From the sequence record OP172791: 64,000 nucleotides of DNA; one strand, 5' to 3'. The translations under genes and the position numbers were made by a program. Below the pieces are notes generated by a model, which searched no databases, had not been told where the DNA came from, and saw only the letters and a list, made by a program, of their open reading frames with translations. This DNA comes from Escherichia phage ECO340P1. Below are positions 1 through 64,000 of this stretch, one piece after another; positions within the stretch are counted from its first letter, which is position 1, and every line of letters begins with the position of its first letter.

Positions 1-77
1 GGTTGATCTATAAGCTCAACATGCAAGCCGGATGATTCAGCGGTTTTAACGGCGGTTAATACTGTTGCAATACTCAT
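1..77 (-). CDS. hypothetical protein, partial (3-prime end beyond window start)
   Basis: ATG at 77 with SD AAAGGAAAAG; ORF runs off window; GC hairpin 98-113 upstream. Confidence 0.4.
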   Translation of the reverse strand, partial: MSIATVLTAVKTAESSGLHVELIDQ

Positions 78-97
78 AATCTTTTCCTTTCTGATGT

Positions 98-113
98 GGG
101 GCGTTGCCGCCCC
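98..113 (-). promoter_or_regulatory. GC hairpin in 5-prime UTR (cassette family, hairpin only)
   Basis: GGGGCG-TTGC-CGCCCC inverted repeat directly upstream of SD of gene 1-77. Confidence 0.4.
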
Positions 114-121
114 TTTGTTGA

Positions 122-421
122 TTAGATCGCTGTTTCCAGTAGTTCGGCTAACGTCTTACCGCCTGATAGTTGGTCTAACGTTTGCTCTTCTGGCAAGAAA
201 TTAGCTGATATTAATCCGACTTGATTTCCTTTGTGCCAATTAGCTTGACGGATGATTCCATCCTTTAAAGATTTTACCGCCATTGTGCAACCGTCGCCAA
301 ATGATTCATTTTTATGATCCATCACTTCATAAGCGCCCAGCTTGCTACTGTTAGGCACCATTAACGCGAATACATCACCAACAACCAGTTTTTCTACGGT
401 AATAATAGCGATAGTTTCCAT
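122..421 (-). CDS. hypothetical early protein (99 aa)
   Basis: ORF with SD GAGGAAAG directly after promoter-hairpin cassette. Confidence 0.6.
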   Translation of the reverse strand: METIAIITVEKLVVGDVFALMVPNSSKLGAYEVMDHKNESFGDGCTMAVKSLKDGIIRQANWHKGNQVGLISANFLPEEQTLDQLSGGKTLAELLETAI

Positions 422-439
422 TTTACTTTCCTCATTATC

Positions 440-496
440 GGCGGCACCATTGCCGCCCTACGTGGTAAATATTAGCACACTGGCGATCTGTGTCAA
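440..496 (-). promoter_or_regulatory. promoter-hairpin cassette for 122-421
   Basis: TTGACA 491-496, N16, TAATAT 469-474, hairpin GGCGGCA-CCAT-TGCCGCC 440-457. Confidence 0.6.
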
Positions 497-502
497 TACT
501 TT

Positions 503-889
503 TTATTCAATATAAATCAAATTATCTTCACCAATGTAAGCCGACACGTTCGGCATAAACTTAGCTGCATTGGTTAGGCGGTTGGCTGTGTTAGTGGTGT
601 ATATTTCAGGGCGATCCCAAAAGCCTACGCCGTGACCGTTACGGGTAAAATGTAAATCATTCCCGATCTGGTTGGCTGTTGCGCCGTCGCTCATTGCCTC
701 AGAGATAGCGGCAAGATTAGCATTAATAAAGGCTGTTACATCCTGGGCGATCCGTTGATCTGCGCTAGGAGAAAAATCATAATCGTCTAAGTTATCAATA
801 AAATTACCTTCATGATCCCTTGCTGATTCAGCAAAAATAAAGGCTTCTTTATAGCCGTTGATGATTTCAATAATGATTTCTGTTTTCAT
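503..889 (-). CDS. hypothetical protein (128 aa)
   Basis: ORF; ATGA start/stop overlap with upstream gene, co-transcribed. Confidence 0.6.
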   Translation of the reverse strand: MKTEIIIEIINGYKEAFIFAESARDHEGNFIDNLDDYDFSPSADQRIAQDVTAFINANLAAISEAMSDGATANQIGNDLHFTRNGHGVGFWDRPEIYTTNTANRLTNAAKFMPNVSAYIGEDNLIYIE

Positions 890-1110
890 GCTGTACGCTC
901 GACAATAATAATAGTTTGCGGGATCTCGTTTTCTACTACTAACAAGGCTTTTTTCTGTGTGATAGATATTTTAACACGTTGTAAAGTAGCGGTAAAATCT
1001 TTCATTTCATTATGCGCGGATTTAGTACAATGCCAGATCTCAGGCTTACCAACTTGTAAGCCGCGTAAAAATTCCGTTTTGCCTGTTTTGTTCGTGATCA
1101 TTTGTTTCAC
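886..1110 (-). CDS. hypothetical protein (74 aa)
   Basis: ORF with SD AAGGTGA. Confidence 0.55.
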   Translation of the reverse strand: MKQMITNKTGKTEFLRGLQVGKPEIWHCTKSAHNEMKDFTATLQRVKISITQKKALLVVENEIPQTIIIVERTA

Positions 1111-1111
1111 C

Positions 1112-1216
1112 TTAACCGATACCGTGGGAAGATAGGATCATATTAGCCATAGTTGCAACTACTCCAACCGATAACGCCAGGCCAACCACTGCAACCGTGA
1201 AAATTTTCTCTAACAT
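1112..1216 (-). CDS. small hydrophobic membrane peptide (34 aa)
   Basis: Track ORF trimmed to ATG 1216 after SD GAGGGT; longer track ORF would read through promoter and hairpin. Confidence 0.4.
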   Translation of the reverse strand: MLEKIFTVAVVGLALSVGVVATMANMILSSHGIG

Positions 1217-1235
1217 GATTCTACCCTCATTAATG

Positions 1236-1296
1236 GGCGTTGCACCATTGCCCCGCCCTACGTAATACACTTTACTAGATAACAAATTATTGTCAA
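1236..1296 (-). promoter_or_regulatory. promoter-hairpin cassette for 1112-1216 operon
   Basis: TTGACA 1291-1296, -10 TAAAGT, imperfect GC hairpin 1236-1258. Confidence 0.5.
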
Positions 1297-1299
1297 GCT

Positions 1300-1437
1300 T
1301 TATTTTACTTCCCAAACGGAAAATTCGCTGCCTGTTGGGATCATTTTTTTAATCTTGTTTGCTGCCGCTACCAGGTCAACGGCTTGTACTGTAATAATAT
1401 AACCAATTGTCGAGGCTGTTGCGTTGAAAGTTTTCAT
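1300..1437 (-). CDS. small hypothetical protein (45 aa)
   Basis: Unlisted short ORF with SD AAAGGG just after GC hairpin 1457-1474. Confidence 0.3.
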   Translation of the reverse strand: MKTFNATASTIGYIITVQAVDLVAAANKIKKMIPTGSEFSVWEVK

Positions 1438-1456
1438 TATATTGCCCTTTAATACA

Positions 1457-1474
1457 GGCGGGATTAATCCCGCC
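1457..1474 (-). promoter_or_regulatory. GC hairpin (cassette family, hairpin only)
   Basis: GGCGGGA-TTAA-TCCCGCC; no promoter hexamers adjacent. Confidence 0.4.
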
Positions 1475-1481
1475 TTTTTGA

Positions 1482-1652
1482 TTACTCTTCATTATCGCCG
1501 TTATAGTATTCAATGCCGTTTTCATCGGTTACGGTGATGTTAACGCCACCGATAGCAACACGATCACGGGCAAACGTCATAGCTTCATTTAAATCTTCAG
1601 ACCAAAAAATATTGTGACCTTTGCGCGATACATAAAACATAGTCGGGATCAT
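1482..1652 (-). CDS. hypothetical protein (56 aa)
   Basis: Track ORF trimmed; N-terminal YHIGRRNGPP is translation of the UTR hairpin. Confidence 0.5.
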   Translation of the reverse strand: MIPTMFYVSRKGHNIFWSEDLNEAMTFARDRVAIGGVNITVTDENGIEYYNGDNEE

Positions 1653-1674
1653 GATTTGTTTCTCTTCTGTTATG

Positions 1675-1736
1675 AGCGGTGGACCATTCCGCCGCCCTAT
1701 GTGGTAAACTTTACTACGTTGTTTGCCTGCTGTCAA
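1675..1736 (-). promoter_or_regulatory. promoter-hairpin cassette for 1482-1652
   Basis: TTGACA 1731-1736, N17, TAAAGT, GC hairpin 1675-1696. Confidence 0.55.
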
Positions 1737-1737
1737 A

Positions 1738-2022
1738 CTATTTTTTAATGTTTTGCCCTACAAAATCGATCACTTCCTTAAGCTGTCTCTCTGTCATGAT
1801 CGTACCTGGTAACTCTTCTTTAATTTCTTCCGGTAAATAGATATTACCGCGCCAGGTTAACAAACAACCGTTTTGATCTTCGCAGATAGAATAAGAAAAC
1901 ATCCACTCGCAATCATTTTCAAGCTCCCAAAAACACAAAAAGTCTTCTTTCCCTAAGTTTTCAACGGTTAAACATAATCCGCGACGTGCTGCATAATTAG
2001 TTAGGCTTTTTGTGATTTTCAT
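1738..2022 (-). CDS. hypothetical protein (94 aa)
   Basis: Track ORF trimmed to ATG after hairpin and GAGAG-type SD. Confidence 0.55.
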   Translation of the reverse strand: MKITKSLTNYAARRGLCLTVENLGKEDFLCFWELENDCEWMFSYSICEDQNGCLLTWRGNIYLPEEIKEELPGTIMTERQLKEVIDFVGQNIKK

Positions 2023-2043
2023 GATTTTTCTCTCTTCTTGTGA

Positions 2044-2099
2044 GCGGCACCATTGCCGCCCTACAAGATACATATTACCAGATTAAGCGGACTTGTCAA
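2044..2099 (-). promoter_or_regulatory. promoter-hairpin cassette for 1738-2022
   Basis: TTGACA 2094-2099, N16, TAATAT 2072-2077, hairpin 2044-2059. Confidence 0.6.
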
Positions 2100-2220
2100 A
2101 CTATTTTTTCTTTTTCTTTGCTTTCAATCGTCTAAGGTTACGGCTGGACTTATTGCGCAAGGCGCTTAGATCGTCGTACCCTTTCCATGCTTGCATATCT
2201 TTCGGATTCATGTTATCCCC

Positions 2221-2382
2221 TTACTTGTTAGCCGGATCATATACCAGGACCGCGCCGCTTGCTTTCACGCTTTCCGCTTCATAGTTGCGCAGATCGTTTT
2301 CTGTAAGATTGAGCGCGATCACTTCCTCGATCTCAACGCCAGCGGCAAGGGCGATCTCTTTGATAATATCTGTTGTTTTCAT
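2221..2382 (-). CDS. hypothetical protein (53 aa)
   Basis: ATG 2382 with SD AAGGTG. Confidence 0.45.
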   Translation of the reverse strand: MKTTDIIKEIALAAGVEIEEVIALNLTENDLRNYEAESVKASGAVLVYDPANK

Positions 2383-2392
2383 GGTGTGCACC

Positions 2393-2512
2393 TTATAAGA
2401 TGATTGATAAGATAGTGACAACGAAAGCGATTATACTGATGGCAAATGTCATCTTTTTACCTTCGGATACTGCCGGATTTTCTACCGTGTATTCTACTGT
2501 GTACTTGCTCAT
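2393..2512 (-). CDS. small membrane peptide (39 aa)
   Basis: Unlisted short ORF with SD GAGAGGA after cassette; hydrophobic C-terminus. Confidence 0.35.
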   Translation of the reverse strand: MSKYTVEYTVENPAVSEGKKMTFAISIIAFVVTILSIIL

Positions 2513-2535
2513 CGTGTAATCCTCTCGTTTGCTTT

Positions 2536-2592
2536 GGGAACTATTCCCGCCGCCCTATGAATTAAATATACACTATCTCAAAATGATTGCAA
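2536..2592 (-). promoter_or_regulatory. promoter-hairpin cassette for 2393-2512 and 2221-2382
   Basis: TTGCAA 2587-2592, N16, TATATT 2565-2570, hairpin GGGAA-CTA-TTCCC 2536-2548. Confidence 0.55.
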
Positions 2593-2610
2593 GCCTTTTT
2601 CTAAATTATT

Positions 2611-2895
2611 TTATTCAGTAAACAAACCATCATTTACAACGGCGGCGATGATCTCCCGTGCCATTGATTCAGGGAAAGGGGCGCTATAGTCCTGGCTTGT
2701 CTCATCGGTATCGGTGATCCAATGATAAGCTAACGAGTAAAAGCCTTTACTAACTGTTTTCAGTGAGATGATGATCACTCGGTCAAGCTTATTGGTGAAT
2801 GTTGCCGTTAATGTGTTACCCTCCTGCGTCATGTTGGACAAGTAAGCGAGATCATTAATCAGGGAAAACATTAGCACGGTGTTAGCTTTACTCAT
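2611..2895 (-). CDS. hypothetical protein (94 aa)
   Basis: Track ORF trimmed to ATG with SD GAGGATG after hairpin. Confidence 0.55.
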   Translation of the reverse strand: MSKANTVLMFSLINDLAYLSNMTQEGNTLTATFTNKLDRVIIISLKTVSKGFYSLAYHWITDTDETSQDYSAPFPESMAREIIAAVVNDGLFTE

Positions 2896-2915
2896 GATTG
2901 CATCCTCAAAGGGGC

Positions 2916-2970
2916 GCGGCACCATTGCCGCCCTACACGATAACTATAACACAATGTAAAACAGGGTCAA
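2916..2970 (-). promoter_or_regulatory. promoter-hairpin cassette for 2611-2895
   Basis: TTGACC 2965-2970, N16, TATAGT 2943-2948, hairpin 2916-2931. Confidence 0.6.
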
Positions 2971-3173
2971 CCTTTATTTTTCCACGGTGTCAGCTTGTTA
3001 ATCATTGGTGATAAATAGCGTTTACCAACGTAAAACAGTACGCCAACTGATGCAACGGCGGCGACCTCATGCATAGCCGACGGGAAACGGGTATCATAAT
3101 AAGATCCAATAATAGCAATAGCGGCAACGGCTGCAACGTCGATAATGATTTTCTCTTGTTTTGCGGTGATCAT
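2967..3173 (-). CDS. small membrane protein (68 aa)
   Basis: ORF with hydrophobic stretch; cassette upstream. Confidence 0.5.
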   Translation of the reverse strand: MITAKQEKIIIDVAAVAAIAIIGSYYDTRFPSAMHEVAAVASVGVLFYVGKRYLSPMINKLTPWKNKG

Positions 3174-3195
3174 AGTATTTACCTTTTTGTATGGT

Positions 3196-3252
3196 GGGGA
3201 ACTATTCCCCGCCTGATGTAATACAGTTTAACAGGTCCGGTTATGGTGTCAA
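3196..3252 (-). promoter_or_regulatory. promoter-hairpin cassette for 2967-3173
   Basis: TTGACA 3247-3252, N16, TAAACT 3225-3230, hairpin GGGGAA-CTA-TTCCCC. Confidence 0.6.
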
Positions 3253-3258
3253 CCACTT

Positions 3259-3444
3259 TTAAAGATATTTTATGCTAATGACGTTTTCAGGTTTTACCTT
3301 GTTATGATGTGCATCAACATAGATCAAACCATCGTCAGAAAAGCCCAGGATCACGCCCTGCGCGATAAAACCGTACTCGTCACGGTAACGCACGGCTATT
3401 TTTAATGTTGCGTTGTAGGCTGTTTTAAGCTCGTTTAAAGTCAT
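3259..3444 (-). CDS. hypothetical protein (61 aa)
   Basis: ORF with SD GAGGATAAA. Confidence 0.5.
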   Translation of the reverse strand: MTLNELKTAYNATLKIAVRYRDEYGFIAQGVILGFSDDGLIYVDAHHNKVKPENVISIKYL

Positions 3445-3463
3445 TTTTGTTTATCCTCTACAT

Positions 3464-3491
3464 GTAAAAAGAAAGGGCGCTTGATGCGCCC
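3464..3491 (-). terminator. rho-independent terminator (minus strand)
   Basis: GGGCGC-ATCAA-GCGCCC hairpin followed by TTTCTTTTT on minus strand. Confidence 0.6.
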
Positions 3492-3499
3492 TTGTTATG

Positions 3500-3646
3500 T
3501 TAATCCTCTAAATCCATCCAATTATATTTGTCACTCTTCCCGCGCTTTGTTTTATTACGCTTGTCACCTTTGCGGATCACTTCCTCGTTCCAGGCCTTGC
3601 GGATCTTGGAAGATTGAATTTTTTCTGCGCGATTAGATGTATTCAT
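3500..3646 (-). CDS. small basic protein (48 aa)
   Basis: Unlisted ORF with SD AAGAGGAAA after cassette; Lys/Arg-rich; followed by terminator. Confidence 0.4.
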   Translation of the reverse strand: MNTSNRAEKIQSSKIRKAWNEEVIRKGDKRNKTKRGKSDKYNWMDLED

Positions 3647-3666
3647 TTTGTTTCCTCTTTATATGA

Positions 3667-3719
3667 GCGGCACCATTGCCGCTATATTGTTAATTTAAAC
3701 TGTTTTGTAAAATTGTCAA
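3667..3719 (-). promoter_or_regulatory. promoter-hairpin cassette for 3500-3646
   Basis: TTGACA 3714-3719, N16, TAAATT 3692-3697, hairpin 3667-3682. Confidence 0.55.
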
Positions 3720-3725
3720 GGTTTA

Positions 3726-4079
3726 TCATTCATAAGAGCAAGCAAGGATCACGCCTGCAATATAAAGCCAATAATTTTCCCTTTCTCGTTGGATTTTATC
3801 ATCGCTGCTATTCTCTTTAATGTATCCCCAGGATGTTAACAAGCGATCAATTTCCCAATATTCGAAAGCTATATTAATATCTGATGGCAAACCTTGTAAC
3901 CATGATGCAAGTGCTTTAACAATACTATAATTAAAACGTGATTGATTATCAGGGTACCAGTACTCGGAATTAAAACGGCGCATCAATTCCGCGATCTTCT
4001 CTTTTTCGGTTGTAATACCGTAATCATTAAAATCGATAGCGGCAAGGATGTACTCTTTAATTGCATTTTGTGCTTTCAT
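3726..4079 (-). CDS. hypothetical protein (117 aa)
   Basis: ORF downstream of cassette. Confidence 0.6.
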   Translation of the reverse strand: MKAQNAIKEYILAAIDFNDYGITTEKEKIAELMRRFNSEYWYPDNQSRFNYSIVKALASWLQGLPSDINIAFEYWEIDRLLTSWGYIKENSSDDKIQRERENYWLYIAGVILACSYE

Positions 4080-4097
4080 GGTCTTTCTCTCTTTTTA

Positions 4098-4154
4098 GCG
4101 GGAACTATTCCCGCCCTACGTGTAACAGTTTACTGAAAATTAAATCCGTGTCAA
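4098..4154 (-). promoter_or_regulatory. promoter-hairpin cassette for 3726-4079
   Basis: TTGACA 4149-4154, N16, TAAACT 4127-4132, hairpin GCGGGAA-CTA-TTCCCGC 4098-4114. Confidence 0.6.
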
Positions 4155-4157
4155 GCT

Positions 4158-4379
4158 TTATTTTGTTACTACCATTTGGTACCCTGTTTCAATGTTAGTA
4201 AATACTGTTATCCCGTCCTGGCGTTCACTCATTAGCATACAAGGCGCTAACATCCTTTCTACTGCCTTGCACTCATTGTAAACGGCGGTTATGTCTCCTG
4301 CGGCCTTGTCTTCTGTGGTGAATGTATCGTTTATGTAAACTTGACTAGCGACAACGGCGACAATAGCGAAAGTGATCAT
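4158..4379 (-). CDS. hypothetical protein (73 aa)
   Basis: ORF; weak SD. Confidence 0.5.
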   Translation of the reverse strand: MITFAIVAVVASQVYINDTFTTEDKAAGDITAVYNECKAVERMLAPCMLMSERQDGITVFTNIETGYQMVVTK

Positions 4380-4452
4380 GATATTTTTCTCTTTATGTGT
4401 TTCTATTAGTTGATATTACAGCAATTCGCAGATTATTTTTTAGCAATTCGTG

Positions 4453-4671
4453 CTATTTACTCATAACAGTATCGAAAACAAATTTTTCTTTGTTGTCAAA
4501 GCTCACGTATCCGATTCTACCACGCAAGCCGCAAGTAGTGCCGTATTCGTAACCGTCAAGACCTTTAACCTTCCAATCCACGCCCATTAAAACCGCATTA
4601 TATTTCTGACCAACTACAAACGCGCCACCAGTTGATTCAATGCAAACAACTTTAATTTTACGGATTGCCAT
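4453..4671 (-). CDS. hypothetical protein (72 aa)
   Basis: ORF downstream of promoter TTGACT-N16-TACAAT. Confidence 0.55.
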   Translation of the reverse strand: MAIRKIKVVCIESTGGAFVVGQKYNAVLMGVDWKVKGLDGYEYGTTCGLRGRIGYVSFDNKEKFVFDTVMSK

Positions 4672-4708
4672 TTTCTTTCTCTCTTTCTGGTGATTGGTTT
4701 CTCTTCTC

Positions 4709-4746
4709 TATAGCGCCCATTGTAAGGCGCTATAACGAAAAGTCAA
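4709..4746 (-). promoter_or_regulatory. promoter with overlapping 9-bp inverted repeat, for 4453-4671
   Basis: TTGACT 4741-4746, N16, TACAAT inside TATAGCGCC-N8-GGCGCTATA dyad 4709-4734. Confidence 0.5.
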
Positions 4747-4749
4747 CGA

Positions 4750-4917
4750 TTATTTTTTAAGGCTTAAAGTACCTAACTTGTCAGCATGACGCAGACCAGG
4801 GAATATCCATTTGCCTGACTCATCTTTCACCGGGGCTTTAAGCGTAGCGCCCAGGTTGGCGGCGTTAACTTTACGTGCAACGTTGCGAGCGGCTTCACGG
4901 GTAGCGAAAGTGATCAT
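4750..4917 (-). CDS. small hypothetical protein (55 aa)
   Basis: Unlisted ORF with SD AGAGGAAAA after cassette. Confidence 0.45.
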   Translation of the reverse strand: MITFATREAARNVARKVNAANLGATLKAPVKDESGKWIFPGLRHADKLGTLSLKK

Positions 4918-4941
4918 GGTGTTTTCCTCTTCTCTTTGTTA

Positions 4942-5003
4942 GGCGGTGGACCATTCCGCCGCCTTGATGTAATACAGTTTACTTTATTTTATTAAGATTG
5001 CAA
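4942..5003 (-). promoter_or_regulatory. promoter-hairpin cassette for 4750-4917
   Basis: TTGCAA 4998-5003, N16, TAAACT 4976-4981, GC inverted repeat 4942-4963. Confidence 0.55.
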
Positions 5004-5009
5004 GCGGTT

Positions 5010-5225
5010 TTATGAAATAATTGTCAAAGTAAAATCATAAGACTGATTTAATTTATATTGTACTTTATTGCCGTAGTAGTCACCTTTACGTAAAGATCCG
5101 CGAATACCTATCACATCCTTTACATCTTTAAGATTTTTTACGCCTGTAATGTCTTTATTGAAATACTCGTCATCTGAAAATAAAACTTGACTTGCATTTT
5201 TTAACAGTGTACGGATATTAGCCAT
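5010..5225 (-). CDS. hypothetical protein (71 aa)
   Basis: ORF downstream of cassette. Confidence 0.55.
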   Translation of the reverse strand: MANIRTLLKNASQVLFSDDEYFNKDITGVKNLKDVKDVIGIRGSLRKGDYYGNKVQYKLNQSYDFTLTIIS

Positions 5226-5250
5226 CGTGATAATCTCTCTTCTGTTGTGA

Positions 5251-5306
5251 GCGGCACTATTGCCGCCCTACGTAATACAGTTTACTCTTTTTCTTTCCGG
5301 TGTCAA
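5251..5306 (-). promoter_or_regulatory. promoter-hairpin cassette for 5010-5225
   Basis: TTGACA 5301-5306, N16, TAAACT 5279-5284, hairpin 5251-5266. Confidence 0.6.
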
Positions 5307-5315
5307 CAATCTTTT

Positions 5316-5543
5316 TCAGATTAATTCATCCAGGCATAACAGGCGATCAACGTTGAGATCGGTTAGGCTGATGGTTGGCACCTGGTAGGATTCGATGTAC
5401 TCGACGCTTGCATATTCCCCAAAATTAGCAACAGCCCACTTATTCAAGATCTCACATACATCATTAATCTTTTTGTTTGTTACAACTGCAATGACCTGGG
5501 AAGTGCCAACGGTGCCGGATACGCGAACAATATTGATAGCCAT
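5316..5543 (-). CDS. hypothetical protein (75 aa)
   Basis: ORF downstream of cassette. Confidence 0.55.
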   Translation of the reverse strand: MAINIVRVSGTVGTSQVIAVVTNKKINDVCEILNKWAVANFGEYASVEYIESYQVPTISLTDLNVDRLLCLDELI

Positions 5544-5565
5544 AATCTTTAATCTCTCTGTTTTG

Positions 5566-5624
5566 GCGGGAAACCACTTCCCGCCCTATGTGATACATCT
5601 TACACTAATTTTAAACGTTGTCAA
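5566..5624 (-). promoter_or_regulatory. promoter-hairpin cassette for 5316-5543
   Basis: TTGACA 5619-5624, N16, TAAGAT, hairpin GGCGGGAA-N5-TTCCCGCC 5566-5586. Confidence 0.6.
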
Positions 5625-5633
5625 CTGTTTTTA

Positions 5634-5873
5634 TTACATTCCAACCATCGCGGCACGGATCGCAGTAGTGCTATATTTGAAACCGTCTGGCGTTTTATCT
5701 TGTCCAGTTTGTTCCAGAAAAAGCATCATATCCCGCGCCGCATCATTACGATTAGCATTAGCGTTAATAAAATCTTGGGCCAACCGGTATAACGATTCAT
5801 CGTTATTAATCCAAAGGCTTACATTCCAATGAGTTTTGTTTTTGTGACCGTTGTACATTTTAGATTTAGCCAT
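5634..5873 (-). CDS. hypothetical protein (79 aa)
   Basis: ORF downstream of cassette. Confidence 0.55.
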   Translation of the reverse strand: MAKSKMYNGHKNKTHWNVSLWINNDESLYRLAQDFINANANRNDAARDMMLFLEQTGQDKTPDGFKYSTTAIRAAMVGM

Positions 5874-5897
5874 GATTTTTCTCTCTTTTTCAGTGAG

Positions 5898-5956
5898 GCG
5901 GGAAGTGTTCCCGCTCTCTATGTAATACAGTTTACTCTTTTTATTCGTGCTGTCAA
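5898..5956 (-). promoter_or_regulatory. promoter-hairpin cassette for 5634-5873
   Basis: TTGACA 5951-5956, N16, TAAACT 5929-5934, hairpin 5898-5914. Confidence 0.6.
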
Positions 5957-5962
5957 TGCTTT

Positions 5963-6328
5963 TTATAAATCTTTTTTACGTTTTACATCGCTCGCATGAC
6001 TGTATACAGTGATCCCATTGTCACGGCAAAAACGGGAAAGATACGCGCCGCGTGAAAACTCTTTACCTTCCATATTAATAACCTTGCTAAATTCTTCCAG
6101 GGCGACGGTATCAAAATGATCACCATAGCCATATTGAAACGGAACGTTAACCACCTCGATCAGTTTACCGCCGATCTCAACGTCAACCATTAAAGAAAAA
6201 TATGTGTTACCGTAGGACTGTTGAAACCAGCGACGGGCGCTAATGTGCACCGCTTCAATGCTGGATAATTCAATTTTAGCCGTGTTAGCCAGGGTAGCAT
6301 AAGCGGAAACATTGATATTAATAGCCAT
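5963..6328 (-). CDS. hypothetical protein (121 aa)
   Basis: ORF downstream of cassette. Confidence 0.6.
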   Translation of the reverse strand: MAININVSAYATLANTAKIELSSIEAVHISARRWFQQSYGNTYFSLMVDVEIGGKLIEVVNVPFQYGYGDHFDTVALEEFSKVINMEGKEFSRGAYLSRFCRDNGITVYSHASDVKRKKDL

Positions 6329-6354
6329 GATGATAATCTCTCTTTTTGGTTAGT

Positions 6355-6406
6355 GGGAAGTATTCCCGATAAAAGTTATTATGCTTATACTATCACTCAT
6401 TGTCAA
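6355..6406 (-). promoter_or_regulatory. promoter-hairpin cassette for 5963-6328
   Basis: TTGACA 6401-6406, N17, CATAAT 6378-6383, hairpin GGGAA-GTA-TTCCC. Confidence 0.55.
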
Positions 6407-6425
6407 TAGTATAAGACTAAAACTT

Positions 6426-6605
6426 TTAACGATAATCGTTATAGGCTTTATTGACCTGGCGAATGTAACATTCGAAAGCAAGATCAATGTATTCGTATTC
6501 ACGCACATAATCACCATAGGTCACTACATACATTTTTAAAGTTTCCTCATAAGCCAGGAGGATCGAATCTAAACCTATAATCTCAGTTTTTGCAATGATA
6601 GCCAT
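6426..6605 (-). CDS. small hypothetical protein (59 aa)
   Basis: Unlisted ORF with SD AAAAGG after cassette. Confidence 0.45.
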   Translation of the reverse strand: MAIIAKTEIIGLDSILLAYEETLKMYVVTYGDYVREYEYIDLAFECYIRQVNKAYNDYR

Positions 6606-6625
6606 GATGTTAACCTTTTATTGTT

Positions 6626-6682
6626 GGCGGCACCATTGCCGCCCTACGTGATAAACTATACCAGAAGTTTAAACAGTGTCAA
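6626..6682 (-). promoter_or_regulatory. promoter-hairpin cassette for 6426-6605
   Basis: TTGACA 6677-6682, N16, TATAGT 6655-6660, hairpin 6626-6643. Confidence 0.6.
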
Positions 6683-6688
6683 CCGTTT

Positions 6689-7051
6689 TTATTCGTAAAT
6701 TTTACCGCTTTCGGCCCATACCATAACGCGGCGCATACTATCCCAAGTGTTTTGATCCAGGTTTAATCCGTGCAATTCTTCGGTACTTCCCAGACCAGGT
6801 ACCGCCTTGTTGTAAGTTGCATATAAGCGCCCTTGATACTCATACGCCAGGGTGAGATCCGTTTGAATCATCTTTTTAAGCATAGCATTAAGCATCATAT
6901 TAGCGGCATGTTGATCACGTTTTAGCGGTAACATATCAATAAGGGCGCGATAAGCTGAAACATGAATATCAACCGTTTCACGTGGTAAATTTTTCATCTC
7001 ATCGCGGAAAGATACCAGATTAAACATGATAGTATTGATTTGCTTGCTCAT
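6689..7051 (-). CDS. hypothetical protein (120 aa)
   Basis: Track ORF trimmed to ATG with SD AAAGGG after hairpin. Confidence 0.6.
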   Translation of the reverse strand: MSKQINTIMFNLVSFRDEMKNLPRETVDIHVSAYRALIDMLPLKRDQHAANMMLNAMLKKMIQTDLTLAYEYQGRLYATYNKAVPGLGSTEELHGLNLDQNTWDSMRRVMVWAESGKIYE

Positions 7052-7074
7052 TGTGTTACCCTTTTTTTGTTTTG

Positions 7075-7134
7075 GCGGGGAAGTATTCCGCCGCCCTATG
7101 TGATACATCTTATCAGATTAAAAAACGTTGTCAA
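7075..7134 (-). promoter_or_regulatory. promoter-hairpin cassette for 6689-7051
   Basis: TTGACA 7129-7134, N16, TAAGAT 7107-7112, GC inverted repeat 7075-7096. Confidence 0.6.
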
Positions 7135-7143
7135 GAATATTTT

Positions 7144-7239
7144 TTAGAAAATAATAGCCGCTACTACAACCCAAAATGGAACGGCGAAAATGAGAGCGTT
7201 AATCGTTCCAACCGTCAAGCTATTTTCTTTATTAATCAT
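7144..7239 (-). CDS. small hydrophobic peptide (31 aa)
   Basis: Unlisted ORF with SD AGAGGC after a full cassette. Confidence 0.3.
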   Translation of the reverse strand: MINKENSLTVGTINALIFAVPFWVVVAAIIF

Positions 7240-7268
7240 TGTAAGCCTCTTGCATAATTTCACTATGA

Positions 7269-7325
7269 GCGGCACCATTGCCGCCCTACGTGGTAAATAT
7301 TATGCCAGTGGCGGCGATATGTCAA
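7269..7325 (-). promoter_or_regulatory. promoter-hairpin cassette for 7144-7239
   Basis: TTGACA 7320-7325, N17, TAATAT 7297-7302, hairpin 7269-7284. Confidence 0.55.
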
Positions 7326-7879
7326 AGACTATTTTCAAAGTTTTCTAGTGCGATCCTTTTTTCTTCCTCTGTCGGCTGATAATCAGGAAAAGCATCAACA
7401 CACAACAACGGCGGGATCTCTTCGTACTCTTCCTCTTCCGTTGTCTCCTCGTCTTCCTCCTGGGCTATGGCTGCAATTTTGGCTAATTTTCTTTCGGCTT
7501 GAATCAATTTACCATCAAGTACGTTTTTTGCCATGTTGTAAGCGGTCCAGGTGATGCGCTTACTTTCCAGGGCTTGATCGAGCGCCGCTATCTTGCTGGG
7601 GTATTCATCCAGGACACGAAAAGCCGGATCAATTTTGTACAAAGGATTATCTTTCGCGCCGTCGCTCGCATCTTCCGCACTGGATAAATCAGCGTTACCA
7701 TTTGCCAGCCAGCCAGGGCGCACATAACGCGCTTTTACGTTGCCGTTACTACGTGCTAACCTGTTACCTATTTGCTCACCGCTATATCCCGTGGATTCAT
7801 CGATAAGATGATCGGGAATGATGCGCGGATCATCTGCTTCATGTTTTACCCAAGACTGGATCACATATTCGCGGCCCAT
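7322..7879 (-). CDS. hypothetical protein with acidic C-terminal region (185 aa)
   Basis: ATG 7879 with SD AAGGTGG (track start is GTG); Glu-rich stretch EEDEETTEEEEYEE. Confidence 0.6.
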   Translation of the reverse strand: MGREYVIQSWVKHEADDPRIIPDHLIDESTGYSGEQIGNRLARSNGNVKARYVRPGWLANGNADLSSAEDASDGAKDNPLYKIDPAFRVLDEYPSKIAALDQALESKRITWTAYNMAKNVLDGKLIQAERKLAKIAAIAQEEDEETTEEEEYEEIPPLLCVDAFPDYQPTEEEKRIALENFENSL

Positions 7880-7880
7880 A

Positions 7881-8138
7881 TTAACCACCTTTTTTCAACA
7901 ATTGGCATACTTTGAAAAGACTTGCTGAATCCTTGCAAGGGTAGAAAGATGTACGATAATCACGTACGCCAACCTTGCGGATCTCGATGTTTTCGCATGT
8001 TGTTTGATCAAAGATATTTATTTCATCACGCCCCCTTATATAAACATAGTGGGGATGTATTAACGCATATTTTGCTAATCTGTAAAAAGCGTTATCTTTG
8101 AACGCGATCACGTGACCTTTTAATTTGATGTAAAACAT
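7881..8138 (-). CDS. hypothetical protein (85 aa)
   Basis: ORF with SD AAGGTGG after cassette. Confidence 0.55.
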   Translation of the reverse strand: MFYIKLKGHVIAFKDNAFYRLAKYALIHPHYVYIRGRDEINIFDQTTCENIEIRKVGVRDYRTSFYPCKDSASLFKVCQLLKKGG

Positions 8139-8156
8139 TCTACCACCTTACAAATA

Positions 8157-8212
8157 GCGGGAACTATTCCCGCTTTATGTAACATATTAACAAATTATTC
8201 GTTAATGTCAAG
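8157..8212 (-). promoter_or_regulatory. promoter-hairpin cassette for 7881-8138 and 7322-7879
   Basis: TTGACA 8207-8212, N16, TAATAT 8185-8190, hairpin 8157-8175. Confidence 0.6.
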
Positions 8213-8214
8213 CT

Positions 8215-8487
8215 TTAAAGCAAAAACGCTACATCTTGCGCTTTTAGTGTAGTATCAACCATTTTTGGGCTTTTATAATCAACAAAGCGCGCGGTTTTTT
8301 CAATAGCAAAACCGAGATAATCTTGTTTATTGAATTTACATTCTTTCTTAAATGTTTCCCGCGCCACGGTGATCGCTGCGTCCAGGGATAAACGCCCGTC
8401 AATGTTGATATTTGCGAAAGATCCGCCACCGCTCATAGGTTTACCAGTGGTGCCAGCTACGATCATTGTTGCGCTATATGATGCCAT
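8215..8487 (-). CDS. hypothetical protein (90 aa)
   Basis: Track ORF trimmed to ATG after hairpin and SD AGAGAG. Confidence 0.55.
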   Translation of the reverse strand: MASYSATMIVAGTTGKPMSGGGSFANINIDGRLSLDAAITVARETFKKECKFNKQDYLGFAIEKTARFVDYKSPKMVDTTLKAQDVAFLL

Positions 8488-8509
8488 GATGATAATCTCT
8501 CTGTTGTGA

Positions 8510-8570
8510 GCGGCTGGACCATTCCGCCGCCCTATGTGGTACATCTTATCAGGTTGTTGTTTGTTGTCAA
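8510..8570 (-). promoter_or_regulatory. promoter-hairpin cassette for 8215-8487
   Basis: TTGACA 8565-8570, N16, TAAGAT 8543-8548, GC inverted repeat 8510-8530. Confidence 0.6.
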
Positions 8571-8576
8571 TACTTT

Positions 8577-8774
8577 TTATTCTATTCCTGCAATTTGATT
8601 AACGCGCTTGCATTTTGTAGCGTGCTGGTCTTCTGTAATGACTCCCATTTCTAACAGGGAATCAATGAAAGATAAAACCGTTTCATGATCATCCTGGGGA
8701 TGACTGAACTCAGTAAAACCGTTTACTATTACGTTGATTTGTCCAGCTTTCGCCACAATATGCAATGTTGCCAT
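8577..8774 (-). CDS. hypothetical protein (65 aa; start uncertain, may extend to 8903)
   Basis: ATG 8774 with SD GGAG; long GC-rich leader upstream. Confidence 0.45.
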   Translation of the reverse strand: MATLHIVAKAGQINVIVNGFTEFSHPQDDHETVLSFIDSLLEMGVITEDQHATKCKRVNQIAGIE

Positions 8775-8908
8775 GATCTTAACTCCAGGTGATAAATGAT
8801 GTTTTTTGTTGGTGGACGGTGGATTATGGAGATCCTCACCTTTGCCCGTCCTGCATTGCGCCCTCCTGTTGTTTATTGTCGTTGTGCCGCGCCCCCTCGA
8901 CAAGATGA

Positions 8909-8937
8909 ATACTACGCTACCAGGTGAGGAACGTCAA
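8909..8937 (-). promoter_or_regulatory. sigma70-type promoter for 8577-8774 with long GC-rich leader
   Basis: TTGACG 8932-8937, N17, TAGTAT 8909-8914; ~130 nt leader holds a 6-codon uORF at 8836-8856. Confidence 0.5.
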
Positions 8938-8954
8938 CCACTTTTTCAATCTTT

Positions 8955-8981
8955 TTTATTTTCTTTTTGCTTGCTATATAT
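8955..8981 (+). promoter_or_regulatory. extended -10 promoter for 9047-9313
   Basis: TGcTATATA at 8972-8980; GC hairpin GCGCC-N6-GGCGC 9008-9025 in leader. Confidence 0.35.
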
Positions 8982-9046
8982 AAAGGAAAGGGCTATCATC
9001 TTTCTACCGCGCCAACCAGGGCGCACAACAAAGAAAGGGCGACACC

Positions 9047-9313
9047 ATGACAAATACTACATTACACCTTATGCACTCATTGGGCTGGCAAGGCGGCACG
9101 GTGCACCAGGTAGCAAGCGCAACGGGCTTAAAGGTTGAAACAGTTCTCAACCTGGGCGATCATAAGGTGGAAGAGATAGATCATTTTGATACGTTCGCAA
9201 ATGGTTATCTATGGGCTTGCAGTGGCGGCGGGGAAAGCAAGATACCACCAGGGGCGCGGGGCGATATGTATTTTTGGTTAGGTGTCCTATCCTGGCAAGA
9301 AAACAAAAAATAA
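9047..9313 (+). CDS. hypothetical protein (88 aa)
   Basis: ORF with SD AAAGGG; extended -10 promoter and GC hairpin upstream. Confidence 0.5.
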   Translation: MTNTTLHLMHSLGWQGGTVHQVASATGLKVETVLNLGDHKVEEIDHFDTFANGYLWACSGGGESKIPPGARGDMYFWLGVLSWQENKK

Positions 9314-9314
9314 T

Positions 9315-9343
9315 CTTGACAAGCCCAGGGATCGGGCTTATAC
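9315..9343 (+). promoter_or_regulatory. strong sigma70-type promoter reading into non-coding region
   Basis: TTGACA 9315-9320, N17, TATACT 9338-9343; spacer is itself a dyad AGCCC..GGGCT. Confidence 0.6.
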
Positions 9344-9559
9344 TGTTTTACATACAGAAGAGGAAGCGCCACCCCACGGCGTAAAGGCGGGGCTAACATA
9401 CCAGGGGGCACTGGTTGGAAGGTTGATCGCCGGTAGGCTGGGCGCTATATATTTGTAAAGAAATGTAAAGATAAAATAATCGCTTGCTTTCCTGGCTGGA
9501 TCTGTTATTCTTATTACATGGCGAGGGGACACGGGAGCGCGAGACAAACACCGCCCCTG

Positions 9560-9945
9560 CGCGTCATTCTCTAAATGAGAATGATTATCATTTACCTTAT
9601 CAAATAAGAATCAATCTCATTTATAAACCTAAATGCGAATCATTATCATTTGCATTTCCATATGAGAACTCTTCTCATTCTCATCTGCATAAATTTTTGT
9701 AAACTTTAAATTTTGCTTTTGTACTTTCATTTTTGTAAAAGCAAAAAAACTTTAAATACTGTGGGCGCGCAAAATTTTTAAAATTTTCCTTGACTTTTGA
9801 GTTTTGTTTTGTATCTGACATTTTAAGATAATTTTCCTAAACTTTAAATTTTGGTTTTCAACTTTCACTTTTGTAAATTCTTAAAAAGTTTAAATAATTT
9901 GAGGGATTTTTGAGATAATAGGTAATGGGAATTTGAGATAACCTT
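9560..9945. repeat. AT-rich non-coding region with direct repeats (candidate replication origin)
   Basis: ~42 bp direct repeat at 9698-9741 and 9837-9880; ATGAGAATGATTATCATTT-like repeats at 9575-9685; TTTGAGATAA twice at 9909-9941. Confidence 0.45.
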
Positions 9946-10038
9946 TAATCTTATTGGCAGACCTTCAGGAACCCACTCAGATCGAATCCTAGTGATGCAA
10001 ACTGAAAAAGATAAGTGTTTGTATAAGACAAAATAACA

Positions 10039-10070
10039 GGCTCTCTACGGTGCTGTAGGAGCCTTATTTC
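10039..10070. terminator. bidirectional rho-independent terminator
   Basis: GGCTC..GAGCC stem with T-runs on both strands; ends leftward operon after NADAR gene. Confidence 0.55.
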
Positions 10071-10119
10071 TGTGCTACAAAGTGACACCTTTGTTCTAAA
10101 AATGAAAAAAGTTAAAATA

Positions 10120-10662
10120 TCACAAATATCGTCTTTGCGGTATTTTGTCTGGGAAAAGTATTTCGATCAGTTTGTTATGATATTTGCCTAAAAGATTCTG
10201 CCCTTTCCAGGTGGCAGGGTTTAGCACCCCTGGTTCATACATCCCCATTCCAATTCCGTAAACCTTATCGTAGGGGCTTGCTTCAACAAACGTTTTGTAT
10301 TGGTAAAGGTGTAAGTCTGCATACAAATCTGGATTCTGTACATATTTCAAGCATAAACCTCGCATAACAATACGCTCACGGTTCTCTTCCCATACGTTGT
10401 TATCAAAATCCGACACTGCCCTACCCATACGTTTGTAATAAGCTTGTTTCCTCTCGTTGTCACGTATAGTCGAGTGATCAAGGATAGCTGCTGCAATCGC
10501 ATGATCCTTGAACAGCAAAGCCTTACGCCACATCATATATTGCTCAACACAACAGAAAGTCTCATTGTAACCTGGTTCGGTTTCTGTAAAGGGTGCAATA
10601 TACCAATTACTAAAAACATCTTTATGTGAAAAGAAGAATACATAATCATCCGTTATTCGCAT
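10120..10662 (-). CDS. NADAR (DUF1768, YbiA-like) domain protein
   Basis: Motifs FSNW, CVEQYMMWRKALLF, MGR, SPYDKVYGIGMG, WKGQNLLG align with NADAR family pattern. Confidence 0.8.
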   Translation of the reverse strand: MRITDDYVFFFSHKDVFSNWYIAPFTETEPGYNETFCCVEQYMMWRKALLFKDHAIAAAILDHSTIRDNERKQAYYKRMGRAVSDFDNNVWEENRERIVMRGLCLKYVQNPDLYADLHLYQYKTFVEASPYDKVYGIGMGMYEPGVLNPATWKGQNLLGKYHNKLIEILFPDKIPQRRYL

Positions 10663-10837
10663 TTTTCACACTCTCCAAAATTTCACGTTGCCCTTTCTGA
10701 TAGGCTTTCATCAGGACCACTTTAAGGTTTGTCTCCAAAAGATCTTCATTGTAGTTATACCGCTCCACAACATATGTCAATTCATCATAAAGATCAAGAA
10801 CGGGGTAGAATACAGGGTTATCTGCTAAACGTGCCAT
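10646..10837 (-). CDS. hypothetical protein (63 aa)
   Basis: ATG 10837 with SD AAAGGAGAAA; first ATG at 10873 lies inside upstream gene. Confidence 0.45.
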   Translation of the reverse strand: MARLADNPVFYPVLDLYDELTYVVERYNYNEDLLETNLKVVLMKAYQKGQREILESVKNANNG

Positions 10838-10850
10838 AGTTTCTCCTTTG

Positions 10851-11216
10851 TTAATCCATCCACCAGTAGCCATAAACTGCGTCTGCGTCGATGAGTTTGT
10901 GTTTGTTGTTCCGCATGTAGTCTAAGATAAGTAGACGTTTATTGTATCTGGAGAGATTATGACCCTCTTTTCCGCCATAGTCAAAATATTTTGCAAGATC
11001 TTTGCACTCAAACAAAATTAGTTCAGGAGTTTCTTCACACTGGTCTGTCTGGTACACTTGACGAATGATCATGTATACATCGTCGTCTTCCGCTAAATGC
11101 TCTACTGGTCCACATCCAGCAGGAACAAATTCATAGTCCCATCGAATCAGATGTTTCTCTACTGCTTCAAAGAAATCCATCCTTTCGTTGCGCATAATTT
11201 GAACGTCAACTAACAT
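10851..11216 (-). CDS. hypothetical protein (121 aa)
   Basis: ORF with SD ACAGGAGAAAA. Confidence 0.55.
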   Translation of the reverse strand: MLVDVQIMRNERMDFFEAVEKHLIRWDYEFVPAGCGPVEHLAEDDDVYMIIRQVYQTDQCEETPELILFECKDLAKYFDYGGKEGHNLSRYNKRLLILDYMRNNKHKLIDADAVYGYWWMD

Positions 11217-12412
11217 GTTTTCTCCTGTAATGTTCCACCATAAAGTTTATAAATGTTTTGTATTGAGGCCATGCAAGATAACTCTACTGTTTCTGTGTAG
11301 CCATCTGGCATAGCATATTTGCTCACTGCTTCCGTGTGAAGGACACGCTTACAACGCTTCTCTGCATCTTTGCATTGCTTCACAGTAGGGAAGTGCCACA
11401 CTTGGACCTGTTTCATAGTAAACACATTACGACTATTTTGTTTTTTGATACGGCGATCACTATTATTGGCAATTCCAAATTTCAAAGCACAGAGAATACC
11501 TTGTTCATCATGAATGTGGTTAATGTAACATTGTTGTTGTGTCTGGTTAGCACATTGCGGACAACCAGTGCCATGATTTAACAAACCACTGGCACGTCCT
11601 ATTTGTACCCCATGTTTCTTACATCCATATTTAAACTTACCTAATCTTACAGACGGTTTCCCGATCCAACCTACCCAGATATACCCTTTCCTTTCTACTG
11701 CCTTTTTTACCCTATAGGTAATCTGTGCTTCTGTGTAATGACAATTAGTTGCACAACGGCAAGGAATCTTCCCTTGTTTAAGGTCATTCCCTGCGACATA
11801 AAACTTACCATCACACACCCCAGCTTGCACATACTCATCGTGAGAGCAGGCAGGACACTCTACACACCATAAAGAATCGCGGCCTCGTTTTTTATCTGTT
11901 TTAGTGAAGATTGTACCCTCTTTAAACTTTCCTGTATTAATGAAGTCTTGTATGTGCTGATCGTCTGGAAGTATTTTAGAATTCCTAGATCTTTTGTTAC
12001 CGCATTTAGGACAACCACTACCACCCTTAAGATTATGAAATGTTAATGTTCGCCATTCCCCGTGCTCAGGACAAAGGTTGATCATCTTTGTATGTACACC
12101 TATAAACTCTCCATTAATGCCTAAAATCTTGATTCCCTTAGCTTCAGCAATAGGTTTACATTCCGAAAGGTAATAATCTAGGTTTTTACTGTTGTCTTGT
12201 CTTGCTTTCTCATTTTTGCACCTAGGGCAACCAGACTTACCACGTTTAAAATTGGCAAATGTGGATGTTCTCCACTCCCCATGATTAGGGCAGAAGTTGA
12301 TCATCTTCGTGTGCACACCTTTAAATGGCTCTACAATCCCTATAATCTCATATCCTTTAGCTTCCGCTATTGGTTTACATTCTCCTATATACTGTTCTAA
12401 CGTCTTCGCCAT
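11210..12412 (-). CDS. Cys-rich protein with duplicated Zn-ribbon modules, possible homing-endonuclease-like
   Basis: Two repeats ECKPIAEAKG...CPxHGEWRT...GCPxC; C-terminal KFGIANNSDRR resembles T5orf172/GIY-YIG-like motif. Confidence 0.5.
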   Translation of the reverse strand: MAKTLEQYIGECKPIAEAKGYEIIGIVEPFKGVHTKMINFCPNHGEWRTSTFANFKRGKSGCPRCKNEKARQDNSKNLDYYLSECKPIAEAKGIKILGINGEFIGVHTKMINLCPEHGEWRTLTFHNLKGGSGCPKCGNKRSRNSKILPDDQHIQDFINTGKFKEGTIFTKTDKKRGRDSLWCVECPACSHDEYVQAGVCDGKFYVAGNDLKQGKIPCRCATNCHYTEAQITYRVKKAVERKGYIWVGWIGKPSVRLGKFKYGCKKHGVQIGRASGLLNHGTGCPQCANQTQQQCYINHIHDEQGILCALKFGIANNSDRRIKKQNSRNVFTMKQVQVWHFPTVKQCKDAEKRCKRVLHTEAVSKYAMPDGYTETVELSCMASIQNIYKLYGGTLQEKTC

Positions 12413-12456
12413 CTTTATCTATCCTCTCTCCCTATAAGTCTGAAGTCAATATAACA

Positions 12457-12476
12457 AAACCCGCCGAAGCGGGTTT
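12457..12476. terminator. terminator hairpin (internal to leftward operon)
   Basis: AAACCCGC-CGAA-GCGGGTTT followed by T-rich sequence on both strands. Confidence 0.55.
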
Positions 12477-12492
12477 AGTTATTTGTGCTGTA

Positions 12493-13632
12493 TCAGAACA
12501 CGCTACCCAGTGTAGTGGAACGTTGTGTTACAGGCTCCAGCACCACTCGCAGAGTGTTTCCTGGTGTAGTGCTCATCACCAGAATCTTACCACCTTCAAT
12601 CAGATCACAAGTTAGACCATCAGCAGTTGCACACAGATCAATATGTGGATCGCCATCTTCATCCAGGATAACATAACTGTTGGTTTCCATTGCTTCCACT
12701 TCATCATCTTTCAAACTTTGTAGATAGATGTTCAGGGAACAAGCACCCGACAAAAACTTAGTAGGGGTGAAGTCGTGCCAGTTATTGATCCAATTCACCT
12801 TCAAGGTTTTGCCATTAGCTACGATAGAAGCCACATTCCATTTAGCATCGTTCCCTAAAGAAATACCCATCATTTCAAGACATTCTTTAAAAGTCATTTT
12901 TGGATAGAAATTCAATTCTTCTACAATGCCTTGAATAACATCGAAAGACAACTCTGTGCTAACATCCCATAAACGTTGGAAGTTATCTACGTGCTTTTTA
13001 TTTACCAAGTTCTTATCCAAGTAATCTAACATAGTTTCACTAGATAGTTTATCGTAATTGAAACTGTAGTAGATACGACTAGGACGGTTTACAAAATATT
13101 CCGAGATATAGCCACTATTTTTAGTGAGGATGTAAAGTTTATTCCCACTTCCTGTTCCATCCAACAAGGTCAACAGTGCTTCCTGATCTTCTTTCTTAGC
13201 GTACACTTTATCAAATTCGTCAAATAAAACAACAGCACGATCTGTAATTTTACTCATAAATTCTAAGAAGCCAGCATCTGTGTAAGGCTGTGTAACCAAA
13301 ATGGTTGGAATACCTAAACCTTCTGTGGACATTAGAGACATGCTAATCAGTTTAGCTAACATCGTCTTACCACTGCCCTTTGTCCCTGTCAGTAACACCC
13401 CAGTATTTTTACCTTCTTTACTACGACGAGCAAATGTTTTAATAACATGTGCGGCGCGGTCTTTAGTTTCCCCATAAAGAGTGTTCGGAAGAGAGAAACT
13501 TTCGCCACGCACTAAAGAGTAGTTACCGTGCGGATCGCAGTTGACAACCCAAACTCCAGCAGGAAGTTTATTAGCTTCAACACCATATTCCTTATTTACA
13601 ACAGCCACATCTCCAAAAATAGTGTATTTCAT
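12493..13632 (-). CDS. AAA+ ATPase
   Basis: Walker A GTKGSGKT and Walker B VVLFDEFD; unknown C-terminal domain. Confidence 0.65.
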   Translation of the reverse strand: MKYTIFGDVAVVNKEYGVEANKLPAGVWVVNCDPHGNYSLVRGESFSLPNTLYGETKDRAAHVIKTFARRSKEGKNTGVLLTGTKGSGKTMLAKLISMSLMSTEGLGIPTILVTQPYTDAGFLEFMSKITDRAVVLFDEFDKVYAKKEDQEALLTLLDGTGSGNKLYILTKNSGYISEYFVNRPSRIYYSFNYDKLSSETMLDYLDKNLVNKKHVDNFQRLWDVSTELSFDVIQGIVEELNFYPKMTFKECLEMMGISLGNDAKWNVASIVANGKTLKVNWINNWHDFTPTKFLSGACSLNIYLQSLKDDEVEAMETNSYVILDEDGDPHIDLCATADGLTCDLIEGGKILVMSTTPGNTLRVVLEPVTQRSTTLGSVF

Positions 13633-13988
13633 TAGAACGTTTCTCCTTTTAAAATAATTACTGTAAACTTTGCAGTTTTTTCACTCTTAATATTCTTGAC
13701 TAATAAGTACTCTCCTCCAGGGGCATCTTTGTATTGTTTAATAGCTACTATTTCATTTTTGCAAGTAGCTATAATCGAATAAAAAGGACGTTCCGTGTTA
13801 TCTTCTTTTCCTGTATATGCCTCAACATCTTGGCACTCTTCCAGAACACCATTTCCAGGTGTATAGTAAAATTTGTTGCCTGTGATCACAACATCTTTAC
13901 CAATATCTGTTTTAACTGCTACAAATTTTTGAGCGTAAGTGGTGAAGCTTACGGTAGCCAGCAATGTGGCTAAGATTAGTTTTTTCAT
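13632..13988 (-). CDS. secreted or periplasmic protein (118 aa)
   Basis: ATG 13988 with SD GGAGGGAAG; signal peptide MKKLILATLLATVSFTTYA. Confidence 0.55.
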   Translation of the reverse strand: MKKLILATLLATVSFTTYAQKFVAVKTDIGKDVVITGNKFYYTPGNGVLEECQDVEAYTGKEDNTERPFYSIIATCKNEIVAIKQYKDAPGGEYLLVKNIKSEKTAKFTVIILKGETF

Positions 13989-13999
13989 AAACTTCCCTC

Positions 14000-14164
14000 C
14001 TATTCCCACAACATACAAATCGCAGCGATAAACATATTAGCAATAGCCGCACCAAGAACTATAAACATCGCCAGTTCTGAACAATATTCACCAACCAGAG
14101 GAGATACTATTGCACAAAGTAGTCCCAATGTCAAACACAAATTGATGATGAAGTTTAAAATCAT
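14000..14164 (-). CDS. small membrane protein (54 aa)
   Basis: Unlisted ORF with SD AAGGAGAGAAT; two hydrophobic segments. Confidence 0.4.
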   Translation of the reverse strand: MILNFIINLCLTLGLLCAIVSPLVGEYCSELAMFIVLGAAIANMFIAAICMLWE

Positions 14165-14173
14165 ATTCTCTCC

Positions 14174-14338
14174 TTACAACCAACCCTTTGCCTGGTAGCC
14201 TTTAGAAAATCCATTTTCCCATTCTTCGAATTCCTTTTTGTGTGTCATTGGACAGTATGGATTTACTTTATTAAACATACCAAACTTGAACCCTGCGGTA
14301 TACCCTTTCTTAAAAGCTATTGATTCTAAAGAGATCAT
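14174..14338 (-). CDS. hypothetical protein (54 aa)
   Basis: ATG 14338 with SD AAGAGGAGAAA (track start is TTG). Confidence 0.45.
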   Translation of the reverse strand: MISLESIAFKKGYTAGFKFGMFNKVNPYCPMTHKKEFEEWENGFSKGYQAKGWL

Positions 14339-14351
14339 ATTCTTTCTCCTC

Positions 14352-14603
14352 TTAGAACTCGACAATGATTTTGTCTAAGTGTTCTGCTTCAACTTGGGAT
14401 AATGTTAACACCTGCACCAAACCTCTGTCAATGCCTAATTTGATCACTTGCAAATAATCACCGAAAAGATCAGAGATTTCAATCTGGTGTTCAGTAACCA
14501 CCACGACCTCGTTACCCTTGGTATACTCTCTCCAGATTCGTCCACACTTGTAAATGAAATCTTTCTGGTCTTCACTGATCATCTTAGGCTTAACGCTTAA
14601 CAT
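14352..14603 (-). CDS. hypothetical protein (83 aa)
   Basis: ORF with SD GGGAG; TAATG overlap with upstream gene. Confidence 0.55.
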   Translation of the reverse strand: MLSVKPKMISEDQKDFIYKCGRIWREYTKGNEVVVVTEHQIEISDLFGDYLQVIKLGIDRGLVQVLTLSQVEAEHLDKIIVEF

Positions 14604-14941
14604 TACATACTCCCGTATTCTGGTTCAATATTATGTTTACGACAAATGGTATCCCAACGTTCATTACCAAAACTTCTTCCATGTAGAGCGTTAAATGCGA
14701 AATGCTCTGCCAACCACAATACTACATCATCAGGATCTGTGTCAAGAGGAATTCTAAACTCTCGATCATAACGCATACGCAGAATAAAATCCTTATCATC
14801 TTCAAGGAGATACATGTGACTTTTAGCCCGTGATGCCAAATCAAAGAAAGGAGGCTCATCTTTCCAAACGTGACGCTCAACTTCAACACCATGATCAACT
14901 ACCAGAGTAGCGATCACCTCTCTCATTTCTTTACTAAACAT
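14603..14941 (-). CDS. hypothetical protein (112 aa)
   Basis: ATG 14941 with SD GGAGGT (track start is TTG). Confidence 0.55.
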   Translation of the reverse strand: MFSKEMREVIATLVVDHGVEVERHVWKDEPPFFDLASRAKSHMYLLEDDKDFILRMRYDREFRIPLDTDPDDVVLWLAEHFAFNALHGRSFGNERWDTICRKHNIEPEYGSM

Positions 14942-14951
14942 ATTACCTCCA

Positions 14952-15128
14952 TTAACCAATTAGTTCAACTGCTTTGCAGATGTAGATCCAAACCGGAGTG
15001 AGCATAAGAGCTATACCGAATGCACAATTCCACTTAATTCCCATTTCCTCTATTAGAGACATGATTAAGCCAACAGCACTAATAATCAAATAGATCCCTA
15101 AGAAAGCCATTGTGAAGAATTCAGACAT
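14952..15128 (-). CDS. small membrane protein (58 aa)
   Basis: ATG 15128 with SD TGGAG; hydrophobic. Confidence 0.45.
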   Translation of the reverse strand: MSEFFTMAFLGIYLIISAVGLIMSLIEEMGIKWNCAFGIALMLTPVWIYICKAVELIG

Positions 15129-15130
15129 AT

Positions 15131-15487
15131 TTAACTCCAAAGATTATCAAAATAACTAGCGAATAAAAGACGGCCCTCTAATCGTGCCTTCCTTTGATCT
15201 TCAGCATACACGATTTCTGGATTACCACTATCAATAAAAGCATTCTCCATCTTTTCTAAAATATTTAACCACTCTCTTCTACCTGTCTCCTCTTCTTCAT
15301 CTGTATACGGCGCACTTCTATTTGGATACAAAACACGCATCAGTTTAGTGGGGATCATGACAAACGTGCTATTGTTTGCCTTCTCACGGAAGGCTTTAAT
15401 TCCTGCATAGATTACCTTCCCCAAAGCTGCATCCAAATCCATCAGGTCACTTTCTTCTATTTGAATTTCATCGTGTACAATTTTCAT
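15131..15487 (-). CDS. hypothetical protein (118 aa)
   Basis: ORF with SD GGGAGAAGG; ATGA overlap upstream. Confidence 0.55.
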   Translation of the reverse strand: MKIVHDEIQIEESDLMDLDAALGKVIYAGIKAFREKANNSTFVMIPTKLMRVLYPNRSAPYTDEEEETGRREWLNILEKMENAFIDSGNPEIVYAEDQRKARLEGRLLFASYFDNLWS

Positions 15488-15771
15488 CGTGCCTTCTCCC
15501 GATCTGCATCTAATTTCAACAAGAAAGCTGTATACTCTTCCGAACCTTGGTGTAAAAACATGTGATAAGAGCTTACCAGTTTCTTCGTTGTCGTATAACG
15601 TTCCATTTCCCCAACAACACCTCCACCTAGTGTGTAGAGCACAATACCTTCAACTCCAACATGTGTTACTACTTCAACCAAATCTGTGTTATCCCAATAG
15701 TAGTTAGGTGACACAATAAGATCGCCCACTGCCAGTTTAATGTTTGCTACTTCATCTTGTGAATAATACAT
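15484..15771 (-). CDS. hypothetical protein (95 aa)
   Basis: ATG 15771 with SD AGAGAGGAGAA. Confidence 0.5.
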   Translation of the reverse strand: MYYSQDEVANIKLAVGDLIVSPNYYWDNTDLVEVVTHVGVEGIVLYTLGGGVVGEMERYTTTKKLVSSYHMFLHQGSEEYTAFLLKLDADREKAR

Positions 15772-15808
15772 TTGGTTCTCCTCTCTTAATTGATGGAAAT
15801 AGTATACC

Positions 15809-16300
15809 TTACCACATAATCTCGCGCAACTCTTTTTCTTCTTTAAAATTACGTAAGTTTTCCAGTGCACGATTTAGGTCTTCTTCCGTCTCTGCTTTCT
15901 GGACTTTTTCCATTATTTTCGCAACAATATTTTTCTTAACTTGCAAATCTGGAACAGGCATACGTTTTTCCATTTCATAAGCTTCTCGTTTATGACGTTC
16001 CTCCATCTCTGCTTTTTCTTTCACCCAATCCGCCTCGTCCATTGCACCTTTGCAGACACAAGTGTAACCTTTAATAGTATAATCCCCATGTTCAATACCA
16101 GGTTGAAGAGCTAAGGCTTCATTACCACAATACGCGCACAACGGACGACCTGGCATTTTCAAAGTTTTGGTAGCCTTAGCGCCACATTGACTATCCCAGC
16201 TTGTTTTATAACTGGAACCGTTGTCTCCGTGAGAACGACCAACCAAGAAGTTACGGAAGAAACCCATAGCACGTTCGTCAATGTAATCAGGGTAAGCCAT
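15809..16300 (-). CDS. hypothetical Cys-containing protein (163 aa)
   Basis: ORF with SD AAAGGAGAA; CAYCG and CVCKG motifs. Confidence 0.55.
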   Translation of the reverse strand: MAYPDYIDERAMGFFRNFLVGRSHGDNGSSYKTSWDSQCGAKATKTLKMPGRPLCAYCGNEALALQPGIEHGDYTIKGYTCVCKGAMDEADWVKEKAEMEERHKREAYEMEKRMPVPDLQVKKNIVAKIMEKVQKAETEEDLNRALENLRNFKEEKELREIMW

Positions 16301-16312
16301 TATATTCTCCTT

Positions 16313-16606
16313 TCACATTAAGACACGTTTTGTGTCGATGGGTGCATTATCAAACATGTTAAGAACATTGTCAAGCAGTTTTACTAATTCCTTTGTAATT
16401 TGTTCTTTTGAACGGGAGGAAGTGAGCACTTTGCTTTCACCAACGATATGCATAACTTTTATAGGAGCGTCTAAAATGATGTTGTGTTGACGATCCTCTT
16501 CAAAAGAAGCCAACCATTTCTCATTGTTACCGTGCAAGGCTACAATCACACCAAAACCGTTAATTGTTTCGGAAATATTTTTAGTTGCTAAAGTAATGTT
16601 CATCAT
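16313..16606 (-). CDS. hypothetical protein (first gene of leftward operon; start 16606 or 16603)
   Basis: ORF with SD AGAGAGG; promoter TTGATC-N16-TATCAT upstream. Confidence 0.5.
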   Translation of the reverse strand: MMNITLATKNISETINGFGVIVALHGNNEKWLASFEEDRQHNIILDAPIKVMHIVGESKVLTSSRSKEQITKELVKLLDNVLNMFDNAPIDTKRVLM

Positions 16607-16631
16607 CTACCTCTCTTGTTAATGTTCATAC

Positions 16632-16659
16632 ATGATACCTGAAAATAATTTCAGATCAA
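16632..16659 (-). promoter_or_regulatory. sigma70-type promoter for leftward operon 16606 to 10120
   Basis: TTGATC, N16, TATCAT on minus strand. Confidence 0.5.
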
Positions 16660-16662
16660 GTA

Positions 16663-16690
16663 TTGACATACTTTTTAATCTTGTTAAGAT
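16663..16690 (+). promoter_or_regulatory. sigma70-type promoter for rightward block starting 16721
   Basis: TTGACA 16663-16668, N16, TAAGAT 16685-16690; divergent from minus promoter. Confidence 0.6.
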
Positions 16691-16720
16691 CAACTCCTAC
16701 CAAACAAAAGGAGAAAACAA

Positions 16721-17164
16721 ATGCAAAACATCCAAAACATCAAACTGACTTGGCCCGAAGCTAAAGAAGCAATGAAGGAAGGTAGACGTGTTGAGCACCG
16801 CCATTTTTGTGGTGGCGAATGGTTTGAGATGCGAGATGGTGTTATTCTCGACGAACAAGGTTATAACATGGAAACTTGGTTCAGAGGGGAAGCTTGGCAG
16901 GAAGAGGGTTGGTCTGTAATTGAAAAAGAAGACAGTAAGGAAGAAGGCGTGTTGTCTAATGTAGAACGCGAGATGAGGGAAACAAAGATACCTGCTTTGG
17001 ATTTTGTATACCTGGAAGAACTTGTGGCAGCATCTTTTGTAGCAGGAAATCTTTGGAATACACCTGTTAGCCGACTGGAGAACCAAAATAACCCATCTGC
17101 TCGTAATCACAAGCTTTATAAGGGTAAAGGTCACAACAAATTAAAGAAAGGAAAGAAGAAATGA
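16721..17164 (+). CDS. protein with N-terminal DUF2829-like (Tad2-like) motif and basic tail
   Basis: SD AAAAGGAGAAAA; N-terminus LTWPEAKEAMKEGRRVEHRHF..GEW resembles DUF2829 pattern; Lys-rich C-terminus. Confidence 0.5.
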   Translation: MQNIQNIKLTWPEAKEAMKEGRRVEHRHFCGGEWFEMRDGVILDEQGYNMETWFRGEAWQEEGWSVIEKEDSKEEGVLSNVEREMRETKIPALDFVYLEELVAASFVAGNLWNTPVSRLENQNNPSARNHKLYKGKGHNKLKKGKKK

Positions 17165-17307
17165 TCTACAAAAACAAGTTCACTGGTTGTCTCCGTAAAT
17201 TTATCGATAAGAAAGGGTATGTTTCTCTTGACAACGGGGCTACATGGATAGAGAATGGTGCTTCAGAACAATTGATCAAAGCTTTGCCTTACTACGAGGA
17301 GGTTTAA
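17161..17307 (+). CDS. small hypothetical protein (48 aa)
   Basis: Unlisted ORF with SD AAGGAAAG; ATGA overlap; ends 1 nt before next ATG. Confidence 0.4.
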   Translation: MIYKNKFTGCLRKFIDKKGYVSLDNGATWIENGASEQLIKALPYYEEV

Positions 17308-17631
17308 ATGTCAAACAGCCTGTTTAGCGTGTCAATTGCACCACGTGTCAACATCCGTTGTCAGTTTGTTACTTTACCTGGTGTAACGCATATCACATTA
17401 GAATACGATCCTCGTTCACGAGAGAACCCAATTACAGGTAAGATTGATTCAGCCTACGGCGACTTCCTGATGGATCACCAAGCGATCTTATGTTGTGTGC
17501 AACGCTTACAGGCAGGGTCTTTATACATCTTTAAGAAGTCTGTGTTCCAAGAAATTGCTCAAGCAGTTGAAAGCGGTATGGAGACTCTTAACGCTATGAT
17601 TGAAGCAGCCAACAAGAAGGAGGTTTTATGA
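17308..17631 (+). CDS. hypothetical protein (107 aa)
   Basis: ORF with SD GAGGAGG. Confidence 0.55.
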   Translation: MSNSLFSVSIAPRVNIRCQFVTLPGVTHITLEYDPRSRENPITGKIDSAYGDFLMDHQAILCCVQRLQAGSLYIFKKSVFQEIAQAVESGMETLNAMIEAANKKEVL

Positions 17632-17888
17632 CACTTTATCACGTAACTACAGAAGGCGACTGTGAAGGCCGCACTACAAAAGATTTGGGGTATGTTGAAG
17701 CAGATTCACCTGAACATGCTATCAAATACCTGCATTCCATCGGGAAGTATGCGGGTTATGAGTATACTATCTACGAGGTTGAAATTATTAACCTTATACA
17801 AGTGGCAACTCCTATGGCAGAGTTGAAACATCTTAAGGCAAAAGTAAGACCTGGTATAGTGTCCGATTACAAAGGGGAAGTAAAATGA
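17628..17888 (+). CDS. hypothetical protein (86 aa)
   Basis: ORF with SD AAGGAGG. Confidence 0.55.
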   Translation: MTLYHVTTEGDCEGRTTKDLGYVEADSPEHAIKYLHSIGKYAGYEYTIYEVEIINLIQVATPMAELKHLKAKVRPGIVSDYKGEVK

Positions 17889-18097
17889 GTGGATGGATTA
17901 AAGTATCTGGTACCGAGGATGTTCCTATCGGAGAGTGGCTTGTAATCATGGCAAACGGCAAGAAGGGATTCTGTGAAGTTAACAAAACACGCAATGGCAC
18001 GATAGCTGTTATCAATGGTCATTTTTATTTTGACTTGGCACCTGTGATCGCATACCATGCACTACCAACATATGAAGAGGAGATTAACAATGGCTAA
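17885..18097 (+). CDS. hypothetical protein (70 aa)
   Basis: ORF with SD AAAGGGGAAG. Confidence 0.55.
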   Translation: MSGWIKVSGTEDVPIGEWLVIMANGKKGFCEVNKTRNGTIAVINGHFYFDLAPVIAYHALPTYEEEINNG

Positions 18098-18407
18098 CAA
18101 AGAACCACATGTATATACTGCACTGGTAAAGCACTTGAACAAAGAACGTAACAGGATCATTGCAGATTATCGTAAATTTAAACGTAGTAGTCTAAATCGT
18201 AAATACATGCCACATGCAGCTTTTGACGCTACACGTGCAGTATTTCGTGCAAAGATTGCGGAAATGGATAATCTGCTTAAGCTTGCACGATTATCTATTC
18301 ATGCATCCAAAGTAACAGGAGTCACTCACTTCTTTGACTTCGATACTAAAGCACTATATGCACCAGAAGCAGGTGAACAATTGATTTATCTACTTACCAA
18401 AAAATAA
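18090..18407 (+). CDS. hypothetical basic protein (105 aa)
   Basis: ATG 18090 with SD GAGGAG. Confidence 0.5.
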   Translation: MANKEPHVYTALVKHLNKERNRIIADYRKFKRSSLNRKYMPHAAFDATRAVFRAKIAEMDNLLKLARLSIHASKVTGVTHFFDFDTKALYAPEAGEQLIYLLTKK

Positions 18408-18583
18408 GTGTTGACTTTTTTCAAAAAATATGCTACCCTAACCCCGAAGGGTCGAGCGATAGCGAGTATAGATTATGTAATAGATTAATCTCTATCGTTA
18501 GATGTTCGAAGAACAGAGATTTAAGTACTTGTTCTTATCGGTAGATGATCGTAAGATCAAGAACAATAATAGGAGAGTGTGTT

Positions 18584-18781
18584 ATGTTAGTCAGTGAAAT
18601 ACTACCTGACTCTAATGGTAATCAGATCACTATTGATTGGTTTCCTGGTACTGGTACACTAGATCTAACTGCTGAATGGTCTGGTGATATTTATGGAGAA
18701 GGTGTATTATCATTGTCTACAGAACAAATGATCATCCTTCGTGACTTCTTAATTAGTTTAGATCTAGGAGAAAACAAATGA
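18584..18781 (+). CDS. hypothetical protein (65 aa)
   Basis: ATG 18584 with SD AGGAGAG. Confidence 0.5.
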   Translation: MLVSEILPDSNGNQITIDWFPGTGTLDLTAEWSGDIYGEGVLSLSTEQMIILRDFLISLDLGENK

Positions 18782-19047
18782 GTAAAACTTCTATCGAGTT
18801 TATCGAGAAATCCCCTGTTCCAAAGTTATACCGTTTATCTGAAATTGAACCTATGTCTGTTTTCTACTACTACGATTCAGAAGTAAGTGAACAAGAACGG
18901 GACTACTACTTAGCTACAGATACAGGTGCAGTGTGCTTAACAGGTTCTCGTGCAGGAGAATACATTGTGACTAGTCGTTTTAATGAAGCAGATTACTGTT
19001 GGGCTAAGGTTGAAACTAAGATTGTCATCAACATCACTAATCATTAA
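18778..19047 (+). CDS. hypothetical protein (89 aa)
   Basis: ORF with SD AGGAGAAAA. Confidence 0.55.
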   Translation: MSKTSIEFIEKSPVPKLYRLSEIEPMSVFYYYDSEVSEQERDYYLATDTGAVCLTGSRAGEYIVTSRFNEADYCWAKVETKIVINITNH

Positions 19048-19057
19048 GACTAATCTG

Positions 19058-19099
19058 ACAAAGAGTTACTTGACATGTGCAAAGCTCTTTGTGTAGAAT
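19058..19099 (+). promoter_or_regulatory. promoter bracketed by 8-bp inverted repeat (operator-like)
   Basis: TTGACA 19070-19075, N18, TAGAAT 19094-19099; ACAAAGAG 19058-19065 and CTCTTTGT 19085-19092 flank the -35. Confidence 0.5.
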
Positions 19100-19129
19100 A
19101 AAGATTCACTTACTAAGGAGATTTTATAA

Positions 19130-19327
19130 ATGGCTACAAAGAAACAGAAAATGAAATGTCTTACTCTCACTGAACTGGGTCAAGCTTCCAACTGCGTTAC
19201 TGTTGGTAAGATTTATTCTACAGTTCTTGATAAAGACAACAACAGTTTTACTTTCAAAGATGATAACGGAAACCCTCAAGTTGGAATCTACCCTTCCTGT
19301 GCTTTTGGTACTTGGGAAAAAGTGTAA
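19130..19327 (+). CDS. hypothetical protein (65 aa)
   Basis: ORF with SD AAGGAG; promoter with flanking inverted repeat upstream. Confidence 0.55.
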   Translation: MATKKQKMKCLTLTELGQASNCVTVGKIYSTVLDKDNNSFTFKDDNGNPQVGIYPSCAFGTWEKV

Positions 19328-19370
19328 CTAATTAGAGGGTATACTTGTAAACAAGATTAAGGAGGCATTT

Positions 19371-19544
19371 ATGGGAGATAAACAAAGTAACATCCGTTAC
19401 GCGCTTTATGGAAGAATGGGTGCAGATTGTGAATGGATGCTTCTGTCGCAACGTATACCCTCTTACAAAGAGGCTCTTGAAAAAAGAGACTATTATAAAC
19501 AAACATGGCGTTTTGTCATTTGTAAACACTATTTGGAGGCGTGA
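19371..19544 (+). CDS. small hypothetical protein (57 aa)
   Basis: Unlisted ORF with SD TAAGGAGG; overlapping track ORFs 19408-19632 and 19332-19559 judged spurious. Confidence 0.45.
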   Translation: MGDKQSNIRYALYGRMGADCEWMLLSQRIPSYKEALEKRDYYKQTWRFVICKHYLEA

Positions 19545-19852
19545 TGAGTACATTATCATTAGCAGTTACGGTGCACCAGTATTACGAAGAAGCTGTAAAA
19601 GATTCAGAAAACCCATCTACATTGGTGTTTGAAGATCGGACTGGTCTTAAATGGGTAGAATCTGGGGATGAACTCTACTTTTGGTATCCACAAGGTTGCA
19701 CAAGTAATTCTAATTTGTATAGTTATGAACTGGAGTATCGTGCGCCTGTAGACGAAGATGACAATTACATCATGTATTATGTTAATAATGGTTGCGGTGA
19801 AACGTTTAATGTAGTATTCTCTAAAGCCTTGAAGTCCGACGAGGAGATGTAA
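19544..19852 (+). CDS. hypothetical protein, tandem paralog A (102 aa)
   Basis: ATG 19544 with SD GGAGG; similar to the next gene. Confidence 0.55.
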   Translation: MSTLSLAVTVHQYYEEAVKDSENPSTLVFEDRTGLKWVESGDELYFWYPQGCTSNSNLYSYELEYRAPVDEDDNYIMYYVNNGCGETFNVVFSKALKSDEEM

Positions 19853-20157
19853 TGCGGCACAATACGACTTTAAGTTTGGCAGTTGCAGCCCACATGCTGT
19901 ACAATGATTCTGTGAAGAATGAGTTGTCGCCTGTGAGTTTAGCTTTCTATCTGATAGACAGGGATTGGATGTTCTCTGGTGAGGATGAAATCTACTACGT
20001 AAATTCACGCGGTTTTATTGAAAGTTTTGAACTTGAACATCGTGCACCAACAGCAGAAGATGATCGTTTTATTATGTTTTGTGTAAAAGATGGTTACGGA
20101 GAGGTATATGACGTAGTATTCTTCAAAAATCGACAGAAGACTGAAGAGGAATTCTAA
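19852..20157 (+). CDS. hypothetical protein, tandem paralog B (101 aa)
   Basis: ORF with SD GAGGAG; shares LSLAV..H..Y, ELE(Y/H)RAP, (F/Y)NVVF motifs with previous gene. Confidence 0.55.
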   Translation: MRHNTTLSLAVAAHMLYNDSVKNELSPVSLAFYLIDRDWMFSGEDEIYYVNSRGFIESFELEHRAPTAEDDRFIMFCVKDGYGEVYDVVFFKNRQKTEEEF

Positions 20158-20520
20158 ATGAAAAGGCTACTTTGTGTCCTGATATTGATGATTACCACCA
20201 ATGCTACAGCCGCCCGTGATGGTTTCAAGATTGGGGTGGAAGGTAGCCAATTCTTCACTTGGTATGGTGGTGAAGCTGTCTACCAAGTGGATGATAAAAA
20301 GTATAACTGCAAGTTTGATCGTATAGATCGTGGAGTGGATAATTGGGGTGACGCTTACAAAGCCACAGGTTTCTATTGCACAAAAGATTTATATATTACA
20401 GTCAAAGAACCACAAGACAACAGAAAGGTGTTGTTCATTGTGGTAAACCCTGCTAAATTTGAAGAACGTAAAGCTTACTATGCAGATATGTTCATTGAAT
20501 ACAAAAAGGAGGAAAAATGA
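20158..20520 (+). CDS. secreted protein (120 aa)
   Basis: Signal peptide MKRLLCVLILMITTNATAA. Confidence 0.55.
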   Translation: MKRLLCVLILMITTNATAARDGFKIGVEGSQFFTWYGGEAVYQVDDKKYNCKFDRIDRGVDNWGDAYKATGFYCTKDLYITVKEPQDNRKVLFIVVNPAKFEERKAYYADMFIEYKKEEK

Positions 20521-20879
20521 GAGAAACAATCGTAGATGTTGTTATTAATGGTCAACGTTATGTGCCTGTTGTAGAGAAAGCTGAACCAGATGCTTTAGAT
20601 GTTGTTTTTGAAGACGATGATCTTGGCACTGTTACTGTGCGTGAATATTTCAGACGACTGCTCTCTACGCTTTGGGAAGAAGAAGATAGTTTCAGTGGAA
20701 AACGCCCTTTCGGTAACTCTTGCTGGCAGTTCGATTTGATTATTGGTTTGATCGATGCTGGGTACCTGGAAGGTAAAGTTTATCGTGACGAAGATGGTGG
20801 TATAGAAGATACCGACTATGATCGGGAAGAAGCAGATAAACTCATCCAGGGTCTGATCGCACGTATGTGTTTAGGTTAA
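20517..20879 (+). CDS. hypothetical protein (120 aa)
   Basis: ORF with SD AAGGAGGAAAA. Confidence 0.55.
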   Translation: MRETIVDVVINGQRYVPVVEKAEPDALDVVFEDDDLGTVTVREYFRRLLSTLWEEEDSFSGKRPFGNSCWQFDLIIGLIDAGYLEGKVYRDEDGGIEDTDYDREEADKLIQGLIARMCLG

Positions 20880-20880
20880 T

Positions 20881-21249
20881 ATGAAGGTATTAAACTTTTA
20901 CCATTTAGGCAAAACAATCCCAGAAGGTGCTGTTTATATTGGTAGAGCAATGCCACACATGGAATTAAAAGCCTCTAAGTTTGCAAACCCTTTTAAGTTA
21001 AAAGATGATGAACCACGAGGATCAACTATACAAAGGTATAAAGAGTGGTTGTGGGAGCAAATTCGTTGTGGTAAGATCACTCTTGAAGATTTATTAGAGT
21101 TAGAAGGGAAAGATTTAGTTTGCTTCTGCTCCCCTCAACCTTGTCATGGAGATGTATTGGTAGCAGCCGTGACTTGGGCTAGAAAAGAGTGGGACAAAAG
21201 GCATCCTACTTATGTAGACAATTATTGGATTTGGGAGGAGAATTTTTGA
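20881..21249 (+). CDS. DUF4326-like protein
   Basis: Motif LVCFCSPQPCHGDVL. Confidence 0.5.
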   Translation: MKVLNFYHLGKTIPEGAVYIGRAMPHMELKASKFANPFKLKDDEPRGSTIQRYKEWLWEQIRCGKITLEDLLELEGKDLVCFCSPQPCHGDVLVAAVTWARKEWDKRHPTYVDNYWIWEENF

Positions 21250-21605
21250 AAAATATTATTGATGTAGATGTGTTTGGTATCACAGCACTACAAGACAAAC
21301 AAGCAACATTATACTACCATAAAAAAGAGGATAAGGCTTACATCTACATCTACCTAGGAGCAGAAAAATTTGGTGTTGGAGATATGGCTCTAAATGTAGA
21401 AGGGGATCTTCCTTTAGAACAAAAGTTGAAAGTTTTTCGTTTCACAAGAGATGTTAAACTAGACGGCGTTATCGCAATCCTACAAGAAGACCATTATTAT
21501 ATGGTAACTTTCGTTACTCCTGCTTTCTCTGGTCTTAATGGAGAAGAAGCTCTTAACGATGTTATTATCTTAAAGATTGGTAATGCTTTAAACGATGTAA
21601 ACTAA
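21246..21605 (+). CDS. hypothetical protein (TTG start, 119 aa)
   Basis: TTG 21246 five nt after SD GGGAGGAG. Confidence 0.45.
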   Translation: MKNIIDVDVFGITALQDKQATLYYHKKEDKAYIYIYLGAEKFGVGDMALNVEGDLPLEQKLKVFRFTRDVKLDGVIAILQEDHYYMVTFVTPAFSGLNGEEALNDVIILKIGNALNDVN

Positions 21606-21619
21606 AGGAGGGAGTGTGT

Positions 21620-22129
21620 ATGTTCTTTGATGCAAATTCTCTTTTTGTATCTACAGCAGGGCAGTCTGCTGTTAATGCAGAATTTGAGGAAAGAGAAGAA
21701 TGGATTGATAATCACAACTATGATCCAAGTAATCTAAACTGGTGCAGTTTGGATGTTGGTAATCTTAGTAGAGATAATGCACTTAGAGCATACTACTCTG
21801 TATATACTGTTGACAATCTTTATCAATACTACGTGTTTCGTAGTCTTATTGTTAATCTTAATTTAGCTGGACGTTTAAAGAACAATAAGGCATTCACATT
21901 GGGACATTATATTCCCTTCCGTAAAGGTGGTGTGCATTTTCCATGTAATTGGATCATTCAAACACGAAAAGAAAACAGTTTAGCAGGAGACACCATGCCA
22001 AGATTTAAAGATAAGTGGACATGGGAAAAACAAATGGGGTACATTAATGCACATTTGCCACCTAATCTAAAAGAACCTTATGCCAGCAGAGCTAAGGAAA
22101 TGATGAGGATTGTCAAGAGTTTTTATTAA
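21620..22129 (+). CDS. HNH endonuclease-like protein
   Basis: ATG 21620 with SD AAAGGAGGGAG; motif GHYIPFRKGGVH..CNW..ENS. Confidence 0.5.
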   Translation: MFFDANSLFVSTAGQSAVNAEFEEREEWIDNHNYDPSNLNWCSLDVGNLSRDNALRAYYSVYTVDNLYQYYVFRSLIVNLNLAGRLKNNKAFTLGHYIPFRKGGVHFPCNWIIQTRKENSLAGDTMPRFKDKWTWEKQMGYINAHLPPNLKEPYASRAKEMMRIVKSFY

Positions 22130-22143
22130 GAGAGGAGAAATAC

Positions 22144-23736
22144 GTGTCTACACAATTGAGTTTTACACCTACCGAGGAACAATACGCTATTGAAAGCGGG
22201 TATAAAGAAAATCGTTTCGTTACAATTCAAGCTAAATCTGGATCAGGTAAAACGTCAACACTGTATATGTTGGCTAATGGCACAAATGATAGTATTCTAT
22301 ACTTGGCGTTTAACAAAAGTATGGCAGAGGAAGCTCGACGTAAAATGCCGCCTAACGTTATGTGCCGAACGCTACATTCAATCTGTTACCAGCGTCTTCC
22401 ACAAAACCTTCGACACAAATTGTCTCGTCCAGAAGGTCAATATGTTAACGTAGCTGGAACTGGTAGTGAGATTGCCAAAAAATTCAAGATTCAGAACTTG
22501 ATTGATAAGAATGGTAAAGTGCTACTGACTCGTGCAATGATCGGGTTAATGGTAAAACAAACTTTAGCTAAATATGAGTTTTCTGACGATGAACATATTG
22601 GACATAAACATTTTCCTAAAGTGCATATGTCAGATCTTAAACGTAAGAACATCAACGAACAAAAACTTATTAACGAAGTTGTTAAATATGCGAAGCAACT
22701 TTGGCGTGAGCGTATTGATCCTAAATCAGAAACCATTATGACTCATGACACCTATGTGAAACTCTTTGAATTGAGCAAAGAAGACTTAGGATATGATATT
22801 ATTTTTGGAGATGAATTCCAGGATGTTAACCCTGCATTCCTGTCTATCCTTCGCAATGCTAAATCGGCTAAACGTATTGTTGTTGTGGGTGATGAATTTC
22901 AGAGTATTTATCAGTTCCGTGGAAGCCAGAACATGATGAAGCAAACGGCTACATATGGGATTGAGTTGCCTCTGACAACTTGTTTTCGCTTTGGTCCTAA
23001 AGTTGCGGATATTGCTAATGCGATCCTTTCTGATCGCTCACCTCTGAAGCATCCGCTGGTAGGCAAAGGTTATGATACTGTCACTGGAAGTTTTCATTCT
23101 GATGTGGTAGATTATAGTAAACCTTACACCATTATTTTCCGTAAGAATTTGACTCTGTTGCTCGAAGCTATGGACCGAATCGCTAACGGAGAAGAGATTA
23201 TTATTAACGTAGATACCAAAGATTTCATTTCTATGGTTGATAGTGTTAATGCTTTACGTAGAGGTGATTTGGACAAAGTTAAGCATGAGACAGTCTTACC
23301 TTACACTTCTTGGGAAGAATTTGTAGAGTGTGCAGAATCAGATCCTGATGCAAAACGACTTTTAAACATCGTTGTTTCTGGTAAAGCTAATAATATTGCA
23401 TACACTTTACGTATGCACCGTAACTCTCCAACGGCTAAAGTTACTTTAACTACAGCCCACAAATCAAAAGGTTTGGAGTGGGATCAGGTTATTGTTGCAA
23501 ATGACTTCCCTTCCAATTATGATAAGAAGGGTGAGTGGGTAGGTCTTGAAGAATCAGAACGAAATCTTCTGTATGTTGCACATACACGTTGTATTAAATG
23601 TCTGCAATGGAACCGGACTGTTCAAGAGATTTTAGACATGCATCGTTTAGGTAAGAGCACGGCTCCTGTATCTGAAGAAGATAAGCTTATAGCTGCCCTT
23701 GCTCGTAAGATTAATCAAATCAGAGAGGATCGTTAA
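22144..23736 (+). CDS. UvrD/PcrA-like superfamily 1 DNA helicase
   Basis: GTG start after SD AGAGGAGAAA; Walker A AKSGSGKT, motif II DEFQDVN, motif III VGDEFQSIYQFRG. Confidence 0.8.
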   Translation: MSTQLSFTPTEEQYAIESGYKENRFVTIQAKSGSGKTSTLYMLANGTNDSILYLAFNKSMAEEARRKMPPNVMCRTLHSICYQRLPQNLRHKLSRPEGQYVNVAGTGSEIAKKFKIQNLIDKNGKVLLTRAMIGLMVKQTLAKYEFSDDEHIGHKHFPKVHMSDLKRKNINEQKLINEVVKYAKQLWRERIDPKSETIMTHDTYVKLFELSKEDLGYDIIFGDEFQDVNPAFLSILRNAKSAKRIVVVGDEFQSIYQFRGSQNMMKQTATYGIELPLTTCFRFGPKVADIANAILSDRSPLKHPLVGKGYDTVTGSFHSDVVDYSKPYTIIFRKNLTLLLEAMDRIANGEEIIINVDTKDFISMVDSVNALRRGDLDKVKHETVLPYTSWEEFVECAESDPDAKRLLNIVVSGKANNIAYTLRMHRNSPTAKVTLTTAHKSKGLEWDQVIVANDFPSNYDKKGEWVGLEESERNLLYVAHTRCIKCLQWNRTVQEILDMHRLGKSTAPVSEEDKLIAALARKINQIREDR

Positions 23737-23988
23737 ATGGCGGGGTATCACATAACAGACATTAAGAAACAACCTTATGGCAGCATAGAAAAGATTAAAG
23801 AGGAAGTAGAAGAACTTTTTGATGCTGTTGAACAGGATTGCAAAATAATGCAACTTGTTGAATTATCAGATATTATAGGTGCTGTTGAGGGAGTTTTAGA
23901 ACAACAGTTCCCAGATATGACTTTACAAGATTTAATCATTATGTCCAGCATTACTAAACGCGCTTTCCGCACAGGAGGGAGATCATGA
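23737..23988 (+). CDS. MazG-like nucleotide pyrophosphohydrolase (tentative)
   Basis: Small helical protein with EKIKEEVEELFDAVE and LVELSDIIGAVEGVLEQ motifs. Confidence 0.5.
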   Translation: MAGYHITDIKKQPYGSIEKIKEEVEELFDAVEQDCKIMQLVELSDIIGAVEGVLEQQFPDMTLQDLIIMSSITKRAFRTGGRS

Positions 23989-24539
23989 ACGTAGCTGTTA
24001 TTGCTCAAGCTATTGATTACTATGGGCGATTTGCGGAGATGTTGGAAGTCCCTTATCTTGTAGATGCGGATATCCTTGCATATACATTACCAGAAGGTAA
24101 AGAGGATCGCCCCTTGGGGCATCCTAATGGTAAGTTCTACGTAGCCAGTGCAGAGCAGTCTTTCCTCCAGATGGAGAAAGACGGGTTTGAATTTTCAACA
24201 GACCATCCTTATATGGCTCTAACACCTTGCTACCGAACAGAAGAAGAGTTAGATGATGTTCATTTTAACATTTTCTTGAAGTTGGAAATTATTGAGTTTT
24301 ATCCAGGAGCATCCATCAAAGAATATGCCGAAACTATGCGCTATTTCTTTTGGACGTATTACAAAGTTCAAACTCAAATCATAGAGACAGATATTGGTCT
24401 TGACGTGGAAGATATGTATGGGTTAGAATTAGGTTCGTTTGGGATGAGAACTTCTCCACAAGGTCATCCGTATTTATACGCCACTGGTATCGCAGAGCCT
24501 AGGGCATCTATTGCAATAAAACGAGGAGGGTTATTATGA
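23985..24539 (+). CDS. hypothetical protein (184 aa)
   Basis: ORF with SD; no confident motif. Confidence 0.55.
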   Translation: MNVAVIAQAIDYYGRFAEMLEVPYLVDADILAYTLPEGKEDRPLGHPNGKFYVASAEQSFLQMEKDGFEFSTDHPYMALTPCYRTEEELDDVHFNIFLKLEIIEFYPGASIKEYAETMRYFFWTYYKVQTQIIETDIGLDVEDMYGLELGSFGMRTSPQGHPYLYATGIAEPRASIAIKRGGLL

Positions 24540-25882
24540 ATGTATATACACATAAGCAAGATTTGGTAACAGCGGCAAACAATCGGGGCTTGTTCGATAG
24601 GCTTTGCAAAGCTATTGAAATTGCATATGGTTGGACTAAAGAGACAGATCCTAAACTTACAGGACAATATGCTCTTTTACACGGTTGCACAAATTTTCCA
24701 TACATCTGTCACACAGTCGGGACCAATGAATTTTCTGGAGAGCCGACAGTAGGAGATAATGAGCTACGTTTTACAGGAGATGCAATGCTAGATTTAATTC
24801 TTAAGAAAACTAAAATGCTAAAAATTGAAGATGTTTACACAGACACTAGTAACCTTTCTGAAGAAGAAATTGGAGAAATGATTACTACTTTCAATAATAC
24901 AACAGGGAAGAGTTTTTGGACTAAAAGCGATGCTTCCCGTCTTAAACGAGTAGACCCTGCTATTCCAGAAGACGGTAAGAAGTATCGAAAAGTTATCTTT
25001 TACGATAAAATGGCAGGTCTGGATGCTCTCCATCTTGAGTGTGGAAGCCTTGTGCCTCCGGCTGTTAGAGAACATGAATTTGCAGTTGAGGTTGAAGCAC
25101 AGGAGTTTAAAGATATGTTTTATACTAAACATGTAAGAAAAGTGGAAGATGTGGAACAACAAAAAGAGACTTTTGAACCAGAAGACACAGAGCCTACCTA
25201 TATTCCTAATACAGGTATTCAACCTTGCGAGGACTTTGTTCAAGTCCGTTACAAAAATGGTGTTTTAGAAGTATGCAAAGCCAACCACTTCGAATGGGAG
25301 AAATACGACAGTGAATGGCAGATTGAAGAATATTTTGTTCTCCCAAGAACAGCAAAATACCAAGCCCACATCGGAGGTAGACGCCCTTGTGATGGTCCTG
25401 TTAATGTTCTTTTTCGAAATGGGGACCAAGGAAAAGGGTTGGCAGAGACGTTTTATTGGAGCCACTCTGGAGATGGATCAGATATTGTAGGTTATATTAA
25501 ACTTAACCCGTCTCCCCGTTACCGCAAGCGTCGTCAGAAGCCTCCAGTAGGTAAGAAGAGTGTCGTTCGTGTCCTTTACACTACACAGCAGACATACACA
25601 TTTAAAAATGTGGTAGACGTGCAAGTGACCGAGGAGCGAGTTTATATCCAATATGATCGTGAAGTTACAGAGGGTATTAAAGAATCGGTTACTACCGAAA
25701 TTGAAAATAAGCTTGTTATGGCAATCATTGTGGAAGAAAGTAAAGTAGAGAACGGTAAAGCCTACACTGTTCGTGATAGTTTCTTGCGTAACATTGATGG
25801 AACTTGGGATTATAATGGACACGATGGGACCGCTGTAAAGAACGGTAAGATCATGGGAAGACAATTCCTCTCCAAACGATAA
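24536..25882 (+). CDS. hypothetical protein (448 aa)
   Basis: Long ORF followed by terminator. Confidence 0.6.
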   Translation: MNVYTHKQDLVTAANNRGLFDRLCKAIEIAYGWTKETDPKLTGQYALLHGCTNFPYICHTVGTNEFSGEPTVGDNELRFTGDAMLDLILKKTKMLKIEDVYTDTSNLSEEEIGEMITTFNNTTGKSFWTKSDASRLKRVDPAIPEDGKKYRKVIFYDKMAGLDALHLECGSLVPPAVREHEFAVEVEAQEFKDMFYTKHVRKVEDVEQQKETFEPEDTEPTYIPNTGIQPCEDFVQVRYKNGVLEVCKANHFEWEKYDSEWQIEEYFVLPRTAKYQAHIGGRRPCDGPVNVLFRNGDQGKGLAETFYWSHSGDGSDIVGYIKLNPSPRYRKRRQKPPVGKKSVVRVLYTTQQTYTFKNVVDVQVTEERVYIQYDREVTEGIKESVTTEIENKLVMAIIVEESKVENGKAYTVRDSFLRNIDGTWDYNGHDGTAVKNGKIMGRQFLSKR

Positions 25883-25887
25883 AACTT

Positions 25888-25912
25888 AAAGGCGCACTTT
25901 GCGCCTTTTTTG
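25888..25912 (+). terminator. rho-independent terminator
   Basis: AAAGGCGC-ACTTT-GCGCCTTT followed by TTTTTGATTTT. Confidence 0.7.
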
Positions 25913-25982
25913 ATTTTCCTCAAAGCTTTTTTCGGTTGGAAGAGGTAGAATAATAGTTCTACTCACAAAATAAGGATTAATA

Positions 25983-27809
25983 ATGAAAGATTTGTACCAA
26001 GATGTTTTTTCTTTTTTAGATCGCACTTCAGAAACATACACTAGAGAGAATGCAAACAAACCTTCCCACCTCGTTAACACACACAGGGATCTCTTGGCGG
26101 GGATTTTAAGCAAACATATGGCAATGACACAGATACTGCCAAAAAACTTGTCAGAATGGCATACAGAAGGTTTTGGACATATTCACGACTTGGATTATCT
26201 GCTCTCTCCTCTTACAAACTGTTGTCTTGTTAATTACCAAGATATGTTAGAAAATGGTTTTAAGATCGGTGCTGCACAGATAGAAAAACCAAAATCTATT
26301 GGAGTAGCTACCACAGTGCTAACTCAAATCATCCAAGCTGTAGCATCGAGCCAGTATGGTGGACAGACTTGTGCGCATATTGACGAGGGATTAAAACAAT
26401 ACGTAGAAAAAAGCTACAACAAAATCTTTAATAATCTCAGCAAAAATTATCGTGGTCCTAATACAGAGGACTTAGAGAAAAGGGCGATGGAAGTGGTGGA
26501 CAGTCTTGTTTATGACGCAATGCAAACACTTCTGTATCAAGTTAATACCTTGATGAGTGTGAATGGTCAATCACCATTCATCACTATCAGCCTCGGCTTG
26601 GACACCTCTGTTTTTGGACGAATGATCACTAAGAACTATTTAAAGGTTCATACAGGAGGTCTTGGGAAGGATCGCGTGACCCCAGTATTCCCGAAAGTCG
26701 TGTTCTTCCTGAAAGACGGGGTGAATATGAAACCGGGTGACCCGAATTACGATCTCAAGCAACTGGCAATGGAATGTTGTGCAGAAAGGATTTACCCTGA
26801 TTTCATCTCTGTTCCACTGAACATGGAAGTCACAGGATCTTCAGATGGCAAGGTTACAAGCATGGGTTGCAGAAGCTTCCTTTCTCACTATGCCACCGAA
26901 CAAGGAGAAAAATACGACGGACGATTCAACCTTGGAGTAGTTTCTATCAACTTACCTCTGATCGCTGCGGAAGCGAGAAGTAAAGGAGAATCTTTCACCG
27001 ATCTTCTTAATAAACATATGGAGATAGCCTACGATGCTCACATGCTACGTGTAAACCGTATCAGACATACCAAAGCATCTGAAAACCCTATTCTTTTCAT
27101 GGAAGGGGCTTTAGCTCGTTTAAATGCCAACGATGAAATTGGTGTTTTGTTTGAAGGTGGTTATGCTTCTATTAGTATTGGTTATGTAGGTCTTGCCGAA
27201 GCTTTGGAAATCCTTTATCCAGAAGAAAAAGATAAAAAGGAACTTGGTAAAAACATTCTGCAACATATGAAAGATGTGTGTGCTGTGTTTAAAGAACGAT
27301 CTAATTTGGCGTTTAGTCTCTATGGAACTCCAGCAGAATCTTTGTGCTATAAGTTTGCAACAGCTTTAAATGAAAAATACCCAGGTTTGGTAGAAAGAGA
27401 CTATCTTACTAACTCTTTTCATCAACCTGTGTGGTTGGTAACAAACCCTTTTGAAAAATGGGATTATGAAGCAGGTTTTGCACAGATTAGTAATGGTGGT
27501 AACATAAGTTATGTCGAAACACCAAACTTAAAGAATAACTTAGAAGCTTTGGAGACTTTAGTAGACTACGCTTATGAACATATTCACTATTTTGGTATTA
27601 ATCAGCCCGTGGATCAATGCTTTAAGTGTGGTTTTCATGGGGAATTTAAGGCAACGGCTAAAGGGTTTGAGTGTCCTGATTGTGGCAACCATGAAGAAGA
27701 AACTATTTCTGTAGTTAGACGTGTGTCAGGGTATCTTTCTGCCCCTAACTCACGCCCTTACAACAAAGGTAAAATGCAGGAAGTTTTGCAAAGGGAGAAA
27801 CATCTTTGA
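25983..27809 (+). CDS. nrdD: anaerobic ribonucleoside-triphosphate reductase (class III)
   Basis: C-terminal Zn-ribbon CFKCGF..CPDCG and glycyl-radical motif RVSGYL; adjacent radical SAM activase. Confidence 0.9.
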   Translation: MKDLYQDVFSFLDRTSETYTRENANKPSHLVNTHRDLLAGILSKHMAMTQILPKNLSEWHTEGFGHIHDLDYLLSPLTNCCLVNYQDMLENGFKIGAAQIEKPKSIGVATTVLTQIIQAVASSQYGGQTCAHIDEGLKQYVEKSYNKIFNNLSKNYRGPNTEDLEKRAMEVVDSLVYDAMQTLLYQVNTLMSVNGQSPFITISLGLDTSVFGRMITKNYLKVHTGGLGKDRVTPVFPKVVFFLKDGVNMKPGDPNYDLKQLAMECCAERIYPDFISVPLNMEVTGSSDGKVTSMGCRSFLSHYATEQGEKYDGRFNLGVVSINLPLIAAEARSKGESFTDLLNKHMEIAYDAHMLRVNRIRHTKASENPILFMEGALARLNANDEIGVLFEGGYASISIGYVGLAEALEILYPEEKDKKELGKNILQHMKDVCAVFKERSNLAFSLYGTPAESLCYKFATALNEKYPGLVERDYLTNSFHQPVWLVTNPFEKWDYEAGFAQISNGGNISYVETPNLKNNLEALETLVDYAYEHIHYFGINQPVDQCFKCGFHGEFKATAKGFECPDCGNHEEETISVVRRVSGYLSAPNSRPYNKGKMQEVLQREKHL

Positions 27810-28276
27810 ATTTTGCAGGATATGAACCTGTAGATCTTATTAATGGCGAGGGAGTTAGGTGCTCCCTCTGGGTTAGTGGTTGTAGCCACGGTTGTCGTGG
27901 CTGTTTTAACCAAAAAGCCTGGTCTTATTCTTATGGGAAACCGTTCACTCACGAAAATGTAGAGCAAGTTTTAAAAGATTTGTCAAGACCGTTTGTAAAA
28001 GGCTTAACAATTTTAGGAGGAGAGCCATTAGATCCACAGAATATTTACAATGTTAAAAACCTTATAGAAAAGGTTAGAGACGTTTATGGGTCAAGCAAAG
28101 ATATAATGGTGTATACAGGGTATACTTTTGAGGAAGTGCCTTTGTATATTAAAAATCTTGTTGACATTATTGTAGACGGAAAGTATGAAATAAACAATCC
28201 AACTACAAAACCTTTCAGAGGGTCAGATAATCAAAGATTATGGACCAAAACGGCAAGTGGTTGGCAATCAGATTAA
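27806..28276 (+). CDS. nrdG: anaerobic RNR activating protein (radical SAM)
   Basis: TTG start overlapping nrdD stop; CSHGCRGC cluster. Confidence 0.85.
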   Translation: MNFAGYEPVDLINGEGVRCSLWVSGCSHGCRGCFNQKAWSYSYGKPFTHENVEQVLKDLSRPFVKGLTILGGEPLDPQNIYNVKNLIEKVRDVYGSSKDIMVYTGYTFEEVPLYIKNLVDIIVDGKYEINNPTTKPFRGSDNQRLWTKTASGWQSD

Positions 28277-28289
28277 CTTAGGAGGTTTC

Positions 28290-28481
28290 ATGGTTACATA
28301 TTTTGCTGTAGGAGATAGAGTAGGGACGGCAGGAGAACTTTTGAAGAACAGTGATCGGGACGTTAAGGACATTCTTGCAACCCTTGTGGATATTTTACAA
28401 AGAAAAGAGTTGCTTTCTGATCGAGATGTTGCTAAATTACTTGATATCGGAGGAGATGAACTTCAAAGACTTCCATTTTAA
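28290..28481 (+). CDS. hypothetical protein (63 aa)
   Basis: ATG 28290 with SD TAGGAGG. Confidence 0.45.
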   Translation: MVTYFAVGDRVGTAGELLKNSDRDVKDILATLVDILQRKELLSDRDVAKLLDIGGDELQRLPF

Positions 28482-28496
28482 GTGAGGAGATAAGTA

Positions 28497-29102
28497 ATGC
28501 AACATAGTGTAGTAGTCAACATGCCGAATAGTGGGGATAAATCTTTTGGTGTCCCTGCTAAAAAAGTGTGGAAAGCCCATTTTCATCTTACTTTATCTAA
28601 CGTTAGTTCTGAAGAGTTGATGAAAGCAGCTAAGATTATTGGTGCCAAATGCACAACAATTGATTTACATCGGGATACAAAGTCTCAACGTGATCGTATG
28701 TTAACAAAGTATCAAAGCGATCTCGACACTACTTTAATGTTGCAGTGTGTAGAAAAACTTGAGAATGCAGGTTTCAATGTTGTTCGTTACAAACTGGAAC
28801 GAATGTTTAAACATGTTGCCTGTGTTCTTTTCATGGATCTAAGTAAAGAAAATTACGGAGAAGTTCACATTAAGACTTCAGCAAGTGATCCCGAAGTAGA
28901 AACAAACTTCTTCCGTATTTCTTCTAATGCTGAAGAAGTTGATTACCGATTTTATAATGCTCGCTTATATTCCGCAGAAGATAAGTTGCGTTTCAATGAA
29001 GCGTATGATATGCTCTTGAACAGTGGGATACAGATAAAAGGCTACCACATAGAACAAGTGGTAGTGGACAGTAATCTTAACTTAGACGCATGGTGGGCTT
29101 AA
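28497..29102 (+). CDS. hypothetical protein (201 aa)
   Basis: ORF with SD GAGGAGA; first gene of Ter-like module. Confidence 0.55.
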   Translation: MQHSVVVNMPNSGDKSFGVPAKKVWKAHFHLTLSNVSSEELMKAAKIIGAKCTTIDLHRDTKSQRDRMLTKYQSDLDTTLMLQCVEKLENAGFNVVRYKLERMFKHVACVLFMDLSKENYGEVHIKTSASDPEVETNFFRISSNAEEVDYRFYNARLYSAEDKLRFNEAYDMLLNSGIQIKGYHIEQVVVDSNLNLDAWWA

Positions 29103-29103
29103 T

Positions 29104-29760
29104 ATGACTATTAAACATATCTCTTTTGATGTATGGAACACACTGATCACAGCAAACTCCAATTACGCAGACATGCGAGCCTGGACTATCGCAAAATATG
29201 GAGATATTACGGAAGTGGAAGCAAGAGCAGCTTATAAAAAGATCAAAAAGGAACTGGATAATGCAGCACTTCAAGGCAAAGCCGAGTGTGCAGCATACGC
29301 CTGGGAAAGACTTGGTTCTGAACTTGGGATAACACCTTGGAAGTCTGCAAAGCTTCGTTTCGAGTGTGAACAGTGGTTCCTTAAGTTTCCACCACACGTA
29401 GCCGTGGATCTGCCGATGTACTTGTTGTATCTTTCGGGGCGTTATGATTTGAGTATTAAGAGTAATACCAACTTCATATCAGGGGATATCCTGCGTCGTG
29501 CTTGTAAGTTTGATAGTTGGAATTGTTTTGAGTTCACCCATTTCTCGGATGAAGCTTTACTTTGTAAACCAGATCCGCGATTCTTTGCTCGCACGCTCAC
29601 GTATTCTCCGATCCCTCTGTTAGGGCACGAAGTATTGCACGTAGGAGATAGTGAAGAATATGATGGGAAATGTGTTGACTTAGGATTTAACTTCTGTCAT
29701 ATTAAGAACCCTAACGACTTACTAGAGAAACTTAAAAGAGGAGAAATTGTAAATGCGTAA
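29104..29760 (+). CDS. HAD-superfamily hydrolase-like protein
   Basis: N-terminal ISFDVWNTL (HAD motif I variant) and C-terminal LHVGDSEEYDGKCVDLG. Confidence 0.6.
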   Translation: MTIKHISFDVWNTLITANSNYADMRAWTIAKYGDITEVEARAAYKKIKKELDNAALQGKAECAAYAWERLGSELGITPWKSAKLRFECEQWFLKFPPHVAVDLPMYLLYLSGRYDLSIKSNTNFISGDILRRACKFDSWNCFEFTHFSDEALLCKPDPRFFARTLTYSPIPLLGHEVLHVGDSEEYDGKCVDLGFNFCHIKNPNDLLEKLKRGEIVNA

Positions 29761-30580
29761 TCAAACTCAAATTTTTGCAAATAAATTTGATGACCTGGAA
29801 GCTGCTACTTTTGATATCCAAGATTATTCAAAATTGAAATTTGGTAGTAACCAAGCTGCGCGTCGTATGGGTAAAGAATTGGCACTTCAGTTTTTTGCTC
29901 AAGTGGCAATGAAACATATTGGGGAACAATTTGTTATCATTCCTTCTCCTTACAACCATGTGCATAATGCTGCAACAATGATGACAGATCATTTTATTAA
30001 TTACTTTAATATGTTGCAATCACAATATGATCAAGGTCGTTCAGCAGAACTGGATATTATTCATCGTAAAGTTAGCTATATCAACGATTATGGTTTCTTG
30101 GATAAAGCTAGTCGTAAGAAACTTATTGATGGGGATACATTCTACTGCAACAAAGAATTCTGGGGTGATAAGAAGCTTGTGTTTATTGATGATGTAAATA
30201 TCACTGGAACTCATGAAGACAAACTGATTGAGATCCTTGATGAAAATCAAGTTAAAAATGATGTTTACTTCCTGTATTTTGCAAAATATGAAGGTAATCA
30301 AGCAGATACCGAAGCTAAACTGAATTTTAACTACATTAATACACCGGAAGCGTTTGTTAAAATGATTAATGAAGAACGTGATGCACAGTGTCTTGTTCGT
30401 CCTATTAAGTATCTTATGGGCCAAAATCATGAAGACTTCAAAATCATTCTTAGCCAATTGCCACATTACTATGTAGAGCAACTTTTCTTTGGATGCTTGG
30501 GAGAAGGTTACAACCGAATTTCAAAGTATGCTGAAAACTTTGAATTCTTGGATCGTTACACAAAACAACACATTCTGTAA
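29753..30580 (+). CDS. phosphoribosyltransferase (PRTase type I fold) protein
   Basis: PRPP-binding signature KLVFIDDVNITGTHE. Confidence 0.65.
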   Translation: MRNQTQIFANKFDDLEAATFDIQDYSKLKFGSNQAARRMGKELALQFFAQVAMKHIGEQFVIIPSPYNHVHNAATMMTDHFINYFNMLQSQYDQGRSAELDIIHRKVSYINDYGFLDKASRKKLIDGDTFYCNKEFWGDKKLVFIDDVNITGTHEDKLIEILDENQVKNDVYFLYFAKYEGNQADTEAKLNFNYINTPEAFVKMINEERDAQCLVRPIKYLMGQNHEDFKIILSQLPHYYVEQLFFGCLGEGYNRISKYAENFEFLDRYTKQHIL

Positions 30581-30593
30581 TAAGGAGCTAAAA

Positions 30594-31067
30594 ATGCTTA
30601 AAATGAAAACAGGTAATCTTATTGATGCCGCTAAAGCAGGTGAAGTAACTGTTATTGCTCATTGTTGCAACTGTATGTGTAATATGGGGGCAGGTATTGC
30701 CCCACAAATCAAACAAGCATTTCCTTACGCATATGCAGCAGACTTAGACACAATGGCTGGTGATCAAAGTAAACTAGGTTGTTTTAGTTTAGGGGTGCCA
30801 GACGAACAATCAGACCCTTTGGTATATAATCTATACGGGCAATACCGTTACGGATACAATGCTAAAGGTCGTCAGTTGGACTATGATGCACTTTACGATG
30901 CACTAATAGCTATGGCTAACGATTTGCTTCTCCGTGACCAAAAATGTAAGATCGGCTTACCTATGATTGGCGCTGGATATGCTGGAGGTAATTGGGCTAT
31001 CATCCAAGTGATGATTGAAGAAACTTTAGTAAAAACAGGTCACGATGTGACTATTTATAAACTTTAA
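30594..31067 (+). CDS. macro domain (ADP-ribose binding/processing) protein
   Basis: ATG 30594 with SD TAAGGAG; motifs VIAHCCNCMCNMGAGIA and LPMIGAGYAGGNW. Confidence 0.6.
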   Translation: MLKMKTGNLIDAAKAGEVTVIAHCCNCMCNMGAGIAPQIKQAFPYAYAADLDTMAGDQSKLGCFSLGVPDEQSDPLVYNLYGQYRYGYNAKGRQLDYDALYDALIAMANDLLLRDQKCKIGLPMIGAGYAGGNWAIIQVMIEETLVKTGHDVTIYKL

Positions 31068-31079
31068 GAGGAGATTAGT

Positions 31080-31301
31080 ATGGGTGTTTTTGCAGGTATT
31101 GTTGCAGTGGTAAGCTTTTTTGTTATTGCTTTTATGCTTAGTTTGATTCCAGCTTGGTTACTGTTGCTGGCTTACAACTATGTTGCTGAAGTTATGGGTC
31201 ATGCAGATATCACTGTCCCAGTAACCTTCTGGACCGTGGTTTGTGTTTCGTTTATTCTGGCTGTATTACGAGGAATCTTTTCCTCTCATTCAACAAAATA
31301 A
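31080..31301 (+). CDS. small membrane protein (73 aa)
   Basis: SD AAGAGGAG; two predicted transmembrane segments. Confidence 0.5.
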   Translation: MGVFAGIVAVVSFFVIAFMLSLIPAWLLLLAYNYVAEVMGHADITVPVTFWTVVCVSFILAVLRGIFSSHSTK

Positions 31302-31304
31302 GTG

Positions 31305-31363
31305 TTGACATAGTTCTTAAAAAGAGTAAGATATATCACATGAAGCGGGGAATAGTTCCCCGC
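31305..31363 (+). promoter_or_regulatory. promoter-hairpin cassette (plus-strand copy) for TerC gene
   Basis: TTGACA 31305-31310, N16, TAAGAT 31327-31332, hairpin GCGGGGAA-TAG-TTCCCCGC 31345-31363, then SD GAGAGGAGAAAAG. Confidence 0.6.
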
Positions 31364-31380
31364 AAAGAGAGGAGAAAAGA

Positions 31381-32355
31381 ATGCAACTTGGTTTCCCAAT
31401 TATTGATGTAGTTGTTTTAGTTGGTATTTTAGCATTGTCTATTGGTATTGATTTCTTTGGTCACAAAGAAAATAAAGAAATTTCATTCAAATCCGCAGTT
31501 GGTTGGTCGATCTTTTGGATTGGTGTATCATTAGCTTATTATGGTTTTGTATACTTCCAACATGGTGCCGATTTTGCTAACTTGTTTTTAAGTGGATATG
31601 TGTTGGAAAAATCTTTGTCGGTAGATAACTTGGTAGTATTTGTAGCAGTATTCGCAAGTTTTGGTATTAAAAGCACACACTTGCAGCACAAAATTCTACT
31701 TTGGGGTATTGCAGGTGCGATTGTCTTCCGAGGTGTGTTTGTAGCAGTAGGCACTTACTTGTTAAGTTTGGGCTGGTATGTTAATATCTTCTTCGGTGCG
31801 GTCATCCTTTTCTGTGCAGCTAAAATGGTATTTGCTGGAGATAATGACGCAGAAGTTGATTACTCTAAACACTGGGCTACCCGTATTGTTCGTAAACTGT
31901 TCCCTGTATCTAATAAAATGGATGGGGAGAAGTTCTTCACAATCGAAAATGGTGTTCGTGTAGCAACTCCAGCTTTGGTTTGCGTATTCGTGATGGAAAT
32001 GGTTGATGTAATCTTTGCAGTAGATTCTGTTCCGGCAGTGATCGCAGTAACACAAGAACCTCTGCTTGTATTCTCTTCGATGTTATGTGCAATCTTAGGT
32101 CTACGTGCTCTGTTCTTTGTTCTTAGTGTTGCACTGAAGTATCTGGTTCACTTGGAGAAAGCAGTTATTGTGGTTCTGGTGTTTGTAGGTGTTAAACTAA
32201 TGTATCACCCGTTTGCAGAAACGTTACATGAAAAAATGAGCTTCCTGCCAGCGCACATTGATCCAACTATTAGTATGTATATTGTCCTGGGCACATTAGC
32301 TCTTGGTGTTATTGCAAGCTTTATCTTCCCTGAAAAAGAAGAAGCTACTGTTTAA
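31381..32355 (+). CDS. TerC-family integral membrane protein
   Basis: Multiple TM segments; motifs VLEKSLSVDNLVVF and EMVDVIFAVDSVPAVIAV; own promoter-hairpin cassette; terminator downstream. Confidence 0.8.
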   Translation: MQLGFPIIDVVVLVGILALSIGIDFFGHKENKEISFKSAVGWSIFWIGVSLAYYGFVYFQHGADFANLFLSGYVLEKSLSVDNLVVFVAVFASFGIKSTHLQHKILLWGIAGAIVFRGVFVAVGTYLLSLGWYVNIFFGAVILFCAAKMVFAGDNDAEVDYSKHWATRIVRKLFPVSNKMDGEKFFTIENGVRVATPALVCVFVMEMVDVIFAVDSVPAVIAVTQEPLLVFSSMLCAILGLRALFFVLSVALKYLVHLEKAVIVVLVFVGVKLMYHPFAETLHEKMSFLPAHIDPTISMYIVLGTLALGVIASFIFPEKEEATV

Positions 32356-32361
32356 TAAATG

Positions 32362-32386
32362 AGCCTCCTTCGGGAGGCTATTTTAT
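32362..32386 (+). terminator. rho-independent terminator after TerC gene
   Basis: AGCCTCC-TTCG-GGAGGCT followed by ATTTTAT. Confidence 0.7.
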
Positions 32387-32397
32387 AGGAGAGATTT

Positions 32398-32748
32398 ATG
32401 AGTAATTTTGATGAAATTCAAGAACTTGTTTGGGATTTATCTGGTGATGTGGATTACATTTCAGATTATCTTTCAAAAGTTTACCCTGGGGTAAGCGTTA
32501 TGATTGTGACCAAAGATCCAATTAATTTGCCTCCTAATGTTGTAGCTTGTTGTGGAAGTGGTTCAGGAGAAGTAGAGCCTGTATCTCGTTGGGAATTAAC
32601 TAAAGCTGTTTCAAAACGAAACGGTGAAGTTTTGAATATTGATATTGAGCAAATATGGACTTCTCCAGCAGCCAAATGGAATGATCCAAATGGTTGGGAT
32701 TTGTTCTTCTGGGATAATGAGACTGATGATGAGGTGTTTTTAAAATGA
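32398..32748 (+). CDS. hypothetical protein (116 aa)
   Basis: ORF with SD AGGAGAG. Confidence 0.55.
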   Translation: MSNFDEIQELVWDLSGDVDYISDYLSKVYPGVSVMIVTKDPINLPPNVVACCGSGSGEVEPVSRWELTKAVSKRNGEVLNIDIEQIWTSPAAKWNDPNGWDLFFWDNETDDEVFLK

Positions 32749-32990
32749 AATACTTGTTGGTTGTGTTTGAAAATATCTGTTTTGCAATAGGGTTGTTTGT
32801 TGTAATTTTTGTATTGACAAGCGTAATCAACGGCAGTAAAGTGAGTTTATACCGAGATGGAGAGCAACTTTATTGCTTCTCTGGAGATTTCAAACACAGA
32901 TGTATTAATAGCCAAAACGAGGAAAGCAAATATGAAAAAACTAGCCCTGATTTTAATTGGTTGTATCTTTTTAACAGCTTGCGAGGATGA
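32745..32990 (+). CDS. possible small membrane protein (overlaps next gene by 59 nt)
   Basis: ORF with SD GAGGTG and hydrophobic segment; overlap makes it doubtful. Confidence 0.3.
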   Translation: MKYLLVVFENICFAIGLFVVIFVLTSVINGSKVSLYRDGEQLYCFSGDFKHRCINSQNEESKYEKTSPDFNWLYLFNSLRG

Positions 32991-33369
32991 AACAAATCCT
33001 GCACAATACCAACAACCTCCTCAACAATACGCTCAACAAGGATCTGACGGAGATACAACTATTATCAACAATGGTGGCGGTTCTAGTAGTAGCGGTGTTG
33101 GTGAGTTTGCTACAGGTATGTTGTTAGGGCATATGATGAGTGGCGGTAGTAATCGTAGCAGTGGGGATTATAACGATAACAGAACGATTATTAATAAGCA
33201 TTATAATACACCTAAACCGAAAACTAATTTTTATGGTAAGCCTAAACAAGAGATAAAAACTTATGAAAAGCCGAGACAAACTTTTAAAACAAATAGTAGC
33301 TATACAACTCGTAAATCTTACAATAGCCCTTTAAGTAAAAAGAGTTCATCTCGTAGCAAGCGACGTTAA
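32932..33369 (+). CDS. lipoprotein with Gly/Ser-rich region
   Basis: ATG 32932 with SD GAGGAAAG; signal peptide plus lipobox LTAC; glycine-zipper-like GEFATGMLLGHMMSGG. Confidence 0.6.
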   Translation: MKKLALILIGCIFLTACEDETNPAQYQQPPQQYAQQGSDGDTTIINNGGGSSSSGVGEFATGMLLGHMMSGGSNRSSGDYNDNRTIINKHYNTPKPKTNFYGKPKQEIKTYEKPRQTFKTNSSYTTRKSYNSPLSKKSSSRSKRR

Positions 33370-33383
33370 TAAGGAGAAAAACA

Positions 33384-33977
33384 ATGACAATTTCTATTCG
33401 TACTTCCATTACAGGTGTTAAAAGTTTGCCTAATGCTTTGCAAATCACACGTGCTTTGAGGGATACGTTCTCTGCTGTGGATGAGCATAAGATGCTCGAT
33501 AATCTCTCAAATTGGCCCTATTTTCATTATTTTAAAAATGAAGACGACGAGTTTATAGACGCTGTTTCTTACGGTTATGATTTCGGTAAGGAGGTTTCTC
33601 CTGAAGAATTTGTAGCTATGGTGTTCCCAAACGGTTTGCCTACTCGCAGTAAACGTAAAAAAGGACCAAAAAACAAGAAACGTGCTACTAATAAAGCTAC
33701 CATTTTCTTTACTGATGGCACACAATATACGATTAAAGATTTTGAAGAGGTATCTTATACAGCAGGTGGGAGTCTTTCTTTCTACACCATCAAAAAACAA
33801 AACTATACGTTCAGCCATGTTTCTAACATGATTGAAATGTTAGTAGAAGATATTGAAAGCGTGGCTGTGTTAGGTATGCATAAAAGCTTTTTAATTACAA
33901 ATATTTCAGATTTCAGTGCAAGTTTATCTGGCCCTGATTTTGAAGCCACGACCACGCATTTCGCTTTTAAGGTGTAA
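33384..33977 (+). CDS. hypothetical protein (197 aa)
   Basis: ORF with SD TAAGGAGAAAA; basic stretch RSKRKKGPKNKKR. Confidence 0.55.
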   Translation: MTISIRTSITGVKSLPNALQITRALRDTFSAVDEHKMLDNLSNWPYFHYFKNEDDEFIDAVSYGYDFGKEVSPEEFVAMVFPNGLPTRSKRKKGPKNKKRATNKATIFFTDGTQYTIKDFEEVSYTAGGSLSFYTIKKQNYTFSHVSNMIEMLVEDIESVAVLGMHKSFLITNISDFSASLSGPDFEATTTHFAFKV

Positions 33978-33980
33978 GTT

Positions 33981-34571
33981 ATGCATACCGAGAGAGACTT
34001 GCAACTCTTGTGGTGGGAAGTGATGCAGGAAATAAAAGAAGATTTTCCTGTTTACTACAACATGTTACGTGAAGCAGGATATAAAGCTTGTGTTAGAAAC
34101 AAAGTGAATAACTCTTTCGGTTGGTGCAACTACCGAGATAAAATTGTTGTTGTAAATTGGCACTTGCATAAGAACTCCACAAGAGATATGATCGTGGATA
34201 CAATGAAGCACGAAATTGCTCATGCTATTGATGGTTGTATGGGTAAGTTTAGTAGGCACGGTGCTCATTGGCAAAAACTGGCAGCAGAATTAGGGGCTAA
34301 TCCTAAAGCCACTTCCAAAGAGCCGTTGAACCACGAATATAAATATGTTCTTGTTCTGGTAGATAGGTTTGCGACAAGATGTGTTAGAGGTTATAATCGT
34401 AAACCTAATCGCATGTACCCAGGTAAGCAACCTAATATGTGGTTGAAATCAGATAAAGAAGGGACCGAAGGAAAATTATGGTTGTATAAATGGGACGATT
34501 GGGTTAAAGTAGCTAAAGAGTACGGTGTTTCACCATATATAAGAGATGCAGAAGAGGAGAATGAAGAATGA
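33981..34571 (+). CDS. SprT-like zinc metallopeptidase domain protein
   Basis: HExxH motif in context MKHEIAHAIDG. Confidence 0.6.
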   Translation: MHTERDLQLLWWEVMQEIKEDFPVYYNMLREAGYKACVRNKVNNSFGWCNYRDKIVVVNWHLHKNSTRDMIVDTMKHEIAHAIDGCMGKFSRHGAHWQKLAAELGANPKATSKEPLNHEYKYVLVLVDRFATRCVRGYNRKPNRMYPGKQPNMWLKSDKEGTEGKLWLYKWDDWVKVAKEYGVSPYIRDAEEENEE

Positions 34572-35680
34572 CAAGTCCATTTTTAAAAGCAGCTACTGGT
34601 GGTCAGAAGAAGCCTGAAATGAGCGTATTTGCTGCAACAACAGATGCAAGTAAATCTGTATTCGCTCCAAGCGTGTTAGATGCCAGTCCTGTTTATGCAC
34701 CAGCGGCACCGCAAGAAGTTCCAGTTTTGCCTTCTATGACCCGACAAGAGATTGAAGAGATTGGGGCAGAGGCAGGAACAACCTTGCGTTCCTTGAATGC
34801 CGAGGTGTTAAAACATCAACGTAGTAATCAAGGCGATCAGATGAGTGAACGACTCACAGCTTTGATTAAACAGGCAAAACAACTTGATCCAAACTCTATT
34901 AAACAAAGCAAGGGTATTACTAAACTCATTAAAAAAGTTATGGGTATGAAAGAAGACCTGTTCGGGGAGTTTGATAATGTTAATAACCGTATTGAAGAGT
35001 TGGTAAAGAACCTTCAAATGGATATTCGCAAAGAAGAAGATTCCTTGGTATATCTTGAAAAGCTGCATCAAGCTATTGGACAATATGCTGCAAGTTTGAA
35101 CCGAGATATGCAGCTTCTAACAGCAACCTATGAAAAAGAAGAACAAGCTTTGGCTGCTCTTCCAGAAGATGCAGTAGAACAGCGACAAGTGATCCGAGAT
35201 ACTTTGGATCTTCTGGAGATTCGTATTGCAGATTTAAAAGCATTGCGCCTACTGTGTGTCCAAATGGGACCGCGTGTACAAGGTATGCAAAAAGTTTCTG
35301 CAAGCTTAATGCGATCTGCGCGTAACATAGTAAATAATGTTATTCCTGCTTACTCTGCTAACTTCTCAATGTATATCGAGAGCTTACGTCAAATGAAAGC
35401 AGCAGAGACGCAGAATAACGTTCTTGATGAATTTAACCTGGCAATTAAACTGGGTAGCGATCTTGCCACACAGAATCAGATCGAAGCAGCAGCACTGGCT
35501 AACCGTCAAGTGTTGGATATTGAAACTCTGCGTCACGATCAGGAAAACTTGGTTAAGATGCTGGAAGAAACTAACCGCATCAATACGGAAGCCCGTGCTG
35601 CTCGTGTTGATTATATTAATGAAGTTCAATCTCTGGAAGACGGGATGGTAGCTGCTGTGAAACGAGGGCTTGGTAAATGA
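34568..35680 (+). CDS. coiled-coil protein, TelA/KlaA-like (tentative)
   Basis: Long helical Leu/Glu/Gln-rich protein; family assignment is from memory of TelA pattern and genomic context. Confidence 0.55.
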   Translation: MTSPFLKAATGGQKKPEMSVFAATTDASKSVFAPSVLDASPVYAPAAPQEVPVLPSMTRQEIEEIGAEAGTTLRSLNAEVLKHQRSNQGDQMSERLTALIKQAKQLDPNSIKQSKGITKLIKKVMGMKEDLFGEFDNVNNRIEELVKNLQMDIRKEEDSLVYLEKLHQAIGQYAASLNRDMQLLTATYEKEEQALAALPEDAVEQRQVIRDTLDLLEIRIADLKALRLLCVQMGPRVQGMQKVSASLMRSARNIVNNVIPAYSANFSMYIESLRQMKAAETQNNVLDEFNLAIKLGSDLATQNQIEAAALANRQVLDIETLRHDQENLVKMLEETNRINTEARAARVDYINEVQSLEDGMVAAVKRGLGK

Positions 35681-35874
35681 GAATCCGTATCTATATAATT
35701 GATGAAGACATTGGTGTCCGTTATGATGACGAAAAACGATTCGCACCGATGGGAGGCATATATCCCCCAAGTGTTCTAGCAGTTTGTCGTGATTGTTATA
35801 TTTATGAAGGTTGTCGTAACTTCCGTAAATTCGAACTCCTTGCAGATATTGACTTCAATGAGGAGGAGGAGTAA
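35677..35874 (+). CDS. hypothetical protein (65 aa)
   Basis: ORF with ATGA overlap. Confidence 0.5.
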   Translation: MRIRIYIIDEDIGVRYDDEKRFAPMGGIYPPSVLAVCRDCYIYEGCRNFRKFELLADIDFNEEEE

Positions 35875-36047
35875 TGAAAATATTACGAGTGAATATTGAA
35901 ACTGCTTGGTGTGGATGCAATGAGGTTGTTGATATTGAGATTGAAGAGGATATGTCTCAAGAAGATATCGAAGATCTTGCAAAAGAAACATTCCAGGATT
36001 ATTGTAACTACGGGTTCCATATTTTAGAGGAGGGAGAAGATGTTTAA
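35874..36047 (+). CDS. small acidic protein (57 aa)
   Basis: Unlisted ORF with SD GAGGAGGAGGAG. Confidence 0.4.
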   Translation: MKILRVNIETAWCGCNEVVDIEIEEDMSQEDIEDLAKETFQDYCNYGFHILEEGEDV

Positions 36048-36243
36048 CTACGAGAACGACCCTAACATTATCCAGTTAACTCGACAAGAACTGATCACAA
36101 TCATGGAAGATGCTTTTATCGATGGGTGGAAGACTCAAAACTATGATTGGAGTGGCCCAGAAGACTTTCTGCGTCTTCATAAAGAGTATGACGAGTCCAG
36201 TGAGACGACTATTGCCATTGACGATCTTAAGGCAGGTGTATAA
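36040..36243 (+). CDS. hypothetical protein (67 aa)
   Basis: ORF with SD AGAGGAGGGAG. Confidence 0.5.
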   Translation: MFNYENDPNIIQLTRQELITIMEDAFIDGWKTQNYDWSGPEDFLRLHKEYDESSETTIAIDDLKAGV

Positions 36244-36812
36244 TGGGTTGCTTTAGTTTTCTGTGTAAGGAGTCGGGCAAAGCTGCCCTCTCCACCTCTT
36301 TCGATGGATCTCCTTGTTATCTCTTTCTACTGAAAGATGGAAAGGTTATCGAAGAGATGCACGGCAATTATGATAGTTATGGGCGTGTCTTCTCCAGTAA
36401 GCAGGATGCTCACGGGAACAGAGAAAGCTTTAAATGGACTATACCTTGGAGCGACGTTTGTGATCTTATGTTCTCTGTAAACCGTGGAGACGGTATTGCT
36501 ATGGTTTTAGCAGAACACTTTACAGGAGAAGCCCCCACAGAACGATCCGAGGATGATCCTAATCAAGGTTGGGGAGACGGAGACGGAGAAGAAGAAGAGG
36601 ATTATTTCTACAGCACCGAAAATAATATTTTCAAACGTGTTGACAACCCTTATCATAAAGTGCATAATGTCCTCACTGAAACAGAAGACGACAAAATGGA
36701 AATTGAAGAAGATGATCCTCTTGTAACACTTCCTATAAGTGAGTTACAAAAGATCACTAAGGAAGCTTACGATTTGGGCTTCAAAATTGGTAGAGGAGGT
36801 ATGCGTGTTTAG
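36243..36812 (+). CDS. acidic hypothetical protein (189 aa)
   Basis: ORF; acidic stretch GDGDGEEEEDY. Confidence 0.55.
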   Translation: MGCFSFLCKESGKAALSTSFDGSPCYLFLLKDGKVIEEMHGNYDSYGRVFSSKQDAHGNRESFKWTIPWSDVCDLMFSVNRGDGIAMVLAEHFTGEAPTERSEDDPNQGWGDGDGEEEEDYFYSTENNIFKRVDNPYHKVHNVLTETEDDKMEIEEDDPLVTLPISELQKITKEAYDLGFKIGRGGMRV

Positions 36813-37083
36813 ATTCAATATTCAAGAAGAAAAAAGTCAAGATTTACCTATTGCTTTCGAAGATCTTGACGTAGGGGCAACATTCATGTATTATGATGCC
36901 TATGAAGACGCAGGGTTGGATACCTACCGTAACTTGGTGTTCATTAAAAATTCCACAAACAGTGCGATTTGTATTAATGGATCACTAGCACAACGAGGCT
37001 ATACTCATTGCATCCCACCAGATACAAATATGGTGGAAGTAGATTTAGAAGTTACCAATATTACACTTAAGAAGGAGAAATAA
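36805..37083 (+). CDS. small protein, paralog of 38105-38374 (GTG start)
   Basis: GTG five nt after SD GAGGAGG; shared motif DLDVG.TF.Y..A..E.GLD. Confidence 0.45.
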   Translation: MFRFNIQEEKSQDLPIAFEDLDVGATFMYYDAYEDAGLDTYRNLVFIKNSTNSAICINGSLAQRGYTHCIPPDTNMVEVDLEVTNITLKKEK

Positions 37084-37084
37084 T

Positions 37085-37879
37085 ATGTCCGAGAAAATCA
37101 GCCTGAAAAAACGTCAAGAAAACCTTGCTTTCTCTCTGAAAAAGAATAAGAACCTGAATGAAGGTAAGATTGTTCTTCGTGTAGCATGTGCTCTAGATAT
37201 TTCTGGTAGTATGCATGGTCTATATTCTAGTGGGGTAGTGAGTGATTTTGTAGGTAAACTGCTTCCTTTTGGTATGCTGTTCGACGATAATCAACAAATT
37301 GATATGTGGGCCTTCAATACGAGTTCCCAAGAGCTTACTCCAGCAACAGCAGACGTTTACGATGACTATGTTGGTAAATGTATGCGTAATGTTCGTATCG
37401 GAGGTGGAACAAATTACGCCCCTGTAATGGCAGATATCTACGATGAGTATTTTGGCACTGTTACCAAATATATTACCACTAAACAAGTGGTACAAGAGGA
37501 GGCTCCAAAGAAAGGCTTCTTTAATCGTCTGCTTGGTAAAACTGAAACAGTGTCTGTAGAGCGTGAAAAAGTTGTAGCTGTATCTGAACCAGGTGCTGAC
37601 GTTACCCCTGGTGTTGTATTCTTCCAGACGGATGGTGAGAATGGTGATCCTAGTGCTGTTCGTCGTCTTATTGAAGAGAATAAGAATAAACCTATTTATT
37701 GGTTCATGGTTGGCGTTGGTAATGAGAAGTTTGGGTTCCTGAAAGAACTGGCAAATGCTTATGATAATGTTGGTTTTATTGGCATTAAAGATTTAGACTT
37801 GACAGATTCAGAGCTTTATGACAAACTCTTATCTGAGGAGTTCGGAGAGTGGGTTGTTAAAGTAGGTGCTAAAAAATGA
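37085..37879 (+). CDS. von Willebrand factor type A (vWA) domain protein, TerY-like
   Basis: MIDAS motif LDISGSMHG, GGTNYAP, FFQTDGENGD; N-terminal KISLKK repeat like TerD N-terminus. Confidence 0.7.
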   Translation: MSEKISLKKRQENLAFSLKKNKNLNEGKIVLRVACALDISGSMHGLYSSGVVSDFVGKLLPFGMLFDDNQQIDMWAFNTSSQELTPATADVYDDYVGKCMRNVRIGGGTNYAPVMADIYDEYFGTVTKYITTKQVVQEEAPKKGFFNRLLGKTETVSVEREKVVAVSEPGADVTPGVVFFQTDGENGDPSAVRRLIEENKNKPIYWFMVGVGNEKFGFLKELANAYDNVGFIGIKDLDLTDSELYDKLLSEEFGEWVVKVGAKK

Positions 37880-38124
37880 TCGACGAGCTTGCCTCTCAAG
37901 TCATAGAAAATTATTGGCGCGAGAGAGAAGCTTTCATTATGCGCAGTCTCAAAGAGTATTTCATTGGGACTGTGCGAATGGAAGATATTGTAAGTAGAGT
38001 GGAGATTCATGTATGGCCCGATTATGAAGAATGGGTTGACAAAGAAAATGAAAATGCTATAATTCTTCGTATATACAAACCGGAGATAACATTAGGAGGA
38101 AGAAGTGTTAAACTTCGAAATTGA
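37876..38124 (+). CDS. hypothetical protein (82 aa)
   Basis: ORF with ATGA overlap. Confidence 0.45.
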   Translation: MIDELASQVIENYWREREAFIMRSLKEYFIGTVRMEDIVSRVEIHVWPDYEEWVDKENENAIILRIYKPEITLGGRSVKLRN

Positions 38125-38374
38125 TGAGCAAAAAGTAAATAAACGATGCCTTACCATTAAAGATTTGGATGTAGGAGATACTTTCGTCTATGAAAATGCA
38201 TTTGACGAAAATGGTTTAGACCTTAGTGAAATCATTGTTTATTTAAAAGTAGATGATGGGGAAAATGATTATTCTGCTGTAGAACTAAACCATCATGCAC
38301 AATTAGTATCAATCCAAAACACATCTAAGCTTTTGGAAGTAGAATTGACTGTAACTGGTATTACACTTAAATAA
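38105..38374 (+). CDS. small protein, paralog of 36805-37083 (GTG start)
   Basis: GTG after SD GGAGGAAG; paralogous sequence. Confidence 0.45.
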   Translation: MLNFEIDEQKVNKRCLTIKDLDVGDTFVYENAFDENGLDLSEIIVYLKVDDGENDYSAVELNHHAQLVSIQNTSKLLEVELTVTGITLK

Positions 38375-38389
38375 TAGAGGAGACAAAAG

Positions 38390-38992
38390 ATGACTGATAA
38401 AATTTCCCTGAAAAAAGGCTCTAGCGAAAAAATTTCCCTGAAGAAAGTTGCTCCGGCTCTGAAAGAACTGCGCCTGGAATTCTCTTGGAAATCTGATTCT
38501 AAACTGGATCTGGATGTAAGTGCACTGGTTTGTCGTCACAATGCCGCTGGTAATCCTGAAATGCTGTCTGCACGTCATCTGGTTTGCTATGCTAACAAGT
38601 TTGATCCTGAACGTTCTACCTTCGCTGGTGACGATGTTCGTGATGGAACTGGCAGCATGGAGCAGATTGATATTACTCTGGCTAAAATCTCTCCTGATGC
38701 ACAAGAGATTGCCTTTGTTCTGACCATTGATGATGATACAGGTCTGAAACGTTTTGGTCATGCTTCTGAAGGTATGCTTAAAATCTTCGACTCCGAGCGC
38801 AATGTGGAAATTCTGGATTTTGACTTCCTGGCTCCTGAAGTAGCTGGCAACACAATCTGCCACGTGGCTTCCTTGGTTCGTGAAGATGGGGAATGGAAGC
38901 TGAAAGCATATGGTGTAGGTAAAGCTGGTCTGGATATTTGTGATGTGGTGATGGCCTTCGGTGGTAAAAAAGAATGGTATGAATGTCCATAA
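38390..38992 (+). CDS. TerD-domain protein
   Basis: N-terminal KISLKKGSSEKISLKK, DLDVSALV, acidic-loop GDDVRDGTGSMEQIDI, C-terminal WKLKAYGVG match TerD family pattern. Confidence 0.8.
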   Translation: MTDKISLKKGSSEKISLKKVAPALKELRLEFSWKSDSKLDLDVSALVCRHNAAGNPEMLSARHLVCYANKFDPERSTFAGDDVRDGTGSMEQIDITLAKISPDAQEIAFVLTIDDDTGLKRFGHASEGMLKIFDSERNVEILDFDFLAPEVAGNTICHVASLVREDGEWKLKAYGVGKAGLDICDVVMAFGGKKEWYECP

Positions 38993-39010
38993 TAATTAAC
39001 AAATGATTTT

Positions 39011-39033
39011 GAGGGGGAGAAATCCCCCTCTTG
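39011..39033 (+). terminator. possible terminator hairpin after TerD gene
   Basis: GAGGGGGA-GAAA-TCCCCCTC stem with only a short T tail. Confidence 0.4.
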
Positions 39034-39059
39034 CAATAAAGCCTCTATCGTGTTATACT
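39031..39059 (+). promoter_or_regulatory. sigma70-type promoter for hydrolase gene 39092
   Basis: TTGCAA 39031-39036, N17, TATACT 39054-39059. Confidence 0.55.
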
Positions 39060-39091
39060 AGAAATTCGTTAACTTAAAAAGGAGGCAAAAT

Positions 39092-39613
39092 TTGCTGATA
39101 AAAAACTTTGTAACAGTTGCGTTACTATCCTTAACTGCTTTTACATTTACACCTGTTGTGGCGAAAGCCGAAGCTGCAAACGTAAAAACCGCTAAAGTAG
39201 TTCACAAATGTACAAAGCAATATAATGATAAAATTCTATTAGCTTGTGCAATTTACGCAGAAGGTCGCGGTCTGGGTAAAAAAGGAATGAATGCCGTTGG
39301 GAATGTGGTAATCAACAGAAGAAATGATACCTACTTCCCTAACACAGTCAGAGGAGTCTTGTTCCAGAAAGGACAATTCTCATATGCGAAAACTTTTAAC
39401 GTAACAGAGAAAGATAAGTGGCAGGAAGCAAAAGCAATAGCGGAACGTTTACTTTATTTAGAGAAACATTTTCCTGAATTGCGGTCTGTTTTAGATGTTA
39501 CTAAAGGTGCTCTATACTTCAAGAAACGGAATATAAGGACAAACTGGGAACGTGATATGCGTCTTGTTTATCGAGATAAAGTGCATGGTTTCTATCTACC
39601 AAAGGGGAGTTAA
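39092..39613 (+). CDS. secreted cell-wall hydrolase, SleB-like (candidate endolysin)
   Basis: TTG start after SD AAGGAGG; signal peptide; motifs LLACAIYAEGRG and NTVRGVLFQKGQFSY. Confidence 0.65.
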   Translation: MLIKNFVTVALLSLTAFTFTPVVAKAEAANVKTAKVVHKCTKQYNDKILLACAIYAEGRGLGKKGMNAVGNVVINRRNDTYFPNTVRGVLFQKGQFSYAKTFNVTEKDKWQEAKAIAERLLYLEKHFPELRSVLDVTKGALYFKKRNIRTNWERDMRLVYRDKVHGFYLPKGS

Positions 39614-39614
39614 A

Positions 39615-39899
39615 ATGCAAGAAGATAATACTGTTGTTGTAGCAAGTTACCTGGTTGTCGGTCTTACCGAAGAGGACGTATACTACACCCGTAAGCATTT
39701 GGAAGCATACGCTACTTTGTTTATGGAAGATGAAAAGGATGTAGATAAATATAGCATTGATATGATCAACGACAGTATTTATCCTTGTATGGTTCTTAAA
39801 GTAGATGCTGTGTTGTGGGAGCGTTTTGCAAGGACTCATGATGCTGTAGAATGCTCCGCAGTAATGTCTCAAAACAACATTTTAGGGGAGATTCATTGA
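39615..39899 (+). CDS. hypothetical protein (94 aa)
   Basis: ATG 39615 with SD AAGGGGAG. Confidence 0.5.
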   Translation: MQEDNTVVVASYLVVGLTEEDVYYTRKHLEAYATLFMEDEKDVDKYSIDMINDSIYPCMVLKVDAVLWERFARTHDAVECSAVMSQNNILGEIH

Positions 39900-40129
39900 T
39901 GGGAGAAGTCATTGAAGTCAATTTTCGCACTAAACAGAAAGTGCAAAAATATGTCGTTATTAAAAACATTTGCGTTGTCTGCTTCAATACAGTAATATAC
40001 GACTCACGACGCGGAGAAAACGAAAATGAACCTTACATTGAAATTTCTAAGAACAAAGGTCAATGTATTTGTAAGAACTGTGCAGTAGCTATTAAGGAGG
40101 TTGTAAATGAAAACGCTTGGGACCAATGA
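39899..40129 (+). CDS. small Zn-ribbon protein (76 aa)
   Basis: ATG 39899 (TGATG overlap); CVVCF and CKNC motifs. Confidence 0.45.
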   Translation: MGEVIEVNFRTKQKVQKYVVIKNICVVCFNTVIYDSRRGENENEPYIEISKNKGQCICKNCAVAIKEVVNENAWDQ

Positions 40130-40298
40130 AACTGGCGAAATCTCTCTTCAAGAAGTGACAAACGACAAGCTGATTAAACTACGGGATGTAGCTCGTGACC
40201 ATCTCCAAGAATCTTTTAAAGAATATATGGAAGCACGAGATCGTGTGATCCAGATTCAACAAGAAATGATTAAACGTGGGATTGTAGCTGACAGTTAA
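40107..40298 (+). CDS. hypothetical protein (63 aa)
   Basis: ORF with SD AAGGAGG. Confidence 0.5.
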   Translation: MKTLGTNETGEISLQEVTNDKLIKLRDVARDHLQESFKEYMEARDRVIQIQQEMIKRGIVADS

Positions 40299-40314
40299 TA
40301 TAACGGAGGGGAGA

Positions 40315-40878
40315 ATGATTTATTATATTACTCCCTATCTGACAGGAAATATCGGCAAGGCTATCAATGAAGCCATTGCCGTTCTTCCAGATGATAGTTG
40401 GGTGTGTTTAAGAGATACCGATACAATGTTCCTCCTACCTGATCAACCATCTATGCTTGAAGAGCTTGTTATGTCAAATCCGCCTTTTGATGTAATAGGT
40501 GCAACTTGTAACAGGTTAGGCAGTGGTTATCAGCTTTTCTCTAACCAAATTAACGATGATCCAGATATTCTAAACCATATAGAATATGCTAAGATTGCAA
40601 GAGAATATCATAAAGTGAGTGTTGAAGAAGTTCCTTTCGGAACACCTCTAGCAGGTTTCTTCTTGCTTTTTAGAAAATCATTGTGGAATGAAATTCCTTT
40701 CGAAGAAAAATCTATCCAATTCGACTTAATTTTCTCTCGCACTTTACATGAAAAAGGAAAGAGGTTAGGATTGATGCGGGGAATGTATCTGTTTCACATT
40801 TACAGATTAGGTCAAACAAATCCTCAACGGTCTATACATCATTTATTACACTGTCATGATCACAGTAAAACTATTTAG
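40315..40878 (+). CDS. hypothetical protein, possible glycosyltransferase-associated
   Basis: ORF with SD GGAGGGGAG; DTDTMF motif; in glycosyltransferase cluster. Confidence 0.55.
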   Translation: MIYYITPYLTGNIGKAINEAIAVLPDDSWVCLRDTDTMFLLPDQPSMLEELVMSNPPFDVIGATCNRLGSGYQLFSNQINDDPDILNHIEYAKIAREYHKVSVEEVPFGTPLAGFFLLFRKSLWNEIPFEEKSIQFDLIFSRTLHEKGKRLGLMRGMYLFHIYRLGQTNPQRSIHHLLHCHDHSKTI

Positions 40879-40886
40879 GAGAGAAA

Positions 40887-41570
40887 ATGGAAAATATTAA
40901 AATTGGAGTGGGTGTTATCACTGTAGGTGTCCGTCCACTTAAAGACTACCTTGTAACAGATCCACGTGCAGATTTTCGAGTATTCAACGATCCAGATCGT
41001 AAAGGTGTAGCTTATGCCAGGAATGAACTTATGCACCAGTTTTATGAAGAAGGTTATGATTATTGGTTTATTTTTGACGACGATTGCTACCCAGTCATGG
41101 AGGGATGGGAAACATACTTTGTAGGTCAAGCTGTCTCTGGAGGATGGGATTTCTTTGGTATGCCGGAGTATTTCAAAGATAAAGTTGTTGGAAGCAAAGG
41201 AGAAGTTATTCTCTGGGAACTTGCAATGTGTCAATTTGCAATGTATTCTCGTGCCGTTGTTGAGAAGATGGGTTATTTCCGTCCTTACACTCACGGCTAT
41301 GGTTTTGAAGATGCTGAATGGGGACACCGTTTGCAAGCTGCTGGTTTGAATCATGGTATTCAGGCAACACCTTGTCCACTTCGTATCATGGCTTATATCC
41401 ACCCAGACGATGTTTTTGGAAACAATCCTATGCCTTTTGCTAATCTGACAAAAGAAGAGAAAGAAGCTGCTATCGGGATTAACTGGGAAGAATATAAAGC
41501 ATCTTTAGAGGATATTAAAAATGGGAAAATCCGAATTTCCTATGAGGAGGCACTGGCACATGTCAAATAA
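40887..41570 (+). CDS. glycosyltransferase family 2-like protein
   Basis: DxD motif IFDDDC and GYGFEDAEWGHR motif. Confidence 0.6.
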   Translation: MENIKIGVGVITVGVRPLKDYLVTDPRADFRVFNDPDRKGVAYARNELMHQFYEEGYDYWFIFDDDCYPVMEGWETYFVGQAVSGGWDFFGMPEYFKDKVVGSKGEVILWELAMCQFAMYSRAVVEKMGYFRPYTHGYGFEDAEWGHRLQAAGLNHGIQATPCPLRIMAYIHPDDVFGNNPMPFANLTKEEKEAAIGINWEEYKASLEDIKNGKIRISYEEALAHVK

Positions 41571-42507
41571 AAAATGGTCTAAACTAAAAATTGATGCAAA
41601 ACCTCATAGCGGTTGTGACTATCATCGTATTGTTATGCCATTTAACAACAATAATTTTCAACCTAAGAAAGATATTGTTGTGTTTAACCGTATCCACTCT
41701 AAAGGTGCAGAATACGTTTTATCTTTGAAACGTCAAGGTGTTAAGGTTGTTGTAGATTTAGATGATTTTTACCAACTTAATCCAGAGCATTATTTAGCAA
41801 GTCTATACGAGTCAAACACTCATGCTATTGTAGCTATGGTTAAGCTTGCTGATGTGGTTATTGTGACTACAGAATATTTGGCATATAAGATCCGTCACTT
41901 AAATAGAAATGTCGTTGTGATCCGAAATGCACTTCCTTTTGATAGCGGACAATTCACTTTGTCAAATGATCGTTCATCCGGTACCCCTGTTGTATGGGCT
42001 GGCGGTGCTAGTCACGAACCAGATTTACGACTAGTCTCTAATACTTTCGATGATGAACTTCTTACTATTGCGGGATATGAAGCATCACAAAGCATCACGG
42101 GACAAGAGTGGATTAAGATTCGCAGAAATTTACCAAATGCCAAATATAAAGCTGCTGTAAAAGATTTAGATAATTACATGAGTGTTTACGAAAGTCATGC
42201 TATTGCTATAGCTCCTTTGGTAGACAATGATTTTAATAATTGTAAAAGTAATCTCAAAATCCTGGAAGCTGGAGCAAAAGGTATTCCGATTATTTGTTCT
42301 AAGGTATTACCTTATTTTAACCCTGTAGATGCTCGCGCTGTTGCTTACGCAGAGAATAAAGCAGAATGGCATTACGAAATTGTTAAGCTTCTTCGCAATC
42401 CAAACTATCGGGAAGATCGTGGCTTGTTCTTGGCTGAACATGTTCGAACACATTATAATCTGGCAGATGCAAACGAGTTGCGACGCCAGGTTATTGAAAG
42501 TTTGTAG
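41560..42507 (+). CDS. glycosyltransferase-like protein, tandem paralog A
   Basis: ATG 41560; C-terminal KSNLKILEAGAKGIPIICS resembles GT-B nucleotide-sugar motif. Confidence 0.55.
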   Translation: MSNKKWSKLKIDAKPHSGCDYHRIVMPFNNNNFQPKKDIVVFNRIHSKGAEYVLSLKRQGVKVVVDLDDFYQLNPEHYLASLYESNTHAIVAMVKLADVVIVTTEYLAYKIRHLNRNVVVIRNALPFDSGQFTLSNDRSSGTPVVWAGGASHEPDLRLVSNTFDDELLTIAGYEASQSITGQEWIKIRRNLPNAKYKAAVKDLDNYMSVYESHAIAIAPLVDNDFNNCKSNLKILEAGAKGIPIICSKVLPYFNPVDARAVAYAENKAEWHYEIVKLLRNPNYREDRGLFLAEHVRTHYNLADANELRRQVIESL

Positions 42508-42514
42508 GTGAAGT

Positions 42515-43459
42515 ATGGGACAAATAATTCTTGACAATCGTAACGGAATCAATTATAGTGTCTGCGATTTCCATAGGGTAGTGCTGCCTTACTCAAGGCA
42601 GTTCTCTTCACAACCTAAATACAACGTTTTCGTTTTTAACGGAGTGCCAACAAAAGGTAAAGAGGGCTTTTTAGCCCTTAAAAACCTAGGCTTTAAAATG
42701 GTTATGGATTTGGATGACTCTTTAGTTATTCCAAAAGGACACATGTTAGAAGGTATTTTTGAATCAGGTATTCGTGAACATTTAAAATGGTTTTTAGAGC
42801 ACAGTGATCTTGTTACAACTACGACACCTGCCTTGCAAGTTGAACTTTCACAATACAATGATAATGTGCACATAATCCCTAATGGACTTCCTTATGACGA
42901 AGGTCAATTTGTGTTGACCCGTGATCGCTACTCCAAAACTCCATTAGTCTGGGCTGGAAGTGAAACACATAAGCAAGATTTGGCTATCTTGCCCGATTTT
43001 GGTAAAGATCTTACAATATGTGGTTTTCGTAGGGATTCTGAAGTTTTAAGTAGTCGTGAATGGTCTGTAATCAGAGAAAATGTAGCACCAACTTGTGTTT
43101 ATGAAGGTGTAAGACCATATGCCAACTACATGGAATCTTACGATGGTCATCAAATCAGTCTTGCGCCACTGATTGATAACGTGTTTAATAATGCAAAAAG
43201 CAATCTTAAAATTCTTGAGGCAGGTGCTAAGGGTTTACCTTTGATCTGTTCTCCTCGTGAGAATTATCATACACAAGAGTTTAAAGATCTGTTGTTCTTT
43301 GCTGAAACACCTTCCGAGTGGAAAGATATTACGGAATACTTATTAAGTGCTCCCGATGTTTGCATGGAGAAAGGATTAGCATTAGCTAAGTATGTCAGGA
43401 CTCATTATCACATTGATGTGTTGAATGAGCGTCGTAGACTTTTATTTGAGGAGCTATAA
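42515..43459 (+). CDS. glycosyltransferase-like protein, tandem paralog B
   Basis: Paralog of previous gene (CD(Y/F)HR, DLDD, KSNLKILEAGAKG(I/L)P(I/L)ICS). Confidence 0.55.
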   Translation: MGQIILDNRNGINYSVCDFHRVVLPYSRQFSSQPKYNVFVFNGVPTKGKEGFLALKNLGFKMVMDLDDSLVIPKGHMLEGIFESGIREHLKWFLEHSDLVTTTTPALQVELSQYNDNVHIIPNGLPYDEGQFVLTRDRYSKTPLVWAGSETHKQDLAILPDFGKDLTICGFRRDSEVLSSREWSVIRENVAPTCVYEGVRPYANYMESYDGHQISLAPLIDNVFNNAKSNLKILEAGAKGLPLICSPRENYHTQEFKDLLFFAETPSEWKDITEYLLSAPDVCMEKGLALAKYVRTHYHIDVLNERRRLLFEEL

Positions 43460-43737
43460 TGATTAACACTTTTGATTTTGAATACACCACTCGTAACGGG
43501 AAAGCCTTAGTTGTGGAGGTGGATTACTATTATGAAGAGCCTAACCCGCTTTCTCGTGAAAGTGATTGGGATTACCACGGAGGGCTTTTAATTGACGGTA
43601 TTCGTTTTTATGAAGGCTCTACAGAAGTTTTTGAAAAAGATTTAAATGTAACTGTAGCAGAAATTGCTTTCCAATTTAGAAAGCATATGGAAGAACTAGA
43701 AGCAGAATATATGATGGAGACTAACGAACCATTTTAA
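43459..43737 (+). CDS. hypothetical protein (92 aa)
   Basis: ORF with SD. Confidence 0.55.
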   Translation: MINTFDFEYTTRNGKALVVEVDYYYEEPNPLSRESDWDYHGGLLIDGIRFYEGSTEVFEKDLNVTVAEIAFQFRKHMEELEAEYMMETNEPF

Positions 43738-43749
43738 CAGGAGAACAAA

Positions 43750-45528
43750 GTGTCGCACATTATAACTAAATATGGATTTGATGTTGATCTTAGCAAGGAA
43801 GGGCATACAGGTTGTCCGCGCTGCATGAAAAATGGCAAGGATCGCTCTCGTAATAACCTGATGGTTTATGGATTAGATTCTAATGGAGAGCATAAAGGTG
43901 CTAAGTGCTTTGCGTGTGAATACACTATTCCTAGCGTAGAATGGTTACGAGAAAATGGTGAAGTTTTAGAAGAAGAGGAGGAGATTGTGGGTTCGGAATT
44001 TAATAAACAGATTCATCGTAAAATTGTTCAAGAAACATCAACCAACCCACGTGGTTATCGAGGAATTAAAGAAAAAGTTTCATCTTTCTATGGTGTTCGT
44101 TATGAATACCGTCAGGAAGGGGATCAGATGGTAGTAGAAAGTTGTTTATATCCGACTACTATCGGTAAAGAATTGGTTGGTTTTAAGCGTCGTATTCATC
44201 CTAAAGATTTCAGTAAACCTATTGGTCAAGTAGGTAAAGATGTAGATCTTTTTGGACAAATTCGTTTTGCAGACCGTTCTCATACTGTGGTAATTACAGG
44301 TGGTGAACACGATGCTCTGGCAGCTTATCAAATGCTATCTGAAAACTTGGACAACAAGTATGAACTTCCAGCAGTAGTTAGTGGCACAACTGGTGAAACC
44401 AGTATGTATAAACAAGTTCAGGCACAATATCCTTTCTTTGAAAAATTTAAGAAGATTATTGTTTGCATGGATAATGACAAAGCAGGTAATGAAGCATTTG
44501 AAAATATTGTTAAGGTGCTGCCTCGTAACAAAGTCTACCGTATGCAGATGGATCTTAAGGATGCCAATCAGTATCTGGAAGAAGGTCGTGCAAAAGATTT
44601 CGTAAAAGCTTTTTGGAGTGCTCGTCTATACACCCCAGCAGGTGTTTATGCTTCTAATGTCTTGTATGAAGCTGCATTAGAATGCTTGGAATCCAAGATG
44701 ATTACCTTGCCTCCTTTTATGCGTGTAGCTGCAAACATGCTGGGTGGTGGTTTAGTAGAGGAAGAGATTACAGTCATCCTGGCAAAGACCAGTATCGGTA
44801 AAACTTTAATGGTGAACGAGATCACCAAACATATTATTGTTGCGCACCCAGAACATACCCTAGGTATCCTGTCCTTGGAAGCAACTTATAAGAAATATTC
44901 TCGTAACCTGTTGTCCTCGTTCCTGCATATTCCTCTACACAGGAAAACACCGGAAGAGAAATTTCAAATCTTGGAAGAGAATAAAGAAAAAATCCTAGAT
45001 TTTTACGAAAGAGAAGATGGATCACCACGTTTTTATGTGTGTGATGATCGTGGAGCAGATGTGGAGTCTATCAAAGAAAAAGTTTTGGAGATGATCATCT
45101 ATTTTGGAGTAACAATTCTTGTTATCGACCCTTATTCTGATTTGCTTTCTGGTATGGATGTTCAAGCCCAGGAAGAGTTAGCAACATGGTTGAAGCGCAT
45201 CATGAAAGAGTATGCTATAACTATTATCGTCATCTCACACGTTAAGAAATCGGCTAATGGTGGCAATGAACACTTAACAGAGGACGATGCAATGGGTAGT
45301 AGTTTCTTGGCTAAAGGTGCTGGTATTACCTTGGCTTTGGAACGAGATAAAGCCGCTGAAGACCCTGTAGAACGCAATACGACTCATTGCTTTATCCTAA
45401 AAAACCGTGAGTTCTCGGAAACTGGTCCGGCAGGGCAGTTTTACTATGACATTAGAACTGCAACTCTGCATGACAAAGAGCAGTATTTCAACAATCCTGC
45501 TAATTTGCCTACGGATAGCAACTATTAA
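43750..45528 (+). CDS. DNA primase/helicase (T7 gp4-like)
   Basis: GTG start after SD AGGAGAA; Zn-binding CPRC..CFAC, TOPRIM (GGEHDA, MDNDKAGNEA), Walker A AKTSIGKT. Confidence 0.85.
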   Translation: MSHIITKYGFDVDLSKEGHTGCPRCMKNGKDRSRNNLMVYGLDSNGEHKGAKCFACEYTIPSVEWLRENGEVLEEEEEIVGSEFNKQIHRKIVQETSTNPRGYRGIKEKVSSFYGVRYEYRQEGDQMVVESCLYPTTIGKELVGFKRRIHPKDFSKPIGQVGKDVDLFGQIRFADRSHTVVITGGEHDALAAYQMLSENLDNKYELPAVVSGTTGETSMYKQVQAQYPFFEKFKKIIVCMDNDKAGNEAFENIVKVLPRNKVYRMQMDLKDANQYLEEGRAKDFVKAFWSARLYTPAGVYASNVLYEAALECLESKMITLPPFMRVAANMLGGGLVEEEITVILAKTSIGKTLMVNEITKHIIVAHPEHTLGILSLEATYKKYSRNLLSSFLHIPLHRKTPEEKFQILEENKEKILDFYEREDGSPRFYVCDDRGADVESIKEKVLEMIIYFGVTILVIDPYSDLLSGMDVQAQEELATWLKRIMKEYAITIIVISHVKKSANGGNEHLTEDDAMGSSFLAKGAGITLALERDKAAEDPVERNTTHCFILKNREFSETGPAGQFYYDIRTATLHDKEQYFNNPANLPTDSNY

Positions 45529-45547
45529 GGGCTTCGGCCCTTTTATT
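45529..45547 (+). terminator. rho-independent terminator after primase-helicase
   Basis: GGGCTTCGGCCC followed by TTTTATT. Confidence 0.7.
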
Positions 45548-45558
45548 AAAAATACCTG

Positions 45559-45587
45559 TTGACAACTTTGCGGAAGGGACTTATACT
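45559..45587 (+). promoter_or_regulatory. strong sigma70-type promoter for 45621 / MTase / DNA polymerase
   Basis: TTGACA 45559-45564, N17, TATACT 45582-45587; same hexamers as promoter at 9315. Confidence 0.6.
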
Positions 45588-45620
45588 TGTCTCATCAACC
45601 AAACAAGAGGAGAAGTAAAA

Positions 45621-46052
45621 ATGCGTATGACAATCGATCTGAATGCAAAAGTTAAAGCTGCTGGTGCTCTGGGTGCTGGTGTTATTAAACACAAACAAGC
45701 GTTGGCATTTGCCATCCCACATATGATTGTTGAGGATCATCCTGAAGAGTTTGCTGTAAAAGTTGTTGAGAACAATGTCTCTGTTATTGAACATCTTCCA
45801 ACTGGACGTTCTTACCGTGTTGTTTCTTCTAAAGGTTTCCGTTTCGATGTAAGCCCTTCTTTCACAAAAGGTGCTGGTCGTAGTAAAGTGGGTATTCTTT
45901 CTTACAAATATTATATCGATAAAGTTGCAGATGGTGTTGCATTCTGTCGTGTAAGTGAAGGTAAAGTAGATATCATCTTTAAAAATACTAAAAACATGGT
46001 TATTTCTGATGATGGTAAAGTTGACCTCACTATTGAGTTCGCTAACAACTAA
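45621..46052 (+). CDS. hypothetical protein (143 aa)
   Basis: ORF with SD AAGAGGAGAAG directly after strong promoter. Confidence 0.55.
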   Translation: MRMTIDLNAKVKAAGALGAGVIKHKQALAFAIPHMIVEDHPEEFAVKVVENNVSVIEHLPTGRSYRVVSSKGFRFDVSPSFTKGAGRSKVGILSYKYYIDKVADGVAFCRVSEGKVDIIFKNTKNMVISDDGKVDLTIEFANN

Positions 46053-46061
46053 GGAGGACTA

Positions 46062-46856
46062 TTGAGCAAGTTGAACACACTTGATCAATATTACACTAAC
46101 CCCGCTTATGCGGGGTTCTTATGTGATAAGATCAAAGAAATTTTTGGAGAGGAAGCTAACTACGTAGAACCATCTGCGGGAGAAGGAGCTTTCTCTTCTT
46201 GTTTTAAAAACATAACTTCTTTTGATATTGACCCTAAGTTTGAAGATTGTATTGAGGCAGATTTTTTAGCTCAATCTGTTGAGTCTGTTGGTAGTGTAAC
46301 TGCTTTTGTCGGTAATCCTCCATTTGGAAAAAATGCTAGTCTTGCCATTAAATTCTTTAACCATTGTGCTGAAATGCTGGATAACGAAGGTGGTATTTGT
46401 TTTATCTTGCCTCGCACATTTCAAAAAATCTTTTTTGCACACAAGCTAAATCCCCATATGCATCTTCTTTACGAAGAAGAATGTCCAAAAGGATCTTTTA
46501 TTCTTCATGGAGAACCTTGGGATGTTCCTTGTGTATTCCAGGTATGGATTAAACGCAACGAGAAGCGTTCTCCCGTTGTTTTAGGAGAGAATCGACTATT
46601 CGTATTAGGTAACAGTAAAGACTACGATATAGCCGTTAGGAGAGCGGGAGCAAGTGCAGGTAAAGTGTTATCAGAAGAAGATTCTTTATCTGAAGCATCT
46701 ACCTATTTTTTAAAAGCCTTGACTTCTGATCTTAAAACGCGTATCATTGAGGCTTACCCGTTACTTAAAGCTGAAGCTAGTAAAACTGCGGGAGTAAGAA
46801 GTTTAAGTTTAAAAGAACTTCAGTGGGTTCTGGAGAACATTAGAAAGGAGGAATAG
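46062..46856 (+). CDS. DNA N6-adenine or N4-cytosine methyltransferase (gamma-class-like)
   Basis: TTG start after SD AAGGAGG; motif order QYYTNP, EPSAGEGAF, VGNPPFG. Confidence 0.75.
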   Translation: MSKLNTLDQYYTNPAYAGFLCDKIKEIFGEEANYVEPSAGEGAFSSCFKNITSFDIDPKFEDCIEADFLAQSVESVGSVTAFVGNPPFGKNASLAIKFFNHCAEMLDNEGGICFILPRTFQKIFFAHKLNPHMHLLYEEECPKGSFILHGEPWDVPCVFQVWIKRNEKRSPVVLGENRLFVLGNSKDYDIAVRRAGASAGKVLSEEDSLSEASTYFLKALTSDLKTRIIEAYPLLKAEASKTAGVRSLSLKELQWVLENIRKEE

Positions 46857-49453
46857 TGAGTAAGTTTACATGGGATATTGAAGCAAACGGATTGTTGAAT
46901 AATGACACTATTGATTATTTAGCTAGTCCTTATCGTCTCAAAGACACATTTCAAATGCACTGTATTGTCTTAGAGAACCATGAAACAGGAGAAATAGTAG
47001 CTTTCCACGATGGCCCTAAATACATCTTTGATGGGCGTCCTTACGAAGAGTCAGATGGTAAATACACATATGTTCTTAAAGAGTATGTGGCGCAAGATTA
47101 CACACATTTTCAACTAAAAGATTTCCCAGATTTTATTAATCATGAAGGTTATTTTAAAGACAAGCCTGAATATCTAGTTGAAATGGCTGTGGCTCACAAC
47201 GGTATCAACTACGACTGGTTGGCTACAAAACTGTTTTATGGATTAGATTACAGTGTTAAATATAATACGTGGGGCAAAAATAAGGTAAAACTTATTGACT
47301 CCTTGATTTTGAGTAAAGTGTTAAACCCAGATCGAAAGATTGAGGGCAAATCAGGACATAGCTTGGCAGCACTTTCTCGAAAAGCAGGTGGTGATGTAAA
47401 AATAGATTTCCGTAAAGAGATTCCAGAAGAAGATCGATTTAAGACTTTTGCTGCGGATATGCTTTATTACTGTATCTATGACAACAAAGCCAATACGAGC
47501 GTATATAATTACCTTATGGAAGAATGGGGTGATTATGATAAATGGGAAGGTCCATTTGAACTTGAACAACGTGTAGCAGACATTATTACACGCCAGGAAC
47601 ACCGTGGGTTTGCTTTTAACATGAAACAAGCAGAAGAGAACCTTGCTTTTTTGGATGCAGAAATGGAGCGTCTTCGTTTACTCGTTGAGCCTATTTTGCC
47701 ACCTAAACCAGCAACAAAAGGTTATCTTAAGGCTTTTATTCCACCTAAGTTGCAAATTAAAAAGAACTTAGAGCCAACTAACCATATGATCAATTTTGCT
47801 AAGAAACATGATGGTCATTTGGAAGAGAGGGATGGCGATTGGTGGTTAGTTATGTTGGGGAAAGAGTGGAAACTGCCAGTTGCAGCAGATGAGCCTCTAT
47901 GTGATCCTAACATTCCTGCAACATTGAACGATACAACCCATATTAAAAACTGGCTTGTAGGATTAGGTTGGGTACCGTCTGAATATAAAGATAAAGACTT
48001 GACGCTTAAATCTGGCACCAAAATTAAAAAGAGCGAGGAAGAACTTCAGAAAGGTATTAGAGCTTACGTTGAGCAAACTCTATCTTCTAATTTTTGTCAG
48101 GATCGTTGTGATCATCTGGAGTGCACACCGGAAACTTTGGAAAGGAAGATTCAAGAGCGTATAGCAAAAGGTAAAGGTCGCGGTCTTAAAGTATTGACTA
48201 ACCCATGTTTTACCAAAGGTCAGGAAAAAGAAATTTGTCCTAACCTGCAAGCTTTGGGTGAGAAATTTCCTTATGCTACACAGATTGTAGAATACTTAAC
48301 GTATAAGCATCGTAGGAACTCTATTTTAGGTGGCGGTGCTGATTGGGAAGAAGATGAAGAAGATCAAGAATACGATAAAGGTTTCTTAGCCGCAGTAAGG
48401 GCGGATGGGCGTATTCCTACACCAGCCGCTACATGTGATGCTGCAACCTCTCGTATGAAACATAGATCTGTAGCTAATATTCCTCGTGTCACATCTTTGT
48501 TTGGATGGGAGATGCGTAACTTGTTTGGTGTAGAGGTTCCTAAATACTTCCAGATCGGCTACGACTTCGACTCTTTGGAAGCAAAAATTGAATCACATTA
48601 CTGTTGGCGGTACGAGCCGGAGCCACACGAGTATTGTAACGCTCTGTTGTTAGAGAAACCTAATGATGTTCACACAATGATGGCAAAACGTATCACTGAA
48701 ACTATTGGACGTAAATTTGAACGTAGTCCTGCTAAATCTGTTAAGTATGGTATTACCTATGGTGCACAAGCCGACAAGGTTGCTAAAACAATTGGTAGCG
48801 ACAAGTTTACAGGTCAATTGGTGTTCGATGCTTTCTGGGAAGCTGCATTCCCATTGGCGCGTCTTAAAGAACGTTTAAACGATTTCTGGGTTAAGACTGG
48901 TAAACAATATGTTTTGGGTATTGACGGTCGTAAGGTTCCTACTCGTTCTGCTCACGCGATTCTTAACTCTCTGTTCCAAAGCGGTGGGGTTATCTGTGCT
49001 AAACGTGCAATGGTTATTTATGATGACATGATCGAAGAAGAAGGGCTAAGTGTTGACTTCTTTAAAGATGACTGGAAGAATAAAGACTTCGTGCAACAAA
49101 TGATTGCATATCACGATGAAGCCCAGCTTGAAGTTTCTCGTAACCTTGTAGAATTCAAATGGTTTTCACCTGAATCATTAGGTTGGAAGAAAGTAGACGA
49201 TCCTGAAGAACAAAAGAAAATTGATAAAGAATGCCTTGCTAAAGTCGAAGAATGGAAGCATAATAAGGAAAAAGAGACAGGGCAAATTTGGGCTAACATT
49301 CATGAATCTCCCAAAGGTGGATGGTTTACAGCCTATAGTCGGGCAGGTGAACTTGCTGCTTTAGCTGTTACTAAAGCTGGAGAATTTTACAATCTTAATG
49401 TTCAGCTTACTGCTGGATATGACGTGGGGAATTCCTGGGCCAGTTGTCACTAA
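46856..49453 (+). CDS. family A DNA polymerase with 3-prime to 5-prime exonuclease
   Basis: GTG start after SD AAAGGAGGAA; Exo I WDIEANGL; motif A GYDFDSLEAKI; motif B RSPAKSVKYGITYGA; motif C YHDEAQ. Confidence 0.9.
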   Translation: MSKFTWDIEANGLLNNDTIDYLASPYRLKDTFQMHCIVLENHETGEIVAFHDGPKYIFDGRPYEESDGKYTYVLKEYVAQDYTHFQLKDFPDFINHEGYFKDKPEYLVEMAVAHNGINYDWLATKLFYGLDYSVKYNTWGKNKVKLIDSLILSKVLNPDRKIEGKSGHSLAALSRKAGGDVKIDFRKEIPEEDRFKTFAADMLYYCIYDNKANTSVYNYLMEEWGDYDKWEGPFELEQRVADIITRQEHRGFAFNMKQAEENLAFLDAEMERLRLLVEPILPPKPATKGYLKAFIPPKLQIKKNLEPTNHMINFAKKHDGHLEERDGDWWLVMLGKEWKLPVAADEPLCDPNIPATLNDTTHIKNWLVGLGWVPSEYKDKDLTLKSGTKIKKSEEELQKGIRAYVEQTLSSNFCQDRCDHLECTPETLERKIQERIAKGKGRGLKVLTNPCFTKGQEKEICPNLQALGEKFPYATQIVEYLTYKHRRNSILGGGADWEEDEEDQEYDKGFLAAVRADGRIPTPAATCDAATSRMKHRSVANIPRVTSLFGWEMRNLFGVEVPKYFQIGYDFDSLEAKIESHYCWRYEPEPHEYCNALLLEKPNDVHTMMAKRITETIGRKFERSPAKSVKYGITYGAQADKVAKTIGSDKFTGQLVFDAFWEAAFPLARLKERLNDFWVKTGKQYVLGIDGRKVPTRSAHAILNSLFQSGGVICAKRAMVIYDDMIEEEGLSVDFFKDDWKNKDFVQQMIAYHDEAQLEVSRNLVEFKWFSPESLGWKKVDDPEEQKKIDKECLAKVEEWKHNKEKETGQIWANIHESPKGGWFTAYSRAGELAALAVTKAGEFYNLNVQLTAGYDVGNSWASCH

Positions 49454-49471
49454 TCTAACGTATTGTTTTAT

Positions 49472-49492
49472 AAGGGGCTTCTGCCCCTTTAT
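49472..49492 (+). terminator. possible terminator after DNA polymerase
   Basis: AAGGGGC-TTCT-GCCCCTT with short T tail. Confidence 0.45.
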
Positions 49493-49502
49493 AGGAGAAG
49501 AT

Positions 49503-49694
49503 ATGAGTTACGATTTAGATTGTTTTGGTATGCCTTACCTACCAGATGAATTTGAAGGTAAAGAAGAACGTGAATGGGACGATGGGGATATCCGTTGTTG
49601 GTCTTGTGGTAAAGATATGTCTTATGAACAACATATGCACAATGATGGTTTCTGCATACATTGCTATAATGAAATTGATCTGGAGGAAGATTAA
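49503..49694 (+). CDS. small Cys-rich protein (63 aa)
   Basis: ATG 49503 with SD AGGAGAAG; CWSCG and CIHC motifs. Confidence 0.45.
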   Translation: MSYDLDCFGMPYLPDEFEGKEEREWDDGDIRCWSCGKDMSYEQHMHNDGFCIHCYNEIDLEED

Positions 49695-49861
49695 TGGGAA
49701 ATGGTATCATGATTTGCTATAAAATTGTGCGTATTGTCGGAGACGAAATTACCACTCGGTATTTTATGATAGAGTCTCAAGCCGATGAGGTTTACAATGA
49801 CTGGCTTGAAAAAGGTGGATACGATTTTGTATCTAAAGAAACTTTCCGTTTAGAAGTATAA
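49694..49861 (+). CDS. small hypothetical protein (55 aa)
   Basis: Unlisted ORF with SD TGGAGGAAGA; TAATG overlap. Confidence 0.4.
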   Translation: MGNGIMICYKIVRIVGDEITTRYFMIESQADEVYNDWLEKGGYDFVSKETFRLEV

Positions 49862-49871
49862 GGAGAAAACA

Positions 49872-50090
49872 ATGCGTAAATTAGTGAGCTTTAATGTTTC
49901 AATTCTTGTTGATGAACAAAATGAAGATGTTATTAAAGGTCTTGCAAATAAGATTGCAGGTGGAATGACGGAAGCTGAAGTGTGGGAAGAATGTGCTCGA
50001 CTTTATGAGGAAGGTGTTATTGAGGTCTTGGGGGATGAGATTAATATGGACGATGTTGTAAAAGTAACTGTGGAGCGTATCAATGACTAA
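49872..50090 (+). CDS. hypothetical protein (72 aa)
   Basis: ORF with SD AAGGAGAAAA. Confidence 0.5.
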   Translation: MRKLVSFNVSILVDEQNEDVIKGLANKIAGGMTEAEVWEECARLYEEGVIEVLGDEINMDDVVKVTVERIND

Positions 50091-50676
50091 ATCAAAACAA
50101 ATCAATATTGCCAAAGAAATTCTTACCGTATTAAAGATCGCTGATCCTAATTCTGTCTTGGCTGGCGGTGCTGTTCGTGATTGGCGTATTCTTGATATTG
50201 CTGGACGTGATCTGGATTTCTATACATCCCTTCCTGCACATCGGACTGAAGAACAAATACAAGGATTAATTGCATCTGCTTTAATGGGAACCAATATTCG
50301 TAAACTAGGAAACAAAGAGGCTTCTGACAATTATGAAGGTGTTACTGGTCTTAAACACGTTTTTGAGTTTGAACGTGATGGTCAGCTTTGCAACCTTATG
50401 ATTATGGAACCAAGCGTAATGACAACCTTTCTAAATGAGTTCGATCTGTCCATCTGCCAGGCTGCATTTGATGGGAAGGATTGTTATTATTCTAAAGATT
50501 TTGAAACAACCTTGGAAACAGGGATCTGCTTCTTGCACAAAGACGTTAGAGAAGATGCCAAACACGTTATTAAAATTGCTACACGTTTCCCATATCTTCG
50601 TTTTGTGAAAGAGGTTAAGGTTCCACGTCCACCTCAAGTAGATACCAGATTGGAAGAAGATGATATTCCTTGGTAA
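50083..50676 (+). CDS. minimal nucleotidyltransferase (Pol beta superfamily, CCA-adding/poly(A) polymerase head-like)
   Basis: Motif LAGGAVRDW..LDIAGRDLDF matches CCA-type head domain GGAVRD...D.D. Confidence 0.6.
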   Translation: MTKSKQINIAKEILTVLKIADPNSVLAGGAVRDWRILDIAGRDLDFYTSLPAHRTEEQIQGLIASALMGTNIRKLGNKEASDNYEGVTGLKHVFEFERDGQLCNLMIMEPSVMTTFLNEFDLSICQAAFDGKDCYYSKDFETTLETGICFLHKDVREDAKHVIKIATRFPYLRFVKEVKVPRPPQVDTRLEEDDIPW

Positions 50677-50683
50677 TTAAAGC

Positions 50684-50713
50684 TTGACAATATTAAACAT
50701 TTTATGATAGGAT
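50684..50713 (+). promoter_or_regulatory. sigma70-type promoter for 50722
   Basis: TTGACA 50684-50689, N18, TAGGAT. Confidence 0.45.
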
Positions 50714-50721
50714 AGCATTCA

Positions 50722-51114
50722 ATGACTGAACGTTCTAAGATAGCTGTTGAAACTGTTTATGGAAACTATACCAGTTTGACACTAGTTGAGAAAAATGTTG
50801 TAGGTCTTGACAACTCTTTTTATTTTCAAATTTTGGTTATTCAAGGTGGAAACAAGAAGCTAACTGCTCGTGTTGAAACATCTGAAATAATTGAAACCAC
50901 TGTTACAAACAAAGAATTCATTTCACTGCAAGATACAATCCGAAACGTTATAGACGAAGAAGGCAAAGCTGCCACAATTAAACTCGGAGGTTTCCCAGTG
51001 CAAATAGTTCATTTTCCTAATGGTGAAATTGGAGTTGGAATAGGTAAAGGTAAATACCTGTTAGAGCAAGATGATATGGAAAGACTCCGTTCTTTCTGTG
51101 CAAAATTAATGTAA
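50722..51114 (+). CDS. hypothetical protein (130 aa)
   Basis: ORF after promoter TTGACA-N18-TAGGAT; weak SD. Confidence 0.5.
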   Translation: MTERSKIAVETVYGNYTSLTLVEKNVVGLDNSFYFQILVIQGGNKKLTARVETSEIIETTVTNKEFISLQDTIRNVIDEEGKAATIKLGGFPVQIVHFPNGEIGVGIGKGKYLLEQDDMERLRSFCAKLM

Positions 51115-51130
51115 TGTAGAGGAGATAATA

Positions 51131-52018
51131 ATGTCCGTAATTAATACTGAAACTGATCGTAAAGGCAAAACCGTAACTTATGCAACTGGTATCGTAGACT
51201 ACGTTAAACTGGATAAATTCGCTGAACCTAAAACTTTTCATTGGGAAGGAAAAACGATTGTTTCAACTCACCGAGCTTCTCTTGTTCTGAAAGAGAAAGG
51301 TGCTAAACCAGATGAGAAAGGTGTTTGGATTTCTCTTGGTGACATTGAACTGAAAGAAGGTTATGAAAACCTGCAAGTCAAAGAAGGTGATAATTGGATC
51401 ACTATTGAAAAAGGTGTAGAAGTAAGTATTGATATTGATCGCGTTGATAATAAAGGCGGTAAAACTTACTACAATACTAAAAAATCTCGTATTACAGTAT
51501 TGTCTACCGATGGTGTTCAGAAGTCTAACAAATCTTCTGGCAATAAAGGTTCCAACGATGCTGCTCCTAAGCAATCCTATAAAAAACGTGATACTGTAGG
51601 TCTGGAAACTGGTCACGCAGTAAATGGTGCACTGGAACTGATTCGTAATGGTGTTAAAGGCGATGCTTTCGATATCGCTGGGGTTGTTCAATCTGCAACT
51701 GTCACGCTGAAATCGGAAATTGCTGAATCTCGTGGCGTTGATATTAATGATTATGATCTTGGGGCATCTGTTGGTCACGCTATTCTTAATGCTTGTAAAG
51801 ACCATACCATTAAGACTGTATCTGTAGAAGATCTGATTGACTCTGCTCGTAAAGTTCTAGCTCTGTCTGATAAAGTTGCTGCTGCCATTCGTGGTTCCGC
51901 AGAACAACCTAAGAAAGAAGAGAAGAAAGAAGTTAAAAAGCCTGAACCACAACCAGAACCAACTCCAAGCAATCAAGAAGAACCTCCAATGGACTTCGAT
52001 GATGATATTCCATTCTGA
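51131..52018 (+). CDS. single-stranded DNA-binding-like protein with SSB-type acidic C-terminal tail
   Basis: C-terminus PPMDFDDDIPF matches E. coli SSB tail; Lys/Pro/Glu-rich linker before it. Confidence 0.6.
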   Translation: MSVINTETDRKGKTVTYATGIVDYVKLDKFAEPKTFHWEGKTIVSTHRASLVLKEKGAKPDEKGVWISLGDIELKEGYENLQVKEGDNWITIEKGVEVSIDIDRVDNKGGKTYYNTKKSRITVLSTDGVQKSNKSSGNKGSNDAAPKQSYKKRDTVGLETGHAVNGALELIRNGVKGDAFDIAGVVQSATVTLKSEIAESRGVDINDYDLGASVGHAILNACKDHTIKTVSVEDLIDSARKVLALSDKVAAAIRGSAEQPKKEEKKEVKKPEPQPEPTPSNQEEPPMDFDDDIPF

Positions 52019-52051
52019 TCTTATTGATTTATAAAGAGTTTTTATAAAAGA

Positions 52052-52081
52052 AAAGGGAACCTTTGCGGGTTCCCTTTTTTA
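52052..52081. terminator. bidirectional terminator between convergent SSB-like and tail fiber genes
   Basis: AAAGGGAACC-TTTGC-GGGTTCCCTTT with A/T runs on both sides. Confidence 0.7.
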
Positions 52082-54757
52082 TTAGTCGTAATATTTCAAA
52101 CCTGTAATGAACTTCGATCCCCAATCCGCACTTGCGGCGGTGAACGTCAACATCCAAGTTGTAGCTGTACCAGTGAAGACCTCTCGTTGCACAGTACCAT
52201 CAGTGTGGTAAATGTCCACGCCAGTATGTCCATTCTTAGGAATAGTGAAGGTAACAGCACTGGTAGTGTCTCGTGCATAAGAACAAACAAATGGTGTCCC
52301 CGCCCAAACTGGATTTGTCATATCACCCATCTCAAGCTGTGGAACCCAAGCAATAAGACCTGCCGTACCATCTCCTGCGAAAGTGTCTGATCCACTTGCA
52401 TTCAAAGCTATAATCTCATAGGTTATAGATGCTTGTTTGGCAACTGTCACTTTGTGTAGAATTACACGATACCAACCGTTCCCCATATCGATTATGTTTG
52501 CATCTGCACCTGTAAATGTTCCAGCTACAAGATCATAAGTCCCTTCGTTAATCTCATCTCCTGAAGTCAATTTGAGTTTCACTTTAGTGATCCCGTCTGG
52601 CTTCAAGAATACGGATGCCGCCCAGTGCTTACCTGCTGTAATATCAGAAGCTGTATTCACTGCTGATAAAATATGTTGTCCTGAAGTTGTAGAAGGTGTT
52701 AACTTGTAAGTGTTAGCCGTAGTTCCAACCGGAGAGTTGATTGTTGATGCTGTGACTGTCAAGTTCGTCTTCAACCACGGGGAAGCTGTTGTCAAGTTAT
52801 TGTTGATAAAGATATGTGTACGGTTGGCTGCTACAACACGTCTACCTTGTGGAGTTGTACCAACATATTCTAAAGGTGCTACGGGAGCAGAACTCTCTGT
52901 AGGTACAAGGATATCTCCAGAAGCCCTGGCATAACGGTTACTCCTGTTGACCTTTACATCCGCCGGAATAGTTTCTTGCGTCAAATCATAGTCCATCACA
53001 ATGACCACAGCATTCACTGTGAGATAAGAACTATCTTCGGCAGTTACCACACCTTGATAAGTTGCTCTACAACCGATACGACAACCTCCATCAGCAACCG
53101 CTGTAATAACGCCTGTAACGGGGTCAACTGTTGCTACCGTAGGGTCATTAGAGAAATACTCAACAACCACACCAGGTAAGCTTGCTGCTCCTGTTGGCGT
53201 TATTTCTGCTACCATTGTTTGTGTTGTTCCTACATCCATCGCAGATAAGCTAGGAGTGTAAACGCTCAATGTTGAAGCATATCCTCCAGAGGTATCTGAT
53301 AAAGTTGTTCCTTCAGCGTTTAAGGCTGTCATACCTGCATCAAAACCACCTTCTGCATGGAAAGTCATTAAACCAGTAGATGATATTGTCATGTTTGCAG
53401 GGGCAGAAGAAGTGTATTTAATATTGAAAAGTTTACCTCCTTCTGGGCTAACAGAATGTGTCAACTGTTTAGTTCCACCTACAATACAAATTCCTAAAGA
53501 ATCTGTAGTTAAGCCAGTTGCCAGAATATCACCCGTAATCACGGAGCTTGCTATTGGTGTGAATTTATTATAGTTTAGACCACTATTGAACAGATACGAG
53601 GCTTTCCCATCTTTCCAAATACCGGAATAATACATATCCCCGTTATAAACGAAAAAGGTTCCTTGATAACCTAATTGGTTAGTAATATCCATATTCAGCG
53701 TATGAACGCTTGTGAGCTTGTTTATATCCCAGGAACCCACTCCTTCAGGTTTAACTGGTTTTCCCACTTGGAGTGGATCTCCGCTCGCAGAATCATACCC
53801 CAAACCTAAGTTTGCAGTGTAGTTCTTACCAATAGCCCACAAGGAATTGTTGATCCCAACGAAAAAAGAGTGGCGGCTTGGTGGAAATTTCCATGTTGAG
53901 AAACCTGCTGCAAAGGTATCCAGTTTAGTGTAGGTTGTTTCTGTATTAGACCTGACATATAAGTAGTTTACCGTGCCCGTACCACCGGAGGTATCTCCTA
54001 CAACTATTGTCTGGGAAACTGTATTGATGTAATCTTTGACATACACTGTTTCAGTAGCGGATATCGTGGCATTGACAAAAGCGGTTGTTGTGTTATTATT
54101 ACCTGCTAAACCTTTACTAGCTCCACAAACACGCAAGGTTCCCACATTGTTGACATAAGAGCATTGGTTGTAACCTGCATCAAAAGCAACTGCTGAACTT
54201 GTTATCTGACGAGGAGTAGAAACTTCGTTAGTAGTGCTTGCACCTAAACTACCTACTGTGTTTTGACCCGATCCATAAAGAACACCACTATTCATTAACC
54301 AGAGAGTATTGTTATACCCTCCTTTAACCTCTTTAAGATTGGCTAAAGAAATAGTCCCTGTTATTACAGATGGAAAGCTGGTCCAAGTAGTTACACATGC
54401 ATCCGTACCACCTGCTGCTATAGATCCTACCAACCCTGCTGTCAATCCTGAATATTGCCATCCCCCACTGTTAGTTTTAATAACAAAACAACGATCTGCG
54501 GTAAACACATCCGCTACTACAGTAGAAGCTAAGTGGAAATTATTGAATCGTGCACTACGAGTTCCATCTGCAATCTCACCAAAGAGGTTTGCGCCTTGAG
54601 TAAACAATCTACCATCATTAAGCAAAATTGCCAAACTGCTGTTAGAATTACCAGCGTTATCTGGGTAATCTAAAGTAATTACTTTTTTAACAATACCTGC
54701 TGGCAGAGGAACGACACCAGTGCTGGTCATAATAGTAAATATTGGAATTGGAAACAT
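52082..54757 (-). CDS. large tail fiber / host-specificity protein with Ig-like (Big_2-like) domain
   Basis: 891 aa Gly/Thr/Ser-rich protein; SD GGAGGG; Ig-like segment VATVDPVTGVITAVADG. Confidence 0.7.
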   Translation of the reverse strand: MFPIPIFTIMTSTGVVPLPAGIVKKVITLDYPDNAGNSNSSLAILLNDGRLFTQGANLFGEIADGTRSARFNNFHLASTVVADVFTADRCFVIKTNSGGWQYSGLTAGLVGSIAAGGTDACVTTWTSFPSVITGTISLANLKEVKGGYNNTLWLMNSGVLYGSGQNTVGSLGASTTNEVSTPRQITSSAVAFDAGYNQCSYVNNVGTLRVCGASKGLAGNNNTTTAFVNATISATETVYVKDYINTVSQTIVVGDTSGGTGTVNYLYVRSNTETTYTKLDTFAAGFSTWKFPPSRHSFFVGINNSLWAIGKNYTANLGLGYDSASGDPLQVGKPVKPEGVGSWDINKLTSVHTLNMDITNQLGYQGTFFVYNGDMYYSGIWKDGKASYLFNSGLNYNKFTPIASSVITGDILATGLTTDSLGICIVGGTKQLTHSVSPEGGKLFNIKYTSSAPANMTISSTGLMTFHAEGGFDAGMTALNAEGTTLSDTSGGYASTLSVYTPSLSAMDVGTTQTMVAEITPTGAASLPGVVVEYFSNDPTVATVDPVTGVITAVADGGCRIGCRATYQGVVTAEDSSYLTVNAVVIVMDYDLTQETIPADVKVNRSNRYARASGDILVPTESSAPVAPLEYVGTTPQGRRVVAANRTHIFINNNLTTASPWLKTNLTVTASTINSPVGTTANTYKLTPSTTSGQHILSAVNTASDITAGKHWAASVFLKPDGITKVKLKLTSGDEINEGTYDLVAGTFTGADANIIDMGNGWYRVILHKVTVAKQASITYEIIALNASGSDTFAGDGTAGLIAWVPQLEMGDMTNPVWAGTPFVCSYARDTTSAVTFTIPKNGHTGVDIYHTDGTVQREVFTGTATTWMLTFTAASADWGSKFITGLKYYD

Positions 54758-54765
54758 TTAAACCC

Positions 54766-54794
54766 TCCATAAAAAGAAAGCCCCTTTCGGGGCT
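54766..54794 (-). terminator. terminator-like hairpin between the two tail fiber genes
   Basis: AGCCCC-GAAA-GGGGCT then TTTCTTTTTAT on minus strand, overlapping the SD of the downstream fiber gene. Confidence 0.45.
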
Positions 54795-54798
54795 TCTG

Positions 54799-56823
54799 TT
54801 ATCGTGTTACAACAACCATGTCCACGATATTACCCACACCAGGATACGTTAATTGCAAAATTGTTACTGCGTTAGCAGTAGTTGCTATTTCTGTATCATT
54901 CAGTGCTCCATAAGACGCATCTAGTGTAACCGTGTGTCCCGTTGTATCTTGAATCAAATAAATCATTGCTGAAAATGCTTTAGGTTTTGTAGATCCAGTG
55001 ACACCAGGCCATGCTCCAACTGTCAGAGCGTCAGTTACTGTAACAACATACATATTGGAAGTTCCAGAAGGAGTCCAAGATGCTCCAGAGTTGGCAGTAG
55101 TTGTTTCAAGTTCCATGAAACCTGCTGTAACTTTAGTTGGTGTTATAGCTTCTGTAGGATCTGATCCTGATATTTCGATCCAGTTCCCATCAGAACGACC
55201 ATACGTCAAGCCGTCTTGAGGTGCTTCTGGTATACTAGGAAGAGTTCCTATAAGTGTCCACGTAGAAGAATCTGTTTTCTTGAACACTGCTCCAGTGGTA
55301 GTATTGAAGGCGTAATCATTGATAACACCATCTCCTGCGACTGGATTAGTTGTTGCTACAAACCACTGTGCGCCGTCCTTACCGTTGGTCCCATCTGTAC
55401 CGTTGGTTCCGTTTGTTCCAGGATCACCCTTATCTCCTTTATCCCCTTTTTCACCTTTGTCGCCTTTAATACTTCCCATGTCAACAAAAGATGCGGAATT
55501 GGTGTCTTGATCGTAGGTATAGATATAAAGATTACTAGTATCTTCAGTTAAGTAGGCATCACCATAGTTATTATAAACAGGGAGAGCTTCACTGTTCGGA
55601 ACATGACCTTTAGCTGTAATTGATGTTCCTCCAAGACTGCCAACATTCATCCATTCTGTAGCATCTTGAACCCAAACATACAAATCATTATTAATTTTAT
55701 ATGCATCACCTACTTCTCCAGTAGGAGGAAGTTCAGCTTCACTGTTCAGAACCCCGATAATCTCTAAGCCTGATCCTGTTGCACCCACTGGTCCTTGTGG
55801 ACCTAGTTCACCTTGTGGACCTCGCTCTCCTTGATCACCCTTGTCTCCTTTTGGACCTTTAAGTGAGTCAATAAAATCTACTTCTGTCCCTTCATTACCA
55901 GCATCCAGCCAACTTTGATATGCAGATTTCCCTTCATCTCCATCTGTTCCATCAAGACCGTCTTTACCTGCCTCACCTTGTGGACCTTGAGGACCAACAA
56001 TATTACCCATGTTGACCCAAGCTGTCCCATTAGAGACATAAAGATTACCATTGATAGAATAAGCTTGGCTTACGTTTTCAGAGTTAGGTTGTGGTAAGTT
56101 ACTTGTAGAAGGTAAATCCCCACGATAATCAAAACCGTTGGCGTTAACACCAGGTGCTCCCTGTGGCCCTGTAGGACCAACATCACCTTTATCACCTTTT
56201 ATAGAGGTAAGAAAGTCATAAACAGATCCTGTATTACCATCTGCCAACCATACCTCATAAGCTGATTTCCCTTCTGGTCCAAGAGAAGAAATAAGTTTCC
56301 AAACAGAACCATCCCAAGCATAGATTACATCGCCTACGATATAACCGTCCCCTGCAACGTTACCTGTAGATGGTAGCTCACTAGTGCTTGCTAATGATCC
56401 TTTAATATTAAGTTGAGCACCAGTATCTCCTTTCAAAGAAGCAAGCCATTGTGCTTCTGTTCCAACAAAACCATTATCAAGTGCGATCTGATAAGCTGAT
56501 TTACCAGCTTCAGGTATTGTTTCCGACAGATCATCGATCTGTTGCTGCACTGCCGTAAACTTGGCATTGATAATTGCTATATCATCAGCGGTCCCAACAT
56601 TTTGCCATGCAAGGGAAGAAATACCACCTGTGGTGGCTGGTGTAGAGTTTGCTGGAACTACTTTAGGAAAAGTTCCTTTCCATTGGTAATAATTCCCTTC
56701 TGCTGCTAACAGCAAAACTTCACGGGAATTACGTAATGTAAAACCTGCCTCAAAACTGCGACGTTTTCGATAAGTAGCTTCTACCAGATCGGCTATCGCA
56801 CTATTAGGTCTTGTTAAATTCAT
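54799..56823 (-). CDS. tail fiber protein with collagen-like Gly-X-Y repeats
   Basis: Gly-X-Y runs (GDKGDVGPTGPQGAPG, GPQGPQGEAGKDG, GDKGEKGDKGDKGDPG) and three GKSAY..WL..G...(W/F).(A/S/T)(S/L)(I/L)KG repeats. Confidence 0.75.
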   Translation of the reverse strand: MNLTRPNSAIADLVEATYRKRRSFEAGFTLRNSREVLLLAAEGNYYQWKGTFPKVVPANSTPATTGGISSLAWQNVGTADDIAIINAKFTAVQQQIDDLSETIPEAGKSAYQIALDNGFVGTEAQWLASLKGDTGAQLNIKGSLASTSELPSTGNVAGDGYIVGDVIYAWDGSVWKLISSLGPEGKSAYEVWLADGNTGSVYDFLTSIKGDKGDVGPTGPQGAPGVNANGFDYRGDLPSTSNLPQPNSENVSQAYSINGNLYVSNGTAWVNMGNIVGPQGPQGEAGKDGLDGTDGDEGKSAYQSWLDAGNEGTEVDFIDSLKGPKGDKGDQGERGPQGELGPQGPVGATGSGLEIIGVLNSEAELPPTGEVGDAYKINNDLYVWVQDATEWMNVGSLGGTSITAKGHVPNSEALPVYNNYGDAYLTEDTSNLYIYTYDQDTNSASFVDMGSIKGDKGEKGDKGDKGDPGTNGTNGTDGTNGKDGAQWFVATTNPVAGDGVINDYAFNTTTGAVFKKTDSSTWTLIGTLPSIPEAPQDGLTYGRSDGNWIEISGSDPTEAITPTKVTAGFMELETTTANSGASWTPSGTSNMYVVTVTDALTVGAWPGVTGSTKPKAFSAMIYLIQDTTGHTVTLDASYGALNDTEIATTANAVTILQLTYPGVGNIVDMVVVTR

Positions 56824-56850
56824 TTATCTCTCCTATCATTAGACCATTCT

Positions 56851-56880
56851 ATTGGAAGAAGAGGGGGAATCCCCCCCTCT
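56851..56880 (-). terminator. possible terminator after tailspike gene
   Basis: AGAGGGGG-AAT-CCCCCTCT hairpin followed by TTCTTCC on minus strand. Confidence 0.45.
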
Positions 56881-56886
56881 ATTCCA

Positions 56887-59800
56887 TTAGGTTGTTGGCA
56901 CATCTACTACTGGCGTTGGGCGAATAACTGCAGTATTACCTACAGAAACATTACTGGAATCATTAGGTATGGTTTTAATTCTAACTCCAGCACTTGTAGG
57001 CGTTACAATTGGATCTGCAATGTCTATTTTAACTGGGTTAGTCCACGTATCATTATCTTGATAAGGTGCACGAGTAATAACTGTGTCCAAATCTGCTCCA
57101 CCTACGCCAGCACCAGGAATACGGATACGTGTCCCTGCTGACAGAGGGTAATGATACAACCAAGAAGCATTTGTTGCTGTCCCGTTAGGAGTCAAGTTCT
57201 GTGTCAGGAAGGTATCTCCTGCCTGTGTAGCTCGAATACCGAAAGCTGGGATATCTGGAATATATGCCCCACTTGTTGTTACAAGGAAGAACGTATTATC
57301 CGCCTTGACTATCATATCACCTTTGTCAAACTCTTTCCCTGTTGGGAAATGCATTCCATCAATGTTTCGACTAGGATTAGGCTCTAAGTAATAAACTTTG
57401 CCCGTTGTCCCTACAATAGCTCCAATACCACCTGCGATATTGGTATACATATTAGCTTCAACATTACAGTTGACACGATGAATATCCGAGTAACGGCAAC
57501 GGCTCCACTGTGGACGACCAGTAACCATCGTCTTGCCATCTGGGTAACAGTTTACGTTAACCATTTCAAGAACAGATTTTTCTCTACGGAAGAATCCATC
57601 ATAAAATGTCCCTGGACCAGATTCAGGTTGACCAACACAATCGAAGATATTACAGGTGATGTTAGACATTGAAAGCCAAGAAGCTATACCGAACAACTGC
57701 AATGCAGCGCAACGAATATTTTCAAAGCTAACTCTGTTTTCATAACCTGGCCCAGCGGAAACTCCCGCAAAAACACGCCCAGTTTTGGTGTGAATGTTAC
57801 GAACAGAATAGTTAAAACATGGATTTGAAGGTCTGCCCTGTGCCGGAACTACCGGATTACCCTCTTCGTCCAGAACTGCGTTAGTTCCCCACTCCAAATA
57901 AATCATACGGATATTACTTGCAAGTGTGCTACCGTCTGTTTTAGGCTCTCCATAAACACCGTCAATCGTAAAATCTTTACTTCCGTACATTACAACTGCG
58001 CCAGTTGCCAAACCTGTCCCAACAGATACAGTCTGATCTGGATCGCCATGAATGTTTTCGATAGAGATATTACGACCAACTTCTACGTGGACAATCTGAC
58101 GACAACGTTTTGCAAAAACGTTACGAATTGTAATATTCTTGCAATATTGATCATCAGGGATTCCGTAACCATATGGTCCTTTACCAGCTACACCGATACC
58201 GATACCCCAGTTGGACAGAGGAATAGGAGCGTTAGTCCCATCGATATTAGACAGGTAAATATTCTCAATCACACAACCATCGTCATAATGTTTATTGATG
58301 ACGTTCAGTTCTATTGCATCACCTTGCATGTCCATGAAGGTAAGGTTACGGAAGACACCACGTGTTACTGGTTCCCCTGTTCCTTGTTGAAGGATGCCAT
58401 ACAACCCGTTTTTAAAAGTACAGTTATCAATTTCAAAAGTACCTGATATTGGGTTGCCTTGGAATACCAAGCTACCAACTTGACCTGCGCGAGGAGCACC
58501 GTCCCACAAACAATCGAACATGCGCACAGCACCACCCCAATACATAACACGAGAGTTACGGAAAGTTGTGCCTTCTACTGTAGCATTTTGCACACGATAG
58601 TCGCGTTGACCACGGAACACACCCCCACGCAAAGTGATACCTTGAATATCAAAAGAGCTTGTCGTGAAAGTCATATCGCAACCGTAAGCATCGAGAATCT
58701 TGCTTTTCGAAGATTTTGCTGCTAACAGTGCCGCTTGGAAAGCTGCTTCTGGTGTGGTATAGGTAGTTGTATTGTTAGCAAATTCGGACAAGTAGACAAC
58801 ATCGAATAAATCGTTGTATGTTCCACCACGAGGGGTTAACAGTCCTTCTGTATTAGTCAGAACCCATGCATTTGGACCTAATCCTCCGCTCGTCTCCAAG
58901 GTATCGGAAGCCAAAATACTTTTTGGTAAACTTCCAGCCCAACGATAACGACCAGCGCCACGTCCAATCGTCTGATTTTTAGCTGTCAGAGTTACATTAT
59001 TACCAAAGCTTGTAGGCAAATGAACAAACTGTCCACGCTCAACAGCCAGTGCAGAAAGGTCTACAGATCCTCCAGAATAAGTCATTACTCCAGAAACAGA
59101 CAAGGATGTTAAAGTGCCTGTAATGTTAGGAGGTAATGTGTAGGAAGACTGCGCTACCGGATCATACAGAGCTTTAATCCCTGTTAACGATTGACCTGCT
59201 GTTGCGTAAGCCACCTCATCATCTAACAAACCATACTTACGAGCAATAGTTTGCAGAGGGACTTTATCCATGCTTTCTGTTAGTTCTTCCGTTTTTGTTT
59301 CTAAACTAACAAGACGGTTCTCTAGATTAGGATCTGTATCTGCTGAAGCTACGATTTTGCCAATATAAGCAAAAAGTTTGTTTGGCAGTCCTGTTGCAGG
59401 ATCGTGTCCCAAAGGTTCAGATAAGATGATCTTACTATCTTCTATACGGAAAGCTTCCCCCAGAACCTGAATAACACCATTGATCGTAACAATAGCACTA
59501 TCAAAGATGTAAGGAGGACTAATTACTGTTTCATAACCAGTTGCACCAGAATATACCCAAGGGGTGACTTCTGTTGCCAATTGTTCTGTCTTCAGTCCCC
59601 ACAATACCCAGTTGTTATCTCCTACTGGAGTCCCTTGCATAGGGATTGGGTTAACCAATGTAGCGTTAGGGGCATAGTAATAACCGCTCAATACTCCATT
59701 CTGGAAATAACGAAGTTGGTTAAAAACTGTTTCGTTTGTGCCTTGCGCCCAATCCAATGGGCTTTTAAAGAAAAAGTTGTCAACAAGGGCTTTTCTCAGG

Positions 59801-59940
59801 GTTGGTATCAACCCTGATTCTGTTTCAATACTCTCTGTAGCACTTCCATTAATAACATCATGGAGTTGGTTAGATGAGAAAATAACCAGGTCTACGCCCT
59901 GTTCGAGAGACGTTGCTGGATATGTTGGGAATGTTGCCAT
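56887..59940 (-). CDS. tailspike protein with right-handed beta-helix (pectate-lyase-like) putative depolymerase domain
   Basis: 1017 aa; repetitive Asn/Gly/Thr-rich beta-helix-like central region; SD AAGGGG. Confidence 0.75.
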   Translation of the reverse strand: MATFPTYPATSLEQGVDLVIFSSNQLHDVINGSATESIETESGLIPTLRKALVDNFFFKSPLDWAQGTNETVFNQLRYFQNGVLSGYYYAPNATLVNPIPMQGTPVGDNNWVLWGLKTEQLATEVTPWVYSGATGYETVISPPYIFDSAIVTINGVIQVLGEAFRIEDSKIILSEPLGHDPATGLPNKLFAYIGKIVASADTDPNLENRLVSLETKTEELTESMDKVPLQTIARKYGLLDDEVAYATAGQSLTGIKALYDPVAQSSYTLPPNITGTLTSLSVSGVMTYSGGSVDLSALAVERGQFVHLPTSFGNNVTLTAKNQTIGRGAGRYRWAGSLPKSILASDTLETSGGLGPNAWVLTNTEGLLTPRGGTYNDLFDVVYLSEFANNTTTYTTPEAAFQAALLAAKSSKSKILDAYGCDMTFTTSSFDIQGITLRGGVFRGQRDYRVQNATVEGTTFRNSRVMYWGGAVRMFDCLWDGAPRAGQVGSLVFQGNPISGTFEIDNCTFKNGLYGILQQGTGEPVTRGVFRNLTFMDMQGDAIELNVINKHYDDGCVIENIYLSNIDGTNAPIPLSNWGIGIGVAGKGPYGYGIPDDQYCKNITIRNVFAKRCRQIVHVEVGRNISIENIHGDPDQTVSVGTGLATGAVVMYGSKDFTIDGVYGEPKTDGSTLASNIRMIYLEWGTNAVLDEEGNPVVPAQGRPSNPCFNYSVRNIHTKTGRVFAGVSAGPGYENRVSFENIRCAALQLFGIASWLSMSNITCNIFDCVGQPESGPGTFYDGFFRREKSVLEMVNVNCYPDGKTMVTGRPQWSRCRYSDIHRVNCNVEANMYTNIAGGIGAIVGTTGKVYYLEPNPSRNIDGMHFPTGKEFDKGDMIVKADNTFFLVTTSGAYIPDIPAFGIRATQAGDTFLTQNLTPNGTATNASWLYHYPLSAGTRIRIPGAGVGGADLDTVITRAPYQDNDTWTNPVKIDIADPIVTPTSAGVRIKTIPNDSSNVSVGNTAVIRPTPVVDVPTT

Positions 59941-59943
59941 TAA

Positions 59944-60279
59944 TTACCCCTTATTCTGTGTACGTTTAACTATGTCATCTAGCATCATTTGGATAGTCGC
60001 ATTCTTGAGGTCCATAATCTTTTCAATTTTTTGCTCAAGGGTGTTATTATTTGCCATTAATGTAGAGTTAATTTGATTTAGCATCTGGGTAAGTTCGGCT
60101 TTAGTTGCATAAGTTGATTCAACAAAGACCAACTTCTTCTCTAGCTCTCGACTTTTCTCCTCCATTTCCTCAAGATCAGAGCCGAATTTATCCATTTTTT
60201 GTTTGAAAAAGAACCAGATGACTCCGATTAAAGGGATTATTGCATCCTTTGCAAGTCCCCATGCTTCTTGAAATTCCAT
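59944..60279 (-). CDS. membrane-anchored coiled-coil protein (111 aa)
   Basis: N-terminal TM segment IIPLIGVIWFFF; helical remainder. Confidence 0.5.
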   Translation of the reverse strand: MEFQEAWGLAKDAIIPLIGVIWFFFKQKMDKFGSDLEEMEEKSRELEKKLVFVESTYATKAELTQMLNQINSTLMANNNTLEQKIEKIMDLKNATIQMMLDDIVKRTQNKG

Positions 60280-60288
60280 AGTGATCCC

Positions 60289-60834
60289 TTATTCTGTCGG
60301 TAATGTAGGCCAATCTATAGCGTAAGGATAGTCTTTTTGAAGCGGAACACGATTTAGTTTAACTACATAAACTTGAAGATTTTTAAGATAAGCTAATTCG
60401 TCTTCAGTAGCCATTTCTAAATCTTTAGCATACTGTAAAGGTGTTATAAGTGCTACCGCTGTTTCTTGTAAAGAGCGAATTTTTGCACTAGCTTGTGTCA
60501 TCAACTCTTCACGGGAATACTCTTTATCCTTAAGAGTTAAGGTTTCTAAATCCAGAACCTTGTTCCTAATATCCTCAAAAGTATCTATATTAAAGTCTAC
60601 TTGTGCTATAGAAAGATCTTCAGGGCAAAGTAGTGTAGGATCAGTATTCCAAAACACAATACGATTTTGATCATCAAAAACGACTTTCATTTTATCGTTA
60701 TTGAATTCTGTGCTACGTAAATCATACCAATCGTAACCTTGATCGCAACGAAGAAAAAGAATGTTCTCTGCTTCTACCAATTCTTTTAGTTCAGGGTCTT
60801 CAGGAATATATTTTTTAAAGTTTGTAAATATCAT
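60289..60834 (-). CDS. tail fiber assembly protein (Tfa-like chaperone)
   Basis: Directly downstream of tail fiber gene; C-terminus VPLQKDYPYAIDWPTLP resembles conserved Tfa C-terminus. Confidence 0.65.
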   Translation of the reverse strand: MIFTNFKKYIPEDPELKELVEAENILFLRCDQGYDWYDLRSTEFNNDKMKVVFDDQNRIVFWNTDPTLLCPEDLSIAQVDFNIDTFEDIRNKVLDLETLTLKDKEYSREELMTQASAKIRSLQETAVALITPLQYAKDLEMATEDELAYLKNLQVYVVKLNRVPLQKDYPYAIDWPTLPTE

Positions 60835-61896
60835 TTAGCCTCCAATATCGTACCAGTTTCCGTTAACGTTGCGCTGGAGGCGTTTGAAGTAAACCCCACC
60901 GATGTTATCCGCAGAGCTACGTCCTGTTTCCTGTACGATAATACCAGAAAGAACATAACCAGAAGAACAGATATAAGTCCAAGAAACCTCGTTCCCTGGT
61001 GGATAATACACACCTTGGCTAGTATAACGAATATCTCTTACAAAGGTTCCGTTAGCATAATTGTAGTTATTTGTAATCTGACTTTGATGATTACTTTCTA
61101 CATTGTTTATACGGGAAGAAAGGTTGCTGTTAACATTATTCAAGTTATTTTGAACAGTGTTAATATTCGTCTGCAATGTGTTCTGAAGGGAAGTCAAACG
61201 AGAGTTCAGATAATCTAAACGAACTAAAGCATTTCCGTTAGAAGTATCTTGTCCACTGTTTGATCTTGGATTATCTATTAGAACATAACCTGCATCATAT
61301 AAACGAACACCTGCCGATACACTACCTGTGCTAGGATTTCTACGATAAATATAAAGCTGACCTCCGCTTTGATACTCGGCAGAAATCTCACCATTTGTTT
61401 GTCCTGCAAAGTTTTTGAAGAACAGTGTTGCAGGATCTGTTGTGGAAGTACCGTTAACATAAACATCGCCACCATAAATAGCACCACCCGCATCACGTTT
61501 TACCAGCACGTTTGGTGTTACTGTTGAACTAGTGGCATCTGTAATGTTTGCCGACAAGTGATTATGACTGTTATCTTGAACCTGGATAGATAAAGTAACT
61601 TCTTTGTTACCGTTCCAAGTGGCCTCACCAGTAGCATCACCTGCCATTGTAATCTTAGTTCCCACTAAAGGCAAGTAGGTATTAGGTAAAGTTGGAAGAA
61701 AATCATCCACCAAATAGCGAATCCATAAACCGATATTATTAAGAATCCAGTTCATTTCTTCGCAAGTCATGATTTGACCATAATCCATACCAACTGTGCG
61801 GATGGTTTCTTTAGGTCTAATTTTGTTTGTGTTTAAAGTTCCTGGGAGCGTTACAGTTTGTGTAGCCCAGTCAGGATAATATATTGGCTTCGCCAT
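60835..61896 (-). CDS. tail fiber protein
   Basis: 353 aa Asn/Ser/Thr-rich fiber-like protein between baseplate genes and Tfa; SD AAGGAG. Confidence 0.7.
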   Translation of the reverse strand: MAKPIYYPDWATQTVTLPGTLNTNKIRPKETIRTVGMDYGQIMTCEEMNWILNNIGLWIRYLVDDFLPTLPNTYLPLVGTKITMAGDATGEATWNGNKEVTLSIQVQDNSHNHLSANITDATSSTVTPNVLVKRDAGGAIYGGDVYVNGTSTTDPATLFFKNFAGQTNGEISAEYQSGGQLYIYRRNPSTGSVSAGVRLYDAGYVLIDNPRSNSGQDTSNGNALVRLDYLNSRLTSLQNTLQTNINTVQNNLNNVNSNLSSRINNVESNHQSQITNNYNYANGTFVRDIRYTSQGVYYPPGNEVSWTYICSSGYVLSGIIVQETGRSSADNIGGVYFKRLQRNVNGNWYDIGG

Positions 61897-61905
61897 TTAA
61901 ACTCC

Positions 61906-62535
61906 TTAATCTATTTGCTTGAGAAGCGTACACATGCGTCCTGTTTCATCCCCAGTAGATTCCATGTACAGGGAACCTAAACCACCAATACCATGAGGCG
62001 GTTTGGTAGCATAATAAGAACTAAAACCAAAAGCTGATCCTGCTTTTGCTCCAAGACGGTAGCTACTAATAATAGGGAAAACACTTAGCAACTGCTCTAA
62101 AGCTTGATCAGATTGAAGACACAGGTTGTAGAAAAACACATCAAAGGTTTTATTCAAACCTACGTAAGTATTAAGCGTTTCACGCTCTGTTCCTGTGAAA
62201 CGGGCGAAGATATCAATTATGTCGCCACGAGTCCCCGATGAGGCTACGCGGTAAGCCCTGATTTTTAATATTGTTCTATACTCTTCATCATCAGAGCCAT
62301 TACGTTCGATCCCCATTTCTTCCCCTAGAATATCTAGGTATTTGCCTGTGGCTGTAGAGATCAAGCGGTGTTTAGCAAGATAGATCATTGCCTGATCTAT
62401 CTTTTGCTTTTCACTGGATACGATGTAGAGGAGCTTGACAATGTTAGGAGAAGATTTAAAATCTTCAATCAGAAGGTTTTTAACATCTTCATTGATACTG
62501 GCCCAAGTTGTTACATGGTCAACACTCACTGCCAT
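61906..62535 (-). CDS. baseplate protein (P2 gpI-like position)
   Basis: Position between baseplate J and tail fiber, as in P2 J-I-H-G order; no confident motif. Confidence 0.5.
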   Translation of the reverse strand: MAVSVDHVTTWASINEDVKNLLIEDFKSSPNIVKLLYIVSSEKQKIDQAMIYLAKHRLISTATGKYLDILGEEMGIERNGSDDEEYRTILKIRAYRVASSGTRGDIIDIFARFTGTERETLNTYVGLNKTFDVFFYNLCLQSDQALEQLLSVFPIISSYRLGAKAGSAFGFSSYYATKPPHGIGGLGSLYMESTGDETGRMCTLLKQID

Positions 62536-62537
62536 TT

Positions 62538-63956
62538 TTACACTCCATACTCGTAAGAAATGTTATCAAGGTCAAAAGAAGGGACAACATTATAAGCAGG
62601 AACTATATTATTCTCTGTATATTTACTGTCATCCTCAGTATTAAGTTTAACATAAACACGAAGAGAAGTCAAGCGTCCAAAAGCAAGTGCTGCATAAATA
62701 ACACCTTTGATTTGATCGTTCGTTACTGAAGAACCTAACTCAAAGTAAGCTTGCAGGTTTTGCAAAGCTTCTACGATGTTTTGTTTTTCTGTTCCACTTA
62801 AAGTTGTTCCGTTGACAGTTTGATAAACAAGTTTTACGGAATACATAGCAGAAGCACCAGGAGAGAAGCGAATAATTTCTTGTCCTCCATCTTCTGTTGT
62901 AACTGTTATGTTAGTTGTTCCGTGTGTCAAAGTGTTGATTGGTTTGGTTTTATAGATAACATTTGCAATTTCTTCTGCACTGCCACCATAAACTATAGTC
63001 TGGAAAGTCATAGCTGGAGCATGTTCTTGATCGTGTAATGTGGGGTTATCGTAGATTTTCACTTTGGTAACACCATCTGTAAGCAGCAGTGCTTTCACAA
63101 TAGCTGCTCGTGTCCCCGCATTAGCTTCATCCACATTATCATTGAAACGAGAGCGGAATTCTGCATCTGTCTCAACATCTCGACCAGGAGAAAACGAATA
63201 GAAGTTACCACTATCAAGATAACCTGTAAAGGTAGAAGATATCCCTGTAATAGACTCCACACCCACCGGATTGTATCCTTTCTCTGCTGCAACTACCGGA
63301 ATTTCACTCCATTTGGTTCCAACTGGAACACTAGCATAAAATTTGATAGGAGTTACTAGTCCCACTGGAGTATCGCTGGTTAAAGAAGTAAAACCAATTG
63401 ACAAGTTACCAGAATCAGAAAATACAAGACTACGATCAGCTTCTGTTAAATTCGCCTTGATAAAAGTTTCAAGATCGGTTATAAATGTAGAAGAACCAGG
63501 TGCAAGTGTTTTACTGTTTAGTCCTCCATCCACCGCACTTTGTGCATAAAAAGTAATATTTGGAACACCTGTAGCAGTTGCATTAGCACGGGAGATTTGA
63601 TAAGCTGCAATCTTAGCATTCAACATAGTTGGTGTGCTAACATAGTAGTTCATATCACTATCAGAGTTGAAATAAATATCTGTGCCTAGCTCATAAGTCC
63701 AAGCTGCTTTGTTATTACTCTTAACATATGCATAACCTGTACTTGCTGCTGCACCTGCTCGATAGAAACCGCGTTTAGAAAAGATTTCATCAAGATAAAT
63801 ACCTTCTGCACCATCCAGTGTTTGAGTATTATAAACACCTTGCATACCTTCCCACAATGTGTAATCTGTGTATGCAATTATTCTAAACAGTTGTCCGATC
63901 ACAGTATCTTCCGAAGTGGCTGCATCTGCACCAAATGTGTTTTTTACTGCTGTCAT
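62538..63956 (-). CDS. baseplate J-like protein (may extend 5-prime beyond window)
   Basis: 472 aa with baseplate J family character; reading frame stays open upstream of ATG 63956 to window end. Confidence 0.75.
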   Translation of the reverse strand: MTAVKNTFGADAATSEDTVIGQLFRIIAYTDYTLWEGMQGVYNTQTLDGAEGIYLDEIFSKRGFYRAGAAASTGYAYVKSNNKAAWTYELGTDIYFNSDSDMNYYVSTPTMLNAKIAAYQISRANATATGVPNITFYAQSAVDGGLNSKTLAPGSSTFITDLETFIKANLTEADRSLVFSDSGNLSIGFTSLTSDTPVGLVTPIKFYASVPVGTKWSEIPVVAAEKGYNPVGVESITGISSTFTGYLDSGNFYSFSPGRDVETDAEFRSRFNDNVDEANAGTRAAIVKALLLTDGVTKVKIYDNPTLHDQEHAPAMTFQTIVYGGSAEEIANVIYKTKPINTLTHGTTNITVTTEDGGQEIIRFSPGASAMYSVKLVYQTVNGTTLSGTEKQNIVEALQNLQAYFELGSSVTNDQIKGVIYAALAFGRLTSLRVYVKLNTEDDSKYTENNIVPAYNVVPSFDLDNISYEYGV

Positions 63957-64000
63957 GTAGTTGTTTAAAACATCGTCAAAAGTCGGGATTACAAATCCCG

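Follow-up and report, generated by a model that had tools for sequence, protein, structure and literature searches.

Almost every small early ORFan in the window, the 64,000-nt stretch of Escherichia phage ECO340P1 (OP172791) that was analysed, is preceded by a repeated unit of 60-90 bp in which a sigma70-type promoter is followed by a GC-rich hairpin. These units may be portable early-expression cassettes, in which the 5' hairpin hinders 5'-end-dependent mRNA decay and the repeats double as recombination joints, a reading to which we give about an even chance. The window was identified as Phapecoctavirus, from a phAPEC8-like E. coli myovirus with 99% identity to PV191315.

Anatomy and distribution of the cassettes

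When the minus strand of positions 1-9000 was read and its units tabulated, 19 cassettes were obtained, which with one on the plus strand make up the 20 of Table 1. Their elements follow one order: TTGACA, 16-17 nt, TAnnnT, about 10 nt (GTATYACRTA), a GC hairpin of 7-10 bp, an A-rich leader, the Shine-Dalgarno (SD) and the ATG. Seventeen of the 20 have TTGACA as -35 element, two have TTGCAA and one has TTGACC; the spacer is always 16-17 nt, and the -10 element is TAnnnT with the single exception of CATAAT. Hairpins range from 16 to 25 nt across the family and are decayed in two cassettes (c6406 and c2593); 16 intact ones, each scored alone, have a dG between about -9 and -15 kcal/mol. No U-tract was found on the coding strand 3' of the hairpin in any cassette. 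Promoter halves and hairpin types are combined in a mosaic fashion.

The hairpin starts 9-12 nt past the -10 element in 15 of the 20 cassettes and 36-39 nt from the start of the -35 element in 18 of the 19 on the minus strand, which corresponds to +3 to +5 of the predicted transcript and puts the hairpin no more than about 5 nt from its 5' end. While these offsets are constant, the distance from hairpin to ATG varies between 4 and 26 nt, a range that rests on the first ATG chosen by the script, sometimes not the true start. Hairpin placement thus follows the predicted transcript start, not the ribosome site.

Table 1. Cassettes and early promoters lacking the standard hairpin; minus-strand cassettes are named after the position at which the -35 element starts.
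Element	Positions (strand)	-35, spacer, -10	Hairpin	Remarks
c8570	8508..8570 (-)	TTGACA-16-TAAGAT	8508-8532 GGGCGGCGGAATGGTCCAGCCGCTC	gene start 8487; model R1 E 9e-6
c8211	8156..8211 (-)	TTGACA-16-TAATAT	8156-8174 AGCGGGAATAGTTCCCGCT	
c7325	7267..7325 (-)	TTGACA-17-TAATAT	7267-7286 GGGCGGCAATGGTGCCGCTC	covariance match 59.6 bits
c7134	7074..7134 (-)	TTGACA-16-TAAGAT	7074-7095 GGCGGcGGAATACTTCCCCGCC	
c6682	6626..6682 (-)	TTGACA-16-TATAGT	6626-6643	inner stem differs, still paired, in three relatives
c6406	6355..6406 (-)	TTGACA-17-CATAAT	decayed GGGAATACTTCCC	-4 kcal/mol
c5956	5895..5956 (-)	TTGACA-16-TAAACT	5895-5918 GAGaGCGGGAACACTTCCCGCCTC	DUF7249 protein gene downstream
c5624	5565..5624 (-)	TTGACA-16-TAAGAT	5565-5585 GGCGGGAAGTGGTTTCCCGCC	
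c5306	5249..5306 (-)	TTGACA-16-TAAACT	5249-5268	
c5003	4941..5003 (-)	TTGCAA-16-TAAACT	4941-4964 AGGCGGcGGAATGGTCCaCCGCCT	
c4154	4097..4154 (-)	TTGACA-16-TAAACT	4097-4115	
c3719	3666..3719 (-)	TTGACA-16-TAAATT	3666-3683 AGCGGCAATGGTGCCGCT	
c3252	3193..3252 (-)	TTGACA-16-TAAACT	3193-3213	
c2970	2912..2970 (-)	TTGACC-16-TATAGT	2912-2933	
c2593	2536..2593 (-)	TTGCAA-16-TATATT (weak)	3' arm decayed	ATAGGGCGGCGGG retained
c2099	2042..2099 (-)	TTGACA-16-TAATAT	2042-2061	extendable to 14-bp stem; folding z -4.1
c1736	1674..1736 (-)	TTGACA-17-TAAAGT	1674-1697	
c1296	1235..1296 (-)	TTGACA-16-TAAAGT	1235-1258	GG/AA internal loop; replacement breakpoint at 1269
c496	440..496 (-)	TTGACA-16-TAATAT	440-457	
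TerC cassette	31305..31363 (+)	TTGACA-16-TAAGAT	31345-31363 GCGGGGAATAGTTCCCCGC	TerC CDS 31381-32355
Early promoter	8775..8937 (-)	TTGACG-17-TAGTAT	no standard hairpin	~105-nt leader instead; hairpin present in phAPEC8
Early promoter	4690..4746 (-)	TTGACT-16-TACAAT	no downstream family hairpin	inverted repeat TATAGCGCC/GGCGCTATA brackets -10

The motif RTAGGGCGG, 5' half of the hairpin, occurs in 13 exact copies, far more than chance would give (0.19 ± 0.42 in shuffles); all of them are minus-strand copies located between 453 and 8535. The motif is more conserved than structure alone demands. With a covariance model built from seven cassette copies and including the 5' flank, every match up to E 0.012 in 164 kb (window plus phAPEC8) fell inside a cassette, weaker copies scoring E 0.6-2, near three noise matches at E ≥ 3.5. 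This search also located a further cassette at position 4473 of phAPEC8, so that at least one copy lies beyond the left end of the window. The first 8.2 kb contain 14 perfect GC hairpins, as many as the remaining 56 kb. Members of the Stephanstirmvirinae and Vequintavirinae, phi92 and FV3 among them, carry the family, and no Rfam family was matched by the hairpin. Promoter-free GC hairpins of similar type are present at intergenic positions 98-113 and 1456-1475.

The 19 minus-strand cassettes and the motif counts bear out an earlier note on this DNA, which had described repeated promoter-hairpin units on small minus-strand genes and had proposed covariance modelling as a check. The anatomy that it described, a sigma70-type promoter and then a hairpin near the predicted 5' end, is supported; the three hairpin types it quoted are right as read on the plus strand, and the recurrent N-terminus MYHIGRRN is, as it held, an artefact, its ATG sitting within the TAAGATG of the -10 element. 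Other details were amended. The plus-strand cassette, called identical, belongs to the family and precedes TerC (Pfam PF03741, E 1e-38), but is not an identical copy; CTACGTRRTA, placed about 10 nt after the promoter, is the stretch directly joining the -10 element to the hairpin; and the GC hairpin at 98-113 is without a promoter. The standard hairpin is missing at two early promoters, 8937 and 4746.

Conserved pairing and gene exchange

Among 49 distinct hairpin cores from 16 loci, 90.5% of the positions were paired compared to 78.7% in shuffles (none of 500 reached 90.5%), sliding the partner columns lowered pairing to 40-62%, and changes on both sides were found in eight of the 10 stem pairs, although these counts lean towards structure because the alignment was registered by the analyst using pairing itself. 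At the orthologous promoter of c6682, three relatives have GAA/TTC in place of the inner stem CA/TG, between invariant flanks. On the sense strand, 24 G.U versus 11 A.C pairs were counted. When 11 leaders were folded from the predicted +1, the single 5' hairpin was the centroid structure (z -1.4 to -4.1), with SD and AUG essentially unpaired and the rest of the leader predicted to be open. Loops are diverse (TGG, ATGG, TAG, TGT, AAC, ACAAG and others), stem lengths differ widely, and some copies, in part from hand-curated rows, have entirely other stems such as GGGGCG/CGCCCC and GGGGC/GCCCC.

Junctions between relatives also fall within cassettes, which contain 11 of 28 breakpoint clusters while covering 22.6% of the region, a modest enrichment (p = 0.036). 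Clear cases are 441/472, 4990/5262, 6336/6598 (the latter end lying 2 nt beyond the interval as scored), 8787/8900 and 4386/4695, with one end within a cassette and the other within the SD of the next gene; several gene-level indels fall outside cassettes. In phage 536P1 a deletion junction joins c5306 with c5003; in four relatives the c496 locus has an extra insert of ~240 bp, probably a small gene, between duplicated copies of 441-472; and c6406 with its upstream gene is missing from five of seven relatives. The Justusliebigvirus homology of the TerC module begins at 31314, inside the cassette. As one 60-90 bp unit precedes nearly all small early ORFans, homologous recombination between its copies could add, delete and swap gene modules among related phages.

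Possible roles of the hairpin

In the reading proposed here, the host sigma70 RNA polymerase would initiate at the cassette promoter on the purine of CAYRTAG, giving a predicted 5' end R-U-A, and the hairpin would fold in vivo within 0-5 nt of it, followed by an unstructured A-rich leader carrying the SD. Structure at the 5' end has long been known as an mRNA stabiliser (PMC3997798), and the hairpin may make the 5' end less accessible to RppH and RNase E, which would stabilise the immediate-early mRNAs. The fixed promoter distance, the compensatory changes, the open leader and the absent U-tract fit such a stabilising effect, raised in the earlier note. RppH and RNase E require at least two unpaired 5' nucleotides and prefer three or more, and for RppH a pyrimidine at position 2 is unfavourable (PMC8833179). 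The predicted 3-nt overhang already satisfies this minimum, which counts against protection; if initiation occurred 2 nt more upstream, the unpaired stretch would grow to 5-6 nt and the hairpin would protect only weakly. Besides, the two decayed hairpins and the two hairpin-less early promoters show that the hairpin is not indispensable.

Read-through transcription is expected, as a single strong minus-strand terminator (3473-3493) serves 8.5 kb with about 20 promoters; in the resulting transcripts hairpins would be internal, and a role at the 5' end would not apply. Hairpins could thus act chiefly within polycistronic RNAs, either blocking 3'-to-5' exonucleases or marking sites of processing, and so stabilise the upstream cistron like REP elements, and the promoter-less intergenic hairpins at 98-113 and 1456-1475 fit this role. 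A 3'-protective element, however, needs no fixed distance from a -10 element, yet the hairpin keeps about 10-11 nt, and the covariance model with its 5' flank locates it solely beside promoters, so that we hold this explanation unlikely. The absent U-tract speaks against another proposal, made for the promoter-early stem-loops (PeSLs) of T4-type phages, namely that the stem-loop attenuates or terminates transcription and insulates each cassette from upstream. A PeSL stem-loop cut reporter expression as strongly as rrnB T1 (PMC2839356) and the G-rich/C-rich stems are alike in style, but an efficient terminator located past the cassette promoter would cut short the transcripts of the cassette as well, and such a function seems decidedly unlikely here.

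The conservation of RTAGGGCGG, with 13 exact copies and persistence in c2593 next to a decayed 3' arm, would be expected if motif and hairpin were an RNA site or a DNA operator (+4 to +25), at which a factor of phage or host origin binds or cleaves and thereby shuts off or coordinates the entire immediate-early class; one motif is common to about 20 early promoters, just past the start site as is typical for a roadblock operator. Nevertheless, hairpins of 16-25 nt with variable stems imply variable half-site spacing, which together with the widely varying loops argues against a single loop-specific or fixed-spacing binder, some copies have entirely different stems, the replacement in c6682 is compensatory, and no candidate protein was identified. 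We regard this site as improbable; the early-regulon switch of the earlier note found no positive support, although the conserved motif leaves room for it. Finally, the promoter-leader could have spread by duplication and been homogenised by gene conversion, the hairpin having no selected role, as the mosaic combinations, the junctions within cassettes and the two decayed copies might suggest. This is very improbable, given that double changes preserve pairing, both arms change length together, the family is kept across two phage subfamilies, and the -35/-10 spacer varies freely whereas the hairpin does not.

Comparison with known systems

The closest precedent for the cassettes is provided by the PeSLs of the T4-like phages RB49/phi1, PST and nt-1 (Arbiol et al., 2010, PMC2839356; Comeau et al., 2014, PMC4122927). 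Both are conserved units of less than 100 bp in intergenic DNA that unite a sigma70 early promoter close to consensus (TTGACA...TATAAT-like), A-rich DNA upstream of it, a stem-loop of G and C runs, an SD and an ATG. Both are present in tens of copies clustered 5' of small ORFans, with indel or replacement junctions between close relatives inside the units. In contrast to the T4-like carriers of PeSLs, the cassettes belong to the Stephanstirmvirinae and Vequintavirinae. The PeSL stem-loop, with demonstrated terminator activity, lies in most cases between the -35 and -10 elements, over them or upstream, whereas that of the cassettes is nearly always at a fixed site past the -10 element, within the predicted transcript and without a U-tract; the promoter at 4746 has a PeSL-style repeat around its -10 element. 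The cassettes also resemble the ompA and papA leaders, whose 5'-terminal stem-loops stabilise mRNA in E. coli (Emory, Bouvet and Belasco, 1992, reviewed in PMC3997798), in that a stable hairpin lies a few nucleotides from the 5' end (here predicted) before the ribosome-binding region and pairing counts rather than sequence; these are, however, single host genes with experimental half-lives, whereas the cassettes form a portable module that recurs on about 20 phage early genes, with a predicted start site.

In the phAPEC8 record (JX561091), the hairpin 20-mer gtagggcggcaatggtgccg is annotated as 'Putative promoter determined with PHIRE', adjoining MEME-predicted 'host dependent promoters'; this label contrasts with the sequence, where the motif forms a hairpin preceded by a complete sigma70 promoter, and no evidence of a phage-specific polymerase for it was found in this analysis. 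The earlier note had missed this label, the T4-like precedent and the gene gain and loss junctions at cassettes.

As with phage morons and integron cassettes, one gene moves together with the signals for its expression, and the homology of the TerC module to another genus begins at the promoter. To our knowledge, morons do not use conserved flanking repeats, and integrons employ attC sites and an integrase; here, by contrast, the promoter-leader itself is what is repeated, and modules seem to be exchanged by ordinary homologous recombination. Promoter-plus-stem-loop cassettes were already known in T4-like phages; those of the window would make up a PeSL-like system in a myovirus of the phAPEC8/rV5 type.

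Distribution and anatomy of the cassettes

The window belongs to Phapecoctavirus, the phAPEC8-like myoviruses of the Stephanstirmvirinae with genomes of ~150 kb. By megablast against deposited phages, the closest relative of positions 1-9000 is Escherichia phage vB_EcoM-P3322 (99.0% identity over the full length), and many Phapecoctavirus genomes are 95-97% identical to the same segment. Among its relatives are records named as Campylobacter, Acinetobacter, Pseudomonas and Klebsiella phages (96-97% identity to ECO340P1), several of them flagged UNVERIFIED, and the host labels of these records look doubtful. The first 8.6 kb are filled by small minus-strand genes; when eight of the early proteins were sampled against Pfam, one was assigned to DUF7249, a family of unknown function, and the other seven had no Pfam family.

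Reading of the minus strand and tabulation of its intergenic regions confirmed that the promoter-plus-hairpin cassettes claimed in the earlier note form a real family, with 19 units on the minus strand and one on the plus strand, named here by the start of the -35 element.

Cassettes and related elements (window positions unless phAPEC8 is named; for cassettes, start of the -35 element)
Feature	Position	Strand	Remarks
Cassette	8570	-	
Cassette	8211	-	
Cassette	7325	-	
Cassette	7134	-	
Cassette	6682	-	
Cassette	6406	-	hairpin decayed
Cassette	5956	-	
Cassette	5624	-	
Cassette	5306	-	
Cassette	5003	-	
Cassette	4154	-	
Cassette	3719	-	
Cassette	3252	-	
Cassette	2970	-	
Cassette	2593	-	hairpin decayed
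Cassette	2099	-	
Cassette	1736	-	
Cassette	1296	-	
Cassette	496	-	
Cassette	31305	+	in front of TerC
Promoter 8937	8775-8937	-	TTGACG-17-TAGTAT; early promoter, family hairpin missing
Promoter 4746	4690-4746	-	TTGACT-16-TACAAT; early promoter, family hairpin missing
GC hairpin	98-113		between early genes, cassette-like style, no promoter; terminator-like on plus strand (T-rich tail)
GC hairpin	1456-1475		between early genes, cassette-like style, no promoter; terminator-like on plus strand (T-rich tail)
Terminator	3473-3493		bidirectional
TerC gene with cassette	31314-32379	+	
Further cassette	phAPEC8 4473-4540		TTGACA-17-TATTAT, hairpin GGGC-GA-GC-AATACA-GC-AA-GCCC

Each cassette begins with an A-rich stretch that holds the preceding gene's stop codon, followed by a -35 element (TTGACA in 17 of the 20 copies), an unconserved spacer of 16-17 nt, a -10 element of the form TAnnnT, a conserved stretch of 10-11 nt (GTATYACRTA), a GC hairpin of 7-10 bp (about -9 to -15 kcal/mol when intact), and an A-rich leader with the Shine-Dalgarno (SD) sequence and then the ATG. 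In all but one of the 19 minus-strand copies, the first hairpin base lies 36-39 nt past the start of the -35, and in 15 of all 20 copies it lies 9-12 nt past the -10, whereas 4 to 26 nt separate the hairpin from the first ATG that the script picked downstream, which was in some cases not the true start. A near-constant distance on one side and a variable one on the other indicate that the hairpin is positioned relative to the promoter or the 5' end, and not to the ribosome-binding site. The hairpin at 98-113 lacks a promoter; the recurring MYHIGRRN N-termini are artefacts, as that note had stated, their start ATG being located inside the TAAGATG of the -10. Gene callers read through the hairpins and generate false N-termini.

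The concentration of the family in the early region was evident from several counts. The motif RTAGGGCGG, with 0.19 occurrences expected, has 13 exact copies, which are confined to the minus strand from 453 to 8535, and 14 of the 28 perfect GC hairpins of the window lie in its first 8.2 kb. A covariance model (R1) built from seven copies was run on the window and on 100 kb of phAPEC8 (JX561091); apart from the 19 cassettes in 8.6 kb, these 164 kb held copies only in front of TerC and where the early region continues. Every R1 match with E up to 0.012 was inside a cassette, and the weaker cassette copies (E 0.6-2) came near three noise matches at E of at least 3.5. R1 represents a single hairpin type and scores the others poorly (E 0.01 to 2), and was therefore left out of the statistics on relatives. 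The further cassette of phAPEC8 maps to the left of the window start, which shows that the family does not stop at position 1. In phAPEC8, a stretch of 1.5 kb without annotated genes (5494-7022), outside the window, lies directly downstream of the cassette region.

Conservation and pairing of the hairpin

A BLAST search with one cassette gave matches in phi92 and other Justusliebigvirus and shorter ones in FV3 and other Vequintavirus, and R1 together with a promoter-plus-fold scan detected ~16 copies in phi92, and several were present in FV3 as well, with the spacing from the -10 unchanged. On this sequence evidence, the cassette is not confined to Phapecoctavirus. In phi92 (21978-22320), the cassette-rich early region stops ~1 kb short of the right direct terminal repeat, meaning that the early genes adjoin the physical genome end. 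When IMG/VR was scanned with the pattern, several copies per contig were found only in contigs of 137-153 kb, the other matches being mostly single and probably due to chance. A GC-rich IMG/VR contig of 279 kb carries TTGACA...TAGGGCGGGGGCGGGTGGTG twice in tandem, 114 nt apart (12640-12830), a repeat that fits the search pattern and is unrelated to the cassettes in style.

To list the hairpins, energy filtering and anchored registration were used, a rule-based parser being too permissive and accepting AT-rich pseudo-hairpins. In this way, 49 distinct cores were gathered from 16 loci, with stems GGCGGCA/TGCCGCC, GGCGGGAA/TTCCCGCC, GGCGGGAAA/TTTCCCGCC, GGCGGcGGA/TCCaCCGCC, GGGCG-GG-GCA/TGC-AA-CGCCC, GGGGCG/CGCCCC and GGGGC/GCCCC, and with loops TGG, ATGG, TAG, TAC, TGT, AAC, ACAAG and AATAAG. 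As MAFFT alignments (A1, A2) shifted the 3' arms out of register, the cores were aligned manually with N-padding and registered by the conserved 5' flank. In this alignment (A5), 90.5% of the cells were paired, compared to 78.7% in shuffles (0 of 500 reached the observed value) and 40-62% with slid partners, and 8 of 10 pairs had changes on both sides, figures that lean towards structure because pairing was used in building A5, which is thus partly fitted to it.

A cleaner case for pairing at the sequence level is the replacement of the stem in orthologous copies of cassette 6682, which reads GGCGG-CA-ATGG-TG-CCGCC in the window and GGCGG-GAA-loop-TTC-CCGCC in three relatives, with essentially invariant flanks. 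Both the compensatory variation and this replacement support that pairing matters, and not the sequence as such, as in 5'-terminal stem-loop mRNA stabilisers of the ompA type, whose effect on mRNA half-life depends on RNase E and RppH. On the sense strand, G.U pairs outnumbered A.C pairs (24 vs. 11; p = 0.04 with non-independent cells), a slight hint that the transcript itself folds. The G-rich 5' arm and C-rich 3' arm were dropped as a marker of strand polarity, as this arrangement is true on both strands of any such palindrome.

Junctions between related genomes

Positions 1-9600 were aligned to seven Phapecoctavirus relatives to locate breakpoints. Cassette intervals, which make up 22.6% of this region, held 11 of the 28 breakpoint clusters (binomial p = 0.036), a modest enrichment. 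Five events were clearly associated with cassettes, and in two of them one end lay just outside the scored interval. Four relatives have an extra insert of ~240 bp, presumably a small gene, flanked by duplicated 441-472, the hairpin of cassette 496. In phage 536P1, the gene at 5010-5225 is absent and a hybrid of the 5306 promoter and the 5003 hairpin is found, joined in the common TAAACTGTATTAC. The segment 6336-6598 is absent from five relatives, with the joint in the common ATCATCATGGCTAT at cassette 3' ends, the 6598 end being 2 nt outside the scored interval. Promoter 4746 serves a gene of 72 aa (4453-4671) that is unique to the window, being absent from all seven relatives compared; it is joined in SD regions (4386-4695), with only the 4695 end inside a cassette interval. 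An inverted repeat (TATAGCGCC/GGCGCTATA) brackets the -10 of this promoter, the position typical of PeSLs, the promoter-early stem-loop cassettes of T4-like phages. At promoter 8937 the leader has been swapped, and instead of the family hairpin present in phAPEC8 there are ~105 nt with an SD and the mini-ORF ATGCAGGACGGGCAAAGGTGA (MQDGQR*), nearly identical in phi92; this alternative leader showed no significant fold (z +0.4).

Junctions between close relatives thus fall in cassettes, as expected for modular shuffling, but indels were also found outside them (894/1112, 1331/1457, 2222 and 7155/7171), so the effect is genuine but incomplete. In the window itself, one -10/discriminator subtype is paired with differing hairpin types, which points to different copies having exchanged halves.

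The gene behind the plus-strand cassette is TerC (PF03741, E 1e-38). The earlier note had called this cassette identical to the others; it is a member of the family, but not an identical copy. Gene and cassette show ~88% identity to Justusliebigvirus (phi92 group), the homology running from 31314, inside the cassette, to just past the stop codon, and the flanks of the module were not aligned to Justusliebigvirus by megablast.

Predicted role of the leader hairpin and comparison with known systems

Transcription in E. coli usually starts 7-8 nt after the -10, with a preference for a purine after a pyrimidine, so the predicted start in the cassettes is the R of CAYRTAG, a purine 8 nt past the -10. 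Eleven leaders were folded from this position, and in all of them the centroid had just one hairpin at the 5' end, with 0-5 unpaired nt ahead of it, while SD and AUG were essentially open (z -1.4 to -4.1). Given the predicted start site alone, the hairpin would begin within about 0-4 nt of the 5' end. In the reading that the analysis favours most, the cassette would act as a standard early expression unit: once host RNA polymerase has initiated at the strong promoter, the emerging transcript would fold at once into a 5'-terminal hairpin, and the remaining leader would stay accessible to ribosomes. Neither RppH nor RNase E can act on fewer than two unpaired 5' nucleotides, both favour three or more, and RppH disfavours a pyrimidine at position 2 (PMC8833179); the predicted transcripts begin with A/G-U-A. 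As 5' secondary structure is a classical stabiliser of E. coli mRNA (PMC3997798), we infer from the predicted starts and folds that the hairpin may prolong the life of immediate-early mRNAs. Weak points of this reading are that the predicted overhang of 3 nt is at the permissive limit for RppH and RNase E, that read-through transcripts would carry hairpins internally, and that the hairpin is dispensable at some promoters. The earlier proposal is supported in part: the stabiliser idea is plausible, and the switch acting on the whole regulon found no support.

Other roles were considered against the same anatomy. RNase III processing sites, as in T7 early mRNAs, have about 20 bp of double-stranded RNA, and such a site was rejected as the stems have merely 7-10 bp; a lambda nut-like reading was also rejected on anatomy. 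No Rfam family reached the gathering threshold in the 64 kb, and for 1-9600 none matched even at E <= 1. A terminator scan detected no U-tract on the coding strand after the cassette hairpins, their tails being A-rich, and an intrinsic (Rho-independent) terminator was rejected for lack of it; the sole clear minus-strand terminator in the region is that at 3473-3493. For PeSLs, the stem-loop was shown to act as a terminator (PMC2839356), a role to which the cassette sequences, devoid of the U-tract, lend no support, so a PeSL-style attenuator appears quite improbable.

The RTAGGGCGG 5' half is conserved beyond the needs of pairing, which would suit a regulator site, but the varying stem lengths and loops speak against a dimeric operator whose half-sites are a set distance apart and against a loop-specific binder, and we regard such a site as unlikely. 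The same low likelihood is assigned to an internal hairpin with a 3'-protective or processing role, and a non-functional homogenised repeat seems very improbable. It is also doubtful, to the same degree as the regulator site, that RTAGGGCGG and the hairpin leader constitute a regulon-wide address tag read by a dedicated phage or host factor (RNA-binding protein, nuclease or recombinase), which would time the shut-off, stability or mobility of all immediate-early genes in rV5/phAPEC8-type phages; if true, such a post-transcriptional early switch would differ from those known in T4, T7 or lambda.

Myoviruses of the phAPEC8, phi92 and rV5 types are common therapeutic and model coliphages, and to our knowledge nothing is known of their early-gene control. 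Literature searches retrieved neither descriptions of the cassettes nor transcriptomics for phAPEC8-, phi92-, rV5- or PVP-SE1-type phages. In the GenBank record of phAPEC8, the sigma70 part is annotated as 'host dependent promoter (MEME)' and the hairpin itself, a 20-mer reading gtagggcggcaatggtgccg, as 'putative promoter determined with PHIRE'; hence the motif had been noticed earlier but called a promoter, and these PHIRE labels are probably wrong. A single standard cassette before ~20 host-takeover ORFans offers a direct handle on the expression of a whole gene class and, to phage engineers, a compact expression unit that is ready to use. As a design principle for early genes in a phage group that is in wide use, it is tidy and testable, and it is probably general.

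Among published systems, the PeSL of the T4-like phages RB49/phi1, PST and nt-1 comes closest. It has near-consensus sigma70 promoters and G-run/C-run stem-loops in about 50 copies per genome, located in hyperplastic regions upstream of ORFans, where recombination between copies produces indels and mini-circles (PMC2839356, PMC4122927). The 20 units described here similarly combine an intergenic sigma70-like early promoter with an adjacent stable stem-loop and end in SD and ATG; as with PeSLs, many copies occur close together in a plastic region, upstream of small ORFans, and indel or replacement junctions between close relatives fall in them. In the second part of the favoured reading, the repeated unit would likewise supply homology for the exchange of gene modules. 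The PeSL stem-loop is typically found between the -35 and -10 or on top of them, or upstream of them, whereas in the cassettes it lies downstream of the -10, in contrast to these common PeSL subclasses, and only promoter 4746 has a repeat around its -10; the host lineage also differs, being Phapecoctavirus/Stephanstirmvirinae, whereas PeSLs are described only in T4-like myoviruses. A specialist familiar with PeSLs and 5' stabiliser hairpins would find the cassettes unsurprising. They carry the PeSL idea, of regulatory cassettes that double as recombination linkers, beyond the T4-like phages, an extension that would support cassette shuffling as a general route of accessory-gene exchange in large lytic phages. 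The element is therefore a PeSL-like cassette of another phage lineage, with its stem-loop fixed in the transcribed leader.

Follow-up and report, generated by a model that had tools for sequence, protein, structure and literature searches.

What does a phage gain from a strong promoter that fires into DNA without a gene? The question is raised by positions 9,315 to 10,070 of a 64,000-nucleotide stretch of Escherichia phage ECO340P1 (record OP172791), the whole of which we call the window. A sequence-only reading had offered two answers, an origin of replication activated by transcription or the gene of a regulatory RNA, and the features on which it was built (promoter, GC-rich segment, repeats and terminator) were all found where it had placed them.

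Layout and conservation of the island

The source of the window is a phAPEC8-like myovirus (Phapecoctavirus), 97-99% identical over the window to phAPEC8, ESCO13 and ZCKP1, and the interval under study is the core of a non-coding island of about 1.1 kb that is syntenic in rV5-like phages. A gap of about 1 kb, flanked by minus-strand genes, occupies the same place in Stephanstirmvirinae and in five Vequintavirinae genera. The distant matches, across subfamilies, span query 448-722 (window 9347-9621), and their onset falls on the predicted transcription start of the first promoter, P1. As had been claimed, there is no credible reading frame: the longest in 9345-10070 has 72 aa and a TTG start. 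The island runs from P1 and RNA1 through P2 and RNA2 to the predicted Fur boxes, the AT-rich repeats with the TTTGAGATAA motifs and the terminator, and its features are as follows.

8971-8999, plus strand: weak sigma-70-like promoter, TTGCTA-17-TATCAT, serving the small plus-strand gene
9047-9313, plus strand: 88-aa gene, phrog_19316, the sole coding part of the plus-strand island
9316-9344, plus strand: P1, consensus sigma-70 promoter, TTGACA-17-TATACT, with an A-rich upstream tract
9351-9446, plus strand: RNA1, putative GC-rich structured RNA of about 95 nt, marked by covariation and conservation
9367-9370/9378-9381, plus strand: stem of RNA1
9372-9375/9389-9392, plus strand: candidate pseudoknot of RNA1
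9397-9417, plus strand: variable hairpin of RNA1
9419-9436, plus strand: invariant tail of RNA1, AAGGTTGATCGCCGGTAG
9455-9469, plus strand: CpxR-type box, exact GTAAA-N5-GTAAA, single copy in the window
9484-9511, plus strand: P2, TTGCTT-16-TATTCT, extended -10 (TGn directly before the -10)
9517-9595, plus strand: RNA2, putative long hairpin, closing stem kept across lineages
9519-9524/9562-9567, plus strand: closing stem of RNA2, AUGGCG/CGUCAU
9541-9552, plus strand: invariant apical GAGACAAACACC of RNA2
9563-9585, plus strand: alternative 3' hairpin of RNA2, followed by a U-rich run
9574-9592, 9603-9621, 9632-9650 and 9661-9679, no strand: four predicted Fur-box palindromes, 29-bp phased
9692-9763 and 9830-9901, no strand: AT-rich direct repeats, two 72-nt copies, 23% GC, lineage-specific
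9909-9918 and 9932-9941, plus strand: two TTTGAGATAA motifs, equivalent to copies 2 and 3 of T5 'direct repeat A'
10039-10072, no strand: bidirectional intrinsic terminator, sealing the island from the minus-strand gene 10120-10662

Base composition follows this order. The GC-rich start that had been described is real, with 62.5% GC at 9351-9446 against 39.6% in the whole window, and the remainder is AT-rich (23-28% at 9571-9905) after a second GC-rich block at 9517-9570 (66.7%) that had not been told apart from the first. P2, the CpxR-type box, the Fur-like palindromes and the conservation of the island as a whole had also gone unseen. At the far end, the terminator has a hairpin at 10039-10063 and, on either strand, a T-rich run behind it, with folding energies of -15.3 and -18.6 kcal/mol and z-scores of -2.4 and -4.3 on the two strands, in agreement with the bidirectional terminator proposed earlier.

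The neighbouring genes encode NADAR, two proteins of unknown function, a CapR-domain endonuclease and an AAA ATPase without an assigned role. The 88-aa gene had the look of a helix-turn-helix protein; a Pfam search with it found no DNA-binding domain, and its match was phrog_19316, of unknown function. The promoter in front of it points away from a minus-strand early promoter at 8937-8909.

Two putative small RNAs and their promoters

P1 matches the sigma-70 consensus at 11 of 12 positions, which bears out the strong promoter claimed at the start of the region, and is the top plus-strand site within 6.5-11 kb. Its combination of hexamers and spacer occurs exactly twice in the 64 kb (0.02 expected), here and at 45559-45587, so that the recurrence noted earlier is confirmed. 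The GC-rich palindromic spacer of P1 (9321-9339) looks like it doubles as the terminator of the 88-aa gene.

RNA1 has an MFE z-score of -2.55, and across 22 distinct sequences 88.9% of cells pair, compared with 81.9% when the alignment is shuffled. For covariation the score is 0.179, where shuffled alignments give 0.083 and none of 500 reaches the observed value; controls slid along the sequence give 0.02-0.07. Eight pairs are altered on both sides in the same 22 sequences; within the variable hairpin both sides have changed in six of the seven pairs, and the caps in divergent members are GAAA, UUCG, GCAA or GGGA loops. A pseudoknot between the loop and downstream sequence is likely, judging from its pairing variants (CCCC/GGGG, CCAA/TTGG, CCAG/CTGG and CCAT/ATGG), with a register that moves by one base between sequence types and one member, L137, that breaks the proposed pairing. 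We take these compensatory changes as supportive of a conserved RNA1 fold, in a small alignment whose members are related.

P2 lies about 70 nt beyond RNA1. Its -35 is weak, its position is conserved across every rV5-like lineage examined, and the centre of the CpxR-type box is about 56 nt upstream of its predicted start. The box is kept in most lineages, the Serratia and Erwinia phages having the first half-site only; as a control, 14 kb of E. coli K-12 were scanned for GTAAA-N5-GTAAA, and the one copy there lies within the cpxR|cpxP intergenic region. The RNA2 that P2 would drive has an MFE z-score of -3.55, an invariant apical loop, GAGACAAWCACC, and a closing stem that exists in four sequence versions: AUGGCG/CGUCAU, AUAGCGGG/CCCGCUAU, AAUAAC/GUUAUU and GACGC/GCGUC. 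Here too the compensatory changes are supportive of a predicted stem, and the alignment is again small and its members related. High sequence conservation, together with misalignment of the RNA2 stems by MAFFT, explains why RNAalifold gives weak consensus energies (-11.6 kcal/mol for RNA1 and -2.65 kcal/mol for RNA2). A module that unites promoter, RNA2 and Fur box recurs as a tandem duplicate in Vequintavirus and at a second locus in Certrevirus-like contigs; a pattern scan of viral contigs returned few loci.

Taken together, conservation that sets in at the P1 start, the compensatory changes in RNA1 and the retention of the RNA2 closing stem support the regulatory-RNA half of the sequence-only reading, and they support the view that RNA1 and RNA2 are two putative, hitherto undescribed structured small RNAs under host-type promoters. 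Searched with Rfam 15 at gathering thresholds, the whole window gave no match, and at E <= 10 it gave four chance-level matches, none of them on RNA1 or RNA2; ARAGORN found no tRNA or tmRNA in the window. Where the two transcripts start and end, and that they are separate RNAs, we infer from the sequence. A canonical GC-rich, U-tailed terminator is absent from both, and RNA1 may read through into RNA2. The GAGACAAWCACC loop and a AAGGUGGAUCGCCGGUAG tail stand out as segments that might contact a partner.

Predicted Fur sites and the AT-rich DNA beyond

RNA2 leads directly into an array that had been described as ATGAGAATGATTATCATTT-like repeats of the iteron kind. The repeats are there, as four 19-bp palindromes, and resemble Fur operators rather than iterons. 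They are the only four matches to their pattern in 64 kb (0.28 expected), and none of 100 shuffles reaches four. When the classical 19-bp Fur consensus (GATAATGATAATCATTATC, a 7-1-7 inverted repeat) is used instead, the top site in the 64 kb is at 9577-9595 (16/19); of the 16 sites in the window with at least 14/19, five lie within 9571-9653, and the matches at the array overlap with a 6-bp shift. A matrix built from 42 phage sites only, when run on 28 kb of E. coli K-12, places its top six hits at fepB|entC, fepD|entS and fepA|fes, and on another 14 kb of K-12 its top two in the sodA promoter region. We therefore predict that Fur, the iron regulator of the host, binds the array. A search for a phage-encoded binder shared with T5 found no homologue of the T5 pre-early proteins in the window, which suggests a host binder for the palindromes. 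The sites begin about 55 nt downstream of the predicted transcription start, which is not the usual geometry of a repressor. Since T5-like phages carry the array and have neither RNA1 nor RNA2, the array must serve some further purpose that is independent of the RNAs.

Beyond the array, the direct repeat reported earlier as about 42 bp long is present and longer than that, each copy covering 72 nt and the two being 82% identical; each contains the sub-motif AAAAA(C/G)TTTAAATA. There are exactly two TTTGAGATAA motifs, which had been called tandem, and as 13 nt separate them they are not strictly so. As a possible general promoter motif of the phage, AAAAASTTTAAATA showed no enrichment outside the island.

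Possible roles and known counterparts

We give an even chance to the reading that the island is a conserved non-coding control element, wired to two host regulators, with two small-RNA genes that host RNA polymerase transcribes. On this proposal RNA1 and RNA2 would be produced early by the host polymerase and would act in trans, either regulating host or phage targets or serving as decoys for them. Envelope stress, acting through CpxR, would raise the amount of RNA2. The 3' ends of the RNAs might be fixed by the weak hairpin at 9563-9585 in concert with iron-loaded Fur bound to the phased array, and one may conjecture that such a Fur roadblock curbs read-through into the AT-rich DNA, in which case transcript length would follow iron status. 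The array, the repeats and the TTGAGATAA DNA would form a separate cis-acting element in common with T5, serving as an origin, a boundary or a DNA-entry signal.

The origin reading deserves the closest look among the alternatives. It supposes that G-rich, R-loop-prone transcripts from P1 and P2 invade the AT-rich repeats and prime the leading strand for a T7-like replisome, the lineage-specific repeats binding a phage initiator; we consider it possible but doubtful, since it fits only in part, and a live rival as regards 9690-10035. P1 and P2 do lead into an AT-rich region of the unwinding type, with 23-28% GC and direct repeats, G outnumbers C in RNA1 (skew +0.2), and structured RNAs are compatible with an origin, as in ColE1 RNA II. 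Repeats that vary by lineage next to a conserved RNA region are what co-evolution of site and initiator would produce; in Vequintavirinae the repeat units come in threes, with A6T6 tracts and GATC clusters, and the T5 counterpart has paired DnaA boxes. A gene 2.5 kb away encodes an AAA ATPase that faintly resembles clamp-loader and DnaC-like proteins, and the proteins encoded by rV5-like phages include a family A polymerase and a gp4-type helicase-primase (rV5 paper). However, the elements once taken for iterons look like Fur-operator palindromes, the long repeats number only two and lie 138 bp apart, and a search for at least three phased short iterons, for DnaA boxes or IHF sites (8900-10150) or for an adjacent initiator gene found none of these. 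Cumulative GC skew reaches its minimum at about 16 kb, where the strand switches, and tracks the coding strand, a confounding that the authors on rV5 met as well (rV5 paper). The RNA2 module is found at other sites too, where AT-rich repeats are missing, and the location of the T5 origins near the genome centre (Davison review, bioRxiv 10.1101/866236) counts against this reading too. The ICP1 replication paper provided a method only and no homologue. Very improbable, in our opinion, is that the region codes for protein, be it phAPEC8_00257 or small ORFs, or is a packaging or terminal-repeat site. The only gene ever annotated in the region is phAPEC8_00257, drawn in phAPEC8 as a gene of 342 nt that spans RNA1 and RNA2 on the minus strand, and the region shares with many pac sites a richness in repeats. 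Yet that frame is split by a frameshift both in phage Schickermooser, where it is recorded as frameshifted, and in the window, and non-triplet indels between lineages break the reading frame, and on these grounds we reject the coding reading. We reject the packaging reading because terminal repeats lie 8-14 kb from the island: the virion DNA ends do not coincide with it, the 329-bp terminal repeat of Schickermooser being 13.7 kb and the BME3 end 11.6 kb away.

The likeness to T5 brings in a further alternative, in which the array, the repeats and TTGAGATAA mark the inner edge of the segment that enters first, namely the terminal block of small early genes, and either pause or organise DNA entry or form a Fur-bridged loop with boxes in the terminal repeats. 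We judge this unlikely. The T5 palindromes at 9473-9630 do sit at the 7.9% shear and nick point, the boundary of first-step transfer, and the island has a similar place in relatives with mapped ends, from which these distances are taken as the window stops short of the genome end: 11.6 kb from the end in BME3, whose Fur array stands at 8.0% of the genome, 13.7 kb (9.1%) in Schickermooser and about 8.8 kb (6.2%) in KPP-1. In all three phages the intervening genes are all transcribed toward the genome end, and extra predicted Fur boxes lie in or beside the terminal repeats; T5 has one at position 231. On the other hand, the stop signal of T5 is attributed to DnaA-box inverted repeats (Davison, bioRxiv 10.1101/866236), and these are absent from the island, as are the T5 D repeats. 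There are no homologues of A1 or A2, the terminal repeat measures 329 bp in Schickermooser and not 10 kb, and a cytoplasmic protein bound to DNA that has already entered is not an obvious brake on entry; the papers retrieved contain no report of two-step entry for the phAPEC8-like group. Slightly less probable still is a decoy, a natural counterpart of the Fur titration assay, in which clustered high-affinity Fur boxes, multiplied as the genome replicates, draw Fur away from the host's own operators, so that iron uptake and related genes are derepressed to the benefit of the phage. Multicopy Fur boxes derepress the Fur regulon, which is the principle of the FURTA assay and speaks for titration, as do the four to seven strong predicted boxes at the island, the further ones in the terminal repeats and their conservation in phages of E. 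coli, Klebsiella, Salmonella, Cronobacter, Serratia, Pectobacterium and Erwinia and in T5-like phages. But a decoy needs neither 29-bp phasing, nor a fixed place beside RNA2, nor a location at the edges of the early block, and the sites per genome are few relative to the cellular Fur pool until late in replication.

If the island is indeed a control element of small RNAs and host regulators, it would add two new conserved, structured and promoter-driven RNAs to a large group of therapeutic-candidate phages (rV5, phAPEC8, phi92, PVP-SE1 and Mydovirus relatives) in which regulation is almost uncharted, and operator sequences for Fur (iron) and CpxR (envelope stress) in virulent phages suggest an early programme that reads host physiology. 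Furthermore, the palindromes of T5 first-step transfer have the sequence of Fur boxes, which offers a concrete candidate protein for a question open since the 1980s; we did not find Fur mentioned in the T5 literature retrieved. It is tempting to go further, on what we admit is a long shot, and to regard Fur as the missing host factor of a genome-organising element common to T5-like siphoviruses and rV5/phAPEC8-like myoviruses. The terminal-repeat Fur clusters and the array, 6-9% into the genome, would then flank and bracket the first-entering early block, and Fur would set the T5 injection stop or first-step-transfer boundary through an entry pause, a loop or a gate on origin firing. The rV5-like phages would accordingly have a two-stage delivery or activation with RNA1 and RNA2 as stage-one effectors.

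Several parts of the island have known counterparts from which they depart in some respect. Like the CpxR-activated promoters, of which cpxP is an example, P2 has an exact GTAAA-N5-GTAAA box upstream of a weak -35; unlike cpxP, it is phage-borne and drives a predicted non-coding RNA. The array shares with the E. coli iron operators (fepA-fes, fepD-entS, fepB-entC and sodA) the 9-1-9 / 7-1-7 palindrome and the overlaps shifted by 6 bp, whereas the phage sites are discrete, 29-bp phased and placed after a promoter instead of covering its -35 and -10, and differ at half-site position 6 (G 63% vs T 35%). Transcription-activated origins are known from T7 (the primary origin, phi1.1A/B), T4 (oriF and oriG) and ColE1 (RNA II). 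The island resembles these in its tandem promoters directed into an AT-rich region, its predicted G-rich structured transcript and the T7-like replisome of the phage; it differs in that it has no skew signal, that its module is found elsewhere without AT-rich DNA and that predicted operators of host regulators stand in between. The nearest counterpart is 'Repeat Region 3' of T5, which is non-coding and holds the injection stop signal (Heusterspreute 1987; Wang 2005; Davison, bioRxiv 10.1101/866236). T5 has no P1, RNA1, P2 or RNA2 and spaces its boxes by 35 bp instead of 29 bp; conversely, the island (8900-10150) has no IRD'-spacer-IRC' arrangement of DnaA-box inverted repeats, no D repeats and none of the GTGCAAATCCGACA and GTGCAAATCCGAC repeats, lies outside a long terminal repeat and is not accompanied by A1 and A2 genes. 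Nevertheless, the two have their palindromes in common (in T5, direct repeat C and palindromes E-I at 9473-9630), with about 71% identity over 112 nt between the window and a T5-like phage across the array, and both continue from the array into direct repeats and then two TTGAGATAA motifs (T5 direct repeat A, 10026-10064). Position may be a further likeness: the T5 region closes off a terminal block of early genes about 8% of the way into the genome, and in relatives with mapped ends the island lies 6-9% from one end.

Layout and conservation of the island

Because the genes flanking it all lie on the minus strand, the interval belongs to a plus-strand island (~8940-10070) that opposes local transcription. 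As read from sequence, the island combines two structured RNAs, each behind its own promoter (RNA1, 9351-9446; RNA2, 9517-9595), with predicted operators for Fur and CpxR. The promoter proposed in the sequence-only reading is indeed present (P1, TTGACA-17-TATACT at 9316-9344), and its stated recurrence at 45559 is the sole other copy in the window, where 0.02 were expected. That reading was also right that there is no credible ORF: the longest inside the interval has 72 aa, and the phAPEC8 gene annotated over it is frameshifted in Schickermooser. The GC-rich start (62.5% GC over 9351-9446; 9517-9570 reaches 66.7%), the AT-rich remainder (23-28% GC over 9571-9905) and the bidirectional terminator (hairpin 10039-10063, T-rich runs on both strands) were borne out, as were the TTTGAGATAA repeats, in exactly two copies, and the "ATGAGAATGATTATCATTT-like" elements, which are four 19-bp palindromes at an exact 29-bp spacing and the sole such sites in 64 kb (0.28 expected). 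The direct repeat exists, but its supposed length of ~42 bp does not stand; the two copies span 72 nt and are 82% identical.

Further features of the island and its flanks (window positions)
9455-9469: CpxR-type box, exact GTAAA-N5-GTAAA, just upstream of P2
9484-9511: P2, TTGCTT-16-TATTCT, with TGn directly upstream of the -10 hexamer
10120-10662, minus strand: NADAR-domain gene, right flank
From 8903 downwards, minus strand: long series of small genes, left flank, a sigma-70-type promoter before each

Identity to the region is 97-99% in phAPEC8, ESCO13, ZCKP1 and ~60 further Phapecoctavirus records (Stephanstirmvirinae), and a sensitive search matched 353 phage records. While close relatives keep the whole island, Justusliebigvirus exceeds 90% identity over 9300-9593 only, and the distant groups (Vequintavirus, Certrevirus, Mydovirus, Seunavirus, Henunavirus, Serratia and Pectobacterium phages) keep only 9347-9621, a stretch that opens at the P1 start and reaches the first palindromes. 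Every one of these distant groups has the match inside a syntenic ~1-kb gap devoid of genes, in which the parts follow one order: P1 leads into a GC-rich block, TTTTGTAAAGnnnTGTAAAGA and P2; a second GC-rich block and one to six palindromes come next; lineage-specific direct repeats and finally TTGAGATAA motifs complete the series. The rV5 genome paper draws the gap as a box labelled "non-coding" and says nothing more about it.

Several observations concern the surroundings. The second TTGACA-17-TATACT (45559-45587) lies 3' of a terminator-like hairpin and 5' of a gene starting at 45622. The P1 spacer (9321-9339) is a GC-rich palindrome; it also scores as a hairpin resembling a terminator for the 88-aa gene that precedes it, and related phages repeatedly have GC-rich palindromes as spacers of their early promoters. 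On the left, a promoter at 8937-8909 precedes the first early gene (8577-8774), whose ~130-nt GC-rich leader (8800-8902, minus strand) is similar to the GC-rich beginnings of RNA1 and RNA2. Two minus-strand ORFs (6689-7108 and 8215-8544) open with the identical artificial peptide MYHIGRRN; in the small early genes, a conserved promoter-plus-leader ('PHIRE' promoters in the phAPEC8 annotation) lies ahead of the true start codon. Beyond the right flank, a 400-aa protein with three CapR-homology repeats and DUF723 (11210-12412, minus strand; phrog label 'endonuclease') adjoins a 379-aa AAA ATPase (12493-13632, minus strand) with faint similarity to clamp-loader or DnaC-like proteins; their position beside the island is kept in Stephanstirmvirinae.

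Two structured RNAs

A metagenome scan with an invariant 18-mer, together with the phage loci, yielded more than 30 distinct RNA1 variants. RNA1 has no Rfam match even at E = 10. The structure model consists of a stem, a three-pair helix, a variable hairpin and a pseudoknot that links a loop to downstream sequence. Over 22 variants, 88.9% of cells were paired under the model vs 81.9% in shuffles, and covariation was 0.179 (vs 0.083; reached by 0 of 500 shuffles), with slid controls at 0.02-0.07; the single-sequence fold gave z = -2.55. In the variable hairpin both sides changed in six of seven pairs, and the most divergent members retain only a short stem with a GAAA, UUCG, GCAA or GGGA cap. 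The loop pairing occurs as CCCC/GGGG, CCAA/TTGG, CCAG/CTGG and CCAT/ATGG, its register shifts by one base between sequence types, and it is broken in one member (L137); the pseudoknot is likely but not proven. A very divergent AT-rich homologue on a 1349-nt metagenomic contig (L154, 90-260, reverse strand) keeps the fold and the invariant tail (stem AGAC/GUCU, loop pairing CCAU/AUGG, cap GCAA), with neither RNA2 nor Fur boxes downstream.

RNA2 folds with z = -3.55, and its 5' end pairs with sequence immediately upstream of the first palindrome. This closing stem is preserved although its letters differ between lineages (AUGGCG/CGUCAU here, AUAGCGGG/CCCGCUAU in CR8, AAUAAC/GUUAUU in FFH2, GACGC/GCGUC at locus L120), the apical GAGACAAWCACC is invariant, and indels break every reading frame. 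The GTAAA-N5-GTAAA box is single-copy in the window and conserved in most lineages; a control scan of 14 kb of E. coli K-12 gave a single occurrence, between cpxR and cpxP. In Vequintavirus, promoter, RNA2 and palindrome are duplicated together in tandem (FFH2 modules at 2434 and 2568 of L005), and Certrevirus-like contigs carry a second copy of the promoter, an RNA2-like hairpin and a Fur box at another site with genes on both sides, which fits the behaviour of a self-contained small gene. These second copies (L032, reverse strand, ~3040-3200; L027, 4740-4900) sit within an early gene cluster in the direction of the flanking genes. In some relatives an inserted gene splits RNA2 (L141, 1290-1500; Raoultella phage Ro1; Klebsiella phage K23PH08C2), and in the latter two an HNH endonuclease is annotated under the RNA2 match.

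Palindromes as predicted Fur boxes

The best match to GATAATGATAATCATTATC in the whole window is 16/19 at 9577, with overlapping matches on either side at a 6-bp offset. When a matrix of 42 palindromes, all from phages, was run over 28 kb of K-12, its top six matches fell in fepB/entC, fepD/entS and fepA/fes, divergent Fur-controlled promoter regions that jointly make up ~2.6% of the DNA scanned; over a second 14-kb stretch, the top two lay 6 bp apart upstream of sodA. By sequence, then, the palindromes are Fur boxes, and their 29-bp phasing occurs in at least seven rV5-like lineages. Since neither the window nor rV5-like early blocks hold a homologue of the T5 pre-early proteins, a conserved host protein would be the simplest binder. 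Chen et al. 2007 (PMC2189734) reported strong Fur sites, of 22.3 and 17.1 bits, in front of the cryptic-prophage genes nohA, which encodes a homologue of the terminase small subunit, and ynaE/ydfK, so that Fur boxes beside phage DNA-handling genes may be more general.

T5-like phages share ~71% identity with 9579-9690. In T5 the same boxes occupy 9473-9630, where the annotation names direct repeat C and palindromes E-I, between a DnaA-box inverted repeat and the 7.9% nick/shear point of first-step transfer; copies 2 and 3 of its "direct repeat A" are TTGAGATAA. T5 has neither RNA1 nor RNA2. The accessible T5 literature gives these elements no function and does not mention Fur. Terminal repeats are short in three relatives, with 329 bp in Schickermooser (where the end of the record was verified to repeat its beginning), 342 bp in BME3 and 514 bp in KPP-1. 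The distance from the island to an end is 13.7 kb or 9.1% in Schickermooser, 11.6 kb in BME3, where the array is at 8.0%, and ~8.8 kb or 6.2% in KPP-1, and it is occupied only by small early-type genes transcribed endwards; given these distances, the island is not the packaging site. The window ends ~4 kb before the point where the genome end would be expected. Further predicted Fur boxes lie in the terminal repeats and adjacent non-coding DNA of all three phages, so placed that predicted boxes bracket the terminal early block in both phage groups, rV5-like and T5.

Predicted Fur-box palindromes at or near genome ends
Schickermooser (L033/L034): record 75, 254, 150186-151119
BME3 (L036): 53, 248, 1159, 1217
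KPP-1 (L035): 116713-117441
T5 (L038): 231

Possible functions and known systems

It is tempting to hypothesize that RNA1 and RNA2 work in trans, that CpxR would tune RNA2 output, and that Fur on the phased array, with a weak hairpin at 9563-9585 (dG -10.8, z -4.4), would limit read-through. The AT-rich repeats and the TTGAGATAA part probably constitute a separate cis-acting DNA element. A replication origin is a less probable but credible alternative: the promoters of the island fire into AT-rich repeats, those of Vequintavirinae are three-unit and rich in GATC and A/T tracts, and an AAA ATPase gene is nearby, yet classical origin marks are absent from the window and the skew signal is not usable. 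A T5-like boundary or DNA-entry role is less likely still, and so is a decoy role in which the array would titrate Fur.

We favour the composite of RNAs and operators. None of the sources searched contained either RNA family, a phased Fur array in virulent phages or the identity of that array with the T5 palindromes; the kinds of part are already known, namely sRNA genes, operators for host regulators and the T5 repeat region.

Follow-up and report, generated by a model that had tools for sequence, protein, structure and literature searches.

A NADAR-domain protein of Escherichia phage ECO340P1, a positional orthologue of AdfN-Bas60 by sequence and synteny, is a probable anti-DarTG1 factor

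Results

A NADAR gene ends a leftward unit of ECO340P1

We analysed a stretch of 64,000 nucleotides from Escherichia phage ECO340P1 (sequence record OP172791; the whole stretch is referred to here as the window) and centred the analysis on the gene at 10120-10662, which encodes a protein with a NADAR domain. The region around this gene shares 97% identity with Phapecoctavirus genomes, vB_EcoM_DE16 and UP17 among them, and 92% with phAPEC8; these are all phAPEC8-like myoviruses that infect E. coli and belong to the subfamily Stephanstirmvirinae. The features of the locus, given in the 5' to 3' order of the minus strand, are as follows:

12493-13632, minus strand: AAA ATPase (Pfam/PHROG)
11210-12412, minus strand: CapR/DUF723/T5orf172-like endonuclease-like protein of 400 amino acids (Pfam and PHROG)
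10851-11216, minus strand: small ORF without assigned function (ORF list)
10646-10873, minus strand: small ORF without assigned function (ORF list)
10663-10680, minus strand: ribosome-binding site of the NADAR gene, GGAGAG with an 8-nt spacer (direct sequence reading)
10120-10662, minus strand: NADAR-domain protein, putative orphan ADP-ribosylglycohydrolase of the AdfN-Bas60 type (ORF, Pfam NADAR, fold matches and identity to bas60_0111)
10028-10064, minus strand: intrinsic terminator of the leftward unit, GGCUCCUAC-AGCACC-GUAGAGAGCC followed by UGUUAUUUUGU

The NADAR gene is an intact ORF of 180 amino acids with an ATG start, preceded on its strand by the AAA ATPase gene, the endonuclease-like gene and the two small ORFs. 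Its start overlaps the 3' end of the nearer small ORF (10646-10873) by 17 nt, which suggests that the two are translationally coupled. At 10040-10064, ~55 nt past the NADAR stop codon, the sequence forms a GC-rich hairpin with a U-run behind it; the folding z-score of the hairpin was -4.4, and an equally good fold was obtained in none of 200 shuffled sequences. Moreover, the phAPEC8 record carries an ARNold terminator annotation at the equivalent site, ~56 nt past its own NADAR orthologue. Given this terminator and the phAPEC8 annotation, NADAR is the last gene of the leftward unit, as a preliminary description of the sequence had stated. At the other end, a second terminator-like hairpin was found upstream of the endonuclease-like gene (12457-12476), and so the unit may begin only at ~12412. 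A promoter consensus scan of positions 11200-17600 yielded 17 matches, compared to 16.5 expected from shuffled sequence, and in view of this lack of excess such matches cannot fix where the unit starts.

Downstream of NADAR lies a gap of ~800 nt that is poor in ORFs and rich in repeats, in which Rfam gave one sub-threshold chance match only, and so a known RNA was rejected as its content. The order of ATPase, endonuclease-like gene, NADAR and gap is kept in the phages muut, Bas60, DE16 and phAPEC8. A search with ARAGORN found no tRNA genes anywhere in the 64,000-nt window. Pfam and PHROG assignments of the neighbouring genes, i.e., the AAA ATPase, the CapR/DUF723 protein and the small ORFs, revealed no ADP-ribosyltransferase (ART) or DarT gene beside NADAR, and with no such toxin gene adjacent to it, we regard the ECO340P1 NADAR as an orphan.

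The protein matches the NADAR superfamily in sequence and predicted fold

The NADAR superfamily corresponds to Pfam PF08719 (DUF1768, COG3236), and membership was decided by the curated profile threshold. The ECO340P1 protein matched Pfam NADAR with an E-value of 1.8e-35 and 123 bits (cutoff 35.1), the alignment joining residues 11-161 of the protein to positions 3-154 of the 163 positions of the model, nearly its whole length. It also scored 114 bits against NCBIfam TIGR02464 (cutoff 73.7) and matched phrog_1017 with an E-value of 7e-51. The preliminary description had assigned the protein to the NADAR/YbiA-like family along its whole length, to be given up if a NADAR profile match were absent; Pfam, NCBIfam and PHROG each returned one, and the match does extend along the protein.

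An AlphaFold2 model, built from an alignment of 69 sequences, reached a mean pLDDT of 95 and a pTM of 0.88, and is predicted to adopt the alpha+beta fold of NADAR proteins, a helical core flanked by small beta-hairpins. A Foldseek search of this model against the PDB gave significant matches to two structures only, 8BAU (TM 0.79), the NADAR of Phytophthora nicotianae (PnNADAR) with ADP-ribose, and 2B3W (TM 0.68), E. coli YbiA. Taken together, these profile and fold matches are far beyond chance and confirm the NADAR identity of the gene product.

The protein groups by sequence with the stand-alone NADARs

The superfamily comprises four families: the stand-alone NADARs, the YbiA-type, the T4-type phage NADARs and DarG1 (PMC12945103). 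A family profile built on the ECO340P1 protein scored 124 bits (E=6e-35) against PnNADAR and 61 bits against YbiA, and retrieved no DarG1 structure at E<=1. The families also differ at a catalytic position, E125 of PnNADAR, which is occupied by Asp in DarG1 and by His in the T4-type enzymes (Schuller et al., PMC11543638); the ECO340P1 protein has Glu127 there, within the motif FVEASPYD. By these sequence measures the protein belongs to the stand-alone, Glu-type family, together with PnNADAR, SCO5665 of S. coelicolor and the NADAR of the sigma-70 operon of pathogenic E. coli, all of which, like the ECO340P1 protein, are Glu-type and of a single domain. This family provides both its best sequence match and its best structural match (124 bits and TM 0.79, respectively). 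It differs from this family in being encoded by a phage, and from PnNADAR in carrying Tyr135 in place of W133 and in lacking an insertion of that protein, with the second matched stretch shifted by ~25 residues.

DarG1, the antitoxin of DarTG1 (E. coli C7, G. lovleyi), shares the fold family and, by analogy, probably the chemistry, i.e., removal of ADP-ribose from the N2 of guanine, and the ECO340P1 protein may be functionally analogous to it as a neutralizer of DarT1. Unlike DarG1, however, it has no adjacent DarT gene, its domain begins at about residue 4 without the basic N-terminal extension, its catalytic Glu lies at residue 40 rather than at 88 (E. coli C7, in the numbering of PMC11543638), and it has Glu127 instead of the Asp specific to DarG1 (D171 in C7; PMC11543638). 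Membership in the DarG1 (BC4488) subfamily was rejected on the missing DarT1 neighbour, the Glu in place of Asp and the missing basic extension, and thus the antitoxin function proposed here is DarG1-like by analogy while the protein is not a DarG1 subfamily member. PADLOC matched the ECO340P1 protein only to PDC-M42C, a generic NADAR candidate-defence model, and matched T4 AdfN to nothing; as its DarG model is of the macro type, this tool is uninformative on DarG1 membership.

AdfN of T4 (AdfN-T4, gp30.3) shares the superfamily and a proposed role as an orphan anti-DarTG1 protein that removes ADP-ribose from guanine. The two proteins showed no significant similarity (BLASTP E=3.9; hhalign probability 10%), which places them in separate clades, and AdfN-T4 has the T4-type His where the ECO340P1 protein has Glu127. 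Membership in the gp30.3 clade was rejected on these grounds. YbiA of K-12, which has the same fold (TM 0.68) and is Glu-type, was 29% identical over 96 residues, about half of the protein, and phmmer with the ECO340P1 protein did not find 2B3W at E<=0.01. Since Glu at the E125 position is common to the YbiA-type and the stand-alone family, it does not discriminate between them; it was the bit scores (61 to YbiA, 124 to PnNADAR) and the low identity over 96 amino acids that led us to reject YbiA as the closest affinity. YbiA is reported to be active on guanine-linked ADP-ribose (G-ADPr) in vitro, but is encoded by a chromosomal gene in an operon reported to be under LexA control and does not protect cells from DarT1 (Cihlova et al.). 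The DS-32 NADAR anti-phage protein (NCBIfam NF053876) was also rejected as an identity, at 16 bits against a cutoff of 240.

The predicted active site is conserved and the gene is under purifying selection

We aligned the ECO340P1 protein to PnNADAR (8BAU) and took the residue roles from Schuller et al. (PMC11543638). Eight residues of PnNADAR bind ADP-ribose or are catalytically relevant, E43, K50, R79, W89, R93, E125, D130 and W133 (Schuller et al., Mol Cell 2023, PMC11543638). The first seven correspond to E40, K47, R81, W91, R95, E127 and D132 of the ECO340P1 protein, respectively, and the eighth to Y135, the sole mismatch and a conservative one (Trp to Tyr). We infer from this mapping that E40, K47, R81, W91, R95, E127, D132 and Y135 form the active site. 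None of E40, K47, W91, E127 and D132 varies among 70 homologues, and the conservation of R81 is 90% or higher. The superfamily has a catalytic Glu and a phosphate-binding Lys seven residues apart; here they are E40 and K47, the same spacing as E43/K50 in PnNADAR and E88/K95 in C7 (Schuller et al., PMC11543638), and as E36/K43 in T4, a likeness to AdfN-T4.

The gene was found at 80% identity or more in ~70 Phapecoctavirus records (tblastn), and a version 57-58% identical in 56 records of the Justusliebigvirus type (megablast, with the muut orthologue as query). Its dN/dS by the Nei-Gojobori method was 0.05-0.18 among Phapecoctavirus orthologues (0.05 for ECO340P1 against DE16 and 0.17 against phAPEC8), and ~0.08 for phAPEC8 against Bas60, the sole cross-genus pair with an estimable dS, which nears saturation. 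These data demonstrate that the gene is under purifying selection in Phapecoctavirus, and by sequence it is a conserved, selected component of this phage lineage. Residues 34-72 form a more divergent, mosaic segment among Phapecoctavirus alleles. Positive selection was rejected as its cause, as synonymous changes are clustered in the same segment, and this joint clustering of synonymous and other substitutions indicates a recombination tract. The protein is thus real and conserved and, judging from its residues, very probably an active enzyme.

AdfN-Bas60 is a positional orthologue by sequence and synteny

Published work on phage NADARs bears directly on this gene. The NADAR of T4, gp30.3 (AdfN), frees phage DNA of ADP-ribose and defeats DarTG1 (Johannesman, Carlson and LeRoux; bioRxiv 2024, PMC11257639; Nat Commun 2025, PMC11825919), and the same authors assayed two unrelated NADARs of other phages, including one from the BASEL phages Bas60-62 (PMC11257639, PMC11825919), which are phi92-like phages of the sister clade of the phAPEC8 group (BASEL paper). 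AdfN-Bas60 was named an anti-DarT factor NADAR (Johannesman et al., Nat Commun 2025, PMC11825919), and its clade is distinct from the YbiA-like housekeeping group. Its expression from a plasmid neutralized DarT1 in uninfected cells; with it, the DarTG1-sensitive phages RB69, T5 and Bas25 regained full titre on DarTG1 hosts, and DarTG2 was unaffected (PMC11825919). AdfN-T4 works only during T-even infection, whereas AdfN-Bas60 neutralizes DarT1 alone (Johannesman et al., PMC11825919). The evidence on AdfN-Bas60 is one of sufficiency by ectopic expression only (PMC11825919), and we found no deletion of the gene from its native phage in these reports (PMC11257639, PMC11825919). Among phage NADARs, removal of guanine-linked ADP-ribose or rescue from DarT1 has been shown only for AdfN-Bas60, AdfN-Bas32 and AdfN-T4 (PMC11825919).

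We located the AdfN-Bas60 gene as bas60_0111 (QXV83846.1) in Escherichia phage PaulScherrer/Bas60 (MZ501100), a Justusliebigvirus. Its product is 58% identical to the ECO340P1 NADAR over 172 amino acids (E=1e-68), falls in the same length class and shares the catalytic residues, among them the Glu of the FVEASPYD motif. Its gene likewise follows an AAA ATPase gene and a large endonuclease-like gene and precedes a non-coding gap, in a phage of the same subfamily, Stephanstirmvirinae. The differences are that the host phages belong to sister genera (Justusliebigvirus and Phapecoctavirus), that ECO340P1 has two extra small ORFs between the endonuclease-like gene and NADAR, and that its protein has a deletion of seven residues before the catalytic Glu (gaps of 1 and 6 amino acids) and a different C-terminal tail. 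Sequence and synteny together demonstrate that the two are positional orthologues. The proposal of the preliminary description, that the protein reverses DarT-type ADP-ribosylation of guanine as counter-defence, is supported by analogy with this 58%-identical, syntenic orthologue. Our literature search found no paper pairing Phapecoctavirus, or this protein, with sensitivity to DarTG1 or DarTG.

A macro-domain gene lies at a separate locus of the window

The preliminary description had further noted a macro-domain protein in the same phage:

30594-31067, plus strand: macro-domain protein of 157 amino acids, SCO6735/TARG1/DarG type, homologue of T4 Tk.4 (AdfM) (Pfam, PDB and PADLOC)

This gene is indeed present. 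Its product matched Pfam Macro with 22.4 bits, just above the cutoff of 22, and among PDB structures matched S. coelicolor SCO6735 (5E3B, E=3.5e-12), then TARG1 and the DarG macrodomain of T. aquaticus; it also matched the DarG model of PADLOC (E=4e-10) and was 36% identical to T4 Tk.4 (E=1e-20). In the alignment, the 'KK' and 'LDR' residues of TARG1 have no equivalents in the ECO340P1 protein, as is the case in SCO6735. SCO6735, TARG1 and DarG2 are listed as erasers of thymidine-linked ADP-ribose (table in PMC12945103). T4 Tk.4, named AdfM, is required for T4 growth on DarTG2 hosts (2025 preprint, 10.1101/2025.11.20.689424), and the anti-DarTG2 evidence for macrodomains of the Tk.4 type is genetic and concerns T4 tk.4 only (10.1101/2025.11.20.689424).

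The macro gene occupies a locus of its own on the opposite strand, at a distance of 20 kb from NADAR, and the two genes are not transcribed together. Genes for a ComF-like PRTase (PRTase_3) and a HAD-like hydrolase immediately precede the macro gene, and TerC, SprT-like and TelA genes follow it, a neighbourhood that fits a role in small-molecule metabolism equally well. In light of this distance, strand and set of neighbours (PRTase, HAD, TerC, TelA), the macro protein is a plausible, though less certain, second enzyme of counter-defence. The idea that the phage has two ADP-ribose-processing enzymes therefore holds in part: both genes are real and the AdfN/AdfM pair of T4 provides a precedent, whereas the macro gene is unlinked and its part in counter-defence is the less secure one. 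More generally, the joint occurrence of Macro and NADAR domains in DNA viruses is above chance, and NADAR is carried by 27% of myoviruses (2022 survey of viral NAD/ADPr systems).

Discussion

The explanation that we consider probable, by analogy with AdfN-Bas60, is that the ECO340P1 NADAR is an AdfN-type anti-DarTG1 factor, an active N-glycosidase that cleaves ADP-ribose from guanine on phage DNA. According to this proposal, the gene would encode an active single-domain NADAR N-glycosidase; DarT1-type ADP-ribosyltransferases of the host would modify guanine of DNA during infection, and the phage enzyme would cleave the bond that links ADP-ribose to guanine N2, a removal that would restore replication of the phage genome. 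In doing so it would act as an orphan antitoxin, as AdfN of the Bas60 type does. The activity of AdfN-Bas60 is thus carried over by analogy to its ECO340P1 orthologue, acting presumably in its native phage. The specificity of the ECO340P1 enzyme could differ from that of AdfN-Bas60, given the 42% divergence between them and the mosaic segment at residues 34-72. All four NADAR families tested hydrolysed guanosine-ADPr in vitro (Cihlova et al.), and YbiA and T4 gp30.3 hydrolysed G-ADPr in vitro without rescuing cells from DarT1 (Cihlova et al.; Johannesman et al., PMC11257639), and so activity in vitro does not guarantee protection of cells.

A different or broader nucleic-acid target, with ADP-ribose removed also or mainly from cytidine or from RNA bases, would direct the enzyme against ADP-ribosyltransferases other than DarT1, for example pierisin/ScARP-like toxins or defence enzymes yet to be described. 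Glu127 stands where DarG1 has Asp and T4-type NADARs have His, the family profile is nearest to PnNADAR (124 bits; YbiA, 61 bits) and retrieves no DarG1 structure, and those members of the Glu-type NADAR and YbiA families that were tested act on cytidine-linked ADP-ribose as well, removing it from both DNA and RNA (PMC12945103). Nevertheless, E. coli is not known to have a defence system that modifies cytidine, the orthologue AdfN-Bas60 already has a DarT1 phenotype, and the E167D and E167Q variants of SCO5665 were inactive on both substrates, so that the Glu position did not explain base selectivity; we rate this reading unlikely as a rival explanation. A broader substrate range, plausible in itself, would add to the anti-DarTG1 explanation rather than exclude it. 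A tentative version of this idea, which we regard as possible though doubtful, follows from the placement in the Glu-type stand-alone family instead of the DarG1 or T4 type: the NADAR would be a broad-spectrum eraser of ADP-ribose on guanine and cytosine of DNA and RNA, complementing a Tk.4-like macrodomain acting on thymine-ADPr. If true, eraser and macrodomain together would give Stephanstirmvirinae near-complete cover against base-ADP-ribosylating defences, including undiscovered enterobacterial ones.

The remaining readings take the enzyme away from host-modified DNA. Degradation of soluble ADP-ribose-derived molecules, such as TIR/Thoeris-type signals or other NAD-derived toxins, is suggested by the anti-TIR gene Atd1 known in these phage genera; however, NADARs are not known to act on such signals, the 2022 survey is older than NADAR biochemistry, and the nearest relative to have been tested functions within a system of DNA ADP-ribosylation, which leaves this reading very improbable. 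We give hardly more than passing credence to a housekeeping N-glycosidase that, like YbiA, would clear reactive intermediates of the riboflavin pathway. The riboflavin-fusion domain model TIGR02464 does score above its cutoff, and several GenBank records bear the names 'GTP cyclohydrolase II' or 'YbiA-like N-glycosidase', but the former label derives from RibA-NADAR fusions and the ECO340P1 protein has no RibA domain. Furthermore, K-12 YbiA is only 29% identical over 96 residues with the profile far nearer to PnNADAR, no riboflavin genes were seen among the scanned neighbours, and the Bas60 clade falls outside the YbiA-like housekeeping group (Johannesman et al., PMC11825919). Finally, large myoviruses often carry ARTs together with erasers (2022 survey of viral NAD/ADPr systems), and the NADAR could reverse or tune marks of an ADP-ribosyltransferase of the phage itself, for self-protection or regulation; an ART domain was found in none of the 19 window proteins scanned with Pfam (a minor part of the window and of a genome that extends ~86 kb beyond it), and we consider this the most remote of the readings.

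The anti-DarTG1 explanation, which we retain, describes a known kind of enzyme. Counter-defence by phage NADARs (AdfN) and the pairing of NADAR and macrodomain in T4 (AdfN and AdfM) are already published, and as the concept, the enzyme class and the pairing are all in the literature, our analysis adds no new mechanism. Instead, it offers a functional name, by analogy, of AdfN-type anti-DarTG1 NADAR for a gene found in ~70 Phapecoctavirus and 56 Justusliebigvirus GenBank records, most of which label it 'hypothetical protein', 'GTP cyclohydrolase II' or 'YbiA-like N-glycosidase'. Phages of the phAPEC8 type are frequent isolates as candidates for therapy and biocontrol. They probably carry countermeasures to both DarTG1 and DarTG2, which would aid the prediction of their host range. 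While it will come as no surprise to the specialist, the result is thus of use for the annotation of these genomes and for host range.

Mosaic structure and start of the NADAR gene

The NADAR gene (10120-10662, minus strand) was found to be mosaic, its divergent stretch spanning window positions 10445-10580 (codons ~28-72). Nucleotide identity to the related Phapecoctavirus phAPEC8 was 70-77% over codons 41-80 and 98-100% over codons 81-120. Since synonymous and non-synonymous changes cluster at the same place, the pattern indicates that this segment is an intragenic recombination tract.

At the gene's start (10646-10662), codon 2 is CGA in ECO340P1 and apparently AGA in its relative DE16. The CGA codon abolishes the ATGA start/stop overlap, so that the upstream small ORF is 13 nt longer and its overlap with NADAR grows from 4 to 17 nt.

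Several GenBank records (ABPW7, EF1-1, Mt1B1_P17, AV123 and KMB37) name the NADAR orthologue 'GTP cyclohydrolase II', a label that originates in RibA-NADAR fusions; a RibA domain is absent from the protein encoded at 10120-10662. In one further record, that of Eryne, the feature under the NADAR match reads 'DNA methyltransferase'. The host labels of MG065650.1 ('Campylobacter phage B15') and OP562383.1 ('Acinetobacter phage vB_AbaM_ABPW7') look doubtful; both genomes are 97% identical to this coliphage window.

Upstream gene and intergenic hairpin

The following larger gene is kept directly 5' of the NADAR gene in Phapecoctavirus and Justusliebigvirus alike:

11210-12412, minus strand: 400-aa protein with three CapR-homology stretches and DUF723 zinc-ribbon-like repeats

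Its product also has a weak C-terminal match to T5orf172/MUG113 and carries the PHROG label 'endonuclease'; a putative homing-endonuclease-like gene lies directly upstream of the mosaic NADAR gene. Between this gene and that of the AAA ATPase, a perfect 8-bp GC-rich hairpin was identified at 12457-12476 (AAACCCGC-NNNN-GCGGGTTT); T-rich tails flank it on each strand. As a candidate bidirectional terminator, this hairpin would divide the 'leftward operon', the run of minus-strand genes that ends with NADAR.

Repeats downstream of the NADAR terminator

On the 3' side of the NADAR terminator, a gap of ~800 nt (9320-10120) with few ORFs contains several repeat families:

9571-9679: three repeat units with 29-nt spacing
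9572-9593 / 9602-9623: 22-nt inverted repeat within the three-unit array
9692-9763 and 9830-9901: 72-nt repeat pair, 82% identical
9692, 9782 and 9830: 29-nt repeat trio

An Rfam search of the gap returned no match, and a 'repeat_region' is annotated at the equivalent place in the records of phages muut and tuntematon. Possible readings of these repeats are an array of iterons or promoters, a regulatory region or an origin.

Surroundings of the macro-domain gene

The macro-domain gene lies within a cluster of its own:

29104-35680, plus strand: Ter-type cluster holding the macro-domain gene

The order of genes in it is HAD-like hydrolase, ComF-like PRTase_3, macro, TerC, three uncharacterised ORFs, SprT-like and TelA, a content that suggests a nucleoside-like metabolite pathway or a stress response. 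Such a pathway or response might be the real context of the macro protein.
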